A program made the position numbers and the translations under genes. Positions 1 to 64,000 of a DNA stretch of 64,000 nt are shown here, in pieces. The stretch lies in NCBI GenBank assembly GCA_964270895.1, contig OZ185445.1, one strand, 5' to 3'. The notes under the pieces are model-generated. The model saw only the letters and a program-made list of their open reading frames with translations, searched no databases and was not told the DNA's origin. The stretch comes from Podarcis filfolensis. Lineage: Eukaryota. Within the stretch, counting starts at the first letter, position 1. Every line of letters begins with the position of its first letter.

Positions 1-1487
1 TATAAGTGGAGAAACTAGGCTGGGTATGACAGTGACTTGCACAAAGCCACTCAGTGGGCTTCATTGGCTTGTCTTCTAGATGAGTAAGTTATATGACTTA
101 CACGCCTTGCACACTTTTCAGGGATTGTGTTACAAGAACTCCCTGCCTTGGGAGAGACCCCCCCCCCATATTATCATTTTTGTAGCCCCTTATTTTGACT
201 GGCATTCCATCTGATTAGTTGGCTGTTTTCTGTTTTTATGGATATTTTTATTTGCTGCTCTGTCTGTTCTACTTTTTTCTCTTTACTTTTATTTTGTTAA
301 TCACATATTTTGAGTATTAGGTGCCTTGGGCATTTCCTAGAAGTGGGAAGCTAAAATGGAAAGCCCTTATAAACAAACACTTAACTGAGGATTGATTAAA
401 TGGACTGCAACATTTATTGGTGCTCCTCCTTTTTTCTTCACACTGATGATCAGAATGGACCACCCTCAATAGATGGTTAAGATACCTAGACTGAGCCCAG
501 CACTGGCATCCTCTCCACTCTCCCTTCAATGGATTGTCAGAGCTGAGAGCTTATCCATTAGCAGAAACCTGCTTCCATTTCTTCACACCTCTTACTGTAT
601 TATGGCTTCTGAGAATTAACCTGTCAATAGTGTGACTGAAGTTAGGAGATTTGACTCCAACTCGTAGTTCGGAAAATAGTGGCAGTAGCAGTTCTCAAGT
701 TCCTTTCCTTGCTGAATACAAAGTAATCAAAGCCTGGGAAGAATTGCATTGCTTTTAATATTTTTATTGTAAGCGGCTTGCTTTAAAAGGCAAGGTAGAA
801 CTAATAATAAAAATATTTTTCTTGTGATTGGAGAGACAGTGGAGAGGGCAGAGGGGTTGTGAAGATTCCTCATGCTGCTGAACGAGTTCTGGCCTCCTGG
901 AGCCATTGTAACGTTGGGTTAGAAAAATATAGTGGCAAAGTCTCTATGGGTTCTTGAAGCCACAACTTCTTGCTTTATGGCAGGGGTAGGGAACCTGCAG
1001 CCCTCCAGAAGTTGCTGGACTACCACTCCCATCATCCCTCACCATTGGTCCTATTGGCTGGGGCTGATGGGAATCGTATTTCAACAATATTTGGAAGGCT
1101 ACCGGTTGCCCATGCCTGTCTTACGGGATGCCTTTTAGCTGCAGTGGAAGTCATAAACATTTATTTATTTTGTATACCGCTGTGTACCCATAGATCTCAG
1201 GGAGGTTCCCAACATAACATTACAATATAAAAAAACACAAAACATGTAATAAAAATAAGAACAAAGACAACCCAATAATCCCCTCTTCCACAACACATTC
1301 AAAAGGGCATCTGATGTCAGTCAGCCCAAGACCTGCTTAAAGAGGAACGTTTTCGCCTGGTGCCCAAAGGTGTCTAATAAACATGCAAGAGGAAAGCTGT
1401 GCATGCTTTGTTTTAGTCAGATTGTATATGTTTTATATGATTCATCAACTAATTCTATTATGGGTGTGTATCTTGTTTTTGTTTTAG

Positions 1488-1647
1488 CTATGTGGAGTGG
1501 CCTCTTCACTCACATAACAGAATCTTGGAATAATTTCAAGGGTTTAGATCCAAAACACACAACATGGATGGACCTCATGGAAAAACATGGCTACTATACT
1601 CAGAAATATGGAAAACTGGATTATACTTCAGGGCATCACTCACTAAG
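1488..1647 (+). CDS. ARSK: Arylsulfatase K, coding exon 3 (exons 1-2 not found in the window)
   Basis: ttttag|CT ATG TGG...CTA AG|gtaag; encodes AMWSGLFTHITESWNNFKGLDPKHTTWMDLMEKHGYYTQKYGKLDYTSGHHSL, matching recalled human ARSK. 160 nt. Join 1488-1647,3287-3569,7603-7774,10445-10666,14085-14309,16018-16298 keeps one open frame. Confidence 0.96.
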
Positions 1648-2868
1648 GTAAGCAATTGGGAAAACCCTATCTCTGGTTAAAATTGGTTAATCAGAGGCGT
1701 GATTACTGCTAATTGAAAGCCTCCTGGCTAAAACTGAATTGTTATTTTATCATTTCTATGTACAAAGTGCTTTTCAGTATTTACTTCATTTATCCTGACA
1801 ACACCCCTTTTGAGGCCCTAAGACTTTAAGTTGAAACAGTACTTTTTGTTTTGTACTATCTGTAAACCTACTCATAAATGGATGCGTTCTCTGTAGTAAC
1901 CTCAAGTTCTGACAGTTCACTCGTCTGTAAAATGTGTTCCCCTGTCAAATTTTTGTTCCATTAAGTATATGAAACTGGTAGCACTTTTTCAGATGATTTT
2001 TTTAAAAACACTTTCTCGAAACATTTTAGTTTTGTAACTAAAATCCTCATCATTGCTCAAAGAAGTCCTTATTGTCAGGGAGCTACAAAATCCATTATAA
2101 AGGCAGCAAACTTCTCAGAAGGGTTTATTGTAAGAACTAAGTACCTTGGGAGAGCTGCAGTCATTTGCTCTTGAACAAATATTACTGCCTAGTCTTTTTC
2201 TTCACAATGCAGCCACTTGTAGGCAACCTTTCTGAGGGTCATAGTTTCTTTATGCTGCATAAGGAGAAAATAATTGGATGTGTCATTCCACTTCTAACAT
2301 GTCTAGCCCTGTATACTGAAGCTCAAGTTTCATATAAAGACATTCTCCCTTTTCCTTTGTGCATGCTGCAGAGAGTTGAAAATGCAGAGGGCTGCAGGGG
2401 GAGAAGAGGGAGGCTCCCTCCTCTTCTCCAGCATGGCTTGGAAGAGATCAGAAATGTCCCTTTCCATTTTAAATTAACCATGGTTTGTTGTTACAGCCAA
2501 ACCCTAAACCATGTTTAATCTAAATTAGTTAGTTGTCAAACCTGTCTTGTTTTCACTGTTACTTGAATTGACTTGTTTTCACTAATCCTTGTTTACTTAA
2601 GCCTAGCCATGGTTTCTCCATTTTTAAATGTCACAACAAGCAAAATTTAACTTCCCAGCTTCTTGCTACAGCCGTGCAAAGGCAGAGGAAGAGAGAGAAG
2701 TGGCTAGGTACAAGGCTTACTGCTGGGCCATGTTTGAACATCATTTGCAAAGGCAAACTGATATGAATAGCTTTTTATAAACCCAGTTAAAATTTAATGT
2801 CATAAATCACTGAATACAAATGGCAGGCATGTCAGAAATGTGAACATAATGATAATTTGCCTGTGATT

Positions 2869-3226
2869 ATAAAGGTAAAGGTAAAGGCATCCCTGACCAT
2901 TAGGTCCAGTCACGGACGACTCTGGCACTGCAGCACTCATCTCGCTTTATTGGCCGAGGGAGCCAGTGTACAGCTTCCGGGTCATGTGGCCAGCATGACT
3001 AAGCTGCTTCTGGCGAACCAGAGCAGCGCACAGAAATGCCGTTTACCTTCCCGCCGGAGCAGTACCTATTTATCTACTTTCACCTCGTGGTTTCGAACTG
3101 CTAGGTTGGCAGGAGCAGGGACCGAGCAACAGGAGCTCACCCAGTCACAGGGATTCGAACCGCCGACCTTCTGATCGGCAAGCCCTAGGCTATGTGGTTT
3201 AACCCACAGCATCACCCACGTCCCTA
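2869..3226 (-). mobile_element. Sauria-type SINE, full length
   Basis: tRNA-like head GGGACGTGGGTG..., (ACCTTT)n tail, TSD TGCCTGTGATT at 2858-2868 and 3227-3237. Confidence 0.88.
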
Positions 3227-3286
3227 TGCCTGTGATTGTATCTACATGAAAATAGCATATATACTGAATACTGTTCTGATTTTCAG

Positions 3287-3569
3287 TAACCGTGTGGAGG
3301 CTTGGACCAGAAGCGTTGATTTTTTGCTTCAGCAAGAAGGCAGGCCTGTGGCAGAACTCGTAGGTAACAAGACCTATGTGAGAGTCATGCAAAAAGATTG
3401 GAAGGCCACCGACGATGCTGCAGATTGGCTAAGAAACAAAGCCACCAACTTGACACAACCCTTTGTTCTTTACTTGGGGCTAAATTTGCCTCATCCATAT
3501 CCTTCACCTTCCTCCGGAGAAAATTATGGGGCATCTACATTTCGGACGTCTCCTTATTGGCTACAGAGG
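3287..3569 (+). CDS. ARSK: Arylsulfatase K, exon 4
   Basis: tttcag|T AAC CGT GTG...CAG AGG|gtatg; NRVEAWTRSVDFLLQQEGRP...LGLNLPHPYPSPSSGENYG; 283 nt. Confidence 0.96.
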
Positions 3570-3864
3570 GTATGCAAATATTAGCGTATAGCTTGATATA
3601 AGTTTTTTAAAAAGAATTGTATTTCTAGAGCATTTTATTCCTCAACCCACAGAAGGACCATAGCTCAGTGGCAGAGGGTCTCAAGTCCCCAGCACCTCCT
3701 GGTAGGACTGGGAGAGGTTCCTGCCTGAAACCCCAGAGAACCTCTACCAATCAGTGTAGACAATACTGAGCAAGATAGACCAATGGCTTGACTCAGTGTA
3801 GGGCAGCTTCCTATGTTCCTAATGCTGTGTGACTCAAATCTGAAATGAAAGATTAACCGCAGTT

Positions 3865-4115
3865 CAGTGGTACCCTGGTAGTTGGACACCTTAGTTGTCG
3901 AACAAATTGGCTCCCGAATGTTGCAAACCCGGAAGTGAGTGTTCCGGTTTGCAAACGTTTTTTGGAAGCCGAACATCCGACGCAGCTTCTGCAGCTTCCG
4001 ATTGAGTGCAGGAAGCTCCTGCAGCCAATTGGAAGCCATGCCTTAGTTTTTGAACCATTTCGGGAGTCGAACGGACTCCCAGAATGGATTAAATTCGAGA
4101 ACCAAGGTACGACTG
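3865..4115. mobile_element. Tc1/mariner-type MITE (TIR CAGTGGTACC...GGTACCACTG)
   Basis: Terminal inverted repeats, about 250 bp, no ORF. Confidence 0.7.
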
Positions 4116-5936
4116 TATTTTATTATGTTGCCAGATTGTCTGTGACCAAGTACAGCAGATATGTACTTACGTTTTTATACTAAACTGTAATCTCCTTGGC
4201 CCCCCAGGAATTATAGTAGGGTGATAGTGCTGAGAATTCTCTTTTCAGAATATCTAGTCCTACATCCTTCCTGTTAAAAACCGCTATGCTCGTGGTTCCC
4301 TGGATAAATGGAAAGACCCATGCTATTTTTCTAGAAAAAAATGGTGCCAGAACTCACCATGAACGCCTCCCTTGTTGTCTTAGAATGGCAATGGCGCCCA
4401 CCTGAGAAGTGAGTCCCAATGAGTTCTGACTGGGGGAAAAAGCCCTGAGAATGACTAATAAAACCAGTTTAAGCTTGTGATGTAAAGATATTCTTTATTT
4501 TATTTGTGTATTACATTCCTATCCCACATTTCCTCCAATGAGTTCAAGATGGCATACATGGTTTCTTTCTGTGAGGGGGAGTCAGCTCTTCCTGTTTATT
4601 TGTATTCCATTTGAGTTGTTTCCAGGTTCTGTTTTTACAATGGTCACACAAAACTCTCCAGACTGGTTGCCATGGCTCCCACTGCTTAAATGGCAGTGTA
4701 ACCCTGTAATTCAGCAGAATGTTTTAAAGGAAACAACCATTTCTTCACAAAAGCATCTTCAGCACACGGTTTACTTTTTTTATATGTAATGAGAATAGTG
4801 CTCAATTTTAGTCTCCATCATTGCAATGTCTTAGAATTTCAGCTGTTTGAATGCTTTCTTGATTACTCCTTTTTTCCTGTTGTCATCCACTCCAAGGGAT
4901 CTGTATTGAGCTAGTGAAGTACAATAACCTCAGAAAGTGTACACCTTGTATTCTGTTTTCTAGGTTCTCTGCTAGAATTTTTGTCTTAGCTCTAGTCCCT
5001 GAATATCCTTATACAAGGGAGAACATGCAGTTGTTCTTAGCTTGGGAACCAAGTGCAACCAATTTCTTCACTCTTCTCAGGTCACCTTTCATCCCTCTGT
5101 GTGGCAGGGACAACCTCATGGCCAGCATGAGCTGCAGAGATGGCTTTTGACTATTGGCACAGGAGAGGCCGAATGGGAGAAAAGTTATGTGCAGTGTTAT
5201 TTTTCTAGAAAAAGAGGTGGCGGAACTCACCATGATTCCTCCCTGGTTCTCTTATAATGGCAATGGTGCCCATCTGAGAGGTGTGTGAGCTCCGTTCCAG
5301 TGAGTTCTGGCTGAAAAAAAGCCCTGGTTATGTGCCTTCTGCTAGGATCCACCCCATAATTGTGTGTTGGAATGCCTAATGAGAAGTATGGGTGGTATGT
5401 TCTGGAGTATACCATAATGTGTATTGTACAATGTACAGATTGTGTACTGTGGCTTCCCCATTCCTGTGAGCTGACTATGAAAGCGATTATTGCAATCATA
5501 TTTAGCTTCTGTCGTATGTATGGATTATGAATTTTCTTGAAGCATCTATTTACTACATCTTCATACAAAACCTAGTTGGCTGTAGTATCTCGGGCACTAA
5601 TTCATGGGATTTCTTCAGGTGAATGTTTGGTTATATTGTTTTCCATGGAAAAACTGGAGCCAGACAAAAATAGTCTTTTGTTCGCTCCAGAGTTTTCTGA
5701 GGGGACAGCTATGAACATCTAAGAAGTCAAGAACCCGGCTGGATCAAACCAAACATGCATCTAGTTACAGCATCCTGATTCTCACAGTAGCCAATCACAT
5801 GCTTCCAAGCAGTGCAATAGGGTAGACCTCCTGTGCTGTTGCCTCACAGCAACCAATAAGCACTGTCCATTTCTCTAGCTGTGACATTGTCTCCATTGAT
5901 GACAATTAACTTGAACACATTTGCCCAGTAGCAGTA

Positions 5937-6177
5937 CAGTGGTACTTCGGTTTTCAAGCGTCTCGGAAGCCAAACATTTTGATTTTTGAATGCCGAAAAC
6001 CTGAAAGTGAATTCTTCCATTTTCAAACATGCCTCAGAAGTCGAATAGCTTCCGAGGTGCATTTCTCAATTTTCTCAATGGAATTGGCCGACCGCCCATT
6101 GCGCCTTGGTTGTCGAACATTTCAGAAGTCGAACGGTCTTCCGGAACAGATTACGTTTGACAACCGAGGTACCACTG
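5937..6177. mobile_element. Tc1/mariner-type MITE
   Basis: TA|CAGTGGTAC...GTACCACTG|TA (TA target duplication). Confidence 0.82.
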
Positions 6178-7602
6178 TAGTTAAATCAGCGGCTTCAACT
6201 AACATTGAAGCCTAAATGTGAACATGAACTCGAATACACGTTCTACAAAAATAATAATTGGGTATTCACTTCCAGAGGATTGCTATCAAGATAATATATT
6301 GCAATGATTTGATTGCTAAACAAAGGAGTTCTTTTCTGTGAGCCATGGGTTTCTATGCAGTATGTCACACTTTGACTTTTGCTTTGAATATTGGGTTGCC
6401 ATTGTGTTTATGTGTATGCACCATTGGAAGTCCTGCTGGGCACGTAGAATTAATTGTGTGGTTCTTGGGATTGCAGCAATGGCCTTTCTAGGTTGGTATG
6501 AAGCTTAGCGCTGAATCAAGCTCTCTCATTTGCTGAATCAATTCAAAGCAGTGCATCAACATGATGGTCTCACAGTACGCTATGTTGCTAAGCAGATGGT
6601 CTGTAAGGGATCAGCTGGAGCCATCTTTAAGACTTGTGGCTTTGTTCCTAGACGCAGGCACTGCGGTGAGCAAGGGAAGACCACACGTTCAATTTTTTAG
6701 GAAAAGTCTTTCTTGTAGACGCTTAGGGAGGGGATAGTGGAACTGGAAGAAGCTGCTGGCTGCAAAAGAAGAAGTCATTGCGGTGGAAGACTGTGATCAT
6801 CTCCTAAAATCTAACTGAACCTTATGGAAGCAGGCTGTAGCAGATCCAACTCTTTACCTGAATGAATTGCACAGGCAGGAAAAAAGCACCAAGTGTAGTG
6901 GTAATGTCTGGAATATTGCCTCTAAACACATGCTACATTTTGCTGCACAGATCTCTGATAAGAACAGCAGTGGATCAGGGACTCTCTCCTTACACCAATG
7001 TTCTAACCTATTGAGAAGCAGATTGGAGGTGGTATTCAACTAAGTTTATCCCCGAGTACATACATTGTAGTTAGTGAACATGACTAAATTAGGCCCACTG
7101 ATTTCAATAAGTGTACTTTGTGTTACCCTTCATTGAATACCACCCTGGACACCTTCCTCAAAGTGCACTTTCTCTGCAAAGCATTTTGGCACAAGTCCCT
7201 AGTCCTCATGGCATTCTCTAACTATGCCTAAGTATGTGCAACTGAACATATCTGTTTATCCCTGTCTCCATTTCCCTCCTCTTCCTCTGGGTCATACTAC
7301 AGATTGCACTCCCCTCAGGGCAGGATCCTGTGCTCTTGTTCTCTGTAAAGCACTATGCACTTTGGTCCTGCTCTGTAAATAATGCATTGGGCAGGAGTCA
7401 CCTAAGAAGTCACATCATCACAAGCCCTGTTCGAGGACTTCTGCTTGCGCAATGGGGCCCTCCCCTCTTATTCTCCCCTCATTTATAAAACATGGAGTCT
7501 TCATGTTCAGTCAGTATGTCTACCTTGGGCTGCTGGCAAATTGGAGGGTGATAATAGTTACCATTTGACAATTTTTTATTTTTTATTTTACTTTGTTACT
7601 AG

Positions 7603-7774
7603 GTGAGATACGAAGCCATCAAAATTCCAAAATGGCTTCCATTTTCAGAGATGCACCCAGTAGATTACTATTCCTCTTATACAAAGAACTGCACAGAGAA
7701 ATTTACGGAGAAAGAAATCAGAGATATCCGAGCACATTATTATGCCATGTGTGCAGAAACGGATGCAATGCTTG
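7603..7774 (+). CDS. ARSK: Arylsulfatase K, exon 5
   Basis: actag|GTG AGA TAC...ATG CTT G|gtaag; VRYEAIKIPKWLPFSEMHPVDYYSSYTKNCTEKFTEKEIRDIRAHYYAMCAETDAML; 172 nt; not captured in frame by the ORF track. Confidence 0.95.
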
Positions 7775-8736
7775 GTAAGTGATATCCTGATTATCTTACT
7801 AATATCATAATGTATTTCTCAATACTATTACTGCAAAGATCGTTTTCTTCCCTGATTCTAGCCATGTAGAGGCTACAGTCCTAATTATGCATTATTCAAA
7901 GTCTTAGAACTGCAGCCTATGTATTTTTCATAGCTAAGCTTTGCGTAAAAAGATTATTTCCAGAAAGTAACAACTAGATGTTTTCTGTTGGGGTTTCTTT
8001 AATCTATTATTTAATAAAACTTCTATCATACTCTGCCTACAAGGTTAGAATCTGATCCATGAAGAAAACAATATGTCTCAGTTCATGTATTAAGGACTAT
8101 GGTAACGTCATTTCAGTTGCAGAGGCCGGGACAAGGACCAGCCCACCCATGAGGTAGACTGAAGCAGCTGCCTCAGGCAGCAGAATCCTGCGGGGCGGTG
8201 CCCCCACCCCTGCCACCATTGCTGCGGTTGCGCAGCTGCATCTTCTTCCAGCAAGATCTCACAGAACTCTCACAAGATCTTGCCGGAGGAAGGTACAGCT
8301 GCGCAGAAGGGTAGCCACTTCCTTGTTTTGCCTCAGGTGGCAAAATGCAAGAGGCCGGGACACAATCTCAGGAGTGTACACAGCAATCTTAATGCAAATA
8401 ATGTATTATGTGAGCCAAGCAATTATGTTTACAAATGTAGCTCTGTACTGTGATGATATTCAACTAAGTCAAACTTAGTAGACCCACTGAAATAAATGGA
8501 CTTGACCAACTTTATTTCAATGGGTCTACTTTTGATTCAGGCCGGATATCATCCGATACATCTGAGCTGCATGACTGCAACTCCTTTGAGGAAAGGATCA
8601 GGTGGGCCTTTGCATGTGTCACACAAGGCATAATTCATGTGGTTCTGCCCTATGTACATCTTTCTGAGACCTGGTCTCATCCACCACCACACAAATGACA
8701 TTAACCTGGTTTTAGATGTCTGTACCAAACATCTGA

Positions 8737-9025
8737 GGGACACGGGTGGTGCTGTGGTCTAAACTACAGAGCCGAGGGCTTGCTGATCAGAAGGTTGCTG
8801 GCTTGAATCCCTGCAACAGGGTGAGCTCCCGTTGTTCGGTCCCAGCTCGTCCACCTAGCAGTTCAAAAGTACGTCAGAGTGCAAGTAGATAAATAGGTAC
8901 CACTCCGGCAGGAAGGTAAACGGTGTTTCCGTGCGCTGCTCTGGTTCACCAGAAGCGGCTTAGTCATGCTGGCCACATGACCTGGAAGCTGTCTGTGGAC
9001 AAACGCTGGCTCCCTCGGCCTATAG
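8737..9025 (+). mobile_element. Sauria-type SINE, 3'-truncated
   Basis: Same body sequence (CAAGTAGATAAATAGGTACC...) as the other copies. Confidence 0.8.
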
Positions 9026-10444
9026 GAGGGAATGTAATTAATCTGGTGTATTTGTTCTCTGTGGCTTAATACATGTAAGACATGTACTTTATGGAAATAA
9101 TATTCTGAGACGGCTGTCTTGGGGGAAGAGGTTGGAAATGAAAGGATATTCAGGCACATCAATTCTGACACTGTAGCATTTTTATATTGTTATTGCCAGA
9201 AGAGCAGAAAAATTGTCAAGGAACATCTACTGAAACTGAAGTGAGGTAGAGTGAGGAATCCTCTCAATTATTATTAATCTTCTTTTTATATGTTGGCTTC
9301 ACATCTGGAATGCTGTTCCCATCTGCTGCAGAATTTGGCATTCTGAGAATTCCAGCTTTAATTCCTAAAAGCCTAAGTGTAATGAGAGAGATGGAGAACA
9401 GAAGCAAGAAGGAGCTTAGGTCAAGCGTTTTCTTTGGGTAGAATTTTGGTGCCTTGCTGTCTCTTTAATGATATAGGGGCAGTATGGAAAATCTCCATGT
9501 TTTGGGCTTACTGATCAGTTATTACAATCCTTGCCTGTAATTGTAACTTCTTTGAAAACGCTTAGTGTATGTAGAAATTCAGGGTAAATTTGACAGTTTC
9601 CTAATAAACACTGGATGAATTCAAGAGGTAAATTCAAGAGAACTACAACGAATCAAATCCTAGGTACACTTACTCAGAAGCAAGTCCCATTGTGTTCAGT
9701 AGAGCTTACACCCAAATAAGTATGCATGGGCATAGCCAGGATTTTTTGTTGTGGGGGCTGACCTTTTGTTAAGAGGGGCAGGCCTTTTGTTGGGAGTGGG
9801 GCAGAACCTGTTTGCTATGTATTTTATTGATTTTTATTTATTATGGGGGGGTAGCTGCCCCTCCCTGCCCCCCAACTACACCCATTTAAGTATGTACTGT
9901 ATAGGATTGTGACCTAAATCTTGTATCTGAGCTTATGCACCACCTTAAATGGGATTCAGACTCATCTTTCAGTGCAGTTTTAAAAACTCTTGCAAGTTTC
10001 AGACTATTAAAGCATACTTTGAGATCTGTATGGCAGACATAAATGTGAGCTTCTAAAAGTGGATAGCTGTGGGTGTTTAGCAACAGATTAGCAAAATGCA
10101 GCATTTTGGATGGAGATTTCTGGAAGTATGGAAGCCACAGTTGTGCATGCTGATATTTAGCAGTGGAAGGAACTTATTCAGAGTTCTCAAGGAGAAAATA
10201 AACTGCCCCTCATGATCTCCCATAATTAGCTTCTCTCCATCCTCCCAGAGGACTTTTCTTTGGAATCTTTGAAACAGCAACGGCTTCTGTATAAATGAGA
10301 ACACAGGCAACGTGATCTAGTGCTTTCATTGCACTGGCAGAAGAGCTACCTCCTTGTGACATCTAAAAACTATTTTTATTCATGTCAATGTTTAATGAAT
10401 ATTTTGATGTTTGTGTATTAACCCTCCCTTATATTTTGTTGCAG

Positions 10445-10666
10445 GTGAGATAATTTCTGCTCTAAATGACACAGGACTACTCAGAAGGACTCTTGTCGTA
10501 TTCACTGCAGATCACGGAGAACTTGCCATGGAACACAGGCAGTTTTACAAAATGAGCATGTACGAAGCAAGCTCCCATGTTCCTCTCCTTATAATGGGAC
10601 CGAATATTAAGCTGCAATTCATCCCCAATGTGGTGTCCCTTGTGGATATCTACCCTACCATGCTCG
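10445..10666 (+). CDS. ARSK: Arylsulfatase K, exon 6
   Basis: gcag|GT GAG ATA...ATG CTC G|gtaag; sulfatase motifs FTADHGE and VSLVDIYPT; 222 nt. Confidence 0.96.
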
Positions 10667-12279
10667 GTAAGCAATATTTCTGTTGGAATAGCAAGCTCAC
10701 TTCATATGACCAGCAGGGATAAAAAAATATTTAAAACCATCCCCTTTGCTAACATATGATTGCAGGAGATGGCTTAAAAGCACAAGCGGCTCACTTGGGA
10801 CTGTCTAGAAGTTGCTGGACTACAGCTCCCATCATCCCTTACCTTTGGTCATGCTGGTTGAGGCCGGTGGGAGTTGGAGTCCAAGAATGTCTGGAAGAGC
10901 ACAGGTTAGCCACCCCTGGTTTTAAAGCATGGCTGACTAGCAACCATGGTGTCACTACTGTCAGATAACTTCCCCAACATGCCTACACCATGTTGTGATT
11001 TACTGCTCAGCTTGCAAAGAAGGGACATTTAAAGGATCCAACACTGATCAATAAAGCCAAAATTTGGAGATGCCCCAGTAAGTTTCACCTCCTTTGATTT
11101 AACGTTAGTGTATATGAATAGTTTATTTTTGTCCACATGTGAACCAAGGCCACTCTTGTTTCATGCACACATGGCCAGAATGATACTTGCACTGCTCTGC
11201 ACAGATATAAAAAGCACACTTAAAAATAAATAAATAGTGTGCTCAAAGGACATGTAATGGGTTATATATTTAGGCAGGTGGGTGTGAAGGTTTCAGCAGA
11301 TCCCCAGTCATTTCCAAAATGAGATATTACTGGATGTTTTAATAATGGGGAAAATATTTTAATGAAATAATGAAATAATGAATAAAAATAATGAATGAAA
11401 TAATGAGGCTGAATGAAATAATGAGGCTCTCAAAATCCTTCTGAAATTATAAACACCTGGAACGTGGAAAATAATGTATTCTGCCTTATTTACGTTTCTG
11501 CGTCAAAAGTGTCCCATTTGCGGGAAGGATGAGAAATATTTCCTGGAGAAAAGAAACCCTTTTAATTGTGGGAATATTTGCCTTTTTACAGCCATGTTTG
11601 TTGCTGTTGGTTGTTCTGTCTGCTGCAGCTTGATTTCCTTCCCACCAAATTTCTGAGTACTGCTTCTTCTTCCTAGACTAATCACACAGGCAATCCTAGA
11701 CTAATCATAGGCCACATAGTGACCTGAATGTTGTCAAGACACTAAGAAACTTGTTAGATTTAGCTATGTGACATTGCTGAGGTCAAGAAATCAATGTGAA
11801 ACTGGGATCATTGCTACCTGGATCAGTGACATAAGTTATCCCACCTATTATCATCATCATCTTTGATTTATTCATTGCCTTCTGAACAACCATTTACACA
11901 TAAGAGTATTAACAACACTTAAAAACACCAAAACAGCAAATACATTAAAAACAGTACTGAGACCCTAGCAAAGTAGACACCCACAGTAAAGAACAATTTA
12001 TCCAACTGGGAAAGTTTGTAGGAACAAAAATGTATTCATTTGTTTAGGGGTCATTTAGTAAATAGGATGATCTTGTAATATTGCATAGCCAATTTGATTT
12101 TACTGAGAGAAACAAAGCTAATTCGCTTACCCTGGCATTGTCTGAAGGCACATGATACAGTTTTATGGAAGTGCAGCAGCATAAAATTAATGAGTGTGAG
12201 GATGATGCTTCCTGGGCCGGTCACATGGGCGATCCTAACCAATTGGGAATCACACTGTGAACATGATAAGATGGCTATG

Positions 12280-12715
12280 TGTCAGGGAACTGCCATCGGA
12301 GCCAAGAGTGGAGGTAAGGCTCCCCAACGATGCAGGAGAAGGGACCAGCAGGGAGAGAGAGAACACTTCCTTTGGGGAAGGAAATCGGCGTGACACCAGG
12401 AAGAAAGGGGAGCAGGGAAGGACTTCGGAGAAATGGCTCCAAGACTCTTCCACAGAGACCAGCGGGGAGAGCCCAGGACCTCCGCTGGCCACGCCCACTC
12501 TGCGCAGAAGACTTCCGCGCAGGGAAGCTAGGCGTAGACTTGGCGTCAAGGAGCTTTTATGTTGGAAGAAGTTCAGGAAACGCCCACTGACGGATTCTGC
12601 CAGTGACTGACACAGCCACGGAGAAAGGGCTGTCCAGCCAGGGAAAGGTTTAGCCAGACAACGTTGCCTAGAGCAGCAGCCCCCTTACGCACGAGCAACC
12701 CCAATTACCTTTACA
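12280..12715. mobile_element. Solo LTR (Gypsy/ERV-like) in ARSK intron
   Basis: Begins TGTCA, ends TTACA; 5-bp TSD CTATG at 12275-12279 and 12716-12720; GC-rich island in an AT-rich intron. Confidence 0.75.
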
Positions 12716-14084
12716 CTATGCTTCATAGTTAACTGTATTTGACATGACAGTATTACACAGGGGAAATTGGGTCAATTTAGAGTGAGGGCAAAGCCTTCTG
12801 AATAGGTGAGCTCTTATGAAGGAATCACTGAAAGGTCGCCAAGAAGTTGGGGATTTCTCCACTCCTGGAAAATAGTTAGTACTTTTAGTTCAAACCCTAT
12901 ATTCTAACTAGAGACTTTAGTTTAACATTACTAATGAATGAGTCACACAGTCTCTTAATCAAATCTCAGCCCCTACCTTCTTGTTCCAACTGTCTTAATT
13001 TCCCCCCATCTCTCTTCTTGAAGTTTGTATTTTTAAATCACCGTCCTTCCTGTGCTCTCATTCTCCATATGTTCTCTCCTGGTTCTTCCTTCCTGTATTC
13101 AGAATATTTAAAAAATACAAAATAAAATAAAAAATGATTAATTTATTTAGGTGAGTAACAAACAAATGATTAATGTTATTTTCTCAGACACGCCAACTGA
13201 TGAAGTAAGCTCTGACCTTATCTGTAGTAGATAGGAATATAGTCTGTCTGTGTGCCTTGCCATTTGATTTTACAGTTTGTTTCTGTACATGTACGTGTCA
13301 CATCTTAACAATTTCCCTTAAAAGTGTGGTGTTGTATCCAACATGGCACAAACAGACTTTTATTCCTACAGCAGATTTTGCCATCCTGTATTTCTCTTTG
13401 TAGTACACCACAGACACCCCCCCAAAAAAATTCACTCAAAAAAAATTCCTCAGCCCTCTGAAGCATGTTTTTGAGGATATGCAGGGATGGTAAGGGACAG
13501 GAAGTTCCATTGCACAAGTAGATGTCTGTTCCCTTTGTGCAGTGACAGCACTGGATGCAACCTATGGTGTTGTACTTCCATCTTAAAGGTTGTTTAAATT
13601 CGGCAGATAGGGGGGGCGGGCTTCATGGAGAAGGAAGGGTAAGTCTTACTTGTGCAAACAGGACACTGCAATTAGATGCCACTGTTAGTTCAGAAAGATG
13701 TTAGGTTTAATTTCAGTGACTTAAAAATCTCTCTATCTGTCTCTTTTGCACCGCATATGAGTTGCTTAACAGTAACAAACTGCTAATGGTTAGAACAGAA
13801 CTGAAGTTTTGTGGAAATAATTTCCCTAGGTAGCTAGTATTAATTTTACAGTAAGAAAATGTAAGAGGCATCTTGGACTTAATATAAATGCAAAGGTAAG
13901 AGGATCAGAAATATCACTATAAGGGGCAAAGGACAAGTTGCAATGGTTGACATAGTATATAATTTATTTCCTTGTTGGTTTTATATATTTCTGCCTTTTC
14001 TTTTAATTATGTTTAATTCTTTTTAAATAATGTAAATACCAAATTTTAAAAACAAATTGACTTAAGTCACAATTTCAATTTCAG

Positions 14085-14309
14085 ATGTTGCTGGAATACC
14101 CATACCAAAAAATCTCAGTGGATATTCACTGATGCCCCTGGTATTGAAACAGGCAGAAGATAAATTCCCAACTAGAAAGCAACATCCTACTTGGATTCTG
14201 AGTGAATTCCATGGCTGCAATGTGAATTCTTCAACCTACATGCTGAGAACTGACAGATGGAAATACATAGCATACTCAGATGGTCGTTCAGTATCTCCTC
14301 AGCTGTTTG
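14085..14309 (+). CDS. ARSK: Arylsulfatase K, exon 7
   Basis: tttcag|AT GTT GCT...CTG TTT G|gtacg; WILSEFHGCNVNSSTYMLRTDRWKYIAYSDG; 225 nt. Confidence 0.96.
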
Positions 14310-14372
14310 GTACGTTTGCTACTTGATTAATGTACAGTCTGATCCTCTGTTCTGGTCCGCATGAGTATCATA

Positions 14373-14711
14373 AGGTAAAGGTAAAGGGGACCCCTGACCA
14401 TTAGGTCCAGTCGTGGCCGACTCGGGGGTTGCGGCGCTCATCTCGCTTTATTGGCCGAGGGAGCCAGCTTCCGGGTCATGTGGCCAGCATGACTAAGCTG
14501 CTTCTGGCGAACCAGAGCAGCACACAGAAACACCATTTACCTTCCCGCCGAAGCGGTACCTATTTATCTACTTGCACTTTGATGCGCTTTCGAACTGCTA
14601 GGTTGGCAGGAGCAGGGACCGAGCAACGGGAGCTCACCCCATCACGGGGATTCAAACCGCCGACCTTCTGATCAGCAAGTCCTAGGCTCTGTGGTTTAAC
14701 CCACAGCGCCA
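14373..14711 (-). mobile_element. Sauria-type SINE
   Basis: Body matches the family; 15-bp TSD CGCAYGAGTATCATA at 14358-14372 and 14712-14726. Confidence 0.88.
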
Positions 14712-16017
14712 CGCACGAGTATCATAGGGAGGCGCAAAGCAGTGTTGCATTAGCAGAACTATGTAGCTCCTGTCTTGAAGCAACACAAACTACCAGATGT
14801 ATGATTAATTGTTGCTGCATCATGTCTTGTATGGTTCACCAGAAGAGCAGAGAAGCAGTGTAGTAAAGTAGTAGTGATAGTAATTAGCACCCCATTATTC
14901 ATAAGGATCAGCACCCTCCTTTGCAACAACGCAAGTTTGTACAAACAAAATATGACAGTTAAATCAAAACACAGTTCTGCAGTCAATGCACTGCACTGTT
15001 GGAAACAGCAAATGTGCAGTCTGAAGACACTAGAATCACTGGCCAAAGTCTGAGACAGTTGTTTCTTTAATGTCTCAACTGCGCATAGCCCTGTCTGCTT
15101 AAACCCATAAACCTGGGTTTGAATTTGACCACTGAACTATGGTTCCTTCCTCTCAAATTGAACAATGTGGTCAGATGACTAGGCACCCGAGGTCCAAAAA
15201 GGTGCCACGCTGTAGTCTAGGCCTGGGTACATTACCAAAATCATCAAGGGAGCAACTCACCTATGAGGAGTAATGACATTTGAGGGTTTGGGGGGTTTGT
15301 TTGTTTGTTTAAGGTGAGTAAAGTGGCACATGAGAGAGGTATATAAAAGCATGCATGGTGTTGAGAAAGTGGAGGACGTTTTTCTTCCTCTCATAAAACT
15401 AGAACTTGGGACTATCCAATAAAGCTGAATGGTGAGAGTTTCGAGGGGAGGGAAAGGAGTATTTTTCCACGTAGCACATAGTTAATGGAATTTGTTACTG
15501 TGAGGTGTAGTGATGGCTGCCAACCCAGGTGGCTTTAAAAGGGGATTTCAAGGAAGATGAAGCTATGTAGCACCTCCAGTATCTAACACAGTATGGTCCT
15601 TCAGATGAAAGTTTCCCTTCTCCTGTTCTGTACAGGCTGGCAGGGGGCTTTCCTAGCCCAACCTACACTAGGGTAGTGTAGCCATTAGGGTGTTGGACTA
15701 AGATGTGGGAGACCAGGGTTCAAATCCCTTCTCAGATAGGAATCTTGCTGGGTGACCTTGGGCCAGGCACCATCTCTTAACCTCACCTACTTCACAGCTT
15801 TGTTGTGAGGATAATATGAAGATGGGAGAGCCATGTACACCACCTTGAGCTCCTTAGAGGAAAGCTGAGATATAAAAGCAAAATAATAATAATAAAATGA
15901 ATACTGGGGATTGAAATTGGGAGACCTTCTGCATGCCAAACAAATGCTCCAGTGCTGCGCTACTCCTTTTTTTCAAGTTCAGACTCATTAATTTGTCTTA
16001 ATCGTTCTTTGTTGCAG

Positions 16018-16298
16018 ATCTCTCTGCCGATCCAGATGAACTAACAAATGTAGCAACCAAGTTTCCAGAGATCACACAGTATTTGAACAAAAAACTCTAC
16101 TCCATCGTTGATTATCCCAAAGTCTCTGCCTCTGTTGAACAGTACAACAAACAGGAGTTTATCAACTGGAAACAAAGTTTAGGACAAAACTATTCTGATA
16201 CCTTAGCTAACCTGAGGTGGCACCAGAACTGGAAGAAGGACCCAAAGAAGTACGAGGATGCAATTGATAGATGGATTAAAGAGAAGACAATTGTGTGA
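16018..16298 (+). CDS. ARSK: Arylsulfatase K, last coding exon
   Basis: ttgcag|AT CTC TCT GCC GAT CCA GAT GAA...TGA; DLSADPDELTNVA...YPKVSASVEQYNKQEF...LRWHQNW. Confidence 0.96.
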
Positions 16299-17521
16299 AA
16301 TGTCTTCAGAAAGTGAGAATGGACAATCTGCTCCTGAATGTAAAGAGGCAGTGTGGGTGCAATAAGCAGTCACCTCTTACTGCAACAGATACTGAAATGG
16401 GACGTGGGGTCAGATGCTATCCTCGTCCCTCCCATTTCCTGACACAAATCCACTCTGCTAAGCTATAAATACTAGCTAGCCCCAGTTGCCTGTTAACCAG
16501 GATTTGCTAGCCAGCTTCAGAACCTGATTTCAACTCTGGTTAAGAATCCCTGCTAAGTGACCTGTGATTAACATGGATGTTGATATAATGGCCTTATTGG
16601 GACATAATGTTAAATTATGGTTGTTAGCAAGAGCCTTGTCTGCACTTCCCATCTCCCTTCTCCTCTGGCACAGCCACAAAGGGGATATCAAAATCTTTTC
16701 CTTCCATTTTTAACCACAGTTTACCATTATGTTCAAACCTCAGCAAATGGTGTTTAGTCTCAACTATGGTTCAAAGAAACCAACCAAAGTCAAGCTGCAT
16801 TTTGTGAATGTGATATCACACTGGGCCCTGCCAAGACTTGGAAAAGTATTCTGCCAGCAAAGTCCCTGAGCTAAGGATACCCTAGGGGATAAATGGAAAC
16901 CGCCACCCCTCCACCATCTCTATCACTGATAAGAAGCCCTTAACAACCAGGGAAAATCTCACCATGCCTGTGTCCAGAGGTTGCTCTAGAAGGACTCTTG
17001 AGGTGGGTTCCCAACTCATCCCCCTTTAGAGGGGGAGACCGAACCATCTCCCAGCCCTAGAGAGCATAGAGCCCAGAAAGTCCATGTTTGGGCATCTACC
17101 TACCAAAAAAGTACATGTCTGATAGTCCAAAATTACAGAGCTACTCATAGTAAGGGGTCTTGGGTGAAGTGTGGGAGACCAGACTATAGAAGCTGCTGGA
17201 ACAGCACATATTGAAATCTAGGTTCAAATCTCTTTTGAACCACCTTGTCTATTCTGCCATGCCTTTTGACCGATGTCCTCTGTTGCTGGCTTCTACTTAG
17301 ATCCTGCCTTTAGAGCTAGGCTTGTTGATGGAGTGCTTTTATTGTGCTTTGGCATGGTCTATACCTTGACTTCAGTCTGCTTTTCACCTAGTTGCAGGAG
17401 CAGACAGGGCTACCCCAGCCTCTCCCTAAGAACTAAGCCCTGACATGGTTGGAGCAGGACAATTTGCTTGTTTCCCTAAACCTTTGTTAAGATTAATCAG
17501 AGTTTTGGTTTTGGACAAAGC

Positions 17522-17527
17522 AATAAA
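17522..17527 (+). terminator. Candidate ARSK polyadenylation signal AATAAA
   Basis: AATAAA about 1.2 kb downstream of the ARSK stop; use not verifiable from DNA alone. Confidence 0.3.
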
Positions 17528-18949
17528 AAGCAGTCAACAGAAAACAGAAGCAAAAGATGCTTATTACATCTGCACTAGCCCCAAGACTATACTTTTTCAG
17601 GTGGAAAAGTATATACTGTAGTGGCTAGGACTTAGCTGTGAATTAGGAATTCTCAGGTTTCATTCTTGTCACTGCCATGAACTTACTAGGTGCCTTAGAC
17701 AAGCCACTCTTTCTCCGCTGTTGCCTGCAATATGGGGAATAATCGGTGGCTTACCATACAGTGTTGTAAGGATAACTATTAGATGCATGTAAAACACTCT
17801 GAAAGCACTATACACATTTGTATTACTATACTTGGAGTAGCAAGTATAGTATTTGCAGTGCCCTAACTGGAGTGGCTAACCTTTGGGCTTCCATATGTTA
17901 TTGAAAACCACATCCGATCAGCCCCAGCCAATATGGTTCATAGTCAGGGATGATGGGAATTGGAGTCCAACAGCATCCACAGGGTACTTTGTAAGCTACC
18001 GTATTCTTGCCCTAAAAGTATTAATTTTGTGAGTGAGTTTGTGTTCTAACTGGATTTTTCTTGGTCAGAACACAACATTTCAAAGTGCAGTATTAAGAGT
18101 TTAGGGCTGAACAAGGGCAAGCACATCTGTTCAGGCTCCCTCCAGGTGATCCATTTGCATTCATCCTGATTTGTTTGCACAAAGCTTATAGAAAGGTTAG
18201 ATTATACCTAGTCTTTATTGAGCATTCATCCTCCATTTTGCTTGTGGTTATGTTTACATGGAATCATTTGTTCACCCTCCACTTTTCGGTGCATTTTTCT
18301 GTCACTTTAAAACCACCAAGAGTCTTGAGTTTTTTAAAAAGTGGATTTGTTGCACAAGAGCAACATAACGCTTTAACCCACCTTAAATGTAGAAACCTGA
18401 AGTTCTGGTATGCATTTGAATTCCTCCCACAAAACAGCGAGTCTGGCAATGCCCTCAGTTACTACTGAACACAAAAGAGATACATGCAATTTTAGGTCCC
18501 CACCATACCGATGCCATTTGTGACTAATGATTGTATGATATGGTCCTGAATTCCTTTGGGTTAATGGTTTGTGTAGTAATTTACAAGTGGGTTTTTTAAC
18601 ACACACACACCCGCCCCCGCTGAATGAAGTTAGTATTATGGTGGTGGTTAACATTGTGTGGGGTAATGTTAGATTCATCTACACTTCCTTCTTATTCTTC
18701 TAAGGGCTTGCAGCTATTAAAAACCACTGTTTTCTTTTACTGTATTGCATAAGCCTTTTAAGTATTGTTTAACCTTCATGCAACACACTCCAGATACTTG
18801 TCTGGGTATACCAACACGGCTTGCATTTGCACTTTTAAGTGTGAGCAGCATATGTTGTTTCATTTGGTCTAAATATCCAAGAGATTTGCATGCAGATTTT
18901 TGCTACTCAAATATGTTATATCTCCCTAGCAACCGTTGTCCTTTCCATT

Positions 18950-18981
<32 letters not shown>

Positions 18982-21657
18982 CTAGTACCCTTTCCTCCAA
19001 GCAAATGAAAGGGCAAAGAATAAGAAGAAACTCAGAATAATCTGGATCTTCTCTCTAGCGCAGTGGGAAAAACTAGTTTCTTTCCCTGCCCCCACCAAAC
19101 CCCAATGTATTGGAACTGAGAAGTTTAAAACGAAGAAAGATGGTATTTGTGTATGCAAATATCATCATATTTCCCTCAAATGCTGAACATGAGTGGTCCC
19201 ATTGCCTATCAGTTTGCAAGCAAAAAGGAGCCATCCAAAAACAAGGTAGTGGGGTTTTTTATATATCTACTTTGGGAACTCCCCAGACAAGCAGAAGTGT
19301 TTTAGTTTGTACATTAAAATAAGATTAAACAAAAATATCCTGCTATGAACCTGTGCTTGATAGCCTCCAAGACCTACATGTGGAGGCTGAGGTTGATCTG
19401 GAAGCTGCAGCTGGAGCAGAATACAGTGGCCAGTCTCGTGAATGGAGCAGCCTAGCATCAGCATATAACACCCTTGCTGTAAGAACTTTATTGGCTGCCC
19501 GTATGCTACACATTTGAGATTGCCTTATGAAATTAAAAACAACAGCCCCAAACTCCTCTCCCAGCATTAAATGGTTTCAGCAGGAATCCTAGAATTGCAG
19601 AGTTGGGGGGGACCCTGAAGGAAAAGGGAAAACGAGTTTTGCCTTATCCTGCTGCAGAAATATACCCCCATTACTCTCAGAAAATGCTTGCATTTGAGGC
19701 TAACATTCCCCTGCAAACTGCAGACAGCACCACCAGCTCCTGTTGCAGATGGCTTGGAAATCCTGAACAACAGAACTTCTGTCATGGGTTAATGATGAAG
19801 TGCCCCTTTTTTGTGTGCTCCTACTTTTTAATCTTTTGTTACACAAGCTACACAACATCTTTGTGTTTTTTCCCAAACGAAAGCTAGTGGGACACTGGGC
19901 TATTACTGATTTAAGCAATGCTGCCTCTGAAGGGAGCAATAGGACAGGATGCTGGAATTCATTTCAGCATTAATAAACAGCTTGGGCTGTGTTCAGACAA
20001 GCACTTGTTGCATTTGATTTTATTTCACTCCCTCTGTTCTATTACAATTTGCTTACATGTATCCTGTGCATACATCCTTGCTTGTCCTGGAATTGTTGGG
20101 TTCATTATTTGTTTATAAATGCTAATTTCCTTAATTGAACCCATGCACACCCAAATATCATTTTATATAGTGTGCAAGGGACCAACTGTACAAAAGCTTC
20201 AACCTTTTTACTGAGAAACAGACTTTTTATGTGAAAAGGGAGTGGAGTACCCAGAACATAGACATATTATCAACTCCTTGCGCTATTTTCTAGAGCAAAT
20301 TATGCAAAAAATAAAATCCACCTGCTGGAATGAACTCTACTATTATGTGAGAAAAGAGAACAGAATATTAACTATCAAAGGTGAAAGTAATTATACTCCT
20401 TTAGAAACTACTGCAATTGTAGATTATCAGTCAGGGGTACTTATATATGACATTTATTTGCACCTGTTACAAGACCACATATTTTTGCATACTTGCCACT
20501 AATGCCCACTTAGAAAGGAACTACATTTGCATAAAGCATTCTTAAAAGCCTTTCAGTTTTGCAAGTTACATTTTGTACCTGCTGATTTTTCTCAACCTCT
20601 GCCCACAAGTCACTGGCAGCTTTCATTACAGCTTATATGCTAATCAGACCAATCGTACTGAACAGAAAAGACAATTACCATATGCTTCATATACAAAATG
20701 TCTAATATTAAGTTCACTTGCACTGATTGTGTGGAATATGACAAAATTAAGAAAGGCAGTATATACGGTCAGTTTGCATAGCAAAAGCAGTCCTTATTTT
20801 TGCCCCTTTCTCTTGAAAAGGGACAGAATCTGTGGCAATGGAATTTGAAAATAACACACCTGAAAATTGCTGTGATGGGTGAAAGCAACAGATTATGCAG
20901 AACCCCGTTGTTGACAAACCTAACAAAATGATTGTGCTAAAACCACATTGTGCAAGTCCTGTCATAAGTTATGGAGTGCAATGAATTGAACAAAACTTCA
21001 GGAAGTTTAAAACATTTGGCTGTTACCATGTCCAAGCTAAGCCCATTTACTTGGAAACAAGTCCCTACATTCCCAGCAAGGGCTTAAAATAGCAGCTATA
21101 TCTGAAATGGTCAAATAGAATTTCCTGGCCCTTCTGGGATTCCTTGATTTGGAAGAGGGTCATGGCTTCATAATCGATCAAACTAAGCAAGGGTCACAAG
21201 TGCTCCAGATTCACAGCCAAATTTCAGTAATGGGTCAGCGCTGTGAAGTGTGAAGTATTAATTAAGGTTCTTGAGCAAGTGCAGAGTGCGTTTTCCACAC
21301 TGGAGTAGGCAGTAGCCCTCAGAATTCCGGTGTTAAGATGGGAGTCTCCCAGATTTGAGCAAGTGAGCAGCCCACAGGAAAAGAGCACCTAGTGTGCTTG
21401 AGGTGGGCGTTATAATAATTTGTCATTTCTCTTTTGCCTTTTTGTCTTCCTCCTTGGGTACTTCCCAGGCCAGATATGGCAAATCGGCTGCTGAGACATC
21501 CCCAAGGGATTGCGGTAACAGAGGTCGTGGGGTGTGTAGGTGTTAAACGTCGGATTTCCCCAGGAATATCCGGGTTAAATGAGTCAAAAATAGTTGTTGA
21601 CAATGTCCTGGGGATACTGCAAAAACGTTCGGTGCCTGCAATCCCACAAGAAACTGT

Positions 21658-23001
21658 TTAGAAGCCGCTTTCGCAAGCGGCGGAGAGCGGCTTCTCACCC
21701 TCCTCGAGGTGGACGACCGTGGAGACGGTGGGCGGCTTGGTCTGGCAAGGGCACAGCCAGCGTCCAGGGCGCTCAACAGCCGCTTGCGGCGGCGGCGGGC
21801 GATGCCGGTGGCGAGCCCGCCGTCGGGGCTGCCCGTCGGGGCAGCGGCACAGCCTGCGCTGGAGGCGCCGCGCCCACGGGCCGTGGCTGTGGAACAAGAG
21901 GCACACGTAGGGGTTGAGGGCGCTGTTGGTGGCCGCCATGATGCTCCCCAGGGCCGCCCGCGCTTCGTCGCCGCCCTCGGAGGAGGCGAAGGCCAAGGCG
22001 AGCTCCAGGAGAAAGCGCGGGAAGCCGCAGAGCGCGAACAGCGTGGCCAGCGCCAGCGTCAGCTGCAGCGCCCGGGCCCGCGCGCGGGGCAGGCTCCGCG
22101 GCGCAGGCGGCGAGGGCAGCGCGCACTTGGCGACGGGCAGGAGCCGCAGCAAGAGCGGCGGAGGCGGGCGAGGAGCGGCGGAGGCGCCGGGAAGCTCCGC
22201 GCCGTAGTGGCGGGCGCTGCCCGCTGCCCCCCGCGACGGCTCGGCGTCGTCGTAGTCGTCCTTGGCGCCGGGTGCGCCGCCGAGCCCGCTGAGGATGCGG
22301 CCGCAGGTCCCGCCCAGGAGGCAGGCGGGCGCCACGAAGCCCGCGACGGCCCAGTACACGGCGTAGGTCTGGCCGTGCCAGCGGGGCCGCTGCGCGAAGA
22401 TGCTGAGGCAACGGCCCCCGGCCTCGGGAGGCGCCAGCCGATAGACGAAGGCTTGCGGCAAGGCGAGCAGCAGCGCCAGCAGCCAGCCCAGCGCAGCCAA
22501 AGCGCCCCGGGCGGGCAAGAAAGAGAGCGGCGGGTGCGCGGGGCCCGTCACCATGTGGTGCCGCTCGATCGCGATCAGGACGAGCATGTGCGAGGGCGCC
22601 AGCAGCCCGGAGCCTTGCAGGAGCCACAGGAGGCGGCAAGTGGCGTCCCCTGCAGGCCACGCCGCTTGCCCCGGCTCCACGTCGGCCGGCGGAAGCTGGG
22701 AGAGCAGCACCAGCCCGCACCCGTAGAGGTCGGCGATGGCCAAGTGCGCCAGCAGGAAATCCATCTTGCGCCGCCGTCCGAAGCGGGCCCCGCAGCAGCA
22801 CCCTCCGCAGCGCAGCCTGTGCAAGAGCAAGCCGTTGCCCACCAGCGCCAGCAGCAGGATCGCGCCCGCCGACAGGGTACGCGCGCTAGGCTGCCCCAGA
22901 GTAGCCCCGGGGGACGAAAGGTTCAAGTTCCACCCGGGAATCGCGATGCCGGATAAGTTGGGTCCGACGGCAAGGCTGTCCGGGTTGAACGTGTCTTCCA
23001 T
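21658..23001 (-). CDS. GPR150: Intronless class A orphan GPCR GPR150 (447 aa)
   Basis: ATG at 23001 in strong Kozak context (gctgccATGG). Seven hydrophobic segments with class A hallmarks GNxL (TM1), LAIAD (TM2), IERH (DRY-like), NSALNP (TM7); single exon, very GC-rich. Lies between ARSK and RFESD, as human GPR150 does. Confidence 0.9.
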   Translation of the reverse strand: MEDTFNPDSLAVGPNLSGIAIPGWNLNLSSPGATLGQPSARTLSAGAILLLALVGNGLLLHRLRCGGCCCGARFGRRRKMDFLLAHLAIADLYGCGLVLLSQLPPADVEPGQAAWPAGDATCRLLWLLQGSGLLAPSHMLVLIAIERHHMVTGPAHPPLSFLPARGALAALGWLLALLLALPQAFVYRLAPPEAGGRCLSIFAQRPRWHGQTYAVYWAVAGFVAPACLLGGTCGRILSGLGGAPGAKDDYDDAEPSRGAAGSARHYGAELPGASAAPRPPPPLLLRLLPVAKCALPSPPAPRSLPRARARALQLTLALATLFALCGFPRFLLELALAFASSEGGDEARAALGSIMAATNSALNPYVCLLFHSHGPWARRLQRRLCRCPDGQPRRRARHRHRPPPPQAAVERPGRWLCPCQTKPPTVSTVVHLEEGEKPLSAACESGF

Positions 23002-23730
23002 GGCAGCGAGGATTGTGCACGGGTGCCCTCGGCAGCATATATAGGGGCTCTGCCTGTCACCTGTCACTCACCGTGGGTGGGCGCACCAGGCTGCAGCCAT
23101 CGCGCCTGTGTGCTCTGCCCACTCCTCAGCCCATCTCGCCCTCCCCTCCAATTCAGCGGTTGCAGTCGTCTTGAGCGGAGTCAGGGTCTCTTCATTGTCA
23201 CATTTTCCACAGACGCCTCCCGAAAGCACACGCCTTTCGCAGCTAAATACCGGCGATCAATTCTCACTAAACGAAAAAGATCGGTTCCCGGCTCCCCTCT
23301 GTAGAAGGCAGCATCAATTCACTGTTGTTTTCCCAAAGGGGTTCATATCTAGCTTGAATGTGCTAGAAAACCTGTTGCAAGGAAAGCACAAACAAATCCT
23401 GCAGTATTAGAAAAGCCCAGGAGTCTTGCCACTGACGCCACCAAGAACAGACTGCATATTCTTCATAACCTTATCAAAGCTAGAATCGTCTTGTGCCCCC
23501 TGCAGTAGTTTGATGTACAGAAATTGTTAAGCTTTTCACAGCATCAACACTTATCAGCTGATGTCTGCACATCAAGCTGCTGTTATAGGCATAGCTATAG
23601 TGGGCAGGTAAATAGCTGACAACTGTGAAACTCACAGATGCAGATTAAACAGCCAGAAACTATTGCTCCTGATTTCCATACTTCCTACAGTGCTTCTGTG
23701 GTATTTTCACAGCTTTTGCCCCAACTTGGT

Positions 23731-24884
23731 TTGTTGTTTAGTGACCCCATGGACCAGAGCATGCCAGGAACTCCTGTCTTCCACTGCCTCCCGCAGTTTG
23801 GTCAAATTCATGTTCGCAGCTTTGAGAATACTATCCAACCATCTCATCCTCTGTTGTCCCCTTCTCCTTGTGCTCTCAATCTTTCCCAACATCAGGGTCT
23901 TTTCCAGGGAGTCTTCTCTTCCCATGAGGTGGCCAAAGTATTGGAAACTCAGCTTCACGATCTGTCCTTCCAGTGAGCACTCAGGGCGGATTTCCTTAAG
24001 AATGGATACGTTTGATCTTCTTGCAGTCCATGGGACTCTCAAGAGTCTCCTCCAGCACCATAATACAAAAGCATCAATTCTTCGGCGATCAGCCTTCTTT
24101 ATGGTCCAGCTCTCACTTCCATACATCACTACTGGGAAAACCATAGCTTTAACTATACGGACCTTTGTTGGCAAGGTGATGTCTCTGCTTTTTAAGATGC
24201 TGTCTAGGTTTGTCATTGCTTTTCTCCCAAGAAGCAGGCGTCTTTTAATTTCGTGGCTGCTGTCACCATCTGCAGTGATCAGGAAGCCCAAGAAAGTAAA
24301 ATCTCTCACTGCCTCCATTTCTTCCCCTTCTATTTGCCAGGAGATGATGGGACCAGTGGCCATGATCTTCGTTTTTTTGATGTTGAGCTTCAAACCATAT
24401 TTTGCGCTCTCCTCTTTCACCCTCATTAAAAGGTTCTTTAATTCCTCCTCACTTTCTGCCATCAAGGTTGTGTCATCTGCATATCTGAGGTTGTTGATAT
24501 TTCTTCCAGCAATCTTAATTCTGGCTAGGGATTCATGGAGCCCAGCCTTTCGCATGATGAATTTTGCATATAAGTTAAATTAAACAGGGAGACAATTTAC
24601 AGCCTTGTCGTACTCCTTTCCCAGTTTTGACCCAATCAGTTGTTCCATATCCAGTTCTAACTGTAGCTTCTTGTCCCACATAGAGATTTCTCAGGAGACA
24701 GATGAGGTGATCAGGCACTCCCATTTCTTTAAGAACTTGCCATAGTTTGCTGTGGTCAACACAGTCAAAGGCTTTTGCATAGTCACGACCTGGCCATCTT
24801 GGGTGCCCTGCACAGCATAGTTCATAGCTTCTCTGAGTTATTCAAGCCCCTTCGCCACGGCAAGGCAGTGATCCATGAAGGGGG
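23731..24884 (-). mobile_element. BovB (RTE clade) LINE, internally deleted, 10-bp TSD CCAACTTGGT
   Basis: ORF 23707-24555 gives IKIAGRNINNLRYADDTTLMAESEEELK, typical BovB RT. (CAA)-type tail. TSD at 23721-23730 and 24885-24894. A +1 frameshift lies near 24580. Confidence 0.92.
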
Positions 24885-27046
24885 CCAACTTGGTAGAAAG
24901 GGGAAATGAGACCAGCAAAACGTCTTCTCCATTCTTCCCTTGGAGAATAGGAACAAATGAACTAACTAAGATGCAGACCCACAATTTGTGGCACATTAAC
25001 AGCTGACAAGTGTATTGAGGCATAGATATTTGTAAACTAGAGCCCTCTTCATCAAACAGGAAACATGTTTTTTTAAGGTGCTGCCACCTTGCTCAGACTA
25101 AGCAGATCTGAGTCTGCTCAGTCCTGGATGCAAGACTGCCTGTGTATTCTGGCTTAAGTTCCATGGTGCAAGAAAGATGGAATATAAATGTGTTTTTTCT
25201 TGTGTAGCCAAACACAGTTACCTTCCCCCTGAATTTTTTTAAAAAATCCTAAAGAACAACAACAACAAAAAGCCTAAATGATCAGGTGACTTTACAGAGG
25301 TCCTTGGGGAGAGTAGCTCAATCACTTGGGAGGGGGGACACAAAGAGGCTGATTGACTGTCATTGTGTTATGTGGTATTTTTTTATTAATTAAAACAACC
25401 CATACACACATACACAGCTAAACCTGTTTACAAATCCTGTTCAACCAAAAGCGATTCTTTGCCATGATAGTTTGGAAAGTTGTATCCTGTTGGAAGGCAT
25501 ATGCTATGATTTACAATAATTTTTTCCTGCATCTTTTAATTATAAAGAATTGCCGCAGAAAGGTTGGCCACAGATTAATACTGCATGAATGTACTTGTAT
25601 TTTTATTGCAAAGGATAAATCTTTCTCCTACACCAAGGCATTTCTAATATGATTTCTACCAGATGGTACTTCTTTATAAGTACGCCCCCATCAGAAATGA
25701 ATCAGAAATGGTAGAAAAGCATCCAAGGTTTTCATCTTCAAATAAAGAAAATAATCAAAAAATGAAGATTTAGAAATAATCCTTGTTGTTTAAACAACAA
25801 AAAAATTCTGCTTGTGTTATTTTAAAATTTGCTACTACTTTTTTCTGTTCATTTTTTGGCAACTTTTTTATATTACTATTTCATTTTTGACCCTCAAAAC
25901 ATTGATATAGGTTGAGCCTGAAATCAGTGAAGCCGACTTGTAATCAGTGAGTTTGGATTGTAAGGCAAAAGTCTGATTCCATCTGAACTCAATGGCTTCT
26001 AGCCATAATGGCTACTATAGTGCTGTGGAACCAGTGGCCCAGTCCTTCAGACCTCTCTGCCCGGTCCTATGGACCCTCCCCATGTCCTCAGGTCACATCC
26101 ATCCCCACCAGCTGTGCTCTGTACCCTTGTCTAGTGCTTTGGGCATGTCTGAAACATGTTCTTAAATTGTGGCAATGCCTCTTGCTTGCCTGGATGGAGA
26201 GATATGTGCAGGTGTGTAGAAGCATCTGGCTTTTATGTGGCCGCACTGTAGACAACTGTACAAAGTTAAAGAGTTACCTCTGTTGCTCTGCCCACTTTTG
26301 CCTCTGGCCCCAACCACCACATGATTGCGGAGGAGGGGATGCAACCCCTCTTCTACCCACTCCTCCACCCATGGGCGTAGCCAGGATATATGGTGGGGGG
26401 AGCAGGACACTCACCTGTCATCATCCTCTGTCTAGCGCTGTCCCTCAGTCGGGTTGCCAGTTGCGTTGCTAGAATGCACCACAGCATCATCCAAGTGACC
26501 TCAGTGAGCATTTCAATTTCATTCTAATTATTTCTACTTGTTTGTTTGTTTGGGGGAGCTGTTGTTCCCTGTCCCTGGCTATGCTCATGCCCTCCATCCT
26601 TTGTGCTGCTCCTCAAGTGTGATCGGGGCTGGATTTAGGTTTGATGAGGCCTTAGCTGCTGAAGGTAATGGGGCCCTTTATACGTCCAGCTCTCCTTTGT
26701 CAACAACAAATTGTCATGGTTTTGTCTGAACAAAATGCTTGTTTAACCTGGAGGTAGGCTGTATGAATTGTGTATTGCTTTGTAACGATTTGTTGGGTCT
26801 CTGGACCGTAATAAAGATTGTTGTTGTTGTATATATGCTATATGGTCATTTATGTAGATTTTATTTTATTTTATTTTATCTTAGATTTCAGAAATGTACA
26901 TCCAGTTCTCCCCCCTTTACATTTTTTGGGGGCCCCCAAGGGAGTGGGGCCCTAAGCTATAGCTTGTTTAGCTTATACATAAATCTGGCACGGAGTACGA
27001 TGAAGAGTTCTGGAGTACTTCTCAAGTTTGCTTAGGACCTCATTGC

Positions 27047-27080
<34 letters not shown>

Positions 27081-27229
27081 TACGTACAGGTGGCCTAATG
27101 ATTGCATTACCATATGGTGTCTCTTTATTATTTTCCCCCAACGCTTTCCTGGCTTTCCTAACAGCGCAGCCCTTCGCATATTAGCTCAGAAGTACGTTCC
27201 GCTTAGTGGGAATGGACTGCTCTCTCCTC

Positions 27230-27900
27230 CAGCGTGAATTTAGAGCTGCATTCTAGATCTAGGAAAGGCGCAGCACCCGCTACCACGTGACACCTCGCCG
27301 TCCAATAGCGTTTCTCCCTCCGCGTTTTAATGGCGCGACGCCGCGGAGAAGCAAAAACGGTTCCTCAGTTAGCGATTTGCGGTGGCGCCTCAACTCGTGC
27401 GTCTCGCCCTCCGGTTGCTACTGCAGCGTTAGGCCACATTAAGCAGGTTTGTAGACGTCAAGAAGCCACTTCCCTTCCCCCTCCCTCTTAAGCCCACATA
27501 ACGCGCGAGAGGAAGGGAGGCGGGGGGAGGGGTGACAACGCAAGGACCTTCGGGAGTTGTAGTCTCGGAGCGCGGTGGCTGCTGGGTATTGCAGTCTGAG
27601 CTTGGAGATAACGCTCCTGCACATGCGTGTTGCATACTAGACAAGGCTACGCTGCTTGAAGACTTTTTGTGTCGATCGCCGCCTAGCGGTTGTTGCTATC
27701 AGTGTTATGTTGTTTTTAATTGCCGGCGTTTTTCTGAGCTTTGCGGCCAAATTGGGTACGGAGGGAGGAGAATGCCTGGCTCCGAAGCTGTAAATGGAAA
27801 TAAATCACTCTGTGGCGTGTGGATCCGCCGCACGCCTTTCAAATAATATATTTGTGTAACTCCCGTTTTACACACGCGCTACATCTTGCAATCGTGATAT
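27230..27900. promoter_or_regulatory. CpG island, probable RFESD promoter, with ACTACAAYTCCC-type (ZNF143/THAP11) motif at 27552-27563
   Basis: Dense CpG/GC stretch in AT-rich surroundings; gggagttgtagt is the reverse complement of ACTACAACTCCC. Nearest downstream gene is RFESD; assignment is inferred. Confidence 0.6.
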
Positions 27901-28310
27901 TCTTTGCAAAGTGATACCTATTCAAAGAAGCAGGGATATTTTAAACAGTGCATTTAACCTGGTAGATTTCTGCAGTTTGATTGTTAAGAGTGCTGTGTAG
28001 CATGGGTGAAATTTTATATTTACATTTGCCGCAAGGAGCTAAACTAAATCGATAAGGGTCTCAGGTTTCTCTGTTCATGTTTCAAAAAATGGACATTCTC
28101 TAATTATGAGCTACTCCTGTTAGACACATGTAATTTACAGTACAGCAAAGTTGTGGCTCAGTTATAGCTATATAACCACTCTAGCCAATTACTCTAAAAA
28201 TGTACTGCAAAAACAGCAGGAGGCAGTGAATCCTCTGTCATAATGCCCATTAATTCCAGTGGTCTACTCTTGAGTAACACAGGATACAAATGACCGTAAG
28301 ACTCGCATAG

Positions 28311-29632
28311 CAGCAGCTTTCGACATGGTCGATCACGAACTTCTGGACCACCGCCTTGCCGACGTGGGGATCCAGGGCACAGTCCTTCAATGGCTGCGCT
28401 CGTTTCTCTCTGGTCGGGGACAGAGGGTGGCGCTTGGGGGGGAATTGTCATCGCGCCACTCCTTGGTGTGTGGAGTACCTCAGGGTGCGATACTCTCCCC
28501 GATGCTTTTCAACATCTTTATGCGCCCCCTCGCCCAGCTTGTCCGGAGTTTTGGGCTGGGTTGCCATCAGTATGCCGATGACACCCAACTCTATCTGTTG
28601 ATGGATGGCCATCCTGACTCGGCCCCAGACACACTGACCAGATGTCTGGAAGCTGTGCCTGGATGGTTACGTGGGAGCCGGTTGAAGTTAAATCCTTCGA
28701 AGACAGAGGTCCTCTGGCTGGGACGGGACGATATGGGATTGAGGGGGCAACTCCCATCTTTTGCGGGGGCGCAATTAGTGCCAGCACCGTCCGTTAAGAG
28801 TTTGGTTGTAATCTTCGACACCTCCCTTTCCATGGAGGTGCAGATTGCAGCTATAACAAAGGCGGCATTTTTCCATCTCCGCCAAGTTAAGCAGTTGGCT
28901 CCTTACCTCTCTCGCCCTGACCTAGCCACTGTGATCCACGCGACGGTCACCTCCAGACTGGATTATTGTAACTCGCTCTACGTGGGGCTGCCCTTGAGAC
29001 TGACCCAGAAACTCCAGCGTGTGCAGAATGCTGCAGCGAGACTCCTTACGGGGTCTTCGCTGCGAGATCACATTCACCCGGTGCTATACCAGCTGCACTG
29101 GCTCCCGGTGGAGTACAGGATCAGGTTTAAGGTGCTGGTTTTAACCTTTAAAGCCCTATACGGCCTAGGACCCTCGTACCTACGGGACCGCCTCTCCTGG
29201 TATGCCCCACAGAGAAACTTACGGTCTTCAAATAAAAACATCTTGAAGGTCCCAGGCCACAGAAAAGTTAGGCTGGCCTCAACTAGAGCCAGGGCTTTTT
29301 CGGCTGTGGCTCCGACCTGGTGGAACACTCTGTCACAAGAGACTAGGGCCCTGCGGGACTTGACATCTTTCCGCAGGGCCTGCAAGACAGAGCTGTTCCG
29401 CCAGGCCTTTGGCCAGGGCACAGCCTGACTCCCTCCCTCGGCAATCTTCGCGGAGCTCTGGCACAATGGTGGCCAGTGGCTTGAATTTAATTAATTTTAT
29501 AATGAATGATTTTAGAGTGTTGTTTGTGTTGTACTTTTGTACTGTTTTATTGTTGTTAGCTGCCCTGAGCCCGGCTTTGGCTGGGGAGGGCGGGATATAA
29601 ATAAAATTTATTATTATTATATTATTATAATA
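28311..29632 (+). mobile_element. 5'-truncated L2/CR1-group LINE with open 367-codon RT C-terminal ORF
   Basis: AAFDMVDH...GVPQGAILSPMLFNIF...YADDTQLY...LKLNPSKTE...SRLDYCNSL; frame open to its stop at 29428; (TTA)-rich tail. Confidence 0.92.
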
Positions 29633-29893
29633 CGATATCATAGAGCCCCATCCAGGCTGTACTTCATGAATGCTGTTAGCTGCCCACAGCTGTCTGCTTG
29701 TAGCAAAGCTGCCAGAAAGAAGGGGAAGTGATTAGATTAGATTAGAAGGACAGCTCCTCACCCCAAAACAGCACACACAGGAGTGGGTGAAGATGATCTA
29801 ATGAGAGACTGGATTATGGCCATGATATATTTTTCTAAGTTACTTGACTTGACTTGATTTTTTTAAAGAATAATTGTGCCTATTATATTATTA

Positions 29894-30021
29894 TAGCTCA
29901 GTTGGTAGAGCATTTGACTCCTAATCTCAGGGTCTTGGGTTCGAGTTTCATGTTGGGCAAAAGATTCCTGCATTGCAGGGGGTTGAACTAGATGACCTCC
30001 CAATTCTACAATTCTGTGATT
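29894..30021 (+). mobile_element. tRNA-Lys-derived SINE with CR1-like tail
   Basis: TAGCTCAGTTGGTAGAGCA...GGTTCGAG head followed by AAAAGATTCCTGCATTGCAGGGGGTTG...TTCTGTGATT. Confidence 0.7.
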
Positions 30022-31106
30022 ATCACAATGTATGTTTTAAGCTTTATATGATTTCAGTGGCAACTTAATACTCCTCCCCACTTCCTATCTTATTCCATAG
30101 ATTTCTCGAAAGCTTTATAAATTGGGAAGGATTCTTGTGTGTTTCACATTATATAAATCCCACATGTGGTGTTTTTCTTTTTTTATATATTTCAATAAGT
30201 ATGTAATAAACCACACTTGGATGACTTTTGGCTTCTAAGCCATCTGGCTTATTTTAAGTTAAAGTTAGATATTAGGCAGAGAACAACTTTAAAAAATGTG
30301 CATTCTGAAGATGTGCAAGTGAGAAGAACCCATTTTCTTTCAGGTGGTTGCCCCAGAGAGGGGTAAGATCTAGTTATTAACATACAGTAAGGATTATCAT
30401 TGCATCACAGTGGAGTTGGCAACTTCAACCGCTACTAGGTGGTTCTCTCCCCTCCCGCTTCACATTTCTGTATTCTGAACACAATGCTTCTATGGATGCT
30501 GTGCCAGTATGTTTACTTCCAGGCAGTTCTTTCCTTGTTCATCATAAATCTCAGAGTGTTCCCAGCTAAGAGTCTGCTTGGCAGTAGGAAGGGTGACTCA
30601 CAGGAAGAATGAAAGCTGGGAAACACAAGTTAATCGAATTTGCTGTAGACATCGGCGAGTGTCCACAGCTGGCCTTCTCCCATTGCAGCTGAAATCCTTT
30701 TACACTCTCCGTACTGAGAGTTTTTATGGCCAATTTACACAGACGCTGCTACGAGCTACACACCTGTATGAGCAATCAGATTCCACTTGCTTGTGGCTGA
30801 ATAAGGATTGTATTGGTGTGCTGGGAACTGCATAGATTAAATATTTCAAAGCTTCTGTGATAGCACGAAGCCCATTCATCTCACTGGGATTATGTCTGCA
30901 AAAGATGTGGGGTTCTGATGTTGCTTGGGGCAGTATTGTTTCACTGCAATGAGTGGAGGCCTTTTGGAGCCTGATCCTATATATGCATGTTTGTCTGAGA
31001 GTGAGTTCTCAAAGTTCAGTTGTACTGTTTATACACCACTTTGACTTGTACAAGACTGGCACACTTGTCTAGTATTGGATTTATAGTTGGCCTCTATTCA
31101 TTGTTA

Positions 31107-31490
31107 GGGACGCGGGTGGCGCTGTGGGTTAAACCACAGAGCCTAGGACTTGCCAATCAGAAGGTCGGCGGTTCGAATCCCCGCGATGGGGTGAGCTCCT
31201 GTTGCTCGGTCCCTGCTCCTGCCAACCTAGCAGTTCGAAAGCACGTCATCGTGCAAGTAGATAAATAGGTATTCATTAGTAACAATGAATAGGTAAAGGT
31301 AAAGGGATCCCTGACCATTAGGGATCTGGTTCCGTGCGCTGCTCTGGTTCACCAGAAGCGGCTTAGTCATGCTGGCTACATGACCCGGAAGCTGTACGCC
31401 GGCTCCCTTGGCCAGTAAAGCGAGATGAGCGCTGCAACCCCAGAGTCGGTCACGACTGGACCTAATGGTCAGGGATCCCTTTACCTTTAC
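31107..31490 (+). mobile_element. Sauria-type SINE with internal inverted templated insertion
   Basis: 13-bp TSD CTATTCATTGTTA at 31094-31106 and 31491-31503; 31271-31322 is the reverse complement of 31461-31512. Confidence 0.88.
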
Positions 31491-31551
31491 CTATTCATTG
31501 TTACAAATGAATTTAGGAAACAGGATGTTTTATCAGAAAAATAAAGCACTG

Positions 31552-31553
<2 letters not shown>

Positions 31554-31585
<32 letters not shown>
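31554..31585. repeat. (GT)n microsatellite (others at about 18951-18976 and 27049-27077)
   Basis: Direct reading. Confidence 0.9.
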
Positions 31586-31587
<2 letters not shown>

Positions 31588-33512
31588 AAATTCACCCTTG
31601 ATCATGGGCAACAGTAGCTGCCCGAGTGCCTGGGGAAACCCAGTCAGGTGGGCGGGGTACAAATAAATCTTATTTGGGATGGCAGTCCCATATGTGTTTC
31701 ACAAGCTGGTCTCCGACCGTAATAATAAATTGTTGTTGTTGTTGTTAAGCCTGAGACATGAGTAATATTTTCATCATTGCGATCCAGCATTCCTGGAGGA
31801 GGCAGGTTTGGGGCTACTTCTTTATTTTAAAAAACATGTTTTTATTTATTTTTCATGGTACAGAAGATACATGTTGTTACGACAGTAAACAACAAACAAC
31901 TTGTCATGATAAAATTGCAGTCTTTGGTCATGCTCCGTGATAAAGTTTCATTTGATTACAGTACTCTAAAAGATCTAGTTGCTTTAGGTTAGGGGTTACT
32001 TTTAAGGTGAACAAGTGATTATCTAAAACGTCCTTATCAATTCAGTGCAGCCTGGTTCTCAATTTTCCTATCTGCTCTGGCAGGATGCATCTTCTCCCAA
32101 GTCACGTCACTGTGTGAAGGCTCTGCGAAAACATCTTTCCCAGTAAAGAACTTCTCTGTATAAAGGCATACGTGGTGGATATGACCTTTGGAAGCTGATG
32201 ATTCAGAACTTTCGCCCACCTCTTACAATCTTCCTTCTATATTTCTGTGACAATACAACTTCTGTGTCATTTGCCACACTACTGTCTTAGAGAATCACCA
32301 TTCAGATTTCCCTGGGAATGTGAATCTGCCACTTTCCACACAGGTACCATTCTTAACAATAGTTTTTAAATGCAGTGCCTCTGGCTTTTCATTTAAAGGT
32401 GTTTCTGATTGTGAAATATAATTAAAGTAGATTCAGAAAGTATCTTGTTTTCTCTCTTTCATATGTATTATTTTGTACTATTTTGTACGTCTTCCATTGT
32501 GAAAGTTTAAGATATTGCCTGTAATTATATGTATTCTTTCATCTTGTGCTGCTAAGTATTTCCTTTTATCTTATTCTACAATTCTATGCATGCCTAATGC
32601 AGTGAATTCACATTGAACTCACTGGGGCTCATTTAGTGTTGGTTTGTAAGCTGGAAAGTATTATAAGCTAAGACCGAAGACGAGACACAGTGACTGCAGA
32701 TCTGACAGTTATGCAATTTACTCCGCTGTCTCTTAGATTGCAGCTTTAAGCACTCAGAAAATCATTAAACACTTTATCTGTTCTGGCTCTCAAAACACAT
32801 TTTTGTGCAATATGTTTTTTTAAAAAACAACCCAAGAACTGTGTATTATACAACAAAATTAACAGCTGTCACTGATGGCAAAATGAATGTGAATTTTTTC
32901 CTCCAGTTCAGGCTGTCCTATATGCTTTATAACTTAGTTTTTGGCTGCCACTGCATCCTCAGAACTCGTGACAAGTTGTAAAATCAAGGTTTTTGCATAC
33001 CTTTGAACAAATAATACCCTGTTGTCACAGAATGAAAATGGACAGCATTTCAGAAAAGAAAAAATTTCATGCACACCAAACCTCCACCCTTTACTTTAGC
33101 TTTTGATTAACATTCTGCTATTGCTGTGGAAAGTTGTTCCTATGTTGGTGCCATGAACAAGGGCTACTTGTTTCAATATACTGGCCATCAGATGAGGACT
33201 TTATCCTTGTGACTCTGTCCTTACAGGATAAGCCATTTGCATTCAACAGCTTGCCACATAGATCAGATAACCTTTAAAAAATTCACACCACCATACGTGG
33301 ATAAAAGATAGGGTGAAAATCGTCCAGTTCACAGATTGGATCGCCACACACATGAATGGATGAATCCCTCTTTTTAAAATACGCAGTCTACAGTAAATTT
33401 CAGAAAGGTTTTCAAATGCCGAACAGGATGTACGTATGGCTTTATTTTTATTCACCCTTTCCATATCATGCTTGAAATAGGAGGATACCATTTGATCCAC
33501 ATAAAATAAATA

Positions 33513-33748
33513 CAGTGGTACCTTGGTTTAAGAACAGCCCTGTTTACGAACTATTCGGTTTACGAACTCCACAAAACCAGAAGTAGTGTCCCAGTTTGCA
33601 AACTTTACCTTGGTCTAAGAACGGAAGCCGAACGGTGGAAGGGCACTGGGAGCCGGAGGCCTCACTAGGGAAAGCTCAGTTTAAGAACAGTTTTGGTTTA
33701 AGAACAGACTTCCGGAATGCATTAAGTTTGTAAACTGAGGTACCACTG
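33513..33748. mobile_element. Tc1/mariner-type MITE
   Basis: TA|CAGTGGTACC...GGTACCACTG|TA. Confidence 0.82.
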
Positions 33749-33890
33749 TATATTGTTTGTTTGCAGTGAAAGTTCTTTGTGCACCAGCTATAAATGGGGG
33801 CCAGTAATGGCTGTGATTTTCTTTCCTCAACATGGTTATTTCTGACAGTCGTATTAAGTAATATAATGCATTTTCTCCTGCTTTCAGAAT

Positions 33891-34068
33891 ATGAATGAGG
33901 ACAGAGCTGTTGAAATGTCTAAAAAGAAGGAAGACAGAAGTCCAGTTTGTGTTGGCAGAGAAGATGATATTAAAAAACTACGAAGGACAACAGTGGTCAT
34001 CCATGACAGAGAAGTTGTTGTCTTCTATCACGATGGAAGGTTTTATGCTCTGGATTGCCGCTGTTACC
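33891..34068 (+). CDS. RFESD: Rieske Fe-S domain-containing protein, first coding exon
   Basis: tttcag|aat ATG AAT GAG...TGT TAC C|gtaag; VCVGREDDIKK...HDREVVVFYHDGRFYALDCRCY. Join 33891-34068,34164-34198,40479-40748 gives 160 aa with Rieske ligands CYH and CPWH. Confidence 0.95.
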
Positions 34069-34163
34069 GTAAGAATTTTTCCGAAGATAGTGTTTTTGGA
34101 ACAACTTTAAACGTTAGCTAGTTTGAGCCTCTGCTCTAATTTTGTATTCTGTTCTTTTAACAG

Positions 34164-34198
34164 ATACAGGAGGTCCCTTACATGAAGGAGATATAGAG
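34164..34198 (+). CDS. RFESD: RFESD 35-nt coding exon
   Basis: aacag|AT ACA GGA GGT CCC TTA CAT GAA GGA GAT ATA GAG|gtatg = HTGGPLHEGDIE. Confidence 0.93.
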
Positions 34199-34335
34199 GT
34201 ATGCAAATACAGTACTTCCCCATTCAGAACCTTCTGATAAATAAGAATGCTATTAACATAATGCGACAGTAATGCAGTACTACTGTGCATATACAGGGTG
34301 AGTCTTTTAAAAGAGGGCCCCATGGAACATGTGTA

Positions 34336-34576
34336 CAGTGGTACCTCGGGTTACATACACTTCATGTTACAAACGCTTCAGGTTACAGACTCCGCTAACC
34401 AGAAATAGTACCTCGGGTTAAGAACTTTGCTTCAGGATGAGAACAGAAATCCTGCTTCGGCAGCGCAGTGGCAGAGGGAGGCCCCATTAGCTAAAGTGGT
34501 GCTTCAGGTTAAGAACAGTTTCAGGTTAACAACAGATCTCCAGAACAAATTAAGTTCTTAACCCGAGGTACTACTG
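34336..34576. mobile_element. Tc1/mariner-type MITE
   Basis: TA|CAGTGGTACCTCGGG...CCCGAGGTACTACTG|TA. Confidence 0.82.
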
Positions 34577-34745
34577 TACAGGCCTCTCCATCCTCCCTTC
34601 AGCACTGCCAACTGAAAAAAAGAGTGATACTGCCTTTTTATTTAGGGAGTTATAGTTCTGAATTTAAAAAGGAACGTCCAAGAAACAAAAGTGACATCTG
34701 AGGGTCAGGGGTGCCTTTACCCTTATTGCGTACAAGGGAGCATTA

Positions 34746-34985
34746 TTATTCATTTTCTTTATCTATTGCCAAAAGTAGTGTTTGGATGCTTCCTCTGCTT
34801 GGTGATTCCTTAATAGTCAACTCTGAAGATACTTGGTGTGTGGAGGAAGTTGCAGAGTCGTTTGCCATTTCCTTGACTCTGGGAAATCCATCTGCGTCAA
34901 GACCATCACTGCTGCTTTCCCTGGAGCTCTTTTTTGTTTCAGTTATACTTTTAATTCTTCCCAGTGCTTTATTAATGGAGACTGC
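34746..34985 (-). CDS. SPATA9: SPATA9 copy 1, last coding exon
   Basis: tacag|GCA GTC TCC ATT AAT AAA...TAA; AVSINKALGRIKSI resembles human AVCVNAVLKKVKNI; remainder divergent and Ser/Glu-rich. Confidence 0.82.
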   Translation of the reverse strand, partial: AVSINKALGRIKSITETKKSSRESSSDGLDADGFPRVKEMANDSATSSTHQVSSELTIKESPSRGSIQTLLLAIDKENE

Positions 34986-35123
34986 CTGTATACACATAAG
35001 AGGTACATTTTTTAGCATAAGGAAATGGAAAGGTTTGGAATCCTCTGCATTTCTGCCTAACTTTAAGAGATACAGTTTTGCAGTATAGCCGTACTTGGTT
35101 AGGATGCATTACTTGTATCAATA

Positions 35124-35364
35124 CAGTCGTACCTTGGTTTGTGAACGCCTTGCGAGTCGAATGTTTTGGCACCTGAACAACGCAAACCTGGGAGTGAGTG
35201 TTCCAGTTTGCAAACGTTCTTTAGAACCCGAACATCCGACGCGGCTTCTGATTGGCTGCAGAAGCTTCCTACAGCCAATCGGAAGCCGCACCTTGGTTTC
35301 TGAACATTTTGGAAGTCAAACGGGCTTCTGGAACGGATTCCATTTGACTTCCGAGGTACCGCTG
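35124..35364. mobile_element. Tc1/mariner-type MITE (predates the duplication; truncated counterpart at about 44103-44256)
   Basis: TA|CAGTCGTACC...GGTACCGCTG|TA. Confidence 0.8.
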
Positions 35365-35914
35365 TACATCAAATGCCTGGGGGAAAGGATAGAATCATGA
35401 TGGGGATGAGGTGAGCAGATCACACTTTGAAAATTTCCGGACTGGTTTCAGTCTAAAATGCTGTGTGTGTATATGTGTGTGTGTGTTGTCCTACCCCTTG
35501 AACCATCCCATCAAGGAATGCTGCATGTGGTCAACACTTGTTCTCATGAACACTTTTAATAAATGCTGGCATATTGACAGTTGGATGATTATCCTCTTGA
35601 GGTTTAAGGATGAGTGACACTTGATTCTGCTTTAGTGCCAGTGGCAGTTTCTGGCCTGTCTTGAATAGCTGCCCTTTGCAGAGTGCAATAGCAACAGCCT
35701 AAATTACAGGTTACCCGTGTATATGCTACTGTAGGTAGGCAATGTTGGTCGAGGAAAGGTCACAGCTAGCATGCCAGCTACAGCTGTGCATTGGTAATGT
35801 GCACTAAAAGGGTGCACAGTAATGGAAGAATAATGCATGGCTTCAATTCTTTGCTGAAGGGAAGGGGAAGCACGAAACAAGAAGGATCAGAAAGAACAGT
35901 ATTTACGAACCTAC

Positions 35915-36010
35915 CAGATAAATTAGTGCTGCATAAGAAATGCACATTATACCAGTGAGGGCGGTCTTCGTTGGATAGGAAAGGACATCATAAAGGAACA
36001 TGGATTTTTC
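35915..36010 (-). CDS. SPATA9: SPATA9 copy 1, coding exon 4 (hydrophobic, predicted transmembrane segment)
   Basis: ctacag|GAA AAA...TAT CTG|gtagg = [32 protein letters not shown] (human ...[21 protein letters not shown]). Confidence 0.93.
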
Positions 36011-36016
36011 CTGTAG

Positions 36017-36258
36017 AGAAGAAGAAGATGAGTTTGGACTTGATATCCTGCCTTTCACTCCCCTTAAGGAGTCTCAAAGCGGCTAACAATCTCCTTCCCC
36101 TTCATCCCCCACAACAAACACTCTGTGAGGTGAGTGAGGCTGAGAGACTTCAGAGAAGTATGACTGGCCCAAGGTCACCCAGCAGCTGCATGTGGAGGAG
36201 CGGGGAAGCGAACCCAGTTCACCAGATTACGAGTCCACTGCTCTTAACCACTACACCA
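36017..36258 (-). mobile_element. tRNA-headed SINE (Squam3-like) with (TCT)n tail abutting the SPATA9 exon 4 acceptor; duplicate at 44737-44978
   Basis: Minus strand reads TGGTGTAGTGGTTAAGAGC...GGTTCGCTTCCCC (A/B boxes)...TCTTCTTCT. Confidence 0.72.
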
Positions 36259-37162
36259 AGCTGGGATTCAAAGTCAAGGGATTCATTCTTCTGCCATATT
36301 GCAGTTTGGTATACATGATCCTTTCAAAGTTTAGCACTTTTAAGTTCCTTTTTTTTGAACGGGAGAGTTAACACCTTGCTTATATCTTCCTTATTTAAAT
36401 CAATGGGACATAAAGCTCAACATGGATAACAAGCTAATATTCACATGCTAGACAGTTCCTAAATATTTCCATGCAGAGCTCCTGATGTGGTTTATTAACT
36501 CTCTGTGCGCCCACACACTATCACTGCTGCCCCAGACAAATTATTGGGGAAGATCAGGTTTACAAATTGACAGGTCATTATGTAAATCCTAAACATATTT
36601 CATGAAAATAGTTCCCATTGATTTCAATAGAACATAAGGCTACAAGCCCATGTCCCATATTGACATGGGAGTAAACTTTTGAACTCAGTGGGACTTAGTT
36701 TTTAGCAAATATGCACAAAGCACTAGTCTCTAATCCACAAGCCTGTACCACAATATATCTATTAGTCTGCCACAAGATTCCTTTTTGTTTGTTTGTGCTG
36801 TAATATGCTATCACTGGAACATTGGAAGCTGCCATACTGAATCTTATCTCATACTGAATCCTTGTCTGCACAAGGAAGATCAAAGTGTATGTGAATGTTT
36901 AAAAAAAAGGTCTTTGCACCTAACATTTTTAGAGCAAATAGCATCAGCTGATAAGGCTTATAATTATGAAAATCTCAAGATGGCATGGAGGAGGAAATTT
37001 TACCTTCTCATCCTCTGTTGTGGTGCTGAGGAAAATCCCTCACACACTCACTTAGAACTCACTTAGAAAATATGAGATGTTTATGTTGAAATTCCTAATA
37101 AAGATATTTTTTTAAAAAAAGAAAAGAAAATATGAGATGGAGCAGTCACACCCATTGCCTAC

Positions 37163-37390
37163 CTTCACTTTATAAAGAGGTTGTTTGGGAGCATTCAGTT
37201 TCTGCAAGAGACGATGTGATAGCCTATGCAGCCCTGCCAATTTTTGAATGAGGTGTGGCTGCACGAATTTTGCAATTGATTTTGAAGAGCGGGAGAGATG
37301 AGCTAGCCCATGCCTAATCATTACGGCATGAGCGGAAGAGAACACTCTCGCCACAACAGACCTAGACTCCTGCACGGTGCGATTGCTGTC
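37163..37390 (-). CDS. SPATA9: SPATA9 copy 1, coding exon 3
   Basis: ttcag|GAC AGC...GTG AAG|gtagg; GLAHLSRSSKSIAKFVQPHL...LNAPKQPLYKVK (human [20 protein letters not shown]...VNAPRQPLYNIQ). Confidence 0.92.
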
Positions 37391-38367
37391 CTGAAATATA
37401 AGTCAATACAAGGAGGGAGAGAAAAAAAATAGTCAAATTACGGTACTCTGGGGGGGGGGAGGCCTAGAACAGAGAAAGCCAGTTGATGCATCAACTAGCT
37501 TCTTGCAATGTACAAGGGAATGTGCTCTGCTACTAGCTCACTAGCATGAGTGAGGAAGGATAATATTTAATCAATATATTCTCTCCTACTATCCTCAACA
37601 TTCCCACACTGGGCCCCATTGCTGATGTAGTAATAGTTTGCCATTGGGGACAATGAATATATGATGAGATCTGCAAACATCTGACCCTGGCATTCATTCA
37701 TTTATTATATTATATTAATATCTCACTTTTAATCCAAGGAGCTGAAGATGGCATAAATGGATCTCTCCCTTCCCACAACCCTGTGGGGGAGGTTAGGCTG
37801 AGAGACAGTGACTGGGCTGTCATCCAGGGACTTCATGGCTTAGTGGGAATTTGAACCCTGGTCCCCCCTAGTCCAACATTCCAGCAAATGCACCAAGTTG
37901 ACATGTATTTTAGACAATTATTCACAGAAACACCAGTAGGGGGGAAATTAGCATTACTACCCTTGGGCTCTTTACTAAAGAACATTGTATGCCGTAGAAC
38001 TTTAGACTGCTTTAGAAACATCAGTTTAACCTTGCTTACTTGGATTAATTAGTCAAAACTCAATAGATGCACACACGGGTATGCTTATTTTGGGGATTTA
38101 GTAATAATATGGTTTTTATCATCATTGGATAAAAATGATACGTGTGTGTGTAGCAGCTTTCTGGAGGTATGCTATACCAAAACTTGTCTCCCCTGAATAT
38201 ATTAATTATTTTTCTAACTTTGTGTATAACTTTGTGTATAAGTAAAACATTAAGCTGAAACTTTGCTGAGTTTGTAGCAAATGCAGTCTTTAACAGACTA
38301 TTGTATAAATAAACTTAACTTTCAAATTAATAGTGAAAGAGTATTAGTATTAGCTAAGAAACATTAC

Positions 38368-38456
38368 CTGGTTTGAGCTTGTCAGTCTCAGTAAATTGGG
38401 GAATTCATCCCTAATCTCATCTATAATTTCCAAGAAGAGTCTCTGTATTATCTGGG
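38368..38456 (-). CDS. SPATA9: SPATA9 copy 1, coding exon 2
   Basis: ttcag|CC CAG ATA...AAC CAG|gtaat = QIIQRLFLEIIDEIRDEFPNLLRLTSSNQ (human DEFKDEFPTILRLSQSNQ). Confidence 0.9.
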
Positions 38457-38765
38457 CTGAATTGAAAAACAGTAGTCAAAAAGAATAAAGCGCCTGTCTT
38501 CAAAATTATACTTATCGTGTAAGCATTGTTCAGACATGAAATATTGTTCAGACATGAAATTCCACAGGCCAGAGAGGCATTGAGGGCCATATTTGGCCCC
38601 CAGGAATGAGGTTCCCTACCCCTGGCCTATCTGGTAGGAACAGGTTTTTTTTTTAAAAAAAAAATCAAGTACAGAGGTGTAAAGAAGGCAGTGTTCCCAG
38701 AATCCAGGATTTGAGAACTCATTTCCATTCGGGGATTCAAGACTCAGAAACAGAGTAGCTCATAC

Positions 38766-38826
38766 CTTGTCCAGCAAATTTGTTGACCAGCTGTCCACAT
38801 ATCCAGCCAATTGGCCTGAAAGACAT
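38766..38826 (-). CDS. SPATA9: SPATA9 copy 1, first coding exon
   Basis: ATG TCT TTC AGG CCA ATT GGC TGG ATA TGT GGA CAG...G|gtatg = MSFRPIGWICGQLVNKFAGQ (recalled human [20 protein letters not shown]). Five-exon join of 61+89+228+96+240 nt gives 237 aa, open frame. Confidence 0.9.
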
Positions 38827-39137
38827 CCTGCATGCCCTGGTGTCTATCTACAGCTCCTGAATTTAGCCTAATCTGGTTTTATGCCATATATGTATGACAA
38901 TACGCCATACATGTGTGTATCTCCACCTCCAAGGCAATAAACCTTTATGAGAACACAATGTGCCTCTTAAGCACAGTGCCTCCTTGACTCCTGACATCAT
39001 GTGTACACAAGAAAATAGCCCCCCCCAAATCACTGTAGTCTCAACAACCAGGACTTTCAAATATGATCATTCCAAAATAACATAATGTAAAAACCAATGG
39101 CTTTCTTTTTACATCACAGAAACCACATTAACAAGTA

Positions 39138-39363
39138 CAGTGGTACCTCAGGTTACATACGCTTCAGGTTACACACTCCGCTAACCCAGAAATAGTGCTT
39201 CAGGTTAAGAACTTTGCTTCAGGATAAGAACAGAAATCAGGCTCCAGCGGTGCAGTGGCAGCAGGAGGCCCCATTAGCTAAAGTGGTGCTTCAGGTTAAG
39301 TACAGTTTCAGGTTAAGAACGGACCTCCGGAACGAATTAAGTACTTAACCCGAGGTACCACTA
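39138..39363. mobile_element. Tc1/mariner-type MITE, same subfamily as 34336-34576
   Basis: TA|CAGTGGTACCTCAGG...CCCGAGGTACCACTA|TA. Confidence 0.8.
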
Positions 39364-39896
39364 TATTGTTTTCTTGTGTTTATTGTCTTTGATAGGCTAG
39401 CATGAAAGCTGAAGAGCAAGGTCGAAAAAAGTGCTTTGTTTTCTGGGTTATACAGCACCTAACATTCTTAGAATTCTGTTTCAGAATGAACGAAAAGTTC
39501 CAAAGTCCCCTCCCTTGACTTTTAAAACAGAGTATAGTGAATGTTGGATGGAATGTGTGTGAGTTTTACTTTAAGAAAATTTAGTGGCCTACTCTGCCGT
39601 GGGTATATTAATATTACAATTTATTTTTCTGTTTATCAGTTGTATGCTTTGGGATACTGACAATGCAGACTTATGCATATCTACTCAGCAAAGTTAGTTA
39701 TATTTAGCTTAATAGAACTTAGATGTTTATATGTTTGTACTGTTATTGCACATAACTGCATATATTTTTTCTGCACTGACAAAAAAAGATTAGGTGGAAA
39801 GGCACTAATTATATATTTCGTTCCAATTCTTGCTAGGACATATTAGCCAGGCAGTGCCCTCCTCACATGGCTGGTGAAATAAACTGTTATTACACC

Positions 39897-40231
39897 ATTG
39901 CGTGGCAGGTTCCCGCCTCCCCCCAGAGGAAATAAAGATAGATGACACAAATATTTAGTTTAATGGGCTAAAATTGGCCACAACTTTATTGGCTACAGGT
40001 AATGAGCGGTGTTGGCTTAGGCATTGGTCCTAACTGACTATCCGGCTTCAGCCTGATTGCTTGAAGTCTGGGAAGGGTTAACCACCAGTAGTTAACCCTT
40101 CACCTGTAACCATCACCTGTAACCAATAAAGTTGTGGCCATATTTAGCCCATTAACCTTAAATAATTGTGTCATGTGTCTTGTGTCTTTATTTCCACTGG
40201 GGGAGGGGGGGACGGGAACTCGCCACACAAT
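39897..40231. repeat. Palindromic element with ~105-bp imperfect terminal inverted repeats, unclassified
   Basis: Left GTGGCAGGTTCCC...AATGGGCTAAAATTGGCCACAACTTTATTGGCTACAGG; the right end is its reverse complement (CCTGTAACCAATAAAGTTGTGGCCATATTTAGCCCATT...GGGAACTCGCCAC). Confidence 0.8.
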
Positions 40232-40478
40232 CTCAGAAGGGGGGGGGGCGTCAGAAGTGAACCAGTACTAAAGTTATTTTCCAATGAACTTTAAGGGAGA
40301 CTTTCCAGGAGTTTGCACTCTTGTTACATTTATATGCTTTTTTTAAAAAAACAGGAACCTAATACTCCTATTATAGTATGAAGGATTTTGTGTGGGGCAT
40401 GTTCAGTGTTAATAATAATAATAATTTTATTATTTTTCCCTTCCCATCTGTTCTTCCCTTCTTCCCTTGTGTGTTTAG

Positions 40479-40748
<270 letters not shown>

Positions 40749-43111
40749 CATCTTCTGTGCTTCCTAGTAAATGGCTTTAAAATAACAGCGAATGTAATGT
40801 TATCCTTGCTGTCTAAAGAGCATTCAGCTTCTGAGTGATGATATGAAACTGAGCTCCAGTCTCTCTAAAAAGGGATTTGATCAGAGAAGCATTTGTGCCT
40901 TTGAGAAGAATATAGTATAGTGTGCTTATAATAGATTAATTTTGCCAGTAATCAAAATGTTAGATTTATATTGATCCAGCCTTCAGAAGTGTGTCTCGCT
41001 TCCAGAATATAAAATGATGTTTTAAAAGTATTATGATGTACCAATGTTATCAATATAATTGGAGATGTTGTGCTTGTATGCTAATATGATTTGTTATTGT
41101 TGGGAGTCTTTGATTCTTTTTCTCGCGCTTAATCCAATCCTTCTCAAAATGAGCGCCAAAGTTCATATTGGTTCCTGCAAGAATTCCCAAAGGCTGTTCC
41201 AGCTGTGCAGTTATTTAGCAGTGCATAGATCTGCCTGTAAGTGAGGCAGGAGGGCGGCAGGAGGGAGCCCAGCTTCTGCCTAATGCAACTCGGCTAGAGG
41301 CCAGCTCAGCCATGTATCATCTGGAAGTGACAGGCTGCTTTGGGGCCAAATTGACTGTGCTGAAGGTATATCCTGGAAAAGCTGAACTCCTTGGTAGTTT
41401 GCCATGCCTCTCTTGATAGGCAAGGAGAAGAGTGCAATTGGTGTGTGTTGTGGCAGAACACTAGGTATGCCTCTATGTGGCTGTAGGGAGAGAGGGTAGG
41501 GGTGGGGTGTGTGTATGTGTGTGTGTGAGAGAGAGATACAGTAAGCTAATGCAGTGATAAACACCTGGGTGGTCCAAATTGGTGGAATGTACTCCAGAAA
41601 AGGGTGAAATTGCTTGCCAGAGGATGGAGGACCATGACTTAGAGAAGTCTATCACTCATCTTTAACACAGAGACACATAATCCTTCTCTGATAATGGCTT
41701 CACTTTCACGATATGACGCTCAAGGATTTGACACACTGGCATTTTTTCGTGCTTATTCTTGTCTTGATAGATGTGCAGTTACTCAGTTATGCATATTAGC
41801 TAGGTACAGCCATGCTCTGAGGAATGCAAGTATTTAACTCTTAGTTTGTCAGTTTTGTTTCTAGATGATATGCATGCATCACAAAGGTCTATTGAAATAC
41901 TTATGAAACTTTTGCTGAAAATGCAGAAGGCAAGGCTAAAAGCAAGTCAGGGAACATATTGTAGTTTCTTATGTGCCACATAAGGCATTTTCTCCCTTGC
42001 CAACAAGTGGTTGACAGGTCTTCAGATTGCTTTCTCCTGGTCCTTGGAAACTCTGGCAACTGATGATGGCAAAGGAGCCAACGCCTAGAGGCCGGGGTCC
42101 CTTCGCCGCCTCCCATAAAATATTTGAGAGGACCGCCCCCCCCAATGTTGATGGGCATTGCCATTCAAATGGTATGCATACACCACATCATGTGATCGAT
42201 TATGCAGGGAGGGGCTTACCTGAGCCTCCGCAATATTTTATTCAAGTTGGTACCCCTGGATGATGGCCTATCTAAGTGTAAAGCAATACCATGTGGCACC
42301 CTTCTATGTTGCTGATGTAGTATTAAAAAACCCATCCTACTCTGTTTGCCAACCTCGCACAAACACTGCAAATCCCTGGTAGGTGCTGGAACTGATGCAG
42401 AGATGCTGTAAAAGCTTTCAAAAGTTATGCCACTACAAAGGATAAACAGCAGCAGCAGCAGAAACCACACATATCTGTAACACTTAATCAGGTCTGGGGT
42501 TTTTGCTAAGTAAAGAAATCTGCCCTTTTCTCCTAGCTGCAAACAGAGCCCTTTTCTTCCAGTAGCGAGAAACTGTGCACAGGAAAGAGTTTGTGAGCAA
42601 CAAAGCCCCATTTACACAGTAGTTTTGGATAAGCCTGGCACTCACTGCTGTGTAGGTGGAGCTGCTGGGAGCAATCTGCCCTTCCTATACAGTATGTGGC
42701 TAGCTGACTGACAAGGACAACTGAGAAGGAAAAGAAAATAACCAAATTCCTGCACTGCCCTTAATTTGATGACGGTTCTCTGGAGTTCAGAGTTCTGAAA
42801 CCATTTTCTAGTGTACGATTGAACTTTGTTTTTAAACCAAGCCCATAGGAAAGCTCTGTACAGTAATGCATACATACTGGAAGAGCGAGTTAAAAGACAA
42901 AATACTGTGAAACTAAATGCCTTGTGGACAGGATCAGTCAAAGGAAGCTATGGGTGTCTTTAGGAAAATAATAGGAATTGTGACATACATACATAGGCAG
43001 CTATTTTGCTGTCAAAAATTCCAAAATAGCCTTGTAATTATCAACTAATAAAAATCTTAGTCATTCTTCAACTTTTTAACATTGCTTTTACTACTTTAAC
43101 AATTAAAGGGA

Positions 43112-43748
43112 AAAGGTAAAGGGACGCCTGACCATTAGGTCCAGTGGTGACTGACTCTGGGGCTGCAGTGCTCATCTCACTCTATAGGCCGAGGGAGCTG
43201 GCGTACAGCTTCCGGGTCATGTGGCCAGCGTGACTAAGCCACTTCTGGTGAATCAGAGCAGCGCACGGAAATGCTGTTTACCACCCCGCCGGAGCGGTAC
43301 CTATTTATCTACTTGCACGTTGATGTGCTTTCGAACTGCTAGGTTGGTAGGAGCAGGGACCGAGCAATGGGAGCTCACCCCGTCGCAGGGATTCGAACCG
43401 CCAACCTTCTGATCGGCAAGTCCTAGAATGCCCAATCTAGGACGCCGATCAGAAGGTTGGCGGTTCAAATCCCCACGACGGGGTGAGCTCCCGTGACTCG
43501 GTCCCTGCTCCTGCTAACCCAGCAGTTCGAAAGCACATCAATGTACAAGTAGATAAATAGGTACCGCTCCGGCGGGGTGGTAAACAGCGTTTCCGTGCGC
43601 TGCTCTGGTTCGCCAGAAGTGGCTTAGTCATGCTGGCCCCATGACCCGGAAGCTGTACGCCAGCTCCCTCGGCCTGTAGAGTGAGATGAGCCCTGCAGCC
43701 CCAGAGTTTGCCACAAGTGGACCTAATGGTCGAGGTGCCTTTACCTTT
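43112..43748. repeat. Head-to-head pair of Sauria-type SINEs forming a palindrome with ~315-bp arms and a 10-nt spacer
   Basis: Arm 1 43112-43426 (-), spacer AATGCCCAAT 43427-43436, arm 2 43437-43748 (+). Confidence 0.9.
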
Positions 43749-43766
43749 ATAGGGTACAAGGGAGCA

Positions 43767-45638
43767 TTATTGTTTGTTTTCTTTATGTATTGCCAAAAGT
43801 GTTCGGATGCTTCCGCCGCTTGTGGAGGCAGTTGCAGAGTTTGCTGTTTCCTTCATTCTTCGAGATTCATCTGCATTGAGACTATCGCTGCTGCTTTCCC
43901 TGGAGCTCTTTTTTGTTTCAGTTATGCTTTTAATTCTTCCCAGTGCTTTATTAATGGAGTCTGCCTGTATACACATAAGAGGTACATTTTTTAGCATAAA
44001 GAAACGGAAAGGTTTGGAATCCTCTGCATTTCTGCCTAACTTTAAGAGATACAGTTTTGCAGTATAGCCGTACTTGGTTAGGATGCATTACTTGTATCAA
44101 TACAGTCGTACCTTGGTTCGTGAACACCTTGCGAGTCGAATGTTTTGGCACCTGAACAACGCAAACCTGGGAGTGAGTGTTCCAGTTTGCGAACGTTCTT
44201 TGGAACCCGAATGTCTGACGTGGCTTCTGATTGGCTGCAGAAGCTTCCTACAGCCACTTGTTCTCATGAACACTTTTAATAAATGCTGGCATATTGACAG
44301 TTGGATGATTATCCTCTTGAGGTTTAAGGATGAGTGACACTTGATTCTGCTTTAGTGCCAGTGGCCGTTTCTGGCCTGTCTTGAATAGCTGCCCTTTGCA
44401 GAGTGCAATAGCAACAGCCTAAATTACAGGTTACCCGTGTATATGCTACTGTAGGTAGGCAATCTTGGTCGAGGAAAGGTCACAGCTAGCATGCCAGCTA
44501 CAGCTGTGCATTGGTAATGTGCACTAAAAGGGTGCACAGTAATTGAAGAATAATGCATGGCTTCAATTCTTTGCTGAAGGGAAGGGGAAGCACGAAACAA
44601 GAAGGATCAGAAAGAACAGTATTTACTAACCTACCAGATAAATTAGTGCTGCATAAGAAATGCTCATTACACCAGTGAGGGCGGTCTTCGTTGGATAGGA
44701 AAGGACATCATAAAGGAACATGGATTTTTCCTGTAGAGAAGAAGAAGAAGAGTTTGGACTTGATATCCTGCCTTTCACTCCCCTTAAGGAGTCTCAAAGC
44801 GGCTAACAGTCTCCTTCCCCTTCATCCCCCACAACAAACACTCTGTGAGGTGAGTGAGTCTGAGAGACTTCAGAGAAGTATGACTGGCCCAAGGTCACCC
44901 AGCAGCTGCATGTGGAGGAGCGGGGAAGCGAACCCAGTTCACCAGATTACGAGTCCACCGCTCTTAACCACTACACCAAGCTGGGATTCATAGTCAAGGA
45001 ATTCATTCTTCTGCCATATTGCAGTTTGGTATACATGATCCTTTCAAAGTTTAGCACTTTTAAGTTCCTTTGGTTTGAACGGGAGAGTTAAGACCTTGCT
45101 TATATCTTCCTTATTTAAATCAATGGGACATAAAGCTCAACATGGATAACAAGCTAATATTCACATGCTAGACAGTTCCTAAATATTTCCATGCAGAGCT
45201 CCTGATGTGGTTTGCTAACTCTCTGTGCGCCCACACACTATCGCTGCTGCCCCAGACAAATTATGGGGAGGGGGAGACTTGGGGAAAATCCCTCACACAC
45301 TCACTTAGAACTCACTTAGAAAATATGAGATGGTTATGTTGAAATTCCTAATAAAATATTTTTTTAAAAAAGAAAAGAAAATATGAGATGGAGCAGTCAC
45401 ACTCATTGCCTACCTTCAATTTATAAAGAGGTTGTTTGGGAACATTCAGTTTCTGAAAGAGACCATGTGATACCCTATGCAGCTCTGCCAATTTTTGAAT
45501 AAGATGTGGCTGCACGAATTTAGCAATTGATTTTGAAGAGCGGGGGAGATGAGCTAGCCCATGCCTAATTACTGCACAAGCGGAAGAAAACACTCTCGCC
45601 ACAACAGACCTAGACTCCTGAACAGTGCAATTGCCGTC
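43767..45638 (-). pseudogene. SPATA9: SPATA9 copy 2: exons 3-5 only (45414-45638, 44635-44730, 43767-43964), frame open but start exons missing
   Basis: Near-identical to copy 1 including introns, with intact splice sites and only in-frame indels. No match to coding exons 1-2 was found upstream. Confidence 0.8.
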
Positions 45639-46240
45639 CTGAAAAATAAGTCAATACAAGGAGGGAGAGAAAAAAATAGTCAAATTACGGTACTCGGGGG
45701 GGGGGGGGGAGGACGGTTTGATGCATTAAGACCTAGAGCATTCGGTAGAGCATTCGGGATCACATGAAAATTCCAGATTTCACCTTAAGTATGCATTATG
45801 TGTCTAGGAAAGAGGGAAAGTGATGTGGTCAGATGTGAAAGAGGACAAGGCTCCTGTACCTTTAACAGTTGTCTAGATGAATTTCAGCAGGCTTAGCTTC
45901 CAAAACGTGCTCCTCCCATTGAAATTCCCTTACCAGGGGAACAGAGGAAATGAGTGGCGTGACCCTAACAGACGCTACAAAAGGGCTGGTCATGCAGCCA
46001 TCTTCCCTTTTCCGCCTTATTCTGTTTCGCCTTTTGCTGTCTGCTGGCTCTCAGCCAGCAGCACATGGGCTCATCCCTCACAGAGGATGAACCCCCACTT
46101 TTCTCTGTATCTGTAACTACAAGATAAAGCCTGCCTTCAGGACCATACAGTGAACTGCATGTAAGCAAACTTTATCATTATCATTATCATTAAAAGGAAG
46201 ACTGCTGGGTCATTATTCTTTTTAAGAGGGAACTAAATTA

Positions 46241-46787
46241 ATTTGAACCGCCAACCTTCTGATCGGCGTCCTAGATTGGGCATTCTAGAACTTGCCGATC
46301 AAAAGGTTGGCGGTTCAAATCCCCACAACGGGGTGAGCTCCTGTTGCTCGGTCCCTGCTCCTGCCCAACCTAGCAGTTCGAAAGCACGTCAACATGCAAG
46401 TAGATAAATAGGTACCGCTCCGGCGGGAAGGTAAACAACATTTCCGTGCGGTGCTCTGGTTCGCCAGAAGTGGCTTAGTCACTCTGGCCACATGACCCGG
46501 AAGCTGTACGCCAGCTCCCTTGGCCTATAGAGTGAGATGAGTGCTGCAGCCCCAGAGTCGGTCACCACTGGAACTAATGGTCAGGCGTCCCTTTACCTTT
46601 TCCCTTTAATTGTTAAAGTAGTAAAAGCAATGTTAAAAAGTTGAAGAATGACTAAGATTTTTATTAGTTGATAATTACAAGGCTATTTTGGAATTTTTGA
46701 CAGCAAAATAGCTGCCTATGTATGTATGTCACAATTCCTATGATTTTCCTAAAGATACTCATAGCTTCCTTTGACTGATCCTGTCCA
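46241..46787 (-). repeat. Inverted copy of 42925-43470 (SINE arm plus unique flank)
   Basis: Reverse-complement match includes the non-repeat flank (e.g. TTGACTGATCCTGTCCA vs TGGACAGGATCAGTCAA) and the palindrome spacer. Confidence 0.9.
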
Positions 46788-49700
46788 AAAAGCAAGGTGG
46801 AAAAAATGCTCTGGGGTTTCTGGGTTATATAGTACCTAACATTCTTAGAATTCTGTTTCAGAATGAATGAAAAGTTCCAAAGTCCCCTCCCTTGACTTTT
46901 AAAACAGAGTACAGTGAATGTTGGATGGAATGTGTGTGAGTTTTACTTTAAGAAAATTTAGTGGCCTACTCTGCCTTGGGTATATTAATATTACAATTTA
47001 TTTTTCTGTTTATCAATTGTATGCTTTGAGATACTGAGAATGCAGACTTATGCATATCTACTCAGGAAAGTTGGTTGTATTTAGCTTAATAGAACTTAGA
47101 TGTTTATATATTTGTACTGTTACTGCACATAACTGCATATATTTTTTCTACACTGACAAAAAAAGATTGGGTGGAAAGGCACTAATTATATATTTCGTTC
47201 CAATTCTTGCTAGGACATATTAGCCAGGCAGTGCCCTCCTCACATGGCTGGTGAAATAAACTGTTATTACACCATTCCTGGAATCCATTTACTGAAGACA
47301 TGGGGGACAAAAAGGATGTGCACACATTTCTGTTTACATTGCATCAAGGGTGCTCCCACCACTGGTTTGGGAAGCGATGTTCACATATATCTGCCCTGTA
47401 TCTATTCTGTTGTTTTTAATAAAATACTGTGTTTTGATACTTTCCCCCCTAAACCAACCTCAATCCGAATTGAGAAAACAAATGATGTAGCAGCATTTTT
47501 AGCTGGTAATATGTACATAGCCATTGAGTCAGGTGTTTTTTGCAGTCCTGCTTAGTACTGGATTGTTGCCAATAGCTGCAAATTTCACATTACGCTTCTA
47601 ATATTACAGTATGTGTAGCTGTAGTGCGTAATATTTTCATGCCATACTCTAGGTTCCCTTTGGCACTTCTAAATTGTATCGGATAAAATCTGTTTGCTAA
47701 ATTACCTTTCCAGCAATGTAGAGAAAACATTTATAAATCCTACTACAGTCTAGGGAGAGGGTGTGTGGCTGGGGAGAGTTCTGACTGCTGGGTAGAGACC
47801 AAGGGACCCACATTCAGCCGTTGGACCTGAGATTTCCCATCCTTGTTGTATCTAACCAATACTTCTCTGGGAGAAACTGTTCCCGCTAGTACGAAAGAGG
47901 CAGTAGTGAGGATGCTACTTTTAAAGGTCCTCACATGATACTCATAACTCCAATTTTGGACTAAGTGGTCTGTGTCTGAGCAACAGTGGGTACTCCTGAA
48001 TTATGCAGGTAATCTGTCCCACAGAGCCAAGGTCTTGCCACAGTTATGCATGCCCTCATCACCTCTTGATGCACTACAATACATGGGCTGCCCATTAAGA
48101 TAGTTTGGAAACTTAAGTTGGTCCAGAATGCAGAAGCTGCTGCGTGTTAACTGCCAGAAACAAATGCCATCAATGTTGCAAGAGAAATCACTGCTTAAAA
48201 TGTTCTCACACTAATTTCAAAGCCTGATATGAGGCGGGGTCAGGGGTGGAAAGTAGTACCAGACTGAATCCCAAATTACATATATAAATTACTTTCTCTG
48301 AGGGTCCAATACTGAATATCTGCAGTGGCTCCTGTCTCTGTCAAAGCCCAATTATCCCCAACAATTGATTACTACCCCTTTTCTATTTCTTACTAGATGA
48401 AATTCAGGATTCACACTTCACCGGTATCCAAAATATACATCTAGGTTAGGTCTCGGCCTGCATGTCAGTGGGATTACTTAAAAGAACTAAACATGCATAT
48501 TTCATCTGTCAGAAATCTGGATATTCTTTTCAATTGCTTTCCATGTGGCAGAAATCTCCATTGATGCAAAGGAGGAAAATATCCCATTGTGTTTTGGTCT
48601 GTTTATTTTGACTGCTCAGCAAGTTATGTTGTTAATTGTTTACTTTCTTAACGGTTCTAACTTGTGACCTGTGCACTTTAAACTGGCTAGTTTTCTCTGT
48701 ACACAGATTAATCAATTGCTTTTCGTGTGTGTTCCTTTTCTGTCTCTGCAAACTATTCAGTAGCTTTTAGGATTTGTAAGCTTTATCACGTGTACTGGGT
48801 GACTGTTATTTCACTAAAAGCTATTTTTTATAAAATGAGCCTCGCAGACACCACATTGCTTTTATTTAAGTGTTGTTTTACTCTGTTTTTGCACTGGCTA
48901 TCTTTCTTCTTTGTAAGTCAGTAACATGGCTTTTATTGAAGAAATATTAAGTATAAATGGTATCCTCTACGAGTAATAAGTTGAGACAAGACTTAACAGT
49001 GTGATTTGATTAATCAACAGCTACAACAAGTAGTTTTCTGTTGGAGCCCCTCCTCACACCCCATGCTTCTCCAGGAATCATCCCTAAACTCCCGTCCCAG
49101 TTCTTTTTAAAGGGAATTCATGCAAATTACTAGGACTGTTATAATAGGATTAGGTTTATTGAAAGAAAAATGCAGGAGGATTTTTATATACTTTTCTAAC
49201 TGATGTGGTATAACAAACTGCACACACACAACCTGCACATACTTGTGAAGTTCCCCTCCATTCAGAGAGTTTGGTAACCAAGACTTATATCTTGATTACC
49301 TTTAATCACCACATAATTATCTCTGCCGATGTGAGTGTCAGCAATCAACAACTAGTCTGCCATCACTCCTCCCCAGAAGACGCGCATTTCCCCTCCATTC
49401 AGATAGTCATGCTGACTTAAGAGTCCGGGTGAAGGAGCAGGGGACATCAGGGGCAGAGCTACTCAGATCTGCTCCTTGCTCCCATGTTGATGTGGATATA
49501 AGAAAGGGAAAGTTCCTTGAAATTATAATATGATGCAGTGCTGACTCTGCATGCTAAAATGTATATACATATTTTCTTACACTTGAGAATGGGAGGGAAG
49601 GAAGCATTTTGAGAGTGGGCTGACTGGGTGACACATATAAACACCGGCATATATATTGCTTGGTTTTGCACTGTTTGGGATTAGTCTCAAAACTGATATA

Positions 49701-50004
49701 CTCTTTAGCACAATATGATTTCCCTAGATGAGCAGCAGTGAATACAATCAATGGAAAAAATATTGCATAAAAAATGTTTACTATAAAATCATTAATAGTA
49801 GTAACAATAATATACAATAAGAACAAGAAATTACAATATTAGTATACTGACATTGACATAGAACTACTTTAACCATTGTCTGAAATTTTTGTTTTCTACA
49901 ATGTTTATTTTCTAACTGTTGCATTTCATAGTCCTCTGCACAATATATAAATATTTAATTTTGCATCATTATTTTGCTAGCTCCATATAATAGAAAATTT
50001 GATA

Positions 50005-50333
50005 CTATTTAAGACTTCTTCCTTCTAAGACATCATATATATCATTCAATGTATATTCGAGGTATTTTATAAGTTCTTCTGAGTCTTTTTCTAAATAGCT
50101 AGTTATAATACTTCCTACCCAATCATCAAACATGTTATATCCAACTCCGAAACCATCTGGCACGACTGGTCCAAACCCACCATGATTAATTGCTTCACTG
50201 CCTAATGTACTAGTTGAAATTATAATATGGTTTATGTTTTTGTAGGCTGGGTCATTATAAATATCAGGCATACGTCCACCTCTGCGCTGGACGAGGTACT
50301 TCAAGGCAAATAAATGGCGATCAAATCCTTGGC
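50005..50333 (-). CDS. CPT2-like exon 5 (last)
   Basis: atccag|GC CAA GGA TTT GAT CGC CAT...; GQGFDRHLFAL, STS motif (ISTSTL), GGFGPVVPDGFGVGY, ends EGRSLK*. Full join is 1995 nt = 664 aa. AATAAA on the minus strand at 49904-49909. Confidence 0.96.
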
Positions 50334-52897
50334 CTGGATTTAAAGAAAAGGGCAAATGCATAGTGTAAGTATTAAAACAACAACAGGGCTTACAGATCCT
50401 GCCTACTAAAAGAGGCCACAAATACTTGAAACCCACACATGAATGACCAAAAGCTCAGGTGAAAAGGAAAGCTAGCTATGTTCACTGATTTCAAGCGGTC
50501 TGCCCTGATTATGACTACCCTTGGATACAACCTACTGTACAGAAAATGAGCTAGAGTATTTTGATTATATACTTAGTAAATATAATTTTCCATTCTAGTT
50601 ATATGAAATAGAAAACACTATTTACACATGATTTTGTGAAAACACCTCCATTAAGTGATAGCTTTTAAACAGCTTCAAGCGGTTTCTTCTATCATTGATG
50701 CCATTCCTGATTTTTATCATATTTTCCTGTTATCCTGGAATGACCTGCAACTTTGTCTAATGATGCCAGACAGCTAGACACCCATGAGTATCCCCAAAGA
50801 TACACTGAAATGTCTCCCCACTAAGCATAACCATACGCCATCTTACTAGGGGGTGTATGGCCACATTTGGTGTAGCATGACATGCATGTGCCTACCTTCC
50901 TCCTGATCTTCTGTGCTATATCTCTTCTCTGTTGGTTAGAGCATGGTGCTGATAAAGCCAAGGTTGCAGGTATGGTCCCCGTATGGGACAGCTGCATAGT
51001 CCTTATTACAGGGGGTTGGTCCCTTCCAACTCTACAGTTCTGTGATTCTCCCACACAACTGAGCCCAAGAATCTGAAAGCGTTTATTTTTTTCTCTTAGA
51101 TACAACTTTTCATTGTGTGGTTTAGCACTAATTGGTCTCAACAAACCAGCTTCATAATCTATGGATTCAAGTTGGTATATTTAATGGTGAACTATGGTCT
51201 GTGGTTTAGATGAAAAAAGGCAAATTTAAGCTTCTAAGCGCCTCCAGGCTACAGGAGGAAATAAGAGGGGAAAGCATGTAAACCTGGAAGGAAGGTAGGC
51301 TCATAAATGCCATCCTAAAACACTATTTAGCATGGCATCTGAATGTCTATGACTGTTAGGAAATATGCCGAATTTTAGAACATTCCTGTTTCATAGAGTA
51401 TTTATTTTATTTAAGGCTGTGTTTGATCGTCTAGCAATCTCAGGAGAGTACACTGAAACAAATAAACAGACTTCAAATTACAGGGCAGATAAAAACGAAC
51501 CACACCAAGTACAATAGTAATTAAAACAAATTCAGATAACCTACATAACTAAGAGAATTGTTTAGCAAATATCTAAGCAATACTGTTTTTAGCTGGTGAC
51601 AAAAACTCAAATGTTGGTGCTAGCCATATCCTGAAAGGGAGGGCATTCCACACCCGGGGCTCCACCACAGAGGAGGCCCTCTCTTAGGCTACCACACAGC
51701 AGATGTCATTGAAGTGTGGTAAAACGTAACTGGCATCCCTCAATGACCTTAATTTAGGGACAGGACAGTTGTGAATAGACTCTCCTAGTTTCACGAAGTT
51801 CCAAAGGACCTAAGTAAGCTGCTATCAAGTGAGGTGCTATTACTGTTATGTCAGTTAGTGTTTTAAATGTTGAAATGTTTTTGTTTTTGTTGTTCTTGTT
51901 TTTAAGATGTTTTCAGCTTGTATTTTTGTTGTGAACTGCCCTGAGAACTACGGATGAAGGGCGGTATACAAATTTAATAAATAAATAAATAAAATAAATG
52001 AATAAAGCTGGCTTTTGAATGATTCAGAATTTTTTATCAGACCAAAAGAAAGAAAAGCCCTAATGCTGTATCACTGGGGTGATGCTACCTACCAAGTTCT
52101 GCTAGAATAACAAAAGATACAAGATTTTAGAATGCAGACGCTGTAAAGAATAGATGTTGCTGGTGGGTTTAATACAAATAGCTCCTCTAGGGGTACAGAA
52201 CTGGACCTATAATAACCAAAATGCAAATAGCTCTTCATAATTGCAAATCTAGCCAATTTTGAATTACAGAGAATCCTTCAAAGAAGAGACTTTTTTAAAA
52301 GTCACATATCTTCATTTCAACATGTTTTGTACTCTTCATTTAGAGAGCTTTTATTTTAAAAGGCATGTGGTGAGAGGTTAACATTATAAATATACTAGAG
52401 AAAGGGCATTTTTCTCCTCATAAGAACCAGTATGGTGTAGTGATCAGATCAGGGCTAAGGCCACTGGAGTTCAAAGCCCCATTCAGCCATAAATCTCAGG
52501 CTAGTCACAAAGGCTGCTGCAATCTTTTGCACTGTTACCTAGTAATAAGTAAGTCCCATTGAATTCAATTAACTTAATCTTGAGCAGACATGTATAGGAT
52601 TGTGCTGTCAATCTGTCAGCCTAACTTACCTCACAGGGTTGTTGTGAGGATAAAATGGGCATGGGAGAATGACGTATAATGCCTTGAGCTCCTCAGAGGA
52701 AGGGGGATATATAAATGAAATAAAGTATGAAAAATATCACTGCACTATCTATCTCTCAGCAAGGTCTTTAGTTAAATGAAGAAAAGCCAGAATGAATTAT
52801 CTCCATGTGAAAACTCCTAGGAAACATTACCCTTTCTGTAAGACAAGTCAAACAACAGAAATCCAATATGTATGAGAAAATGTTGAAAAGGCCTAAC

Positions 52898-54196
52898 CTA
52901 ATGTAGCCTCCAGCTGCAAGCGTCTATGATACTTCGAACATTCGTCAATCATGTTTCTCATATCTTCAGTGCTATGCTTCCCTCGTTGATCAATAAATGC
53001 AACTGTACATTTTTTTGTGTACACAGATGTTGGTCGAATTGTTTCAGTGCGACCATGCTTAAAAGCTGCAGTACTACATGCTTCGTAAGAAGGAAGAAGT
53101 TTTCCATACTGGTGATAGACAGCCATCTGGCATGCAAGCTGAAACACAGCATCAGGGCTCAAATTTTGATTTATTAAATATTGTTTTCCAAACTTTTTAT
53201 ACTTAAGCGTTCTAACACAGAACATTCCCCTTTTTTGATCAAATTTCTGACGTGCAGCGCTTATAGCAGATGTTATTGTGTGATCCATATTAAATTCAAG
53301 CTTGTCACATGATGTAACAAATAGAGCTGGACTGGCTTGTGGTACAAGAGCCGGGTGCTCTGTGCTGTCTCTATAGACTTCATTAATAAAACGCAGAATT
53401 GCAATTCCATCTCCCCAAGAGTGTTCAAAATTTATTCCGGCAGTACCATCACTAGTGACAATCAGACTAAAAGATTTGTCAAACCAGCGATTGAAACCAT
53501 ATCCATGAAGAAAACAATGAGTGAGTTCAAGTTCATTTTGGGGGGAAGCTCTATCTAAGCAAAGACAAAATACGGCACTGTCAATTTTCTTGAGGTTTTC
53601 TTCGTTACCTTTTTGAACAAGTTCCTGTCTTAGTGTTGCCCAGGTATTTCTGTCTTCAGTTGTCAGGTAGCAAAGTTCAAACTTAGGCAACCGATCAGCA
53701 TCGTGTATTATTTGTGTTAAATGAGCCAGGATTTCAGATGGGTGTAGAATGTTACCAAAAGCATCCAATACTTCAAAAACATAGAGATGTCCATTTCTCA
53801 TCACCAACAGATGTCTTGCAAATTCACTTGTGAACAATGCATCTTTGCTTAAATTAGGAATTCTGGTGCTGTTGAAGAGTGACTTATATTGTGACATGTC
53901 TAAAGGATATGCATTCACCAAATACGCTCCATACCAGGATATACTAGGTGGAAGAATACGGATAAAATGTTTGAATACTTTACTCTGACCCCATTTGCGA
54001 TTGACATAATATATATCTGGCCGCAAATAGTTATTCTTCAGGCTGTTAAGAAATTTTAACGATGATACAACCAGATTTGTTGCTCTCACTATTTGCCTGT
54101 TGTATTCCGGTTTTGGGTCAGGATTTAAAGTAATGAAAGGGTTGTAGTTTAAAACAATTGGATCTCTTGCAGAAAGATACATATCATACCAGGGCC
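52898..54196 (-). CDS. CPT2-like exon 4 (catalytic core)
   Basis: gtag|GG CCC TGG TAT GAT...TTA G|gttag; 1299 nt. Motifs PWYDMYL, SWYGAYLVNAYPLDMSQY, NRWFDKSF, catalytic FEHSWGDG, CSTAAFKHGRTETIRP. Confidence 0.96.
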
Positions 54197-55003
54197 CTAC
54201 AAAAAATAAAATAAAAAAATATCCAGTTAATAAAATGCACATTTGTCTCTTTGATATATCAAAGATAGTTGCACAATCAAATCCAAGAGGTCACCAGTGT
54301 GGATAACAATCACTGTCACATGTGCCATTAAAGAAAAAAGTCTACCTTAAGAAAGTTGAAGTCTTACCCAAATAAGAACAGTTTTGGTCACACACACACC
54401 CTCAAAAAAGATATTGTAGAGCTGGAAGATGTGCAGTTCACAAAACGATCAAGGGGCTGGAGCAACTTCCCTAGGATGAAGATTTTTGTTTGTTTTTTTT
54501 AGCTTAGAAAAAAAGCAGGCATAAGGGAACATGATAGACATGTACAAAAGTATGTGTGGTGTTGAAAAATTCAATACCCCAGAGTAATCAGTTGAAGCTG
54601 AATTTCAGGGAGATTCAGGACAGAGAAATAAAAATAATGTATTTCATGCAGGGTATTGGTAAACTATGGAATTTTGTTACCATGTAATGTAGTGATGGCT
54701 GACAACTTAATCAGCTCTACAGGGGGATTAGATGAATTTATGGAGGATAAACCTATCAATGATGGCTATATATTCCCTCCAATATCAGAAGTATGCCTCT
54801 AAATGCTAGTTGCTGGGAATCTTAAGTGGGAGAGTGCTATTGTGCTTATGTCCTGCTTATGGGATTCCCATAGATATTTACTTAGTCAACAGCAACAGAG
54901 TGCTCAACTATACCGGCTTTTGGTCTGATCCAATAAGCTCTTCTTATATTGGTCAATATTTATTCACCTAATACTAACAGAATATGTGTATTCATTAAGC
55001 TAA

Positions 55004-55266
55004 AGGTAAAGGGTAAAGGGACCCCTGACAATTAAGTCCAGTCATGAGCGACTCTGGGGTTGCAGCACTCATCTCGCTTTAAAGGCCGAGGGAGCCAGCG
55101 TTTGTCTGCTTCCACAGACAGTTTTTTCCAGGTCATGTGGCCAGCATGACTAAGCCATTTCTGGCGAAACCAGAGCAGTGCACAGAAAAGATGTTTACCT
55201 TCCAGCCGAAGCAGTACCTATTTATCTACTTGCACTGTGTGCTTTCAAACTGCTAGGTTGGCAGGA
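55004..55266 (-). mobile_element. Sauria-type SINE, 5'-truncated
   Basis: 14-bp TSD ATTCATTAAGCTAA at 54990-55003 and 55267-55280. Confidence 0.85.
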
Positions 55267-55876
55267 ATTCATTAAGCTAATGAATACTAAATAAGGATAT
55301 TATCTGGAGAATATGCAACACAGAGACTTGACTGTTCCAAAACTTGAAACAAAACCAGTGATTTAAGAACTTTGAAAAACACTTAAGATAACAATTAATT
55401 TTTTTTGTGGGGAGTAATAGAAGTCAAGACTATATATGCTTCTGAGGACCAAAAGATACAGGATAACGTGTAGTCTACCAGACAGAAAGTTTCAGCAGAG
55501 GTACAGAGTTCATTCAGCTGACCATTTTGAGTGCTTTGTTTTTCTGTTTGAATTGTGTTTTGTCTGCAATTTGAAAATGGAAAGTGATCATGTGACAATT
55601 CTGTTATTCACCTAGATATCATGAGTGAACTAGCCATTGTGTAATCAACTTTTTAAGTTTTGGGATAGAGCATTCAACTGCAGTCTCCACATGAAGTGGA
55701 ATTCTTACATGACTACTTTATCACAAACATATAATCTGGTGGGGGAAAACAATCCTCACATAATGAGAGAGCATGGTTGTTGAAAAACAATTCCTAAACT
55801 GTCTCTGGAATAAACATCAATAATAATAAGAAAGTTCATGGGCATTTTTTTAATTGCAAGAATCTTAAAAACCAAC

Positions 55877-55983
55877 CTGCTATATAACTTGTATGCTTAT
55901 TAAGTCTATCATGTTCCAGAAGATCACGGTGTATTAACCTCCCTTCTCCAGCTTCAAACTTTCTAGCAATTTTTTCAGTATTT
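55877..55983 (-). CDS. CPT2-like exon 3
   Basis: ttctag|A AAT ACT GAA...ATA GCA G|gttgg = NTEKIARKFEAGEGRLIHRDLLEHDRLNKHTSYIA; 107 nt, same as recalled human CPT2 exon 3. Confidence 0.92.
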
Positions 55984-57274
55984 CTAGAAATTGAAAAAGT
56001 GTTACTCATCTTAGCACTGGATTTTAATAGTATTTATTATAATAAATTATAATATTTAGTTAATATAATTCCCTTTTATGTAACACATACAGTGTATATG
56101 CAATATATAGTGCCACCCTTACACACCTGGACATTAATGTAGGTTGTGCAGGAGCAGTGTTTCAACGAATCACACATTAAATAAACATTATATGAAATTA
56201 ATGGATGAAGTAAATATGACTCTGAAAAGAGTCAAGTCAGGTGTGCTCCTTAATCAAAGTCAAGGCTAACAAATATTGTAAATAGAAATTGTTGTAATTC
56301 CAGGCTTGGAGTTTTTGAGGAAGTAAATGTTTATATGAATTCTATTTAGGAGTCCATAAAGACAGTTTGCTATGACAGGTCTTCCTGAACTTGCTGCATG
56401 AATCATTTACCTGGATTATCAACACAAATTCCAGGTCCACTATGGTGTCTACAAATTCCAGAGAACTCAGAAGAGTCTTCCACTGTGCATGTGGAAAGAA
56501 CCTGAGGTGGGACTGGTCTCTCTTATCAGGGGCCTTAGCAGCTAGGTTTTAGAGAAGCAGAAGCAGCAAAAGGACTTGGGCTGTTTCTGCCACCTCTCAG
56601 ACCCAGTATGAAGTCACACCAGAACCCCTTTCCCTGGTTCCTTCAGCAAAAGAAGGCAGAAGAAGCAGAAGTCCATCCCTAGTAGATTGTGCCGCTTCTG
56701 ATTCTCCAAAGCTGAGCAGGAAGTGAGTGGTGGAGCATACCACTCCCTTGCATAATCTGCACACAGCAAAAAATTTGGGGGAAGGGGGAGAGGAAGTGCA
56801 CTGCCAACTAAAAACAAGGGCTGGACCCCAATTATCAGGGAAACAGCACCAAAAACATACACGTCCCAAGTAAGTGTGCAAAGGATTGCATCTTAGATTG
56901 TTTTCATTCAACTAGGGATGCAAACTATGTTTTTAAGTCAAAGGTTTCACAGAAATTGTGGTTTCTGAGGAGCGGGAAGTGGCACCATACATTTTTCTGG
57001 GAAGGAGTTACCAGTAAATATAAGAAGCTATTTTACATTGAGTCAGAGAATATGTCCAGCTGGCTCAGGCTGTGTATACACAAGAGCCACTGAAGACTGT
57101 GTAGTTGTTTTTTTCTACATAGTCCACACACAATCTAGATCTTTTTTATTTTTTGGGCGCCCCCAAAAAGTGCTTCTTGAGAAATTGGTTCCATTTTCAA
57201 AAAGGAAAGCTCATTGCAGATTGATTCTGCATTACCCCACAATGTGTCCATTTGAAAAAAGGCCCTCTGCGTGG

Positions 57275-57600
57275 TTCCCTGTAATCTCACTTCTCGCAGT
57301 GTGAGGACCGCCAGAAGGGCCTTGGGCTGAACAATTGGGTGGTGACGTTCCTTCAGGTATACAGGGCTGAGGCCGTTTAGGGCTTTAAATGTCAGCACCA
57401 GCACTTTGAATTGTGCTCGGAAATGTACTGGGAGCCAATGTAGCTTTTCAGGACAGGTGTTATGTGGTTTCAGCAGCTGCTCCCAGTCACCAATCTAGCT
57501 GCCGCATTCTGGATTAACTGTAGTTCCGAGTCACCTTCAAATGTAGCCCCACGTAGAGCGCATCAAAGTAGTCCAAGTGGGAGATAACCAGCGCATCAAG
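57275..57600 (-). mobile_element. Degraded L2/CR1-group LINE fragment
   Basis: Minus-strand VLTFKALNGL and LDY motifs similar to the 28.3-kb element; frameshifted. Confidence 0.7.
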
Positions 57601-57959
57601 ACTGAAAGCAGCATGTTGAGGACAGGCATTAACAATTCTTGATCGAGAAAAGTTACATTTTTGTGCTACAAATGGGTTAGTGTGTACACAGCCTCTGTCT
57701 TATTTCTACACTAACTAATAGCATCTCTGCAGGGTTTCAGACAAGATGCTGAAGATTGAACCTGGGACAATCAGTATGCCAAGCATGTACTGTGCTACAG
57801 CTCTTCCTATTGGCAAGGAGCACCAATAGAAAACACATACAGAGCCATACAAGAGAGTAGTTGTTTAAGCAGCTGCTGGTGATAGAGCTGGAGAGCAAAT
57901 GTTAATTTTTGTGTTTACATTTGACATATTGAAATAATTGCAAGTGTCATTTCTTGTAC

Positions 57960-58040
57960 CTGTACTCTTCTTCATTCAATAGTGGCTTCTGGGCAGCTAA
58001 ATATCTATTAATAGTATCCTCCAGTTTTGGAATAGGCAAT
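57960..58040 (-). CDS. CPT2-like exon 2
   Basis: ttgtag|A TTG CCT ATT CCA AAA CTG GAG GAT...TAC AG|gtaca = [27 protein letters not shown]; 81 nt, same as recalled human CPT2 exon 2. Confidence 0.93.
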
Positions 58041-59699
58041 CTACAAATGGATATTGACAAATTATAGATCTGGCACATAAATCCTCAGAGATTACTACCT
58101 CCCCTTCAATATACCAGCCCACCTGTTCATTCATATTTAAATTAATAATTTATGGCACATAGACACATAATTTATAGATTACCTGGAATGGGGGAGAATA
58201 AATACTCTTTTAATTTGCAAAGCCTTTGTTGCCTGATCACCCAGAGGTGATTCTTACTTGCCACAAGTATTATTTTAAAAAATTAAAGACAACTTAAATA
58301 ATGAAGACACCAAAGCCTCTTATCTACAAATGTTAAAAACAGTAAGAGTGGAAAGACTACTAGTTCTATTTCCACAATGATACATTCGCACTGAATCTTT
58401 ATGCCTTCTAAGATTTAAAGGATATAATGCACAATGAAAATCAGAGGAAGCGAAATAAATCACATATCAGGGACCCCCTACAGTAGCAAACCAGCAGTGC
58501 CTCACTCATACTGATTTATATCTGCAATGTCAGCAGGTGAGGACCAGTATGAGCTATCCCCATGCTCACAGAAACATGCATGCAGATACACAACAGAATT
58601 TTGTCCTGTGAGGATCAGAAGCGCTGAAACACTTGTCTCCTACAAAAAGCATCTTATTTCAAGCAGCTTAATGCTTCCTACAATCCTGCAGTATAATCAG
58701 GATGGTTAAACAGTTATTAAATGCTGCACACTTTCCACATGTGCACTACATCCATTTATGGATTGTGAGCAGCCATTGAAAAGGGTGCAACTATTCCAGT
58801 TAAACTAGACATATTAAGGCATAATTAGTCTTAATTAATGTTTAGGTTTACCAGGAAAACTGATATGAGATTAGTTTTAATAGAACAAATGTTAGGTGGA
58901 CAGATGTGCACACAATGTCAATAAATATTATTTATAAATCAATCAATGAAGGAATCTTTCTCAGGTCCTCCTTCTGCCCAGGACATGCATGAGCTGGGCT
59001 GCAGTTTGTAAGTGTGTTGTGCAAATGCTCCCTGCAGTCCTCCAGAAGCTGGAAACAGGCTAGTTTAACCTCTGGTTTGCTAGTGAAACTGAATTACAGT
59101 GTCAAAAAATGATGCACATCTAAAAAGTGTGTCACCAACATGAAAAGCTTGGAAAGCTCTGGGCTTTGCTAACGTCCCTTATCAGTGTTGCATCTCTGCA
59201 TGGTGTATCCACAATGGATCCTAGTGCTAAGCTGGCATGCACAAAAAGAGTCTTGTGGTGCCTTGACACCTAAGAGCGCAATCCTATCTGTTTACCAGAA
59301 AATGTACTTCCACAAAGCTCAACCAACTTGCCCTAAAGTAAGTGGCCATAGGATCGCAACCCAATATACTGCACAGCCTAAGTTTCTGCAGATGGTAACT
59401 GCATTAGTATTTAAGGCGACAGCTTTTAAAAATGGTCCTGAGACGACTCACAATGCAAACGTACAACGTGGTCAAATAAATCTTACTTATATTTTGCACT
59501 TAAGTGTGGAAGGAGGAGCTCACTCAAGTAGGATCAGCCCCAAGCACTCTGCCCAACAAGCGGGCCGGCTTTCACTTGAGGTGTCTTGTTGCGTTTGCTC
59601 TTAAGTGCAAACTACTGTGCATATATAACCCCTGTGGGAACGAGTGGCTTTTTGGGAAGAGCAGGAGGAGGAAGAAGAAGGAGGCATGAGGGACCTGCT

Positions 59700-60200
59700 C
59701 GCCTTCCCGCTTCCTCCTCAGCTCCTCTTTCTTCCTCACCCCCCACCCTGCAAGTCTGGAGCAACGGCGACGCGGGGGAACCTGGGCAAGCTGGGCTGGA
59801 AGTGCATGGTAGGAATGGTGCTCCGGTGCACGAAGTGATGGTCCGTGTCCTGCTCCGACACGATGCCTTCCAGCTGCCCCACGGTCCTCCAGTAGCGGCG
59901 GCTCCTGGCCGCGCTGCTCCACAGGGCCGCGGCGCCCCACCGTGGCCTCGCTCGGTGCATGTTACGTTGAGAAGGGGTGGGGGGGGAGCAGAGCAGGCGC
60001 CAACCGATCCTCGCCGGCACGCGCTTCTTAGAATGGCGGCAAACGGCCGCGCTCGGGCGGTAACCAGGGCAACGCGAGGGAGCGCGAGAGGCCGTTGCTC
60101 TTCTGCAGAGGAGGCGCGGGCGAGCGCTGAGGCGGCCTTGTTCTTTGAGTCTCCCTCATGGCCCCCTCGTCTGGTGCTCTTTTCTTTTTGGGGTTGGGGG
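59700..60200. promoter_or_regulatory. CpG-rich promoter region of the CPT2-like gene with X-box (RFX) motif GTAACCAGGGCAAC at 60060-60073
   Basis: GC/CpG-rich stretch over exon 1. Motif fits GTNRCC(N0-3)RGYAAC. YY1-like AATGGCGGC at 60032-60040. Confidence 0.55.
59782..59960 (-). CDS. CPT2-like carnitine O-palmitoyltransferase, exon 1 (mitochondrial presequence)
   Basis: aacATG at 59960; Arg/Ala/Ser-rich N-terminus MHRARPRWGAAALWSSAARSRRYWRT with no acidic residues, then HRSTIPTMHFQPSLPR (human CPT2 QRSIVPTMHYQDSLPR); phase-2 donor AG|gt. Symbol left blank because orthology to CPT2 is unresolved. Confidence 0.8.
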
Positions 60201-60278
60201 GGTAGAGCTTCTCCCCCGCCTCATATTTTATTCCACCTCGGTCGGTGTATGTTTCTAGGTCACCCGTTTTACCTTGCA

Positions 60279-60742
60279 GTGCCGGATTTACGTATAAGCT
60301 AAACAAGCTATAGCTTTAAAAATTTAAAGAAAAAAACACAACTGGATGTAAATTTCCAAAATAGAAGATAAAAAACAAAATAAAACCTACATACAGCAAC
60401 AGTGTTTTGTGTTGAGTAGGCGCCTATGATGTAAGTAATGGGCCCTGCTAGCCTGCTCCCTAAAATACCACTGGTTTGCTCATTTCTATATATAGGGTTG
60501 TATTTCACTATTAATATACTTCTTTTTAATTGTATTTCAGTTCAATAATTACTTTGATAAAATACATATTTTGTTATGTGCAAATGGCTTTAGATACCTA
60601 TTAGGTCGATAAATTACCATATAGCATATGTTCAACACAAAAAACAGTGGCAATTTGTTGTTGACAAAGGACAGCTGGATATATAAAGGGCCCCATTACC
60701 TTCAGTAGCTTAGGGCCTCATCAAACTTAAATCTGTCCCAGA
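60279..60742. mobile_element. hAT-like MITE (termini CAGTGCCGGATTTA...TAAATCTG); related copy in opposite orientation at about 26626-26994
   Basis: Both terminal segments are shared with the 26.6-27.0 kb element; the interiors differ. Confidence 0.5.
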
Positions 60743-62605
60743 GTGGGACCCATTTTATGGAAGAAGGTGCAAAATAAATGACTCGGAAGCGCTGCTTCCC
60801 CATACCTAAAACCAGTTTTCCAACATGAGGGCAAACCTTGTTATTTTAAGGAGCAGGAAGCAAAAGTATTGAACACCCCCACCCCATCTCTTTCTGCTAT
60901 TGGCCTAATGAAGCATGCTGAGAATAGTTCCACAGTATAAATAAGGTCACTCGTATTTTTTAAGGTGTAAATACATTTGCAGCCTCAAAGAGAAGACTCA
61001 TGGGCGTAGCCAAAGGGGGTGGGCAGGGTGGCAGCTGCCCCATCAATAAAAATCAATAAAAATACTTAACTGAGATTCCCCCCCCCCCAACAAAAATCCT
61101 GGCTACGTCCTTGTCTGCAGACCGTATGTTTTTATCGGAATTAATTGCATATTTTATTTTGGAAAGCAACACATTGCAAAACCCAGAAGTAGTATTTCAA
61201 TGCCTCCTGCCTTTGCTGCATTTATTAAGGATTTAAAAACAAAGCAAACAGGAAGGCTCCTCTCATGTGTTTTGTGTATCAACTATATGTAGGTAAAGCT
61301 ACAAGCTAGGCGCACAGTTTTAGAAACCACAGATCGGCAATTTTGACAAAGCATTTGCCAAACACTTCTGAGAAACGCAGCCTGTTGGAATTAGCAATAG
61401 TAATTCTAGACATATGCCAACAGATCCAGCAGTGTTAGCAAAAAAGGGAGAACTTCTGGCTGTACATGCTGGACACATTAACACCACATGACCTCAGCCT
61501 AGTGACCAGCACCCTTGAGGGAATGAAGGCTTTCTGAGCATCCTCAAAGGTCTCTTAACTATCACCTGTGAAACAGCATCATTTTTATCAGAGCAGCTGA
61601 TGAAGGTGGAAGCCAAAACGTTTTACTGTAAATAAAATTAAGATTTCTGTTTAGTCCTTGTAATAAATATGTGCTACAAGATCCAGAGCAAACTTGTCTG
61701 AAGTGCTCTTTGTTGCTTTTACTCTCCCCCTCCTCATATTTGGTAGCCATACCATGGTATCCAACTAAGTTCTGCTCAGAGTTAACCATTTAAAGTAATG
61801 CCTAAGCCATGTCAATTAGTTCTAATAGATCTACTCTTGAGTATAACAGACATTGGCGACAGCCCATATTGTTGCATCCATCTAAGTAAAAGTCCATTGC
61901 TTTCAATAGATCTGCAACTTAAGTTGGAGGCCATGCATATTCTGTTAATATTATTACTGTTAAGAATTCCTTTTTTATATAGCGAAATTGATTTGCAGTG
62001 GAATTGCTAGGAGCAGGGTTTTTTTTTTAATTAAGAGCCTCATAAAATACCTATTTCTCTTTTAAAAAGGTAACAGACATAGTGAACAAATTCTTACTGA
62101 ACAAAAGATACTTTATTTAGAGACCACACCTTTAAAAAAATAATAATGTATATTTACAATCAAATATAAGATGCAATTTAACCTTCCTATTAATAACAAA
62201 GCAGGACGCAGCATCTGAAACGCCTTTTTTTTCTTCCCCAAAACAATGACACTGTTGTGCCAGTGAAAGGTCTGAAAGCAAATGTTTCAAATTGAGGGCA
62301 TTTCTTTCTTGAGTGTAGACGCCTCTGCCCCAGCTCGGGCTGCCCGCCTTCCCGCATTTGGGAATGACTGGAAGTGGATTGGCTGCCAGTGAGCTCATGT
62401 ATTTATGGATCTCTTTCCCGCTAGTAGCAGCAACAGCAATGTACCACGTAGGCTCCTTCCGTCCGGTGAGATGCTGCTGTTCCTAACGCCACACTTTGTT
62501 TTTCTCTCTCCCTCTGCTGACCTGACCGTATTATGTTGGCTCTGCAGAAATGTCGAGCCGCTCTTCCCTTTGCGGGTGCTAATACCCTTTGTTGGTAGGG
62601 TTTAC

Positions 62606-62613
62606 TGACGTCA
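62606..62613. promoter_or_regulatory. Full palindromic CRE (TGACGTCA) in the CpG-rich region upstream of the RHOBTB3 start
   Basis: Exact consensus about 300 nt upstream of the inferred RHOBTB3 start codon. Confidence 0.45.
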
Positions 62614-62907
62614 CGAGGCAAATGGCTGAGCTCGAAGCTGGGAGCTGCTGAGTTTACGTGCTGCTTTCACCTTCGGCAGCAGCGAGCTGTTGTCACAGAG
62701 AGCTAAGGCTCATTTTCCACTTGCAGAGAAGGGATTGCTGAATAGGAGGAGGACGGTGGCGGAAGCACCCCACAGCCGTCGACGGGGTGAATGAAACAAC
62801 CTCAGGAAATGGAGAAAGAATAAACCCAAGCAGCTTTGGATTTATAATGCAAGCAGCTTTTGCAGGATCCACAGTCACCTTGCTCTCCTGCTTTTGGATT
62901 TAAGATC

Positions 62908-62909
62908 AT
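62908..62909 (+). CDS. RHOBTB3: RHOBTB3 split start codon (AT|G), end of first exon
   Basis: aagatcAT|gtacgt donor. The next exon begins G TCA GTT CAC, completing ATG-Ser-Val-His (human MSIH). This was the best of several candidate AT|GT sites. Confidence 0.65.
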
Positions 62910-63125
62910 GTACGTGGGCTGTGTTATTTGTTCCTTTAGTGTTTCCTGTCTCTGGCAAAAACAACAACAACAAAACCCGTGTGCCTTGAGAAAATAATGA
63001 TGATTCTTGTTGTCACTTGAAAAACATCATTTGCTTTCCCCCCTCTTCTCCCCTTCCCACATTCTCTTCATTTTGTCGTAATAGATGTTTGATACCAGCA
63101 GATTAAAAACATTGTTTATTTGTAG

Positions 63126-63351
63126 GTCAGTTCACGTTGTAGCTTTTGGAAATGAAAGAGGTGGCTTTTCCGAGGATGATCAGCAGAGGAGTCTGATTTG
63201 GACCTATCTTGGGAGAAGCGCTCTGGTTTCAGAGACTGACAGCAGCTTGTTGTTAAACTCTGCCAACTATGTTAGAAATCCTGCATTCACCGAATATCAA
63301 GCCTGTGTGTTTGGAAATGTCAGATTGGTGGTACATGACTGTCCTCTCTGG
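63126..63351 (+). CDS. RHOBTB3: Rho-related BTB domain-containing protein 3, coding exon 2 (gene continues beyond window)
   Basis: tgtag|G TCA GTT CAC...CTC TGG|gtaag; SVHVVAFGNE...LIWTYLGRSALVS...SSLLLN...FTEYQACVFGNVRLVVHDCPLW matches the human N-terminus; 226 nt. Confidence 0.94.
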
Positions 63352-64000
63352 GTAAGAGACTGTAATATGAAATTAACAGAGCCATCTTAAATGTATTTAC
63401 ACAGGGGTCTAGTTGAGTTCCAAGGGGTTTACTTCCTTGTAATTATGCTAATATTGTAGCTTTTCAGTGCAATCCTAATCATGTCTTCTGAAGTAAGTCC
63501 TATTGAATTCAGTGGGGCTTACTCCCAGGTAAGTGGAATTAGGATTGCTGCCTTAGTTTGGTCAACTTCTAAACCAGTATAAGGTTATTAGAATATAGCT
63601 TCATAGAAAAAGAGAACTGAAAATACTATCTTCTGTAAATTACTGTGATTTGAATGAGTTCATTCCTTGAAGAAACGTGAAAAGATCAAAAGAAAGAGGA
63701 CCATCACCTGCTGTTCTGATATGGAAGTCATGTGTTTCAGAGAATAAACACATCTTGTAGGGTTGAAAAACTGTATTAATGCAGACATTTAGCTGGAACT
63801 AATAGAACAGTAAAGCAGTTTAAGCAACTAATTTTCTATGAGGCTTTCGGCTTTGAATTTGATTGACAGTTGCATGATTACAAAGTTTTGAAAAGAGTGC
63901 ATGTTCTGTTATTTATTTTTGTAATAAGTTGACCATATACCAATTTGGCTCTTAATAGTGTTTCTGGAGTTAGTGATAAGGTCACTTATCAGGAATCATA

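Follow-up and report, generated by a model that had tools for sequence, protein, structure and literature searches.

The window analyzed here, a 64,000-nucleotide stretch of Podarcis filfolensis DNA (contig OZ185445.1), carries a five-exon gene, CPT2-like, which is probably a functional protein-coding CPT2 paralog of pre-gnathostome origin and a specialized second isoform. The gene was reconstructed from the minus strand, where it runs from position 59960 to 50005. In the splice model, exon 1 (59782–59960, 179 nt) carries the ATG, an Arg-rich putative presequence and a phase-2 donor, and is followed by exon 2 (57960–58040, 81 nt), exon 3 (55877–55983, 107 nt), exon 4 (52898–54196, 1299 nt), which encodes the membrane insert, His381 and the carnitine site (Tyr493, Ala495 and Thr506), and exon 5 (50005–50333, 329 nt including a TAG stop codon), which encodes the STS motif (residues 595–597) and Gly607. 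All four introns have GT…AG borders, the entry phases are 0/2/2/1/1, and the joined 1995-nt CDS encodes a carnitine acyltransferase of 664 aa with no internal stop codon; the window sequence contains no N. The FEHSWGDG and STS motifs and the 30-residue insert starting with NRKWGQ were all found in the translated product, thereby reproducing the exons, reading frame and motifs described in the original prediction. A G+C-rich stretch (0.60–0.68) at 59700–60300 spans exon 1 and its upstream flank, and its composition suggests that it is probably a CpG-island promoter of CPT2-like.

The Pfam profile PF00755 matched residues 61–648 (E 4.7e-177, profile positions 1–573 of 574; run on a protein differing by 3 aa), and rat CPT2 crystal chains, which are 55% identical, aligned to residues 43–664 (E about 6e-249). 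The product differs at 3 residues from each of the corresponding proteins of P. muralis, P. raffonei and P. lilfordi. The P. muralis protein XP_028604024.1 is encoded by the same gene (661 of 664 residues match) and is named “carnitine O-palmitoyltransferase 2, mitochondrial-like” in NCBI, an automatic label of the kind that had been expected. The pattern of a variable first exon followed by exons of 81, 107, about 1300 and 329 nt is common to CPT2-like of Lacerta, Zootoca, Rhineura, platypus and shark; the 81-nt exon 2 of the platypus and shark genes is also found in canonical Podarcis CPT2, and exon 3 was 107 nt in every copy examined.

The proposed location between SPATA9 and RHOBTB3 was borne out, as both neighbors were identified in the window. 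The first coding exon of RHOBTB3 (an ORF at about 63085–63351, plus strand, with a putative start Met) is divergent from CPT2-like, and the putative start codons of the two genes are about 3.1 kb apart. SPATA9 (34749–38847, minus strand; PF15824, E 5e-11) lies downstream on the same strand as CPT2-like, with exon 1 at about 38740–38847, exon 2 at about 38353–38475 and further exons as far as 34749. Between the two genes, a partial second SPATA9-like set of three exons (43773–45638, minus strand; PF15824, E 3e-8) corresponds to a gene annotated in P. muralis as a 124-aa SPATA9. The window also contains a rhodopsin-type GPCR gene (21661–23067).

Origin and distribution of CPT2-like

The canonical CPT2 of P. 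muralis is located on OZ076958.1 and CPT2-like on OZ076964.1, which are different chromosome records. The canonical gene is flanked by an SLC1A-type (SDF) gene and CZIB, so that the other CPT2 sought beside CZIB is indeed there, and it occupies this conserved locus in both P. muralis and Lacerta. Its exons (176/81/107/1305/332 nt) match those of CPT2-like in intron positions and phases, although the two P. muralis proteins share only 54% identity; within-species identity between the paralogs was 52–58% in seven species. Because the four introns are retained at the parental positions and phases, a processed retrocopy is ruled out, as the original prediction had argued, and CPT2-like arose through DNA-level duplication. 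It is likewise ruled out as the ortholog of the SLC1A7–CPT2–CZIB gene, since it forms a separate clade and lies on another chromosome, with the canonical copy elsewhere.

In phylogenetic trees, a CPT2-like clade comprising sequences from three sharks, a caecilian, platypus, marsupials, emu, kiwi, a crocodile, turtles and squamates was separated from canonical CPT2. With protostome and tunicate outgroups, support was 100/99 for CPT2-like and 100/96 for CPT2. With the closer amphioxus, hemichordate and echinoderm outgroups, it was 100/100 for both CPT2-like and the gnathostomes as a whole and just 77/86 for the monophyly of canonical CPT2; every resolution of this last node requires a pre-gnathostome duplication. 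AU tests rejected a duplication restricted to sharks (p 1.5e-4) and one restricted to bony vertebrates (p 5e-4). The trees, which sampled gnathostomes and invertebrates, placed amphioxus, tunicate and ambulacrarian sequences outside (100/100); one sequence that was sister to the gnathostomes in one tree (P0174) is from a sea star and not from a cyclostome. A sequence named “SPATA9 [Alligator mississippiensis]” (P0124) was rejected as a CPT2-like copy, because it fell in the canonical clade and in the crocodilian CPT2 cluster, indicating that its NCBI name is a mislabel. The duplication node falls after the invertebrate chordates and before crown gnathostomes, and sharks as well as tetrapods have the two genes. 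These data indicate that CPT2-like and CPT2 split after the divergence of amphioxus and tunicates and before that of sharks and bony vertebrates, in agreement with the ancient duplication originally proposed; we estimate the age of CPT2-like at about 450 million years. This timing is compatible with the two genes being 2R ohnologs. The near neighbors of the two loci (the SLC1A-type gene and CZIB versus RHOBTB3, SPATA9 and RFESD) are not mutual paralogs. The paralogon of the 1p32 and 5q regions, put forward in the original prediction, is a candidate setting for the two loci, and a literature search on it gave nothing usable on 2R.

Synteny gave a consistent picture. The order RHOBTB3, CPT2-like, SPATA9, RFESD is shared by P. 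muralis and wallaby, where all five CPT2-like exons are intact between RHOBTB3 and SPATA9/RFESD. In the shark, SPATA9 exons 1 and 2 lie about 5–6 kb downstream of CPT2-like on the same strand, and SPATA9 thus directly follows CPT2-like in each of shark, lizard and wallaby. RHOBTB3 is upstream in lacertids, Rhineura and wallaby; a 612-aa BTB gene on the other strand precedes CPT2-like in P. muralis, Lacerta, Zootoca, Rhineura and wallaby. The platypus flanks yielded a single SPATA9-like match outside CPT2-like, which was weak (E 0.002) and was not counted as evidence, and the Cetorhinus locus showed no neighboring gene within 10 kb. CPT2-like has adjoined SPATA9 ever since the duplication, and RHOBTB3 in the amniotes examined.

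Among the matches listed from annotated proteomes (the best 120 per list, rather than genome searches), CPT2-like was found solely in sharks of three orders, one caecilian and amniotes. It was present in platypus and at least seven marsupial species (Sarcophilus, Trichosurus, Phascolarctos, Gracilinanus, Notamacropus, Sminthopsis and Vombatus), and wallaby exon 5 is 94% identical to that of Trichosurus. The view that the gene is absent from mammals is therefore wrong: eutherians were the only mammals without a copy among these matches. Nor was it simply kept in sauropsids, since the birds that have it are ratites (emu and kiwi) and no copy was seen in neognaths within the same lists; frogs, salamanders, ray-finned fishes, coelacanth and lungfish likewise yielded none there. 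This patchy distribution implies repeated losses.

Constraint, active site and alternative explanations

CPT2-like is under purifying selection, with dN/dS of about 0.15–0.5, compared with about 0.1 for canonical CPT2. Among lacertids, pN/pS was below 1 in all pairs (0.16–0.48; Fisher p 2e-8 to 0.016), and for the P. muralis/Lacerta pair it was 0.22–0.27 for CPT2-like versus 0.09–0.15 for the canonical gene. CPT2-like has evolved about twice as fast as CPT2. In six matched species, 231 columns were invariant in CPT2-like versus 328 in CPT2, the loss of constraint being concentrated in residues 101–200 and 601–650.

The catalytic His381 (rat His372) and S595-T596-S597 were invariant in 21 of 21 CPT2-like, 27 of 27 CPT2 and 7 of 7 outgroup sequences. 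In rat numbering, H372, D376, Y486, R498, T499, R554, S588-T589-S590, G600 and F602 were conserved in every CPT2-like copy. Gly607 of the window protein, which corresponds to rat Gly600 and is Gly in all 21 copies, presumably occupies the position of the bulky, tunnel-blocking Met564 of CrAT; a Gly here would leave the acyl tunnel open and permit long acyl chains. Rat Tyr486, Ser488 and Thr499 are, we assume from the rat CPT2 and CrAT structures, ligands of the carnitine carboxylate. The Tyr and Thr are retained, and Ser488 is replaced by Ala in 17 of the 21 copies, including that of the window (Ala495), so that carnitine affinity, and even the substrate, may differ; the Ser is kept in the three sharks and Gracilinanus. 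Tetrapod CPT2-like proteins carry seven fixed changes at sites invariant in CPT2 and invertebrate outgroups (R161K, E174D, F176Y, H177Y, T185S, S488A and M548L). The insert aligns without gaps to rat residues 179–208, the segment that makes CPT2 membrane-associated (PMC8125234), and tetrapod-specific fixed changes lie in the flanking region 174–185. The N-terminus is Arg-rich (residues 1–35 include 7 R/K and 1 D/E), an N-terminal block, YWRTVG…DTDHHFVHRS, is conserved across amniote copies, and the C-terminus has no PTS1-like signal.

Considering these features, the protein is predicted to be imported into mitochondria via its putative presequence, and the CPT2-type helical insert would hold it at the inner membrane, facing the matrix. 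There, with His381 as the base, STS as the oxyanion site and an open tunnel, it may transfer acyl groups of medium and long chain length between carnitine and CoA in the manner of CPT2; judging from its conserved residues, the enzyme could give the carnitine shuttle a second arm at the inner membrane, as the original prediction proposed. The twofold faster evolution and the fixed changes, both Ser to Ala and around the insert, point to a probably specialized isoform, tissue-restricted or kinetically shifted, rather than a redundant copy. A more tentative extension, which we consider possible though less likely than not, is that CPT2-like is a tissue-restricted acyltransferase, perhaps of the germline through SPATA9 read-through, with an altered carnitine site and membrane- or translocase-docking surface, and that the two-enzyme matrix arm of non-eutherians collapsed independently to one enzyme in eutherians and neognaths.

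A rather unlikely alternative, yet the strongest, is a neofunctionalized enzyme of the same fold and chemistry, for instance with another acyl-chain range, much weaker carnitine binding or a different betaine as acceptor, a preference for the reverse (acylcarnitine-forming) direction, or a role as a germline or testis isoform co-transcribed with SPATA9, whose name refers to spermatogenesis. The seven fixed changes, the faster evolution and the focused loss of constraint would fit such a shift, as would the wallaby, Alligator sinensis and P. lilfordi gene models in which CPT2-like exons are fused to SPATA9, and the filing of Hemicordylus CPT2-like proteins as SPATA9. However, no change was seen at the open-tunnel Gly or at the remaining residues for catalysis and binding, Ser488 is kept in the shark copies and one marsupial, and the joined models may be read-through or annotation artifacts. 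The same models raise the possibility, very unlikely in our judgment, that the actual product is a CPT2-like::SPATA9 chimera (a conjoined gene) whose acyltransferase part has neither exon 5 nor the STS: in wallaby and Alligator sinensis the Carn_acyltransf match stops at profile position 485–499 of 574 and SPATA9 continues from position 20–24, a junction that corresponds to splicing of exon 4 onto the second exon of SPATA9. Nevertheless, wallaby and all other species have an intact and highly conserved exon 5, its STS is invariant, and most species have stand-alone models of 660–680 aa.

Expression of CPT2-like is predicted, solely from NCBI isoform models; among Logan assemblies, we found no full-length spliced CPT2-like contig, compared with dozens for canonical CPT2. 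This result, the many independent losses and the doubled dN/dS could be taken to mean that the gene is a non-functional relic drifting to loss in the lizard lineage, as in eutherians and neognaths, but we give this very little credence, given the intact five-exon ORFs from shark through lizard and wallaby, a pN/pS significantly below 1 for every lacertid pair and the invariant catalytic residues. Finally, a translocated canonical ortholog or a recent duplication confined to lizards or sauropsids, for which general CPT2 similarity alone speaks, the cases that the original prediction named as refuting it, can be dismissed almost entirely, because canonical CPT2 is in place in P. muralis and Lacerta, the paralogs are deeply diverged, and the trees, AU tests and shark and wallaby synteny refute it.

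Comparison with known carnitine acyltransferases

CPT2 is regarded as a single-copy gene with ubiquitous expression, and to our knowledge the whole CPT2 disease and knockout literature is based on eutherians. In full-text literature searches, no paper on a CPT2 paralog of vertebrates came up, the matches to “Cpt2L” being liver-knockout mice. The gene is already in databases under an automatic name; the new findings concern its age and orthology, its distribution and the selection acting on it. If CPT2-like is indeed this old, maintained by selection and present in sharks, reptiles, ratites, monotremes and marsupials, then two genes originally served the matrix arm of the carnitine shuttle, and “CPT2” measurements by qPCR or RNA-seq, for example in lizards, turtles, crocodilians and opossum, may conflate or miss an isoform, a confusion that fatty-acid-oxidation studies in animals bearing CPT2-like may share. 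It is not a new kind of biology; it would be a natural experiment that combines recurrent gene loss with a fixed Ser-to-Ala substitution in the active site and with substitutions next to the membrane insert.

CPT1 enzymes have transmembrane helices and are regulated by malonyl-CoA. CPT1A, CPT1B and CPT1C form the outer-membrane arm of the shuttle, which reportedly expanded through genome duplications in vertebrates, with losses in particular lineages (PMC4589379). These CPT1 paralogs are described and are kept in eutherians, whereas the searches found neither a paper on CPT2-like nor, among the matches listed, a eutherian copy. CrAT and CROT (1NDB and 1XL7) share the Pfam family and catalytic mechanism of CPT2-like and match it from about residue 217 on (E 1e-64 to 1e-73), without the CPT2 insert; CrAT presumably has Met at the position of Gly607. 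Like canonical CPT2 (rat 2H4T, 2DEB and 4EYW), CPT2-like aligns over its full length, has five exons in the same phases, a putative N-terminal presequence and no transmembrane segments, and shares the catalytic His, Asp376, the STS, Tyr486, Thr499, Arg498, Arg554, the tunnel Gly and the 30-residue insert. Unlike canonical CPT2, it adjoins RHOBTB3 and SPATA9 instead of the SLC1A-type gene and CZIB, forms a separate gnathostome-wide clade, has evolved about two times faster with Ser488Ala and six more fixed tetrapod changes, and carries an extra conserved N-terminal block (YWRTVG…DTDHH).

The CPT2-like gene and its canonical counterpart

The window sequence, which contains no N, carries a CPT2-like gene of five exons on its minus strand: exon 1 (59960-59782, 179 nt), exon 2 (58040-57960, 81 nt), exon 3 (55983-55877, 107 nt), exon 4 (54196-52898, 1299 nt) and exon 5 (50333-50005, 329 nt, with a TAG stop). 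All of the introns are GT...AG, the exon entry phases are 0/2/2/1/1, and the five joined exons yield a 1995-nt coding sequence of 664 codons. Two long minus-strand ORFs in the region corresponded to exons 4 and 5. The rebuilt splice model and its translation reproduced the exon sizes, motifs and coordinates of the original prediction. The best match to exon 4 was [quoted passage not shown] (P0001, XP_028604024.1), and automatic models in many genomes already label the gene CPT2-like, as had been anticipated. The window protein differs at three residues from each of the P. muralis, P. raffonei and P. lilfordi proteins; at the DNA level, identity to the P. muralis locus (L001) was 94–97%, with a dS of 0.02–0.03 for the CPT2-like gene. 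The window therefore belongs to a Podarcis distinct from the species of these three records. The Pfam Carn_acyltransf profile matched P0001, which is near-identical to the window protein, over 573 of 574 positions (E 4.7e-177). End-to-end alignments (residues 43–664, E ~6e-249) were obtained with chains from the crystal structures of rat CPT2 (2H4T, 4EYW and 2DEB), whereas alignments with CrAT, CROT and ChAT started only at residue ~217 (E 1e-55 to 1e-73). A full-text literature search found no paper describing a vertebrate CPT2 paralogue.

P. muralis also possesses a canonical CPT2 (P0332, 666 aa), whose full-length identity to the window protein is 53.6%, with 55% for exon 4. The canonical gene is placed on another chromosome record than CPT2-like, with an SDF-family (SLC1A-type) gene on one side and a CXXC_Zn-b_euk gene (CZIB) on the other, as expected for CPT2 from the human 1p32 gene order. 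The second CPT2 that had been proposed to be sought beside CZIB was thus found in P. muralis, ruling out that the CPT2-like gene is itself the canonical gene. The coding exons of P0332 (176/81/107/1305/332 nt, phases 0/2/2/1/1) indicate that its intron positions agree with those of the window gene. The pattern x/81/107/about 1300/329 was likewise kept in the CPT2-like genes of Lacerta, Zootoca, Rhineura, platypus and the shark Heptranchias, and human CPT2 also has five exons (PMC7221885). A retrocopy is excluded by these retained introns, as the original prediction held.

Age and distribution of the paralogue

A first tree (IQ-TREE, LG+C20 PMSF, 55 sequences) resolved two clades, CPT2-like (100/99) and canonical CPT2 (100/96), both of which roughly matched the species tree. 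The CPT2-like clade contained three sharks (Cetorhinus, Heptranchias and Heterodontus), the caecilian Rhinatrema, platypus, three marsupials, emu, kiwi, Crocodylus, two turtles and eight squamates; the canonical clade contained sharks, rays, ray-finned fishes, coelacanth, lungfish, amphibians, reptiles, birds and mammals. Seven species were present in both clades, with a within-species paralogue identity of 52–58%. Grouping all chondrichthyan sequences together was rejected by the AU test (delta lnL 66, p 1.5e-4), as was grouping tetrapod CPT2-like with bony-vertebrate CPT2 (delta lnL 69, p 5e-4). A second tree had more closely related outgroups (amphioxus, one hemichordate, one tunicate and seven echinoderm sequences) together with gar, bowfin, reedfish and two newts, and no cyclostome sequence. 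Gnathostome sequences (100/100) and the CPT2-like group (100/100) were strongly supported, and canonical CPT2 received only 77/86; this value is immaterial to the dating, because both groups hold sharks and tetrapods. The duplication is therefore dated to the interval between the divergence of amphioxus and tunicates and the origin of crown gnathostomes. The CPT2-like gene is a genuine, ancient and constrained CPT2 paralogue, and the idea of an ancient duplicate was right in outline. The 1R/2R genome duplications fall within the interval, with which ohnologue status is consistent, although unproven. Two CPT2-like proteins of Asterias rubens (P0378 and P0379), located on one contig, grouped in the tree as an independent echinoderm duplication.

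In the exon 4 search, canonical sequences scored at most 582 bits, and all higher-scoring matches listed were CPT2-like sequences of squamates, turtles, crocodilians, palaeognath birds, platypus, marsupials, Rhinatrema and sharks. The expectation that the gene is absent from mammals was wrong, since monotremes and marsupials retain it. No CPT2-like protein was present among the matches listed for eutherians, neognath birds, frogs, salamanders, ray-finned fishes, coelacanth or lungfish, these absences referring to annotated proteomes rather than genomes; the canonical CPT2s of these groups were plentiful in the same lists.

Linkage to SPATA9 and other window features

In P. muralis, the gene order is RHOBTB3 (BTB, opposite strand), CPT2-like, a partial SPATA9-like gene and RFESD (Rieske); in the window, the full SPATA9 lies between the partial copy and RFESD. 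RHOBTB3 is also upstream of CPT2-like in Lacerta, Zootoca and Rhineura. The wallaby order is RHOBTB3, CPT2-like plus SPATA9 (a single fused model) and RFESD, with all five CPT2-like exons intact and exon 5 94% identical to the Trichosurus exon. In Heptranchias, two collinear SPATA9 matches were detected on the same strand 5–6 kb downstream of CPT2-like, one to exon 1 (start Met, "RPIGW.CG" motif and GT donor) and one to exon 2 ("DEFPNL" motif). The CPT2-like/SPATA9 pairing is therefore common to shark, lizard and wallaby, which supports orthology independently of the tree.

NCBI models of wallaby (L009, 10001-77268) and Alligator sinensis join CPT2-like exons 1–4 to SPATA9 from exon 2 onward, a P. 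lilfordi model combines nearly the entire acyltransferase with a SPATA9-like segment, and pure CPT2-like proteins of Hemicordylus carry the name "SPATA9 isoforms" (P0362, P0031, P0365, P0370 and P0357 are the proteins behind these cases). The fused models suggest read-through transcription of two same-strand genes and hint that CPT2-like and SPATA9 share expression, possibly in the testis; they could also be an annotation artefact. Since exon 5 and the STS motif are conserved everywhere, the selected product is the stand-alone enzyme. The Alligator mississippiensis "spermatogenesis-associated protein 9" (P0124, KYO19374.1) is a database mislabel, being canonical CPT2 by tree and cluster.

The partial SPATA9-like set consists of three minus-strand exons (43773-45638) between CPT2-like and the full SPATA9. 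Its two better-conserved exons share 89–91% protein identity with the SPATA9-like part of the P. lilfordi model, and in P. muralis it is annotated as a 124-aa SPATA9 gene; it appears to stem from local tandem duplication within Podarcis. A single-exon rhodopsin-family GPCR ORF (21661-23067, minus strand, 469 aa, G+C 0.61) occupies the spot where GPR150 had been expected, and is overlapped by long antisense ORFs, as is usual in GC-rich DNA. Two reverse-transcriptase ORFs (PF00078) are LINE-type retroelement fragments (23710-24555, minus strand; 28325-29425, plus strand), the latter also having intronic matches at the CPT2-like loci of platypus and shark.

Constraint and predicted function

Among lacertid CPT2-like genes, pN/pS was 0.16 for Podarcis–Lacerta (Fisher p 2e-8), 0.35 for Podarcis–Zootoca (p 3.5e-4) and 0.48 for Lacerta–Zootoca (p 0.016), and dN/dS against Rhineura was 0.18–0.27. 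For the P. muralis–Lacerta pair, dN/dS was 0.22–0.27 in CPT2-like versus 0.09–0.15 in canonical CPT2. These ratios indicate that purifying selection maintains CPT2-like, approximately twofold looser than CPT2, and the lizard–shark protein identities (55.5% for CPT2-like and 71.9% for CPT2) agree with this looser constraint. Across six matched species, 231 columns were invariant in CPT2-like versus 328 in CPT2, the surplus change being clustered in rat residues 101–200 and 601–650. Between P. muralis and Lacerta agilis, dS at canonical CPT2 (L003/L008, 0.09–0.13) was about twice that at CPT2-like (L001/L004, 0.045–0.053), suggesting a regional mutation-rate difference between chromosomes.

All 21 CPT2-like copies retain (rat numbering) Trp116, Tyr120, His372, Asp376, Gly377, Tyr486, Arg498, Thr499, Arg503, Arg554, Ser588-Thr589-Ser590, Gly600, Phe602 and Tyr628. 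Going by the structures of rat CPT2 and mouse CrAT, we take His372 to be the catalytic base, STS to form the oxyanion and trimethylammonium site, the carnitine carboxylate to be bound by Tyr486, Ser488 and Thr499, and Gly600 to occupy the place of Met564, which blocks the tunnel in CrAT. The first 35 residues contain seven R/K and one D/E, a block common to amniote copies (YWRTVG...DTDHHFVHRS) directly precedes the mature domain, and no PTS1-like signal was found at the C-terminus. Membrane association of CPT2 is due to a 30-residue segment (PMC8125234), which CPT2-like also has, without gaps relative to rat CPT2. Judged from these features, the protein would be imported into mitochondria, dock on the matrix side of the inner membrane and, like CPT2, produce acyl-CoA from CoA and medium- and long-chain acylcarnitines.

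Seven changes are fixed in amniote CPT2-like (R161K, E174D, F176Y, H177Y, T185S, S488A and M548L) at positions that do not vary in CPT2 and hardly vary in invertebrate outgroups; shark CPT2-like keeps the ancestral residue at most of them. Residues 174–185 run into the membrane insert, and S488A would take away one presumed hydrogen bond to carnitine. These changes count against full equivalence with CPT2 and, combined with faster evolution, suggest that the isoform is specialised. CPT2-like adds a new, so far undescribed member to a familiar enzyme family, with a function, predicted from sequence, close to and probably not identical with that of CPT2.
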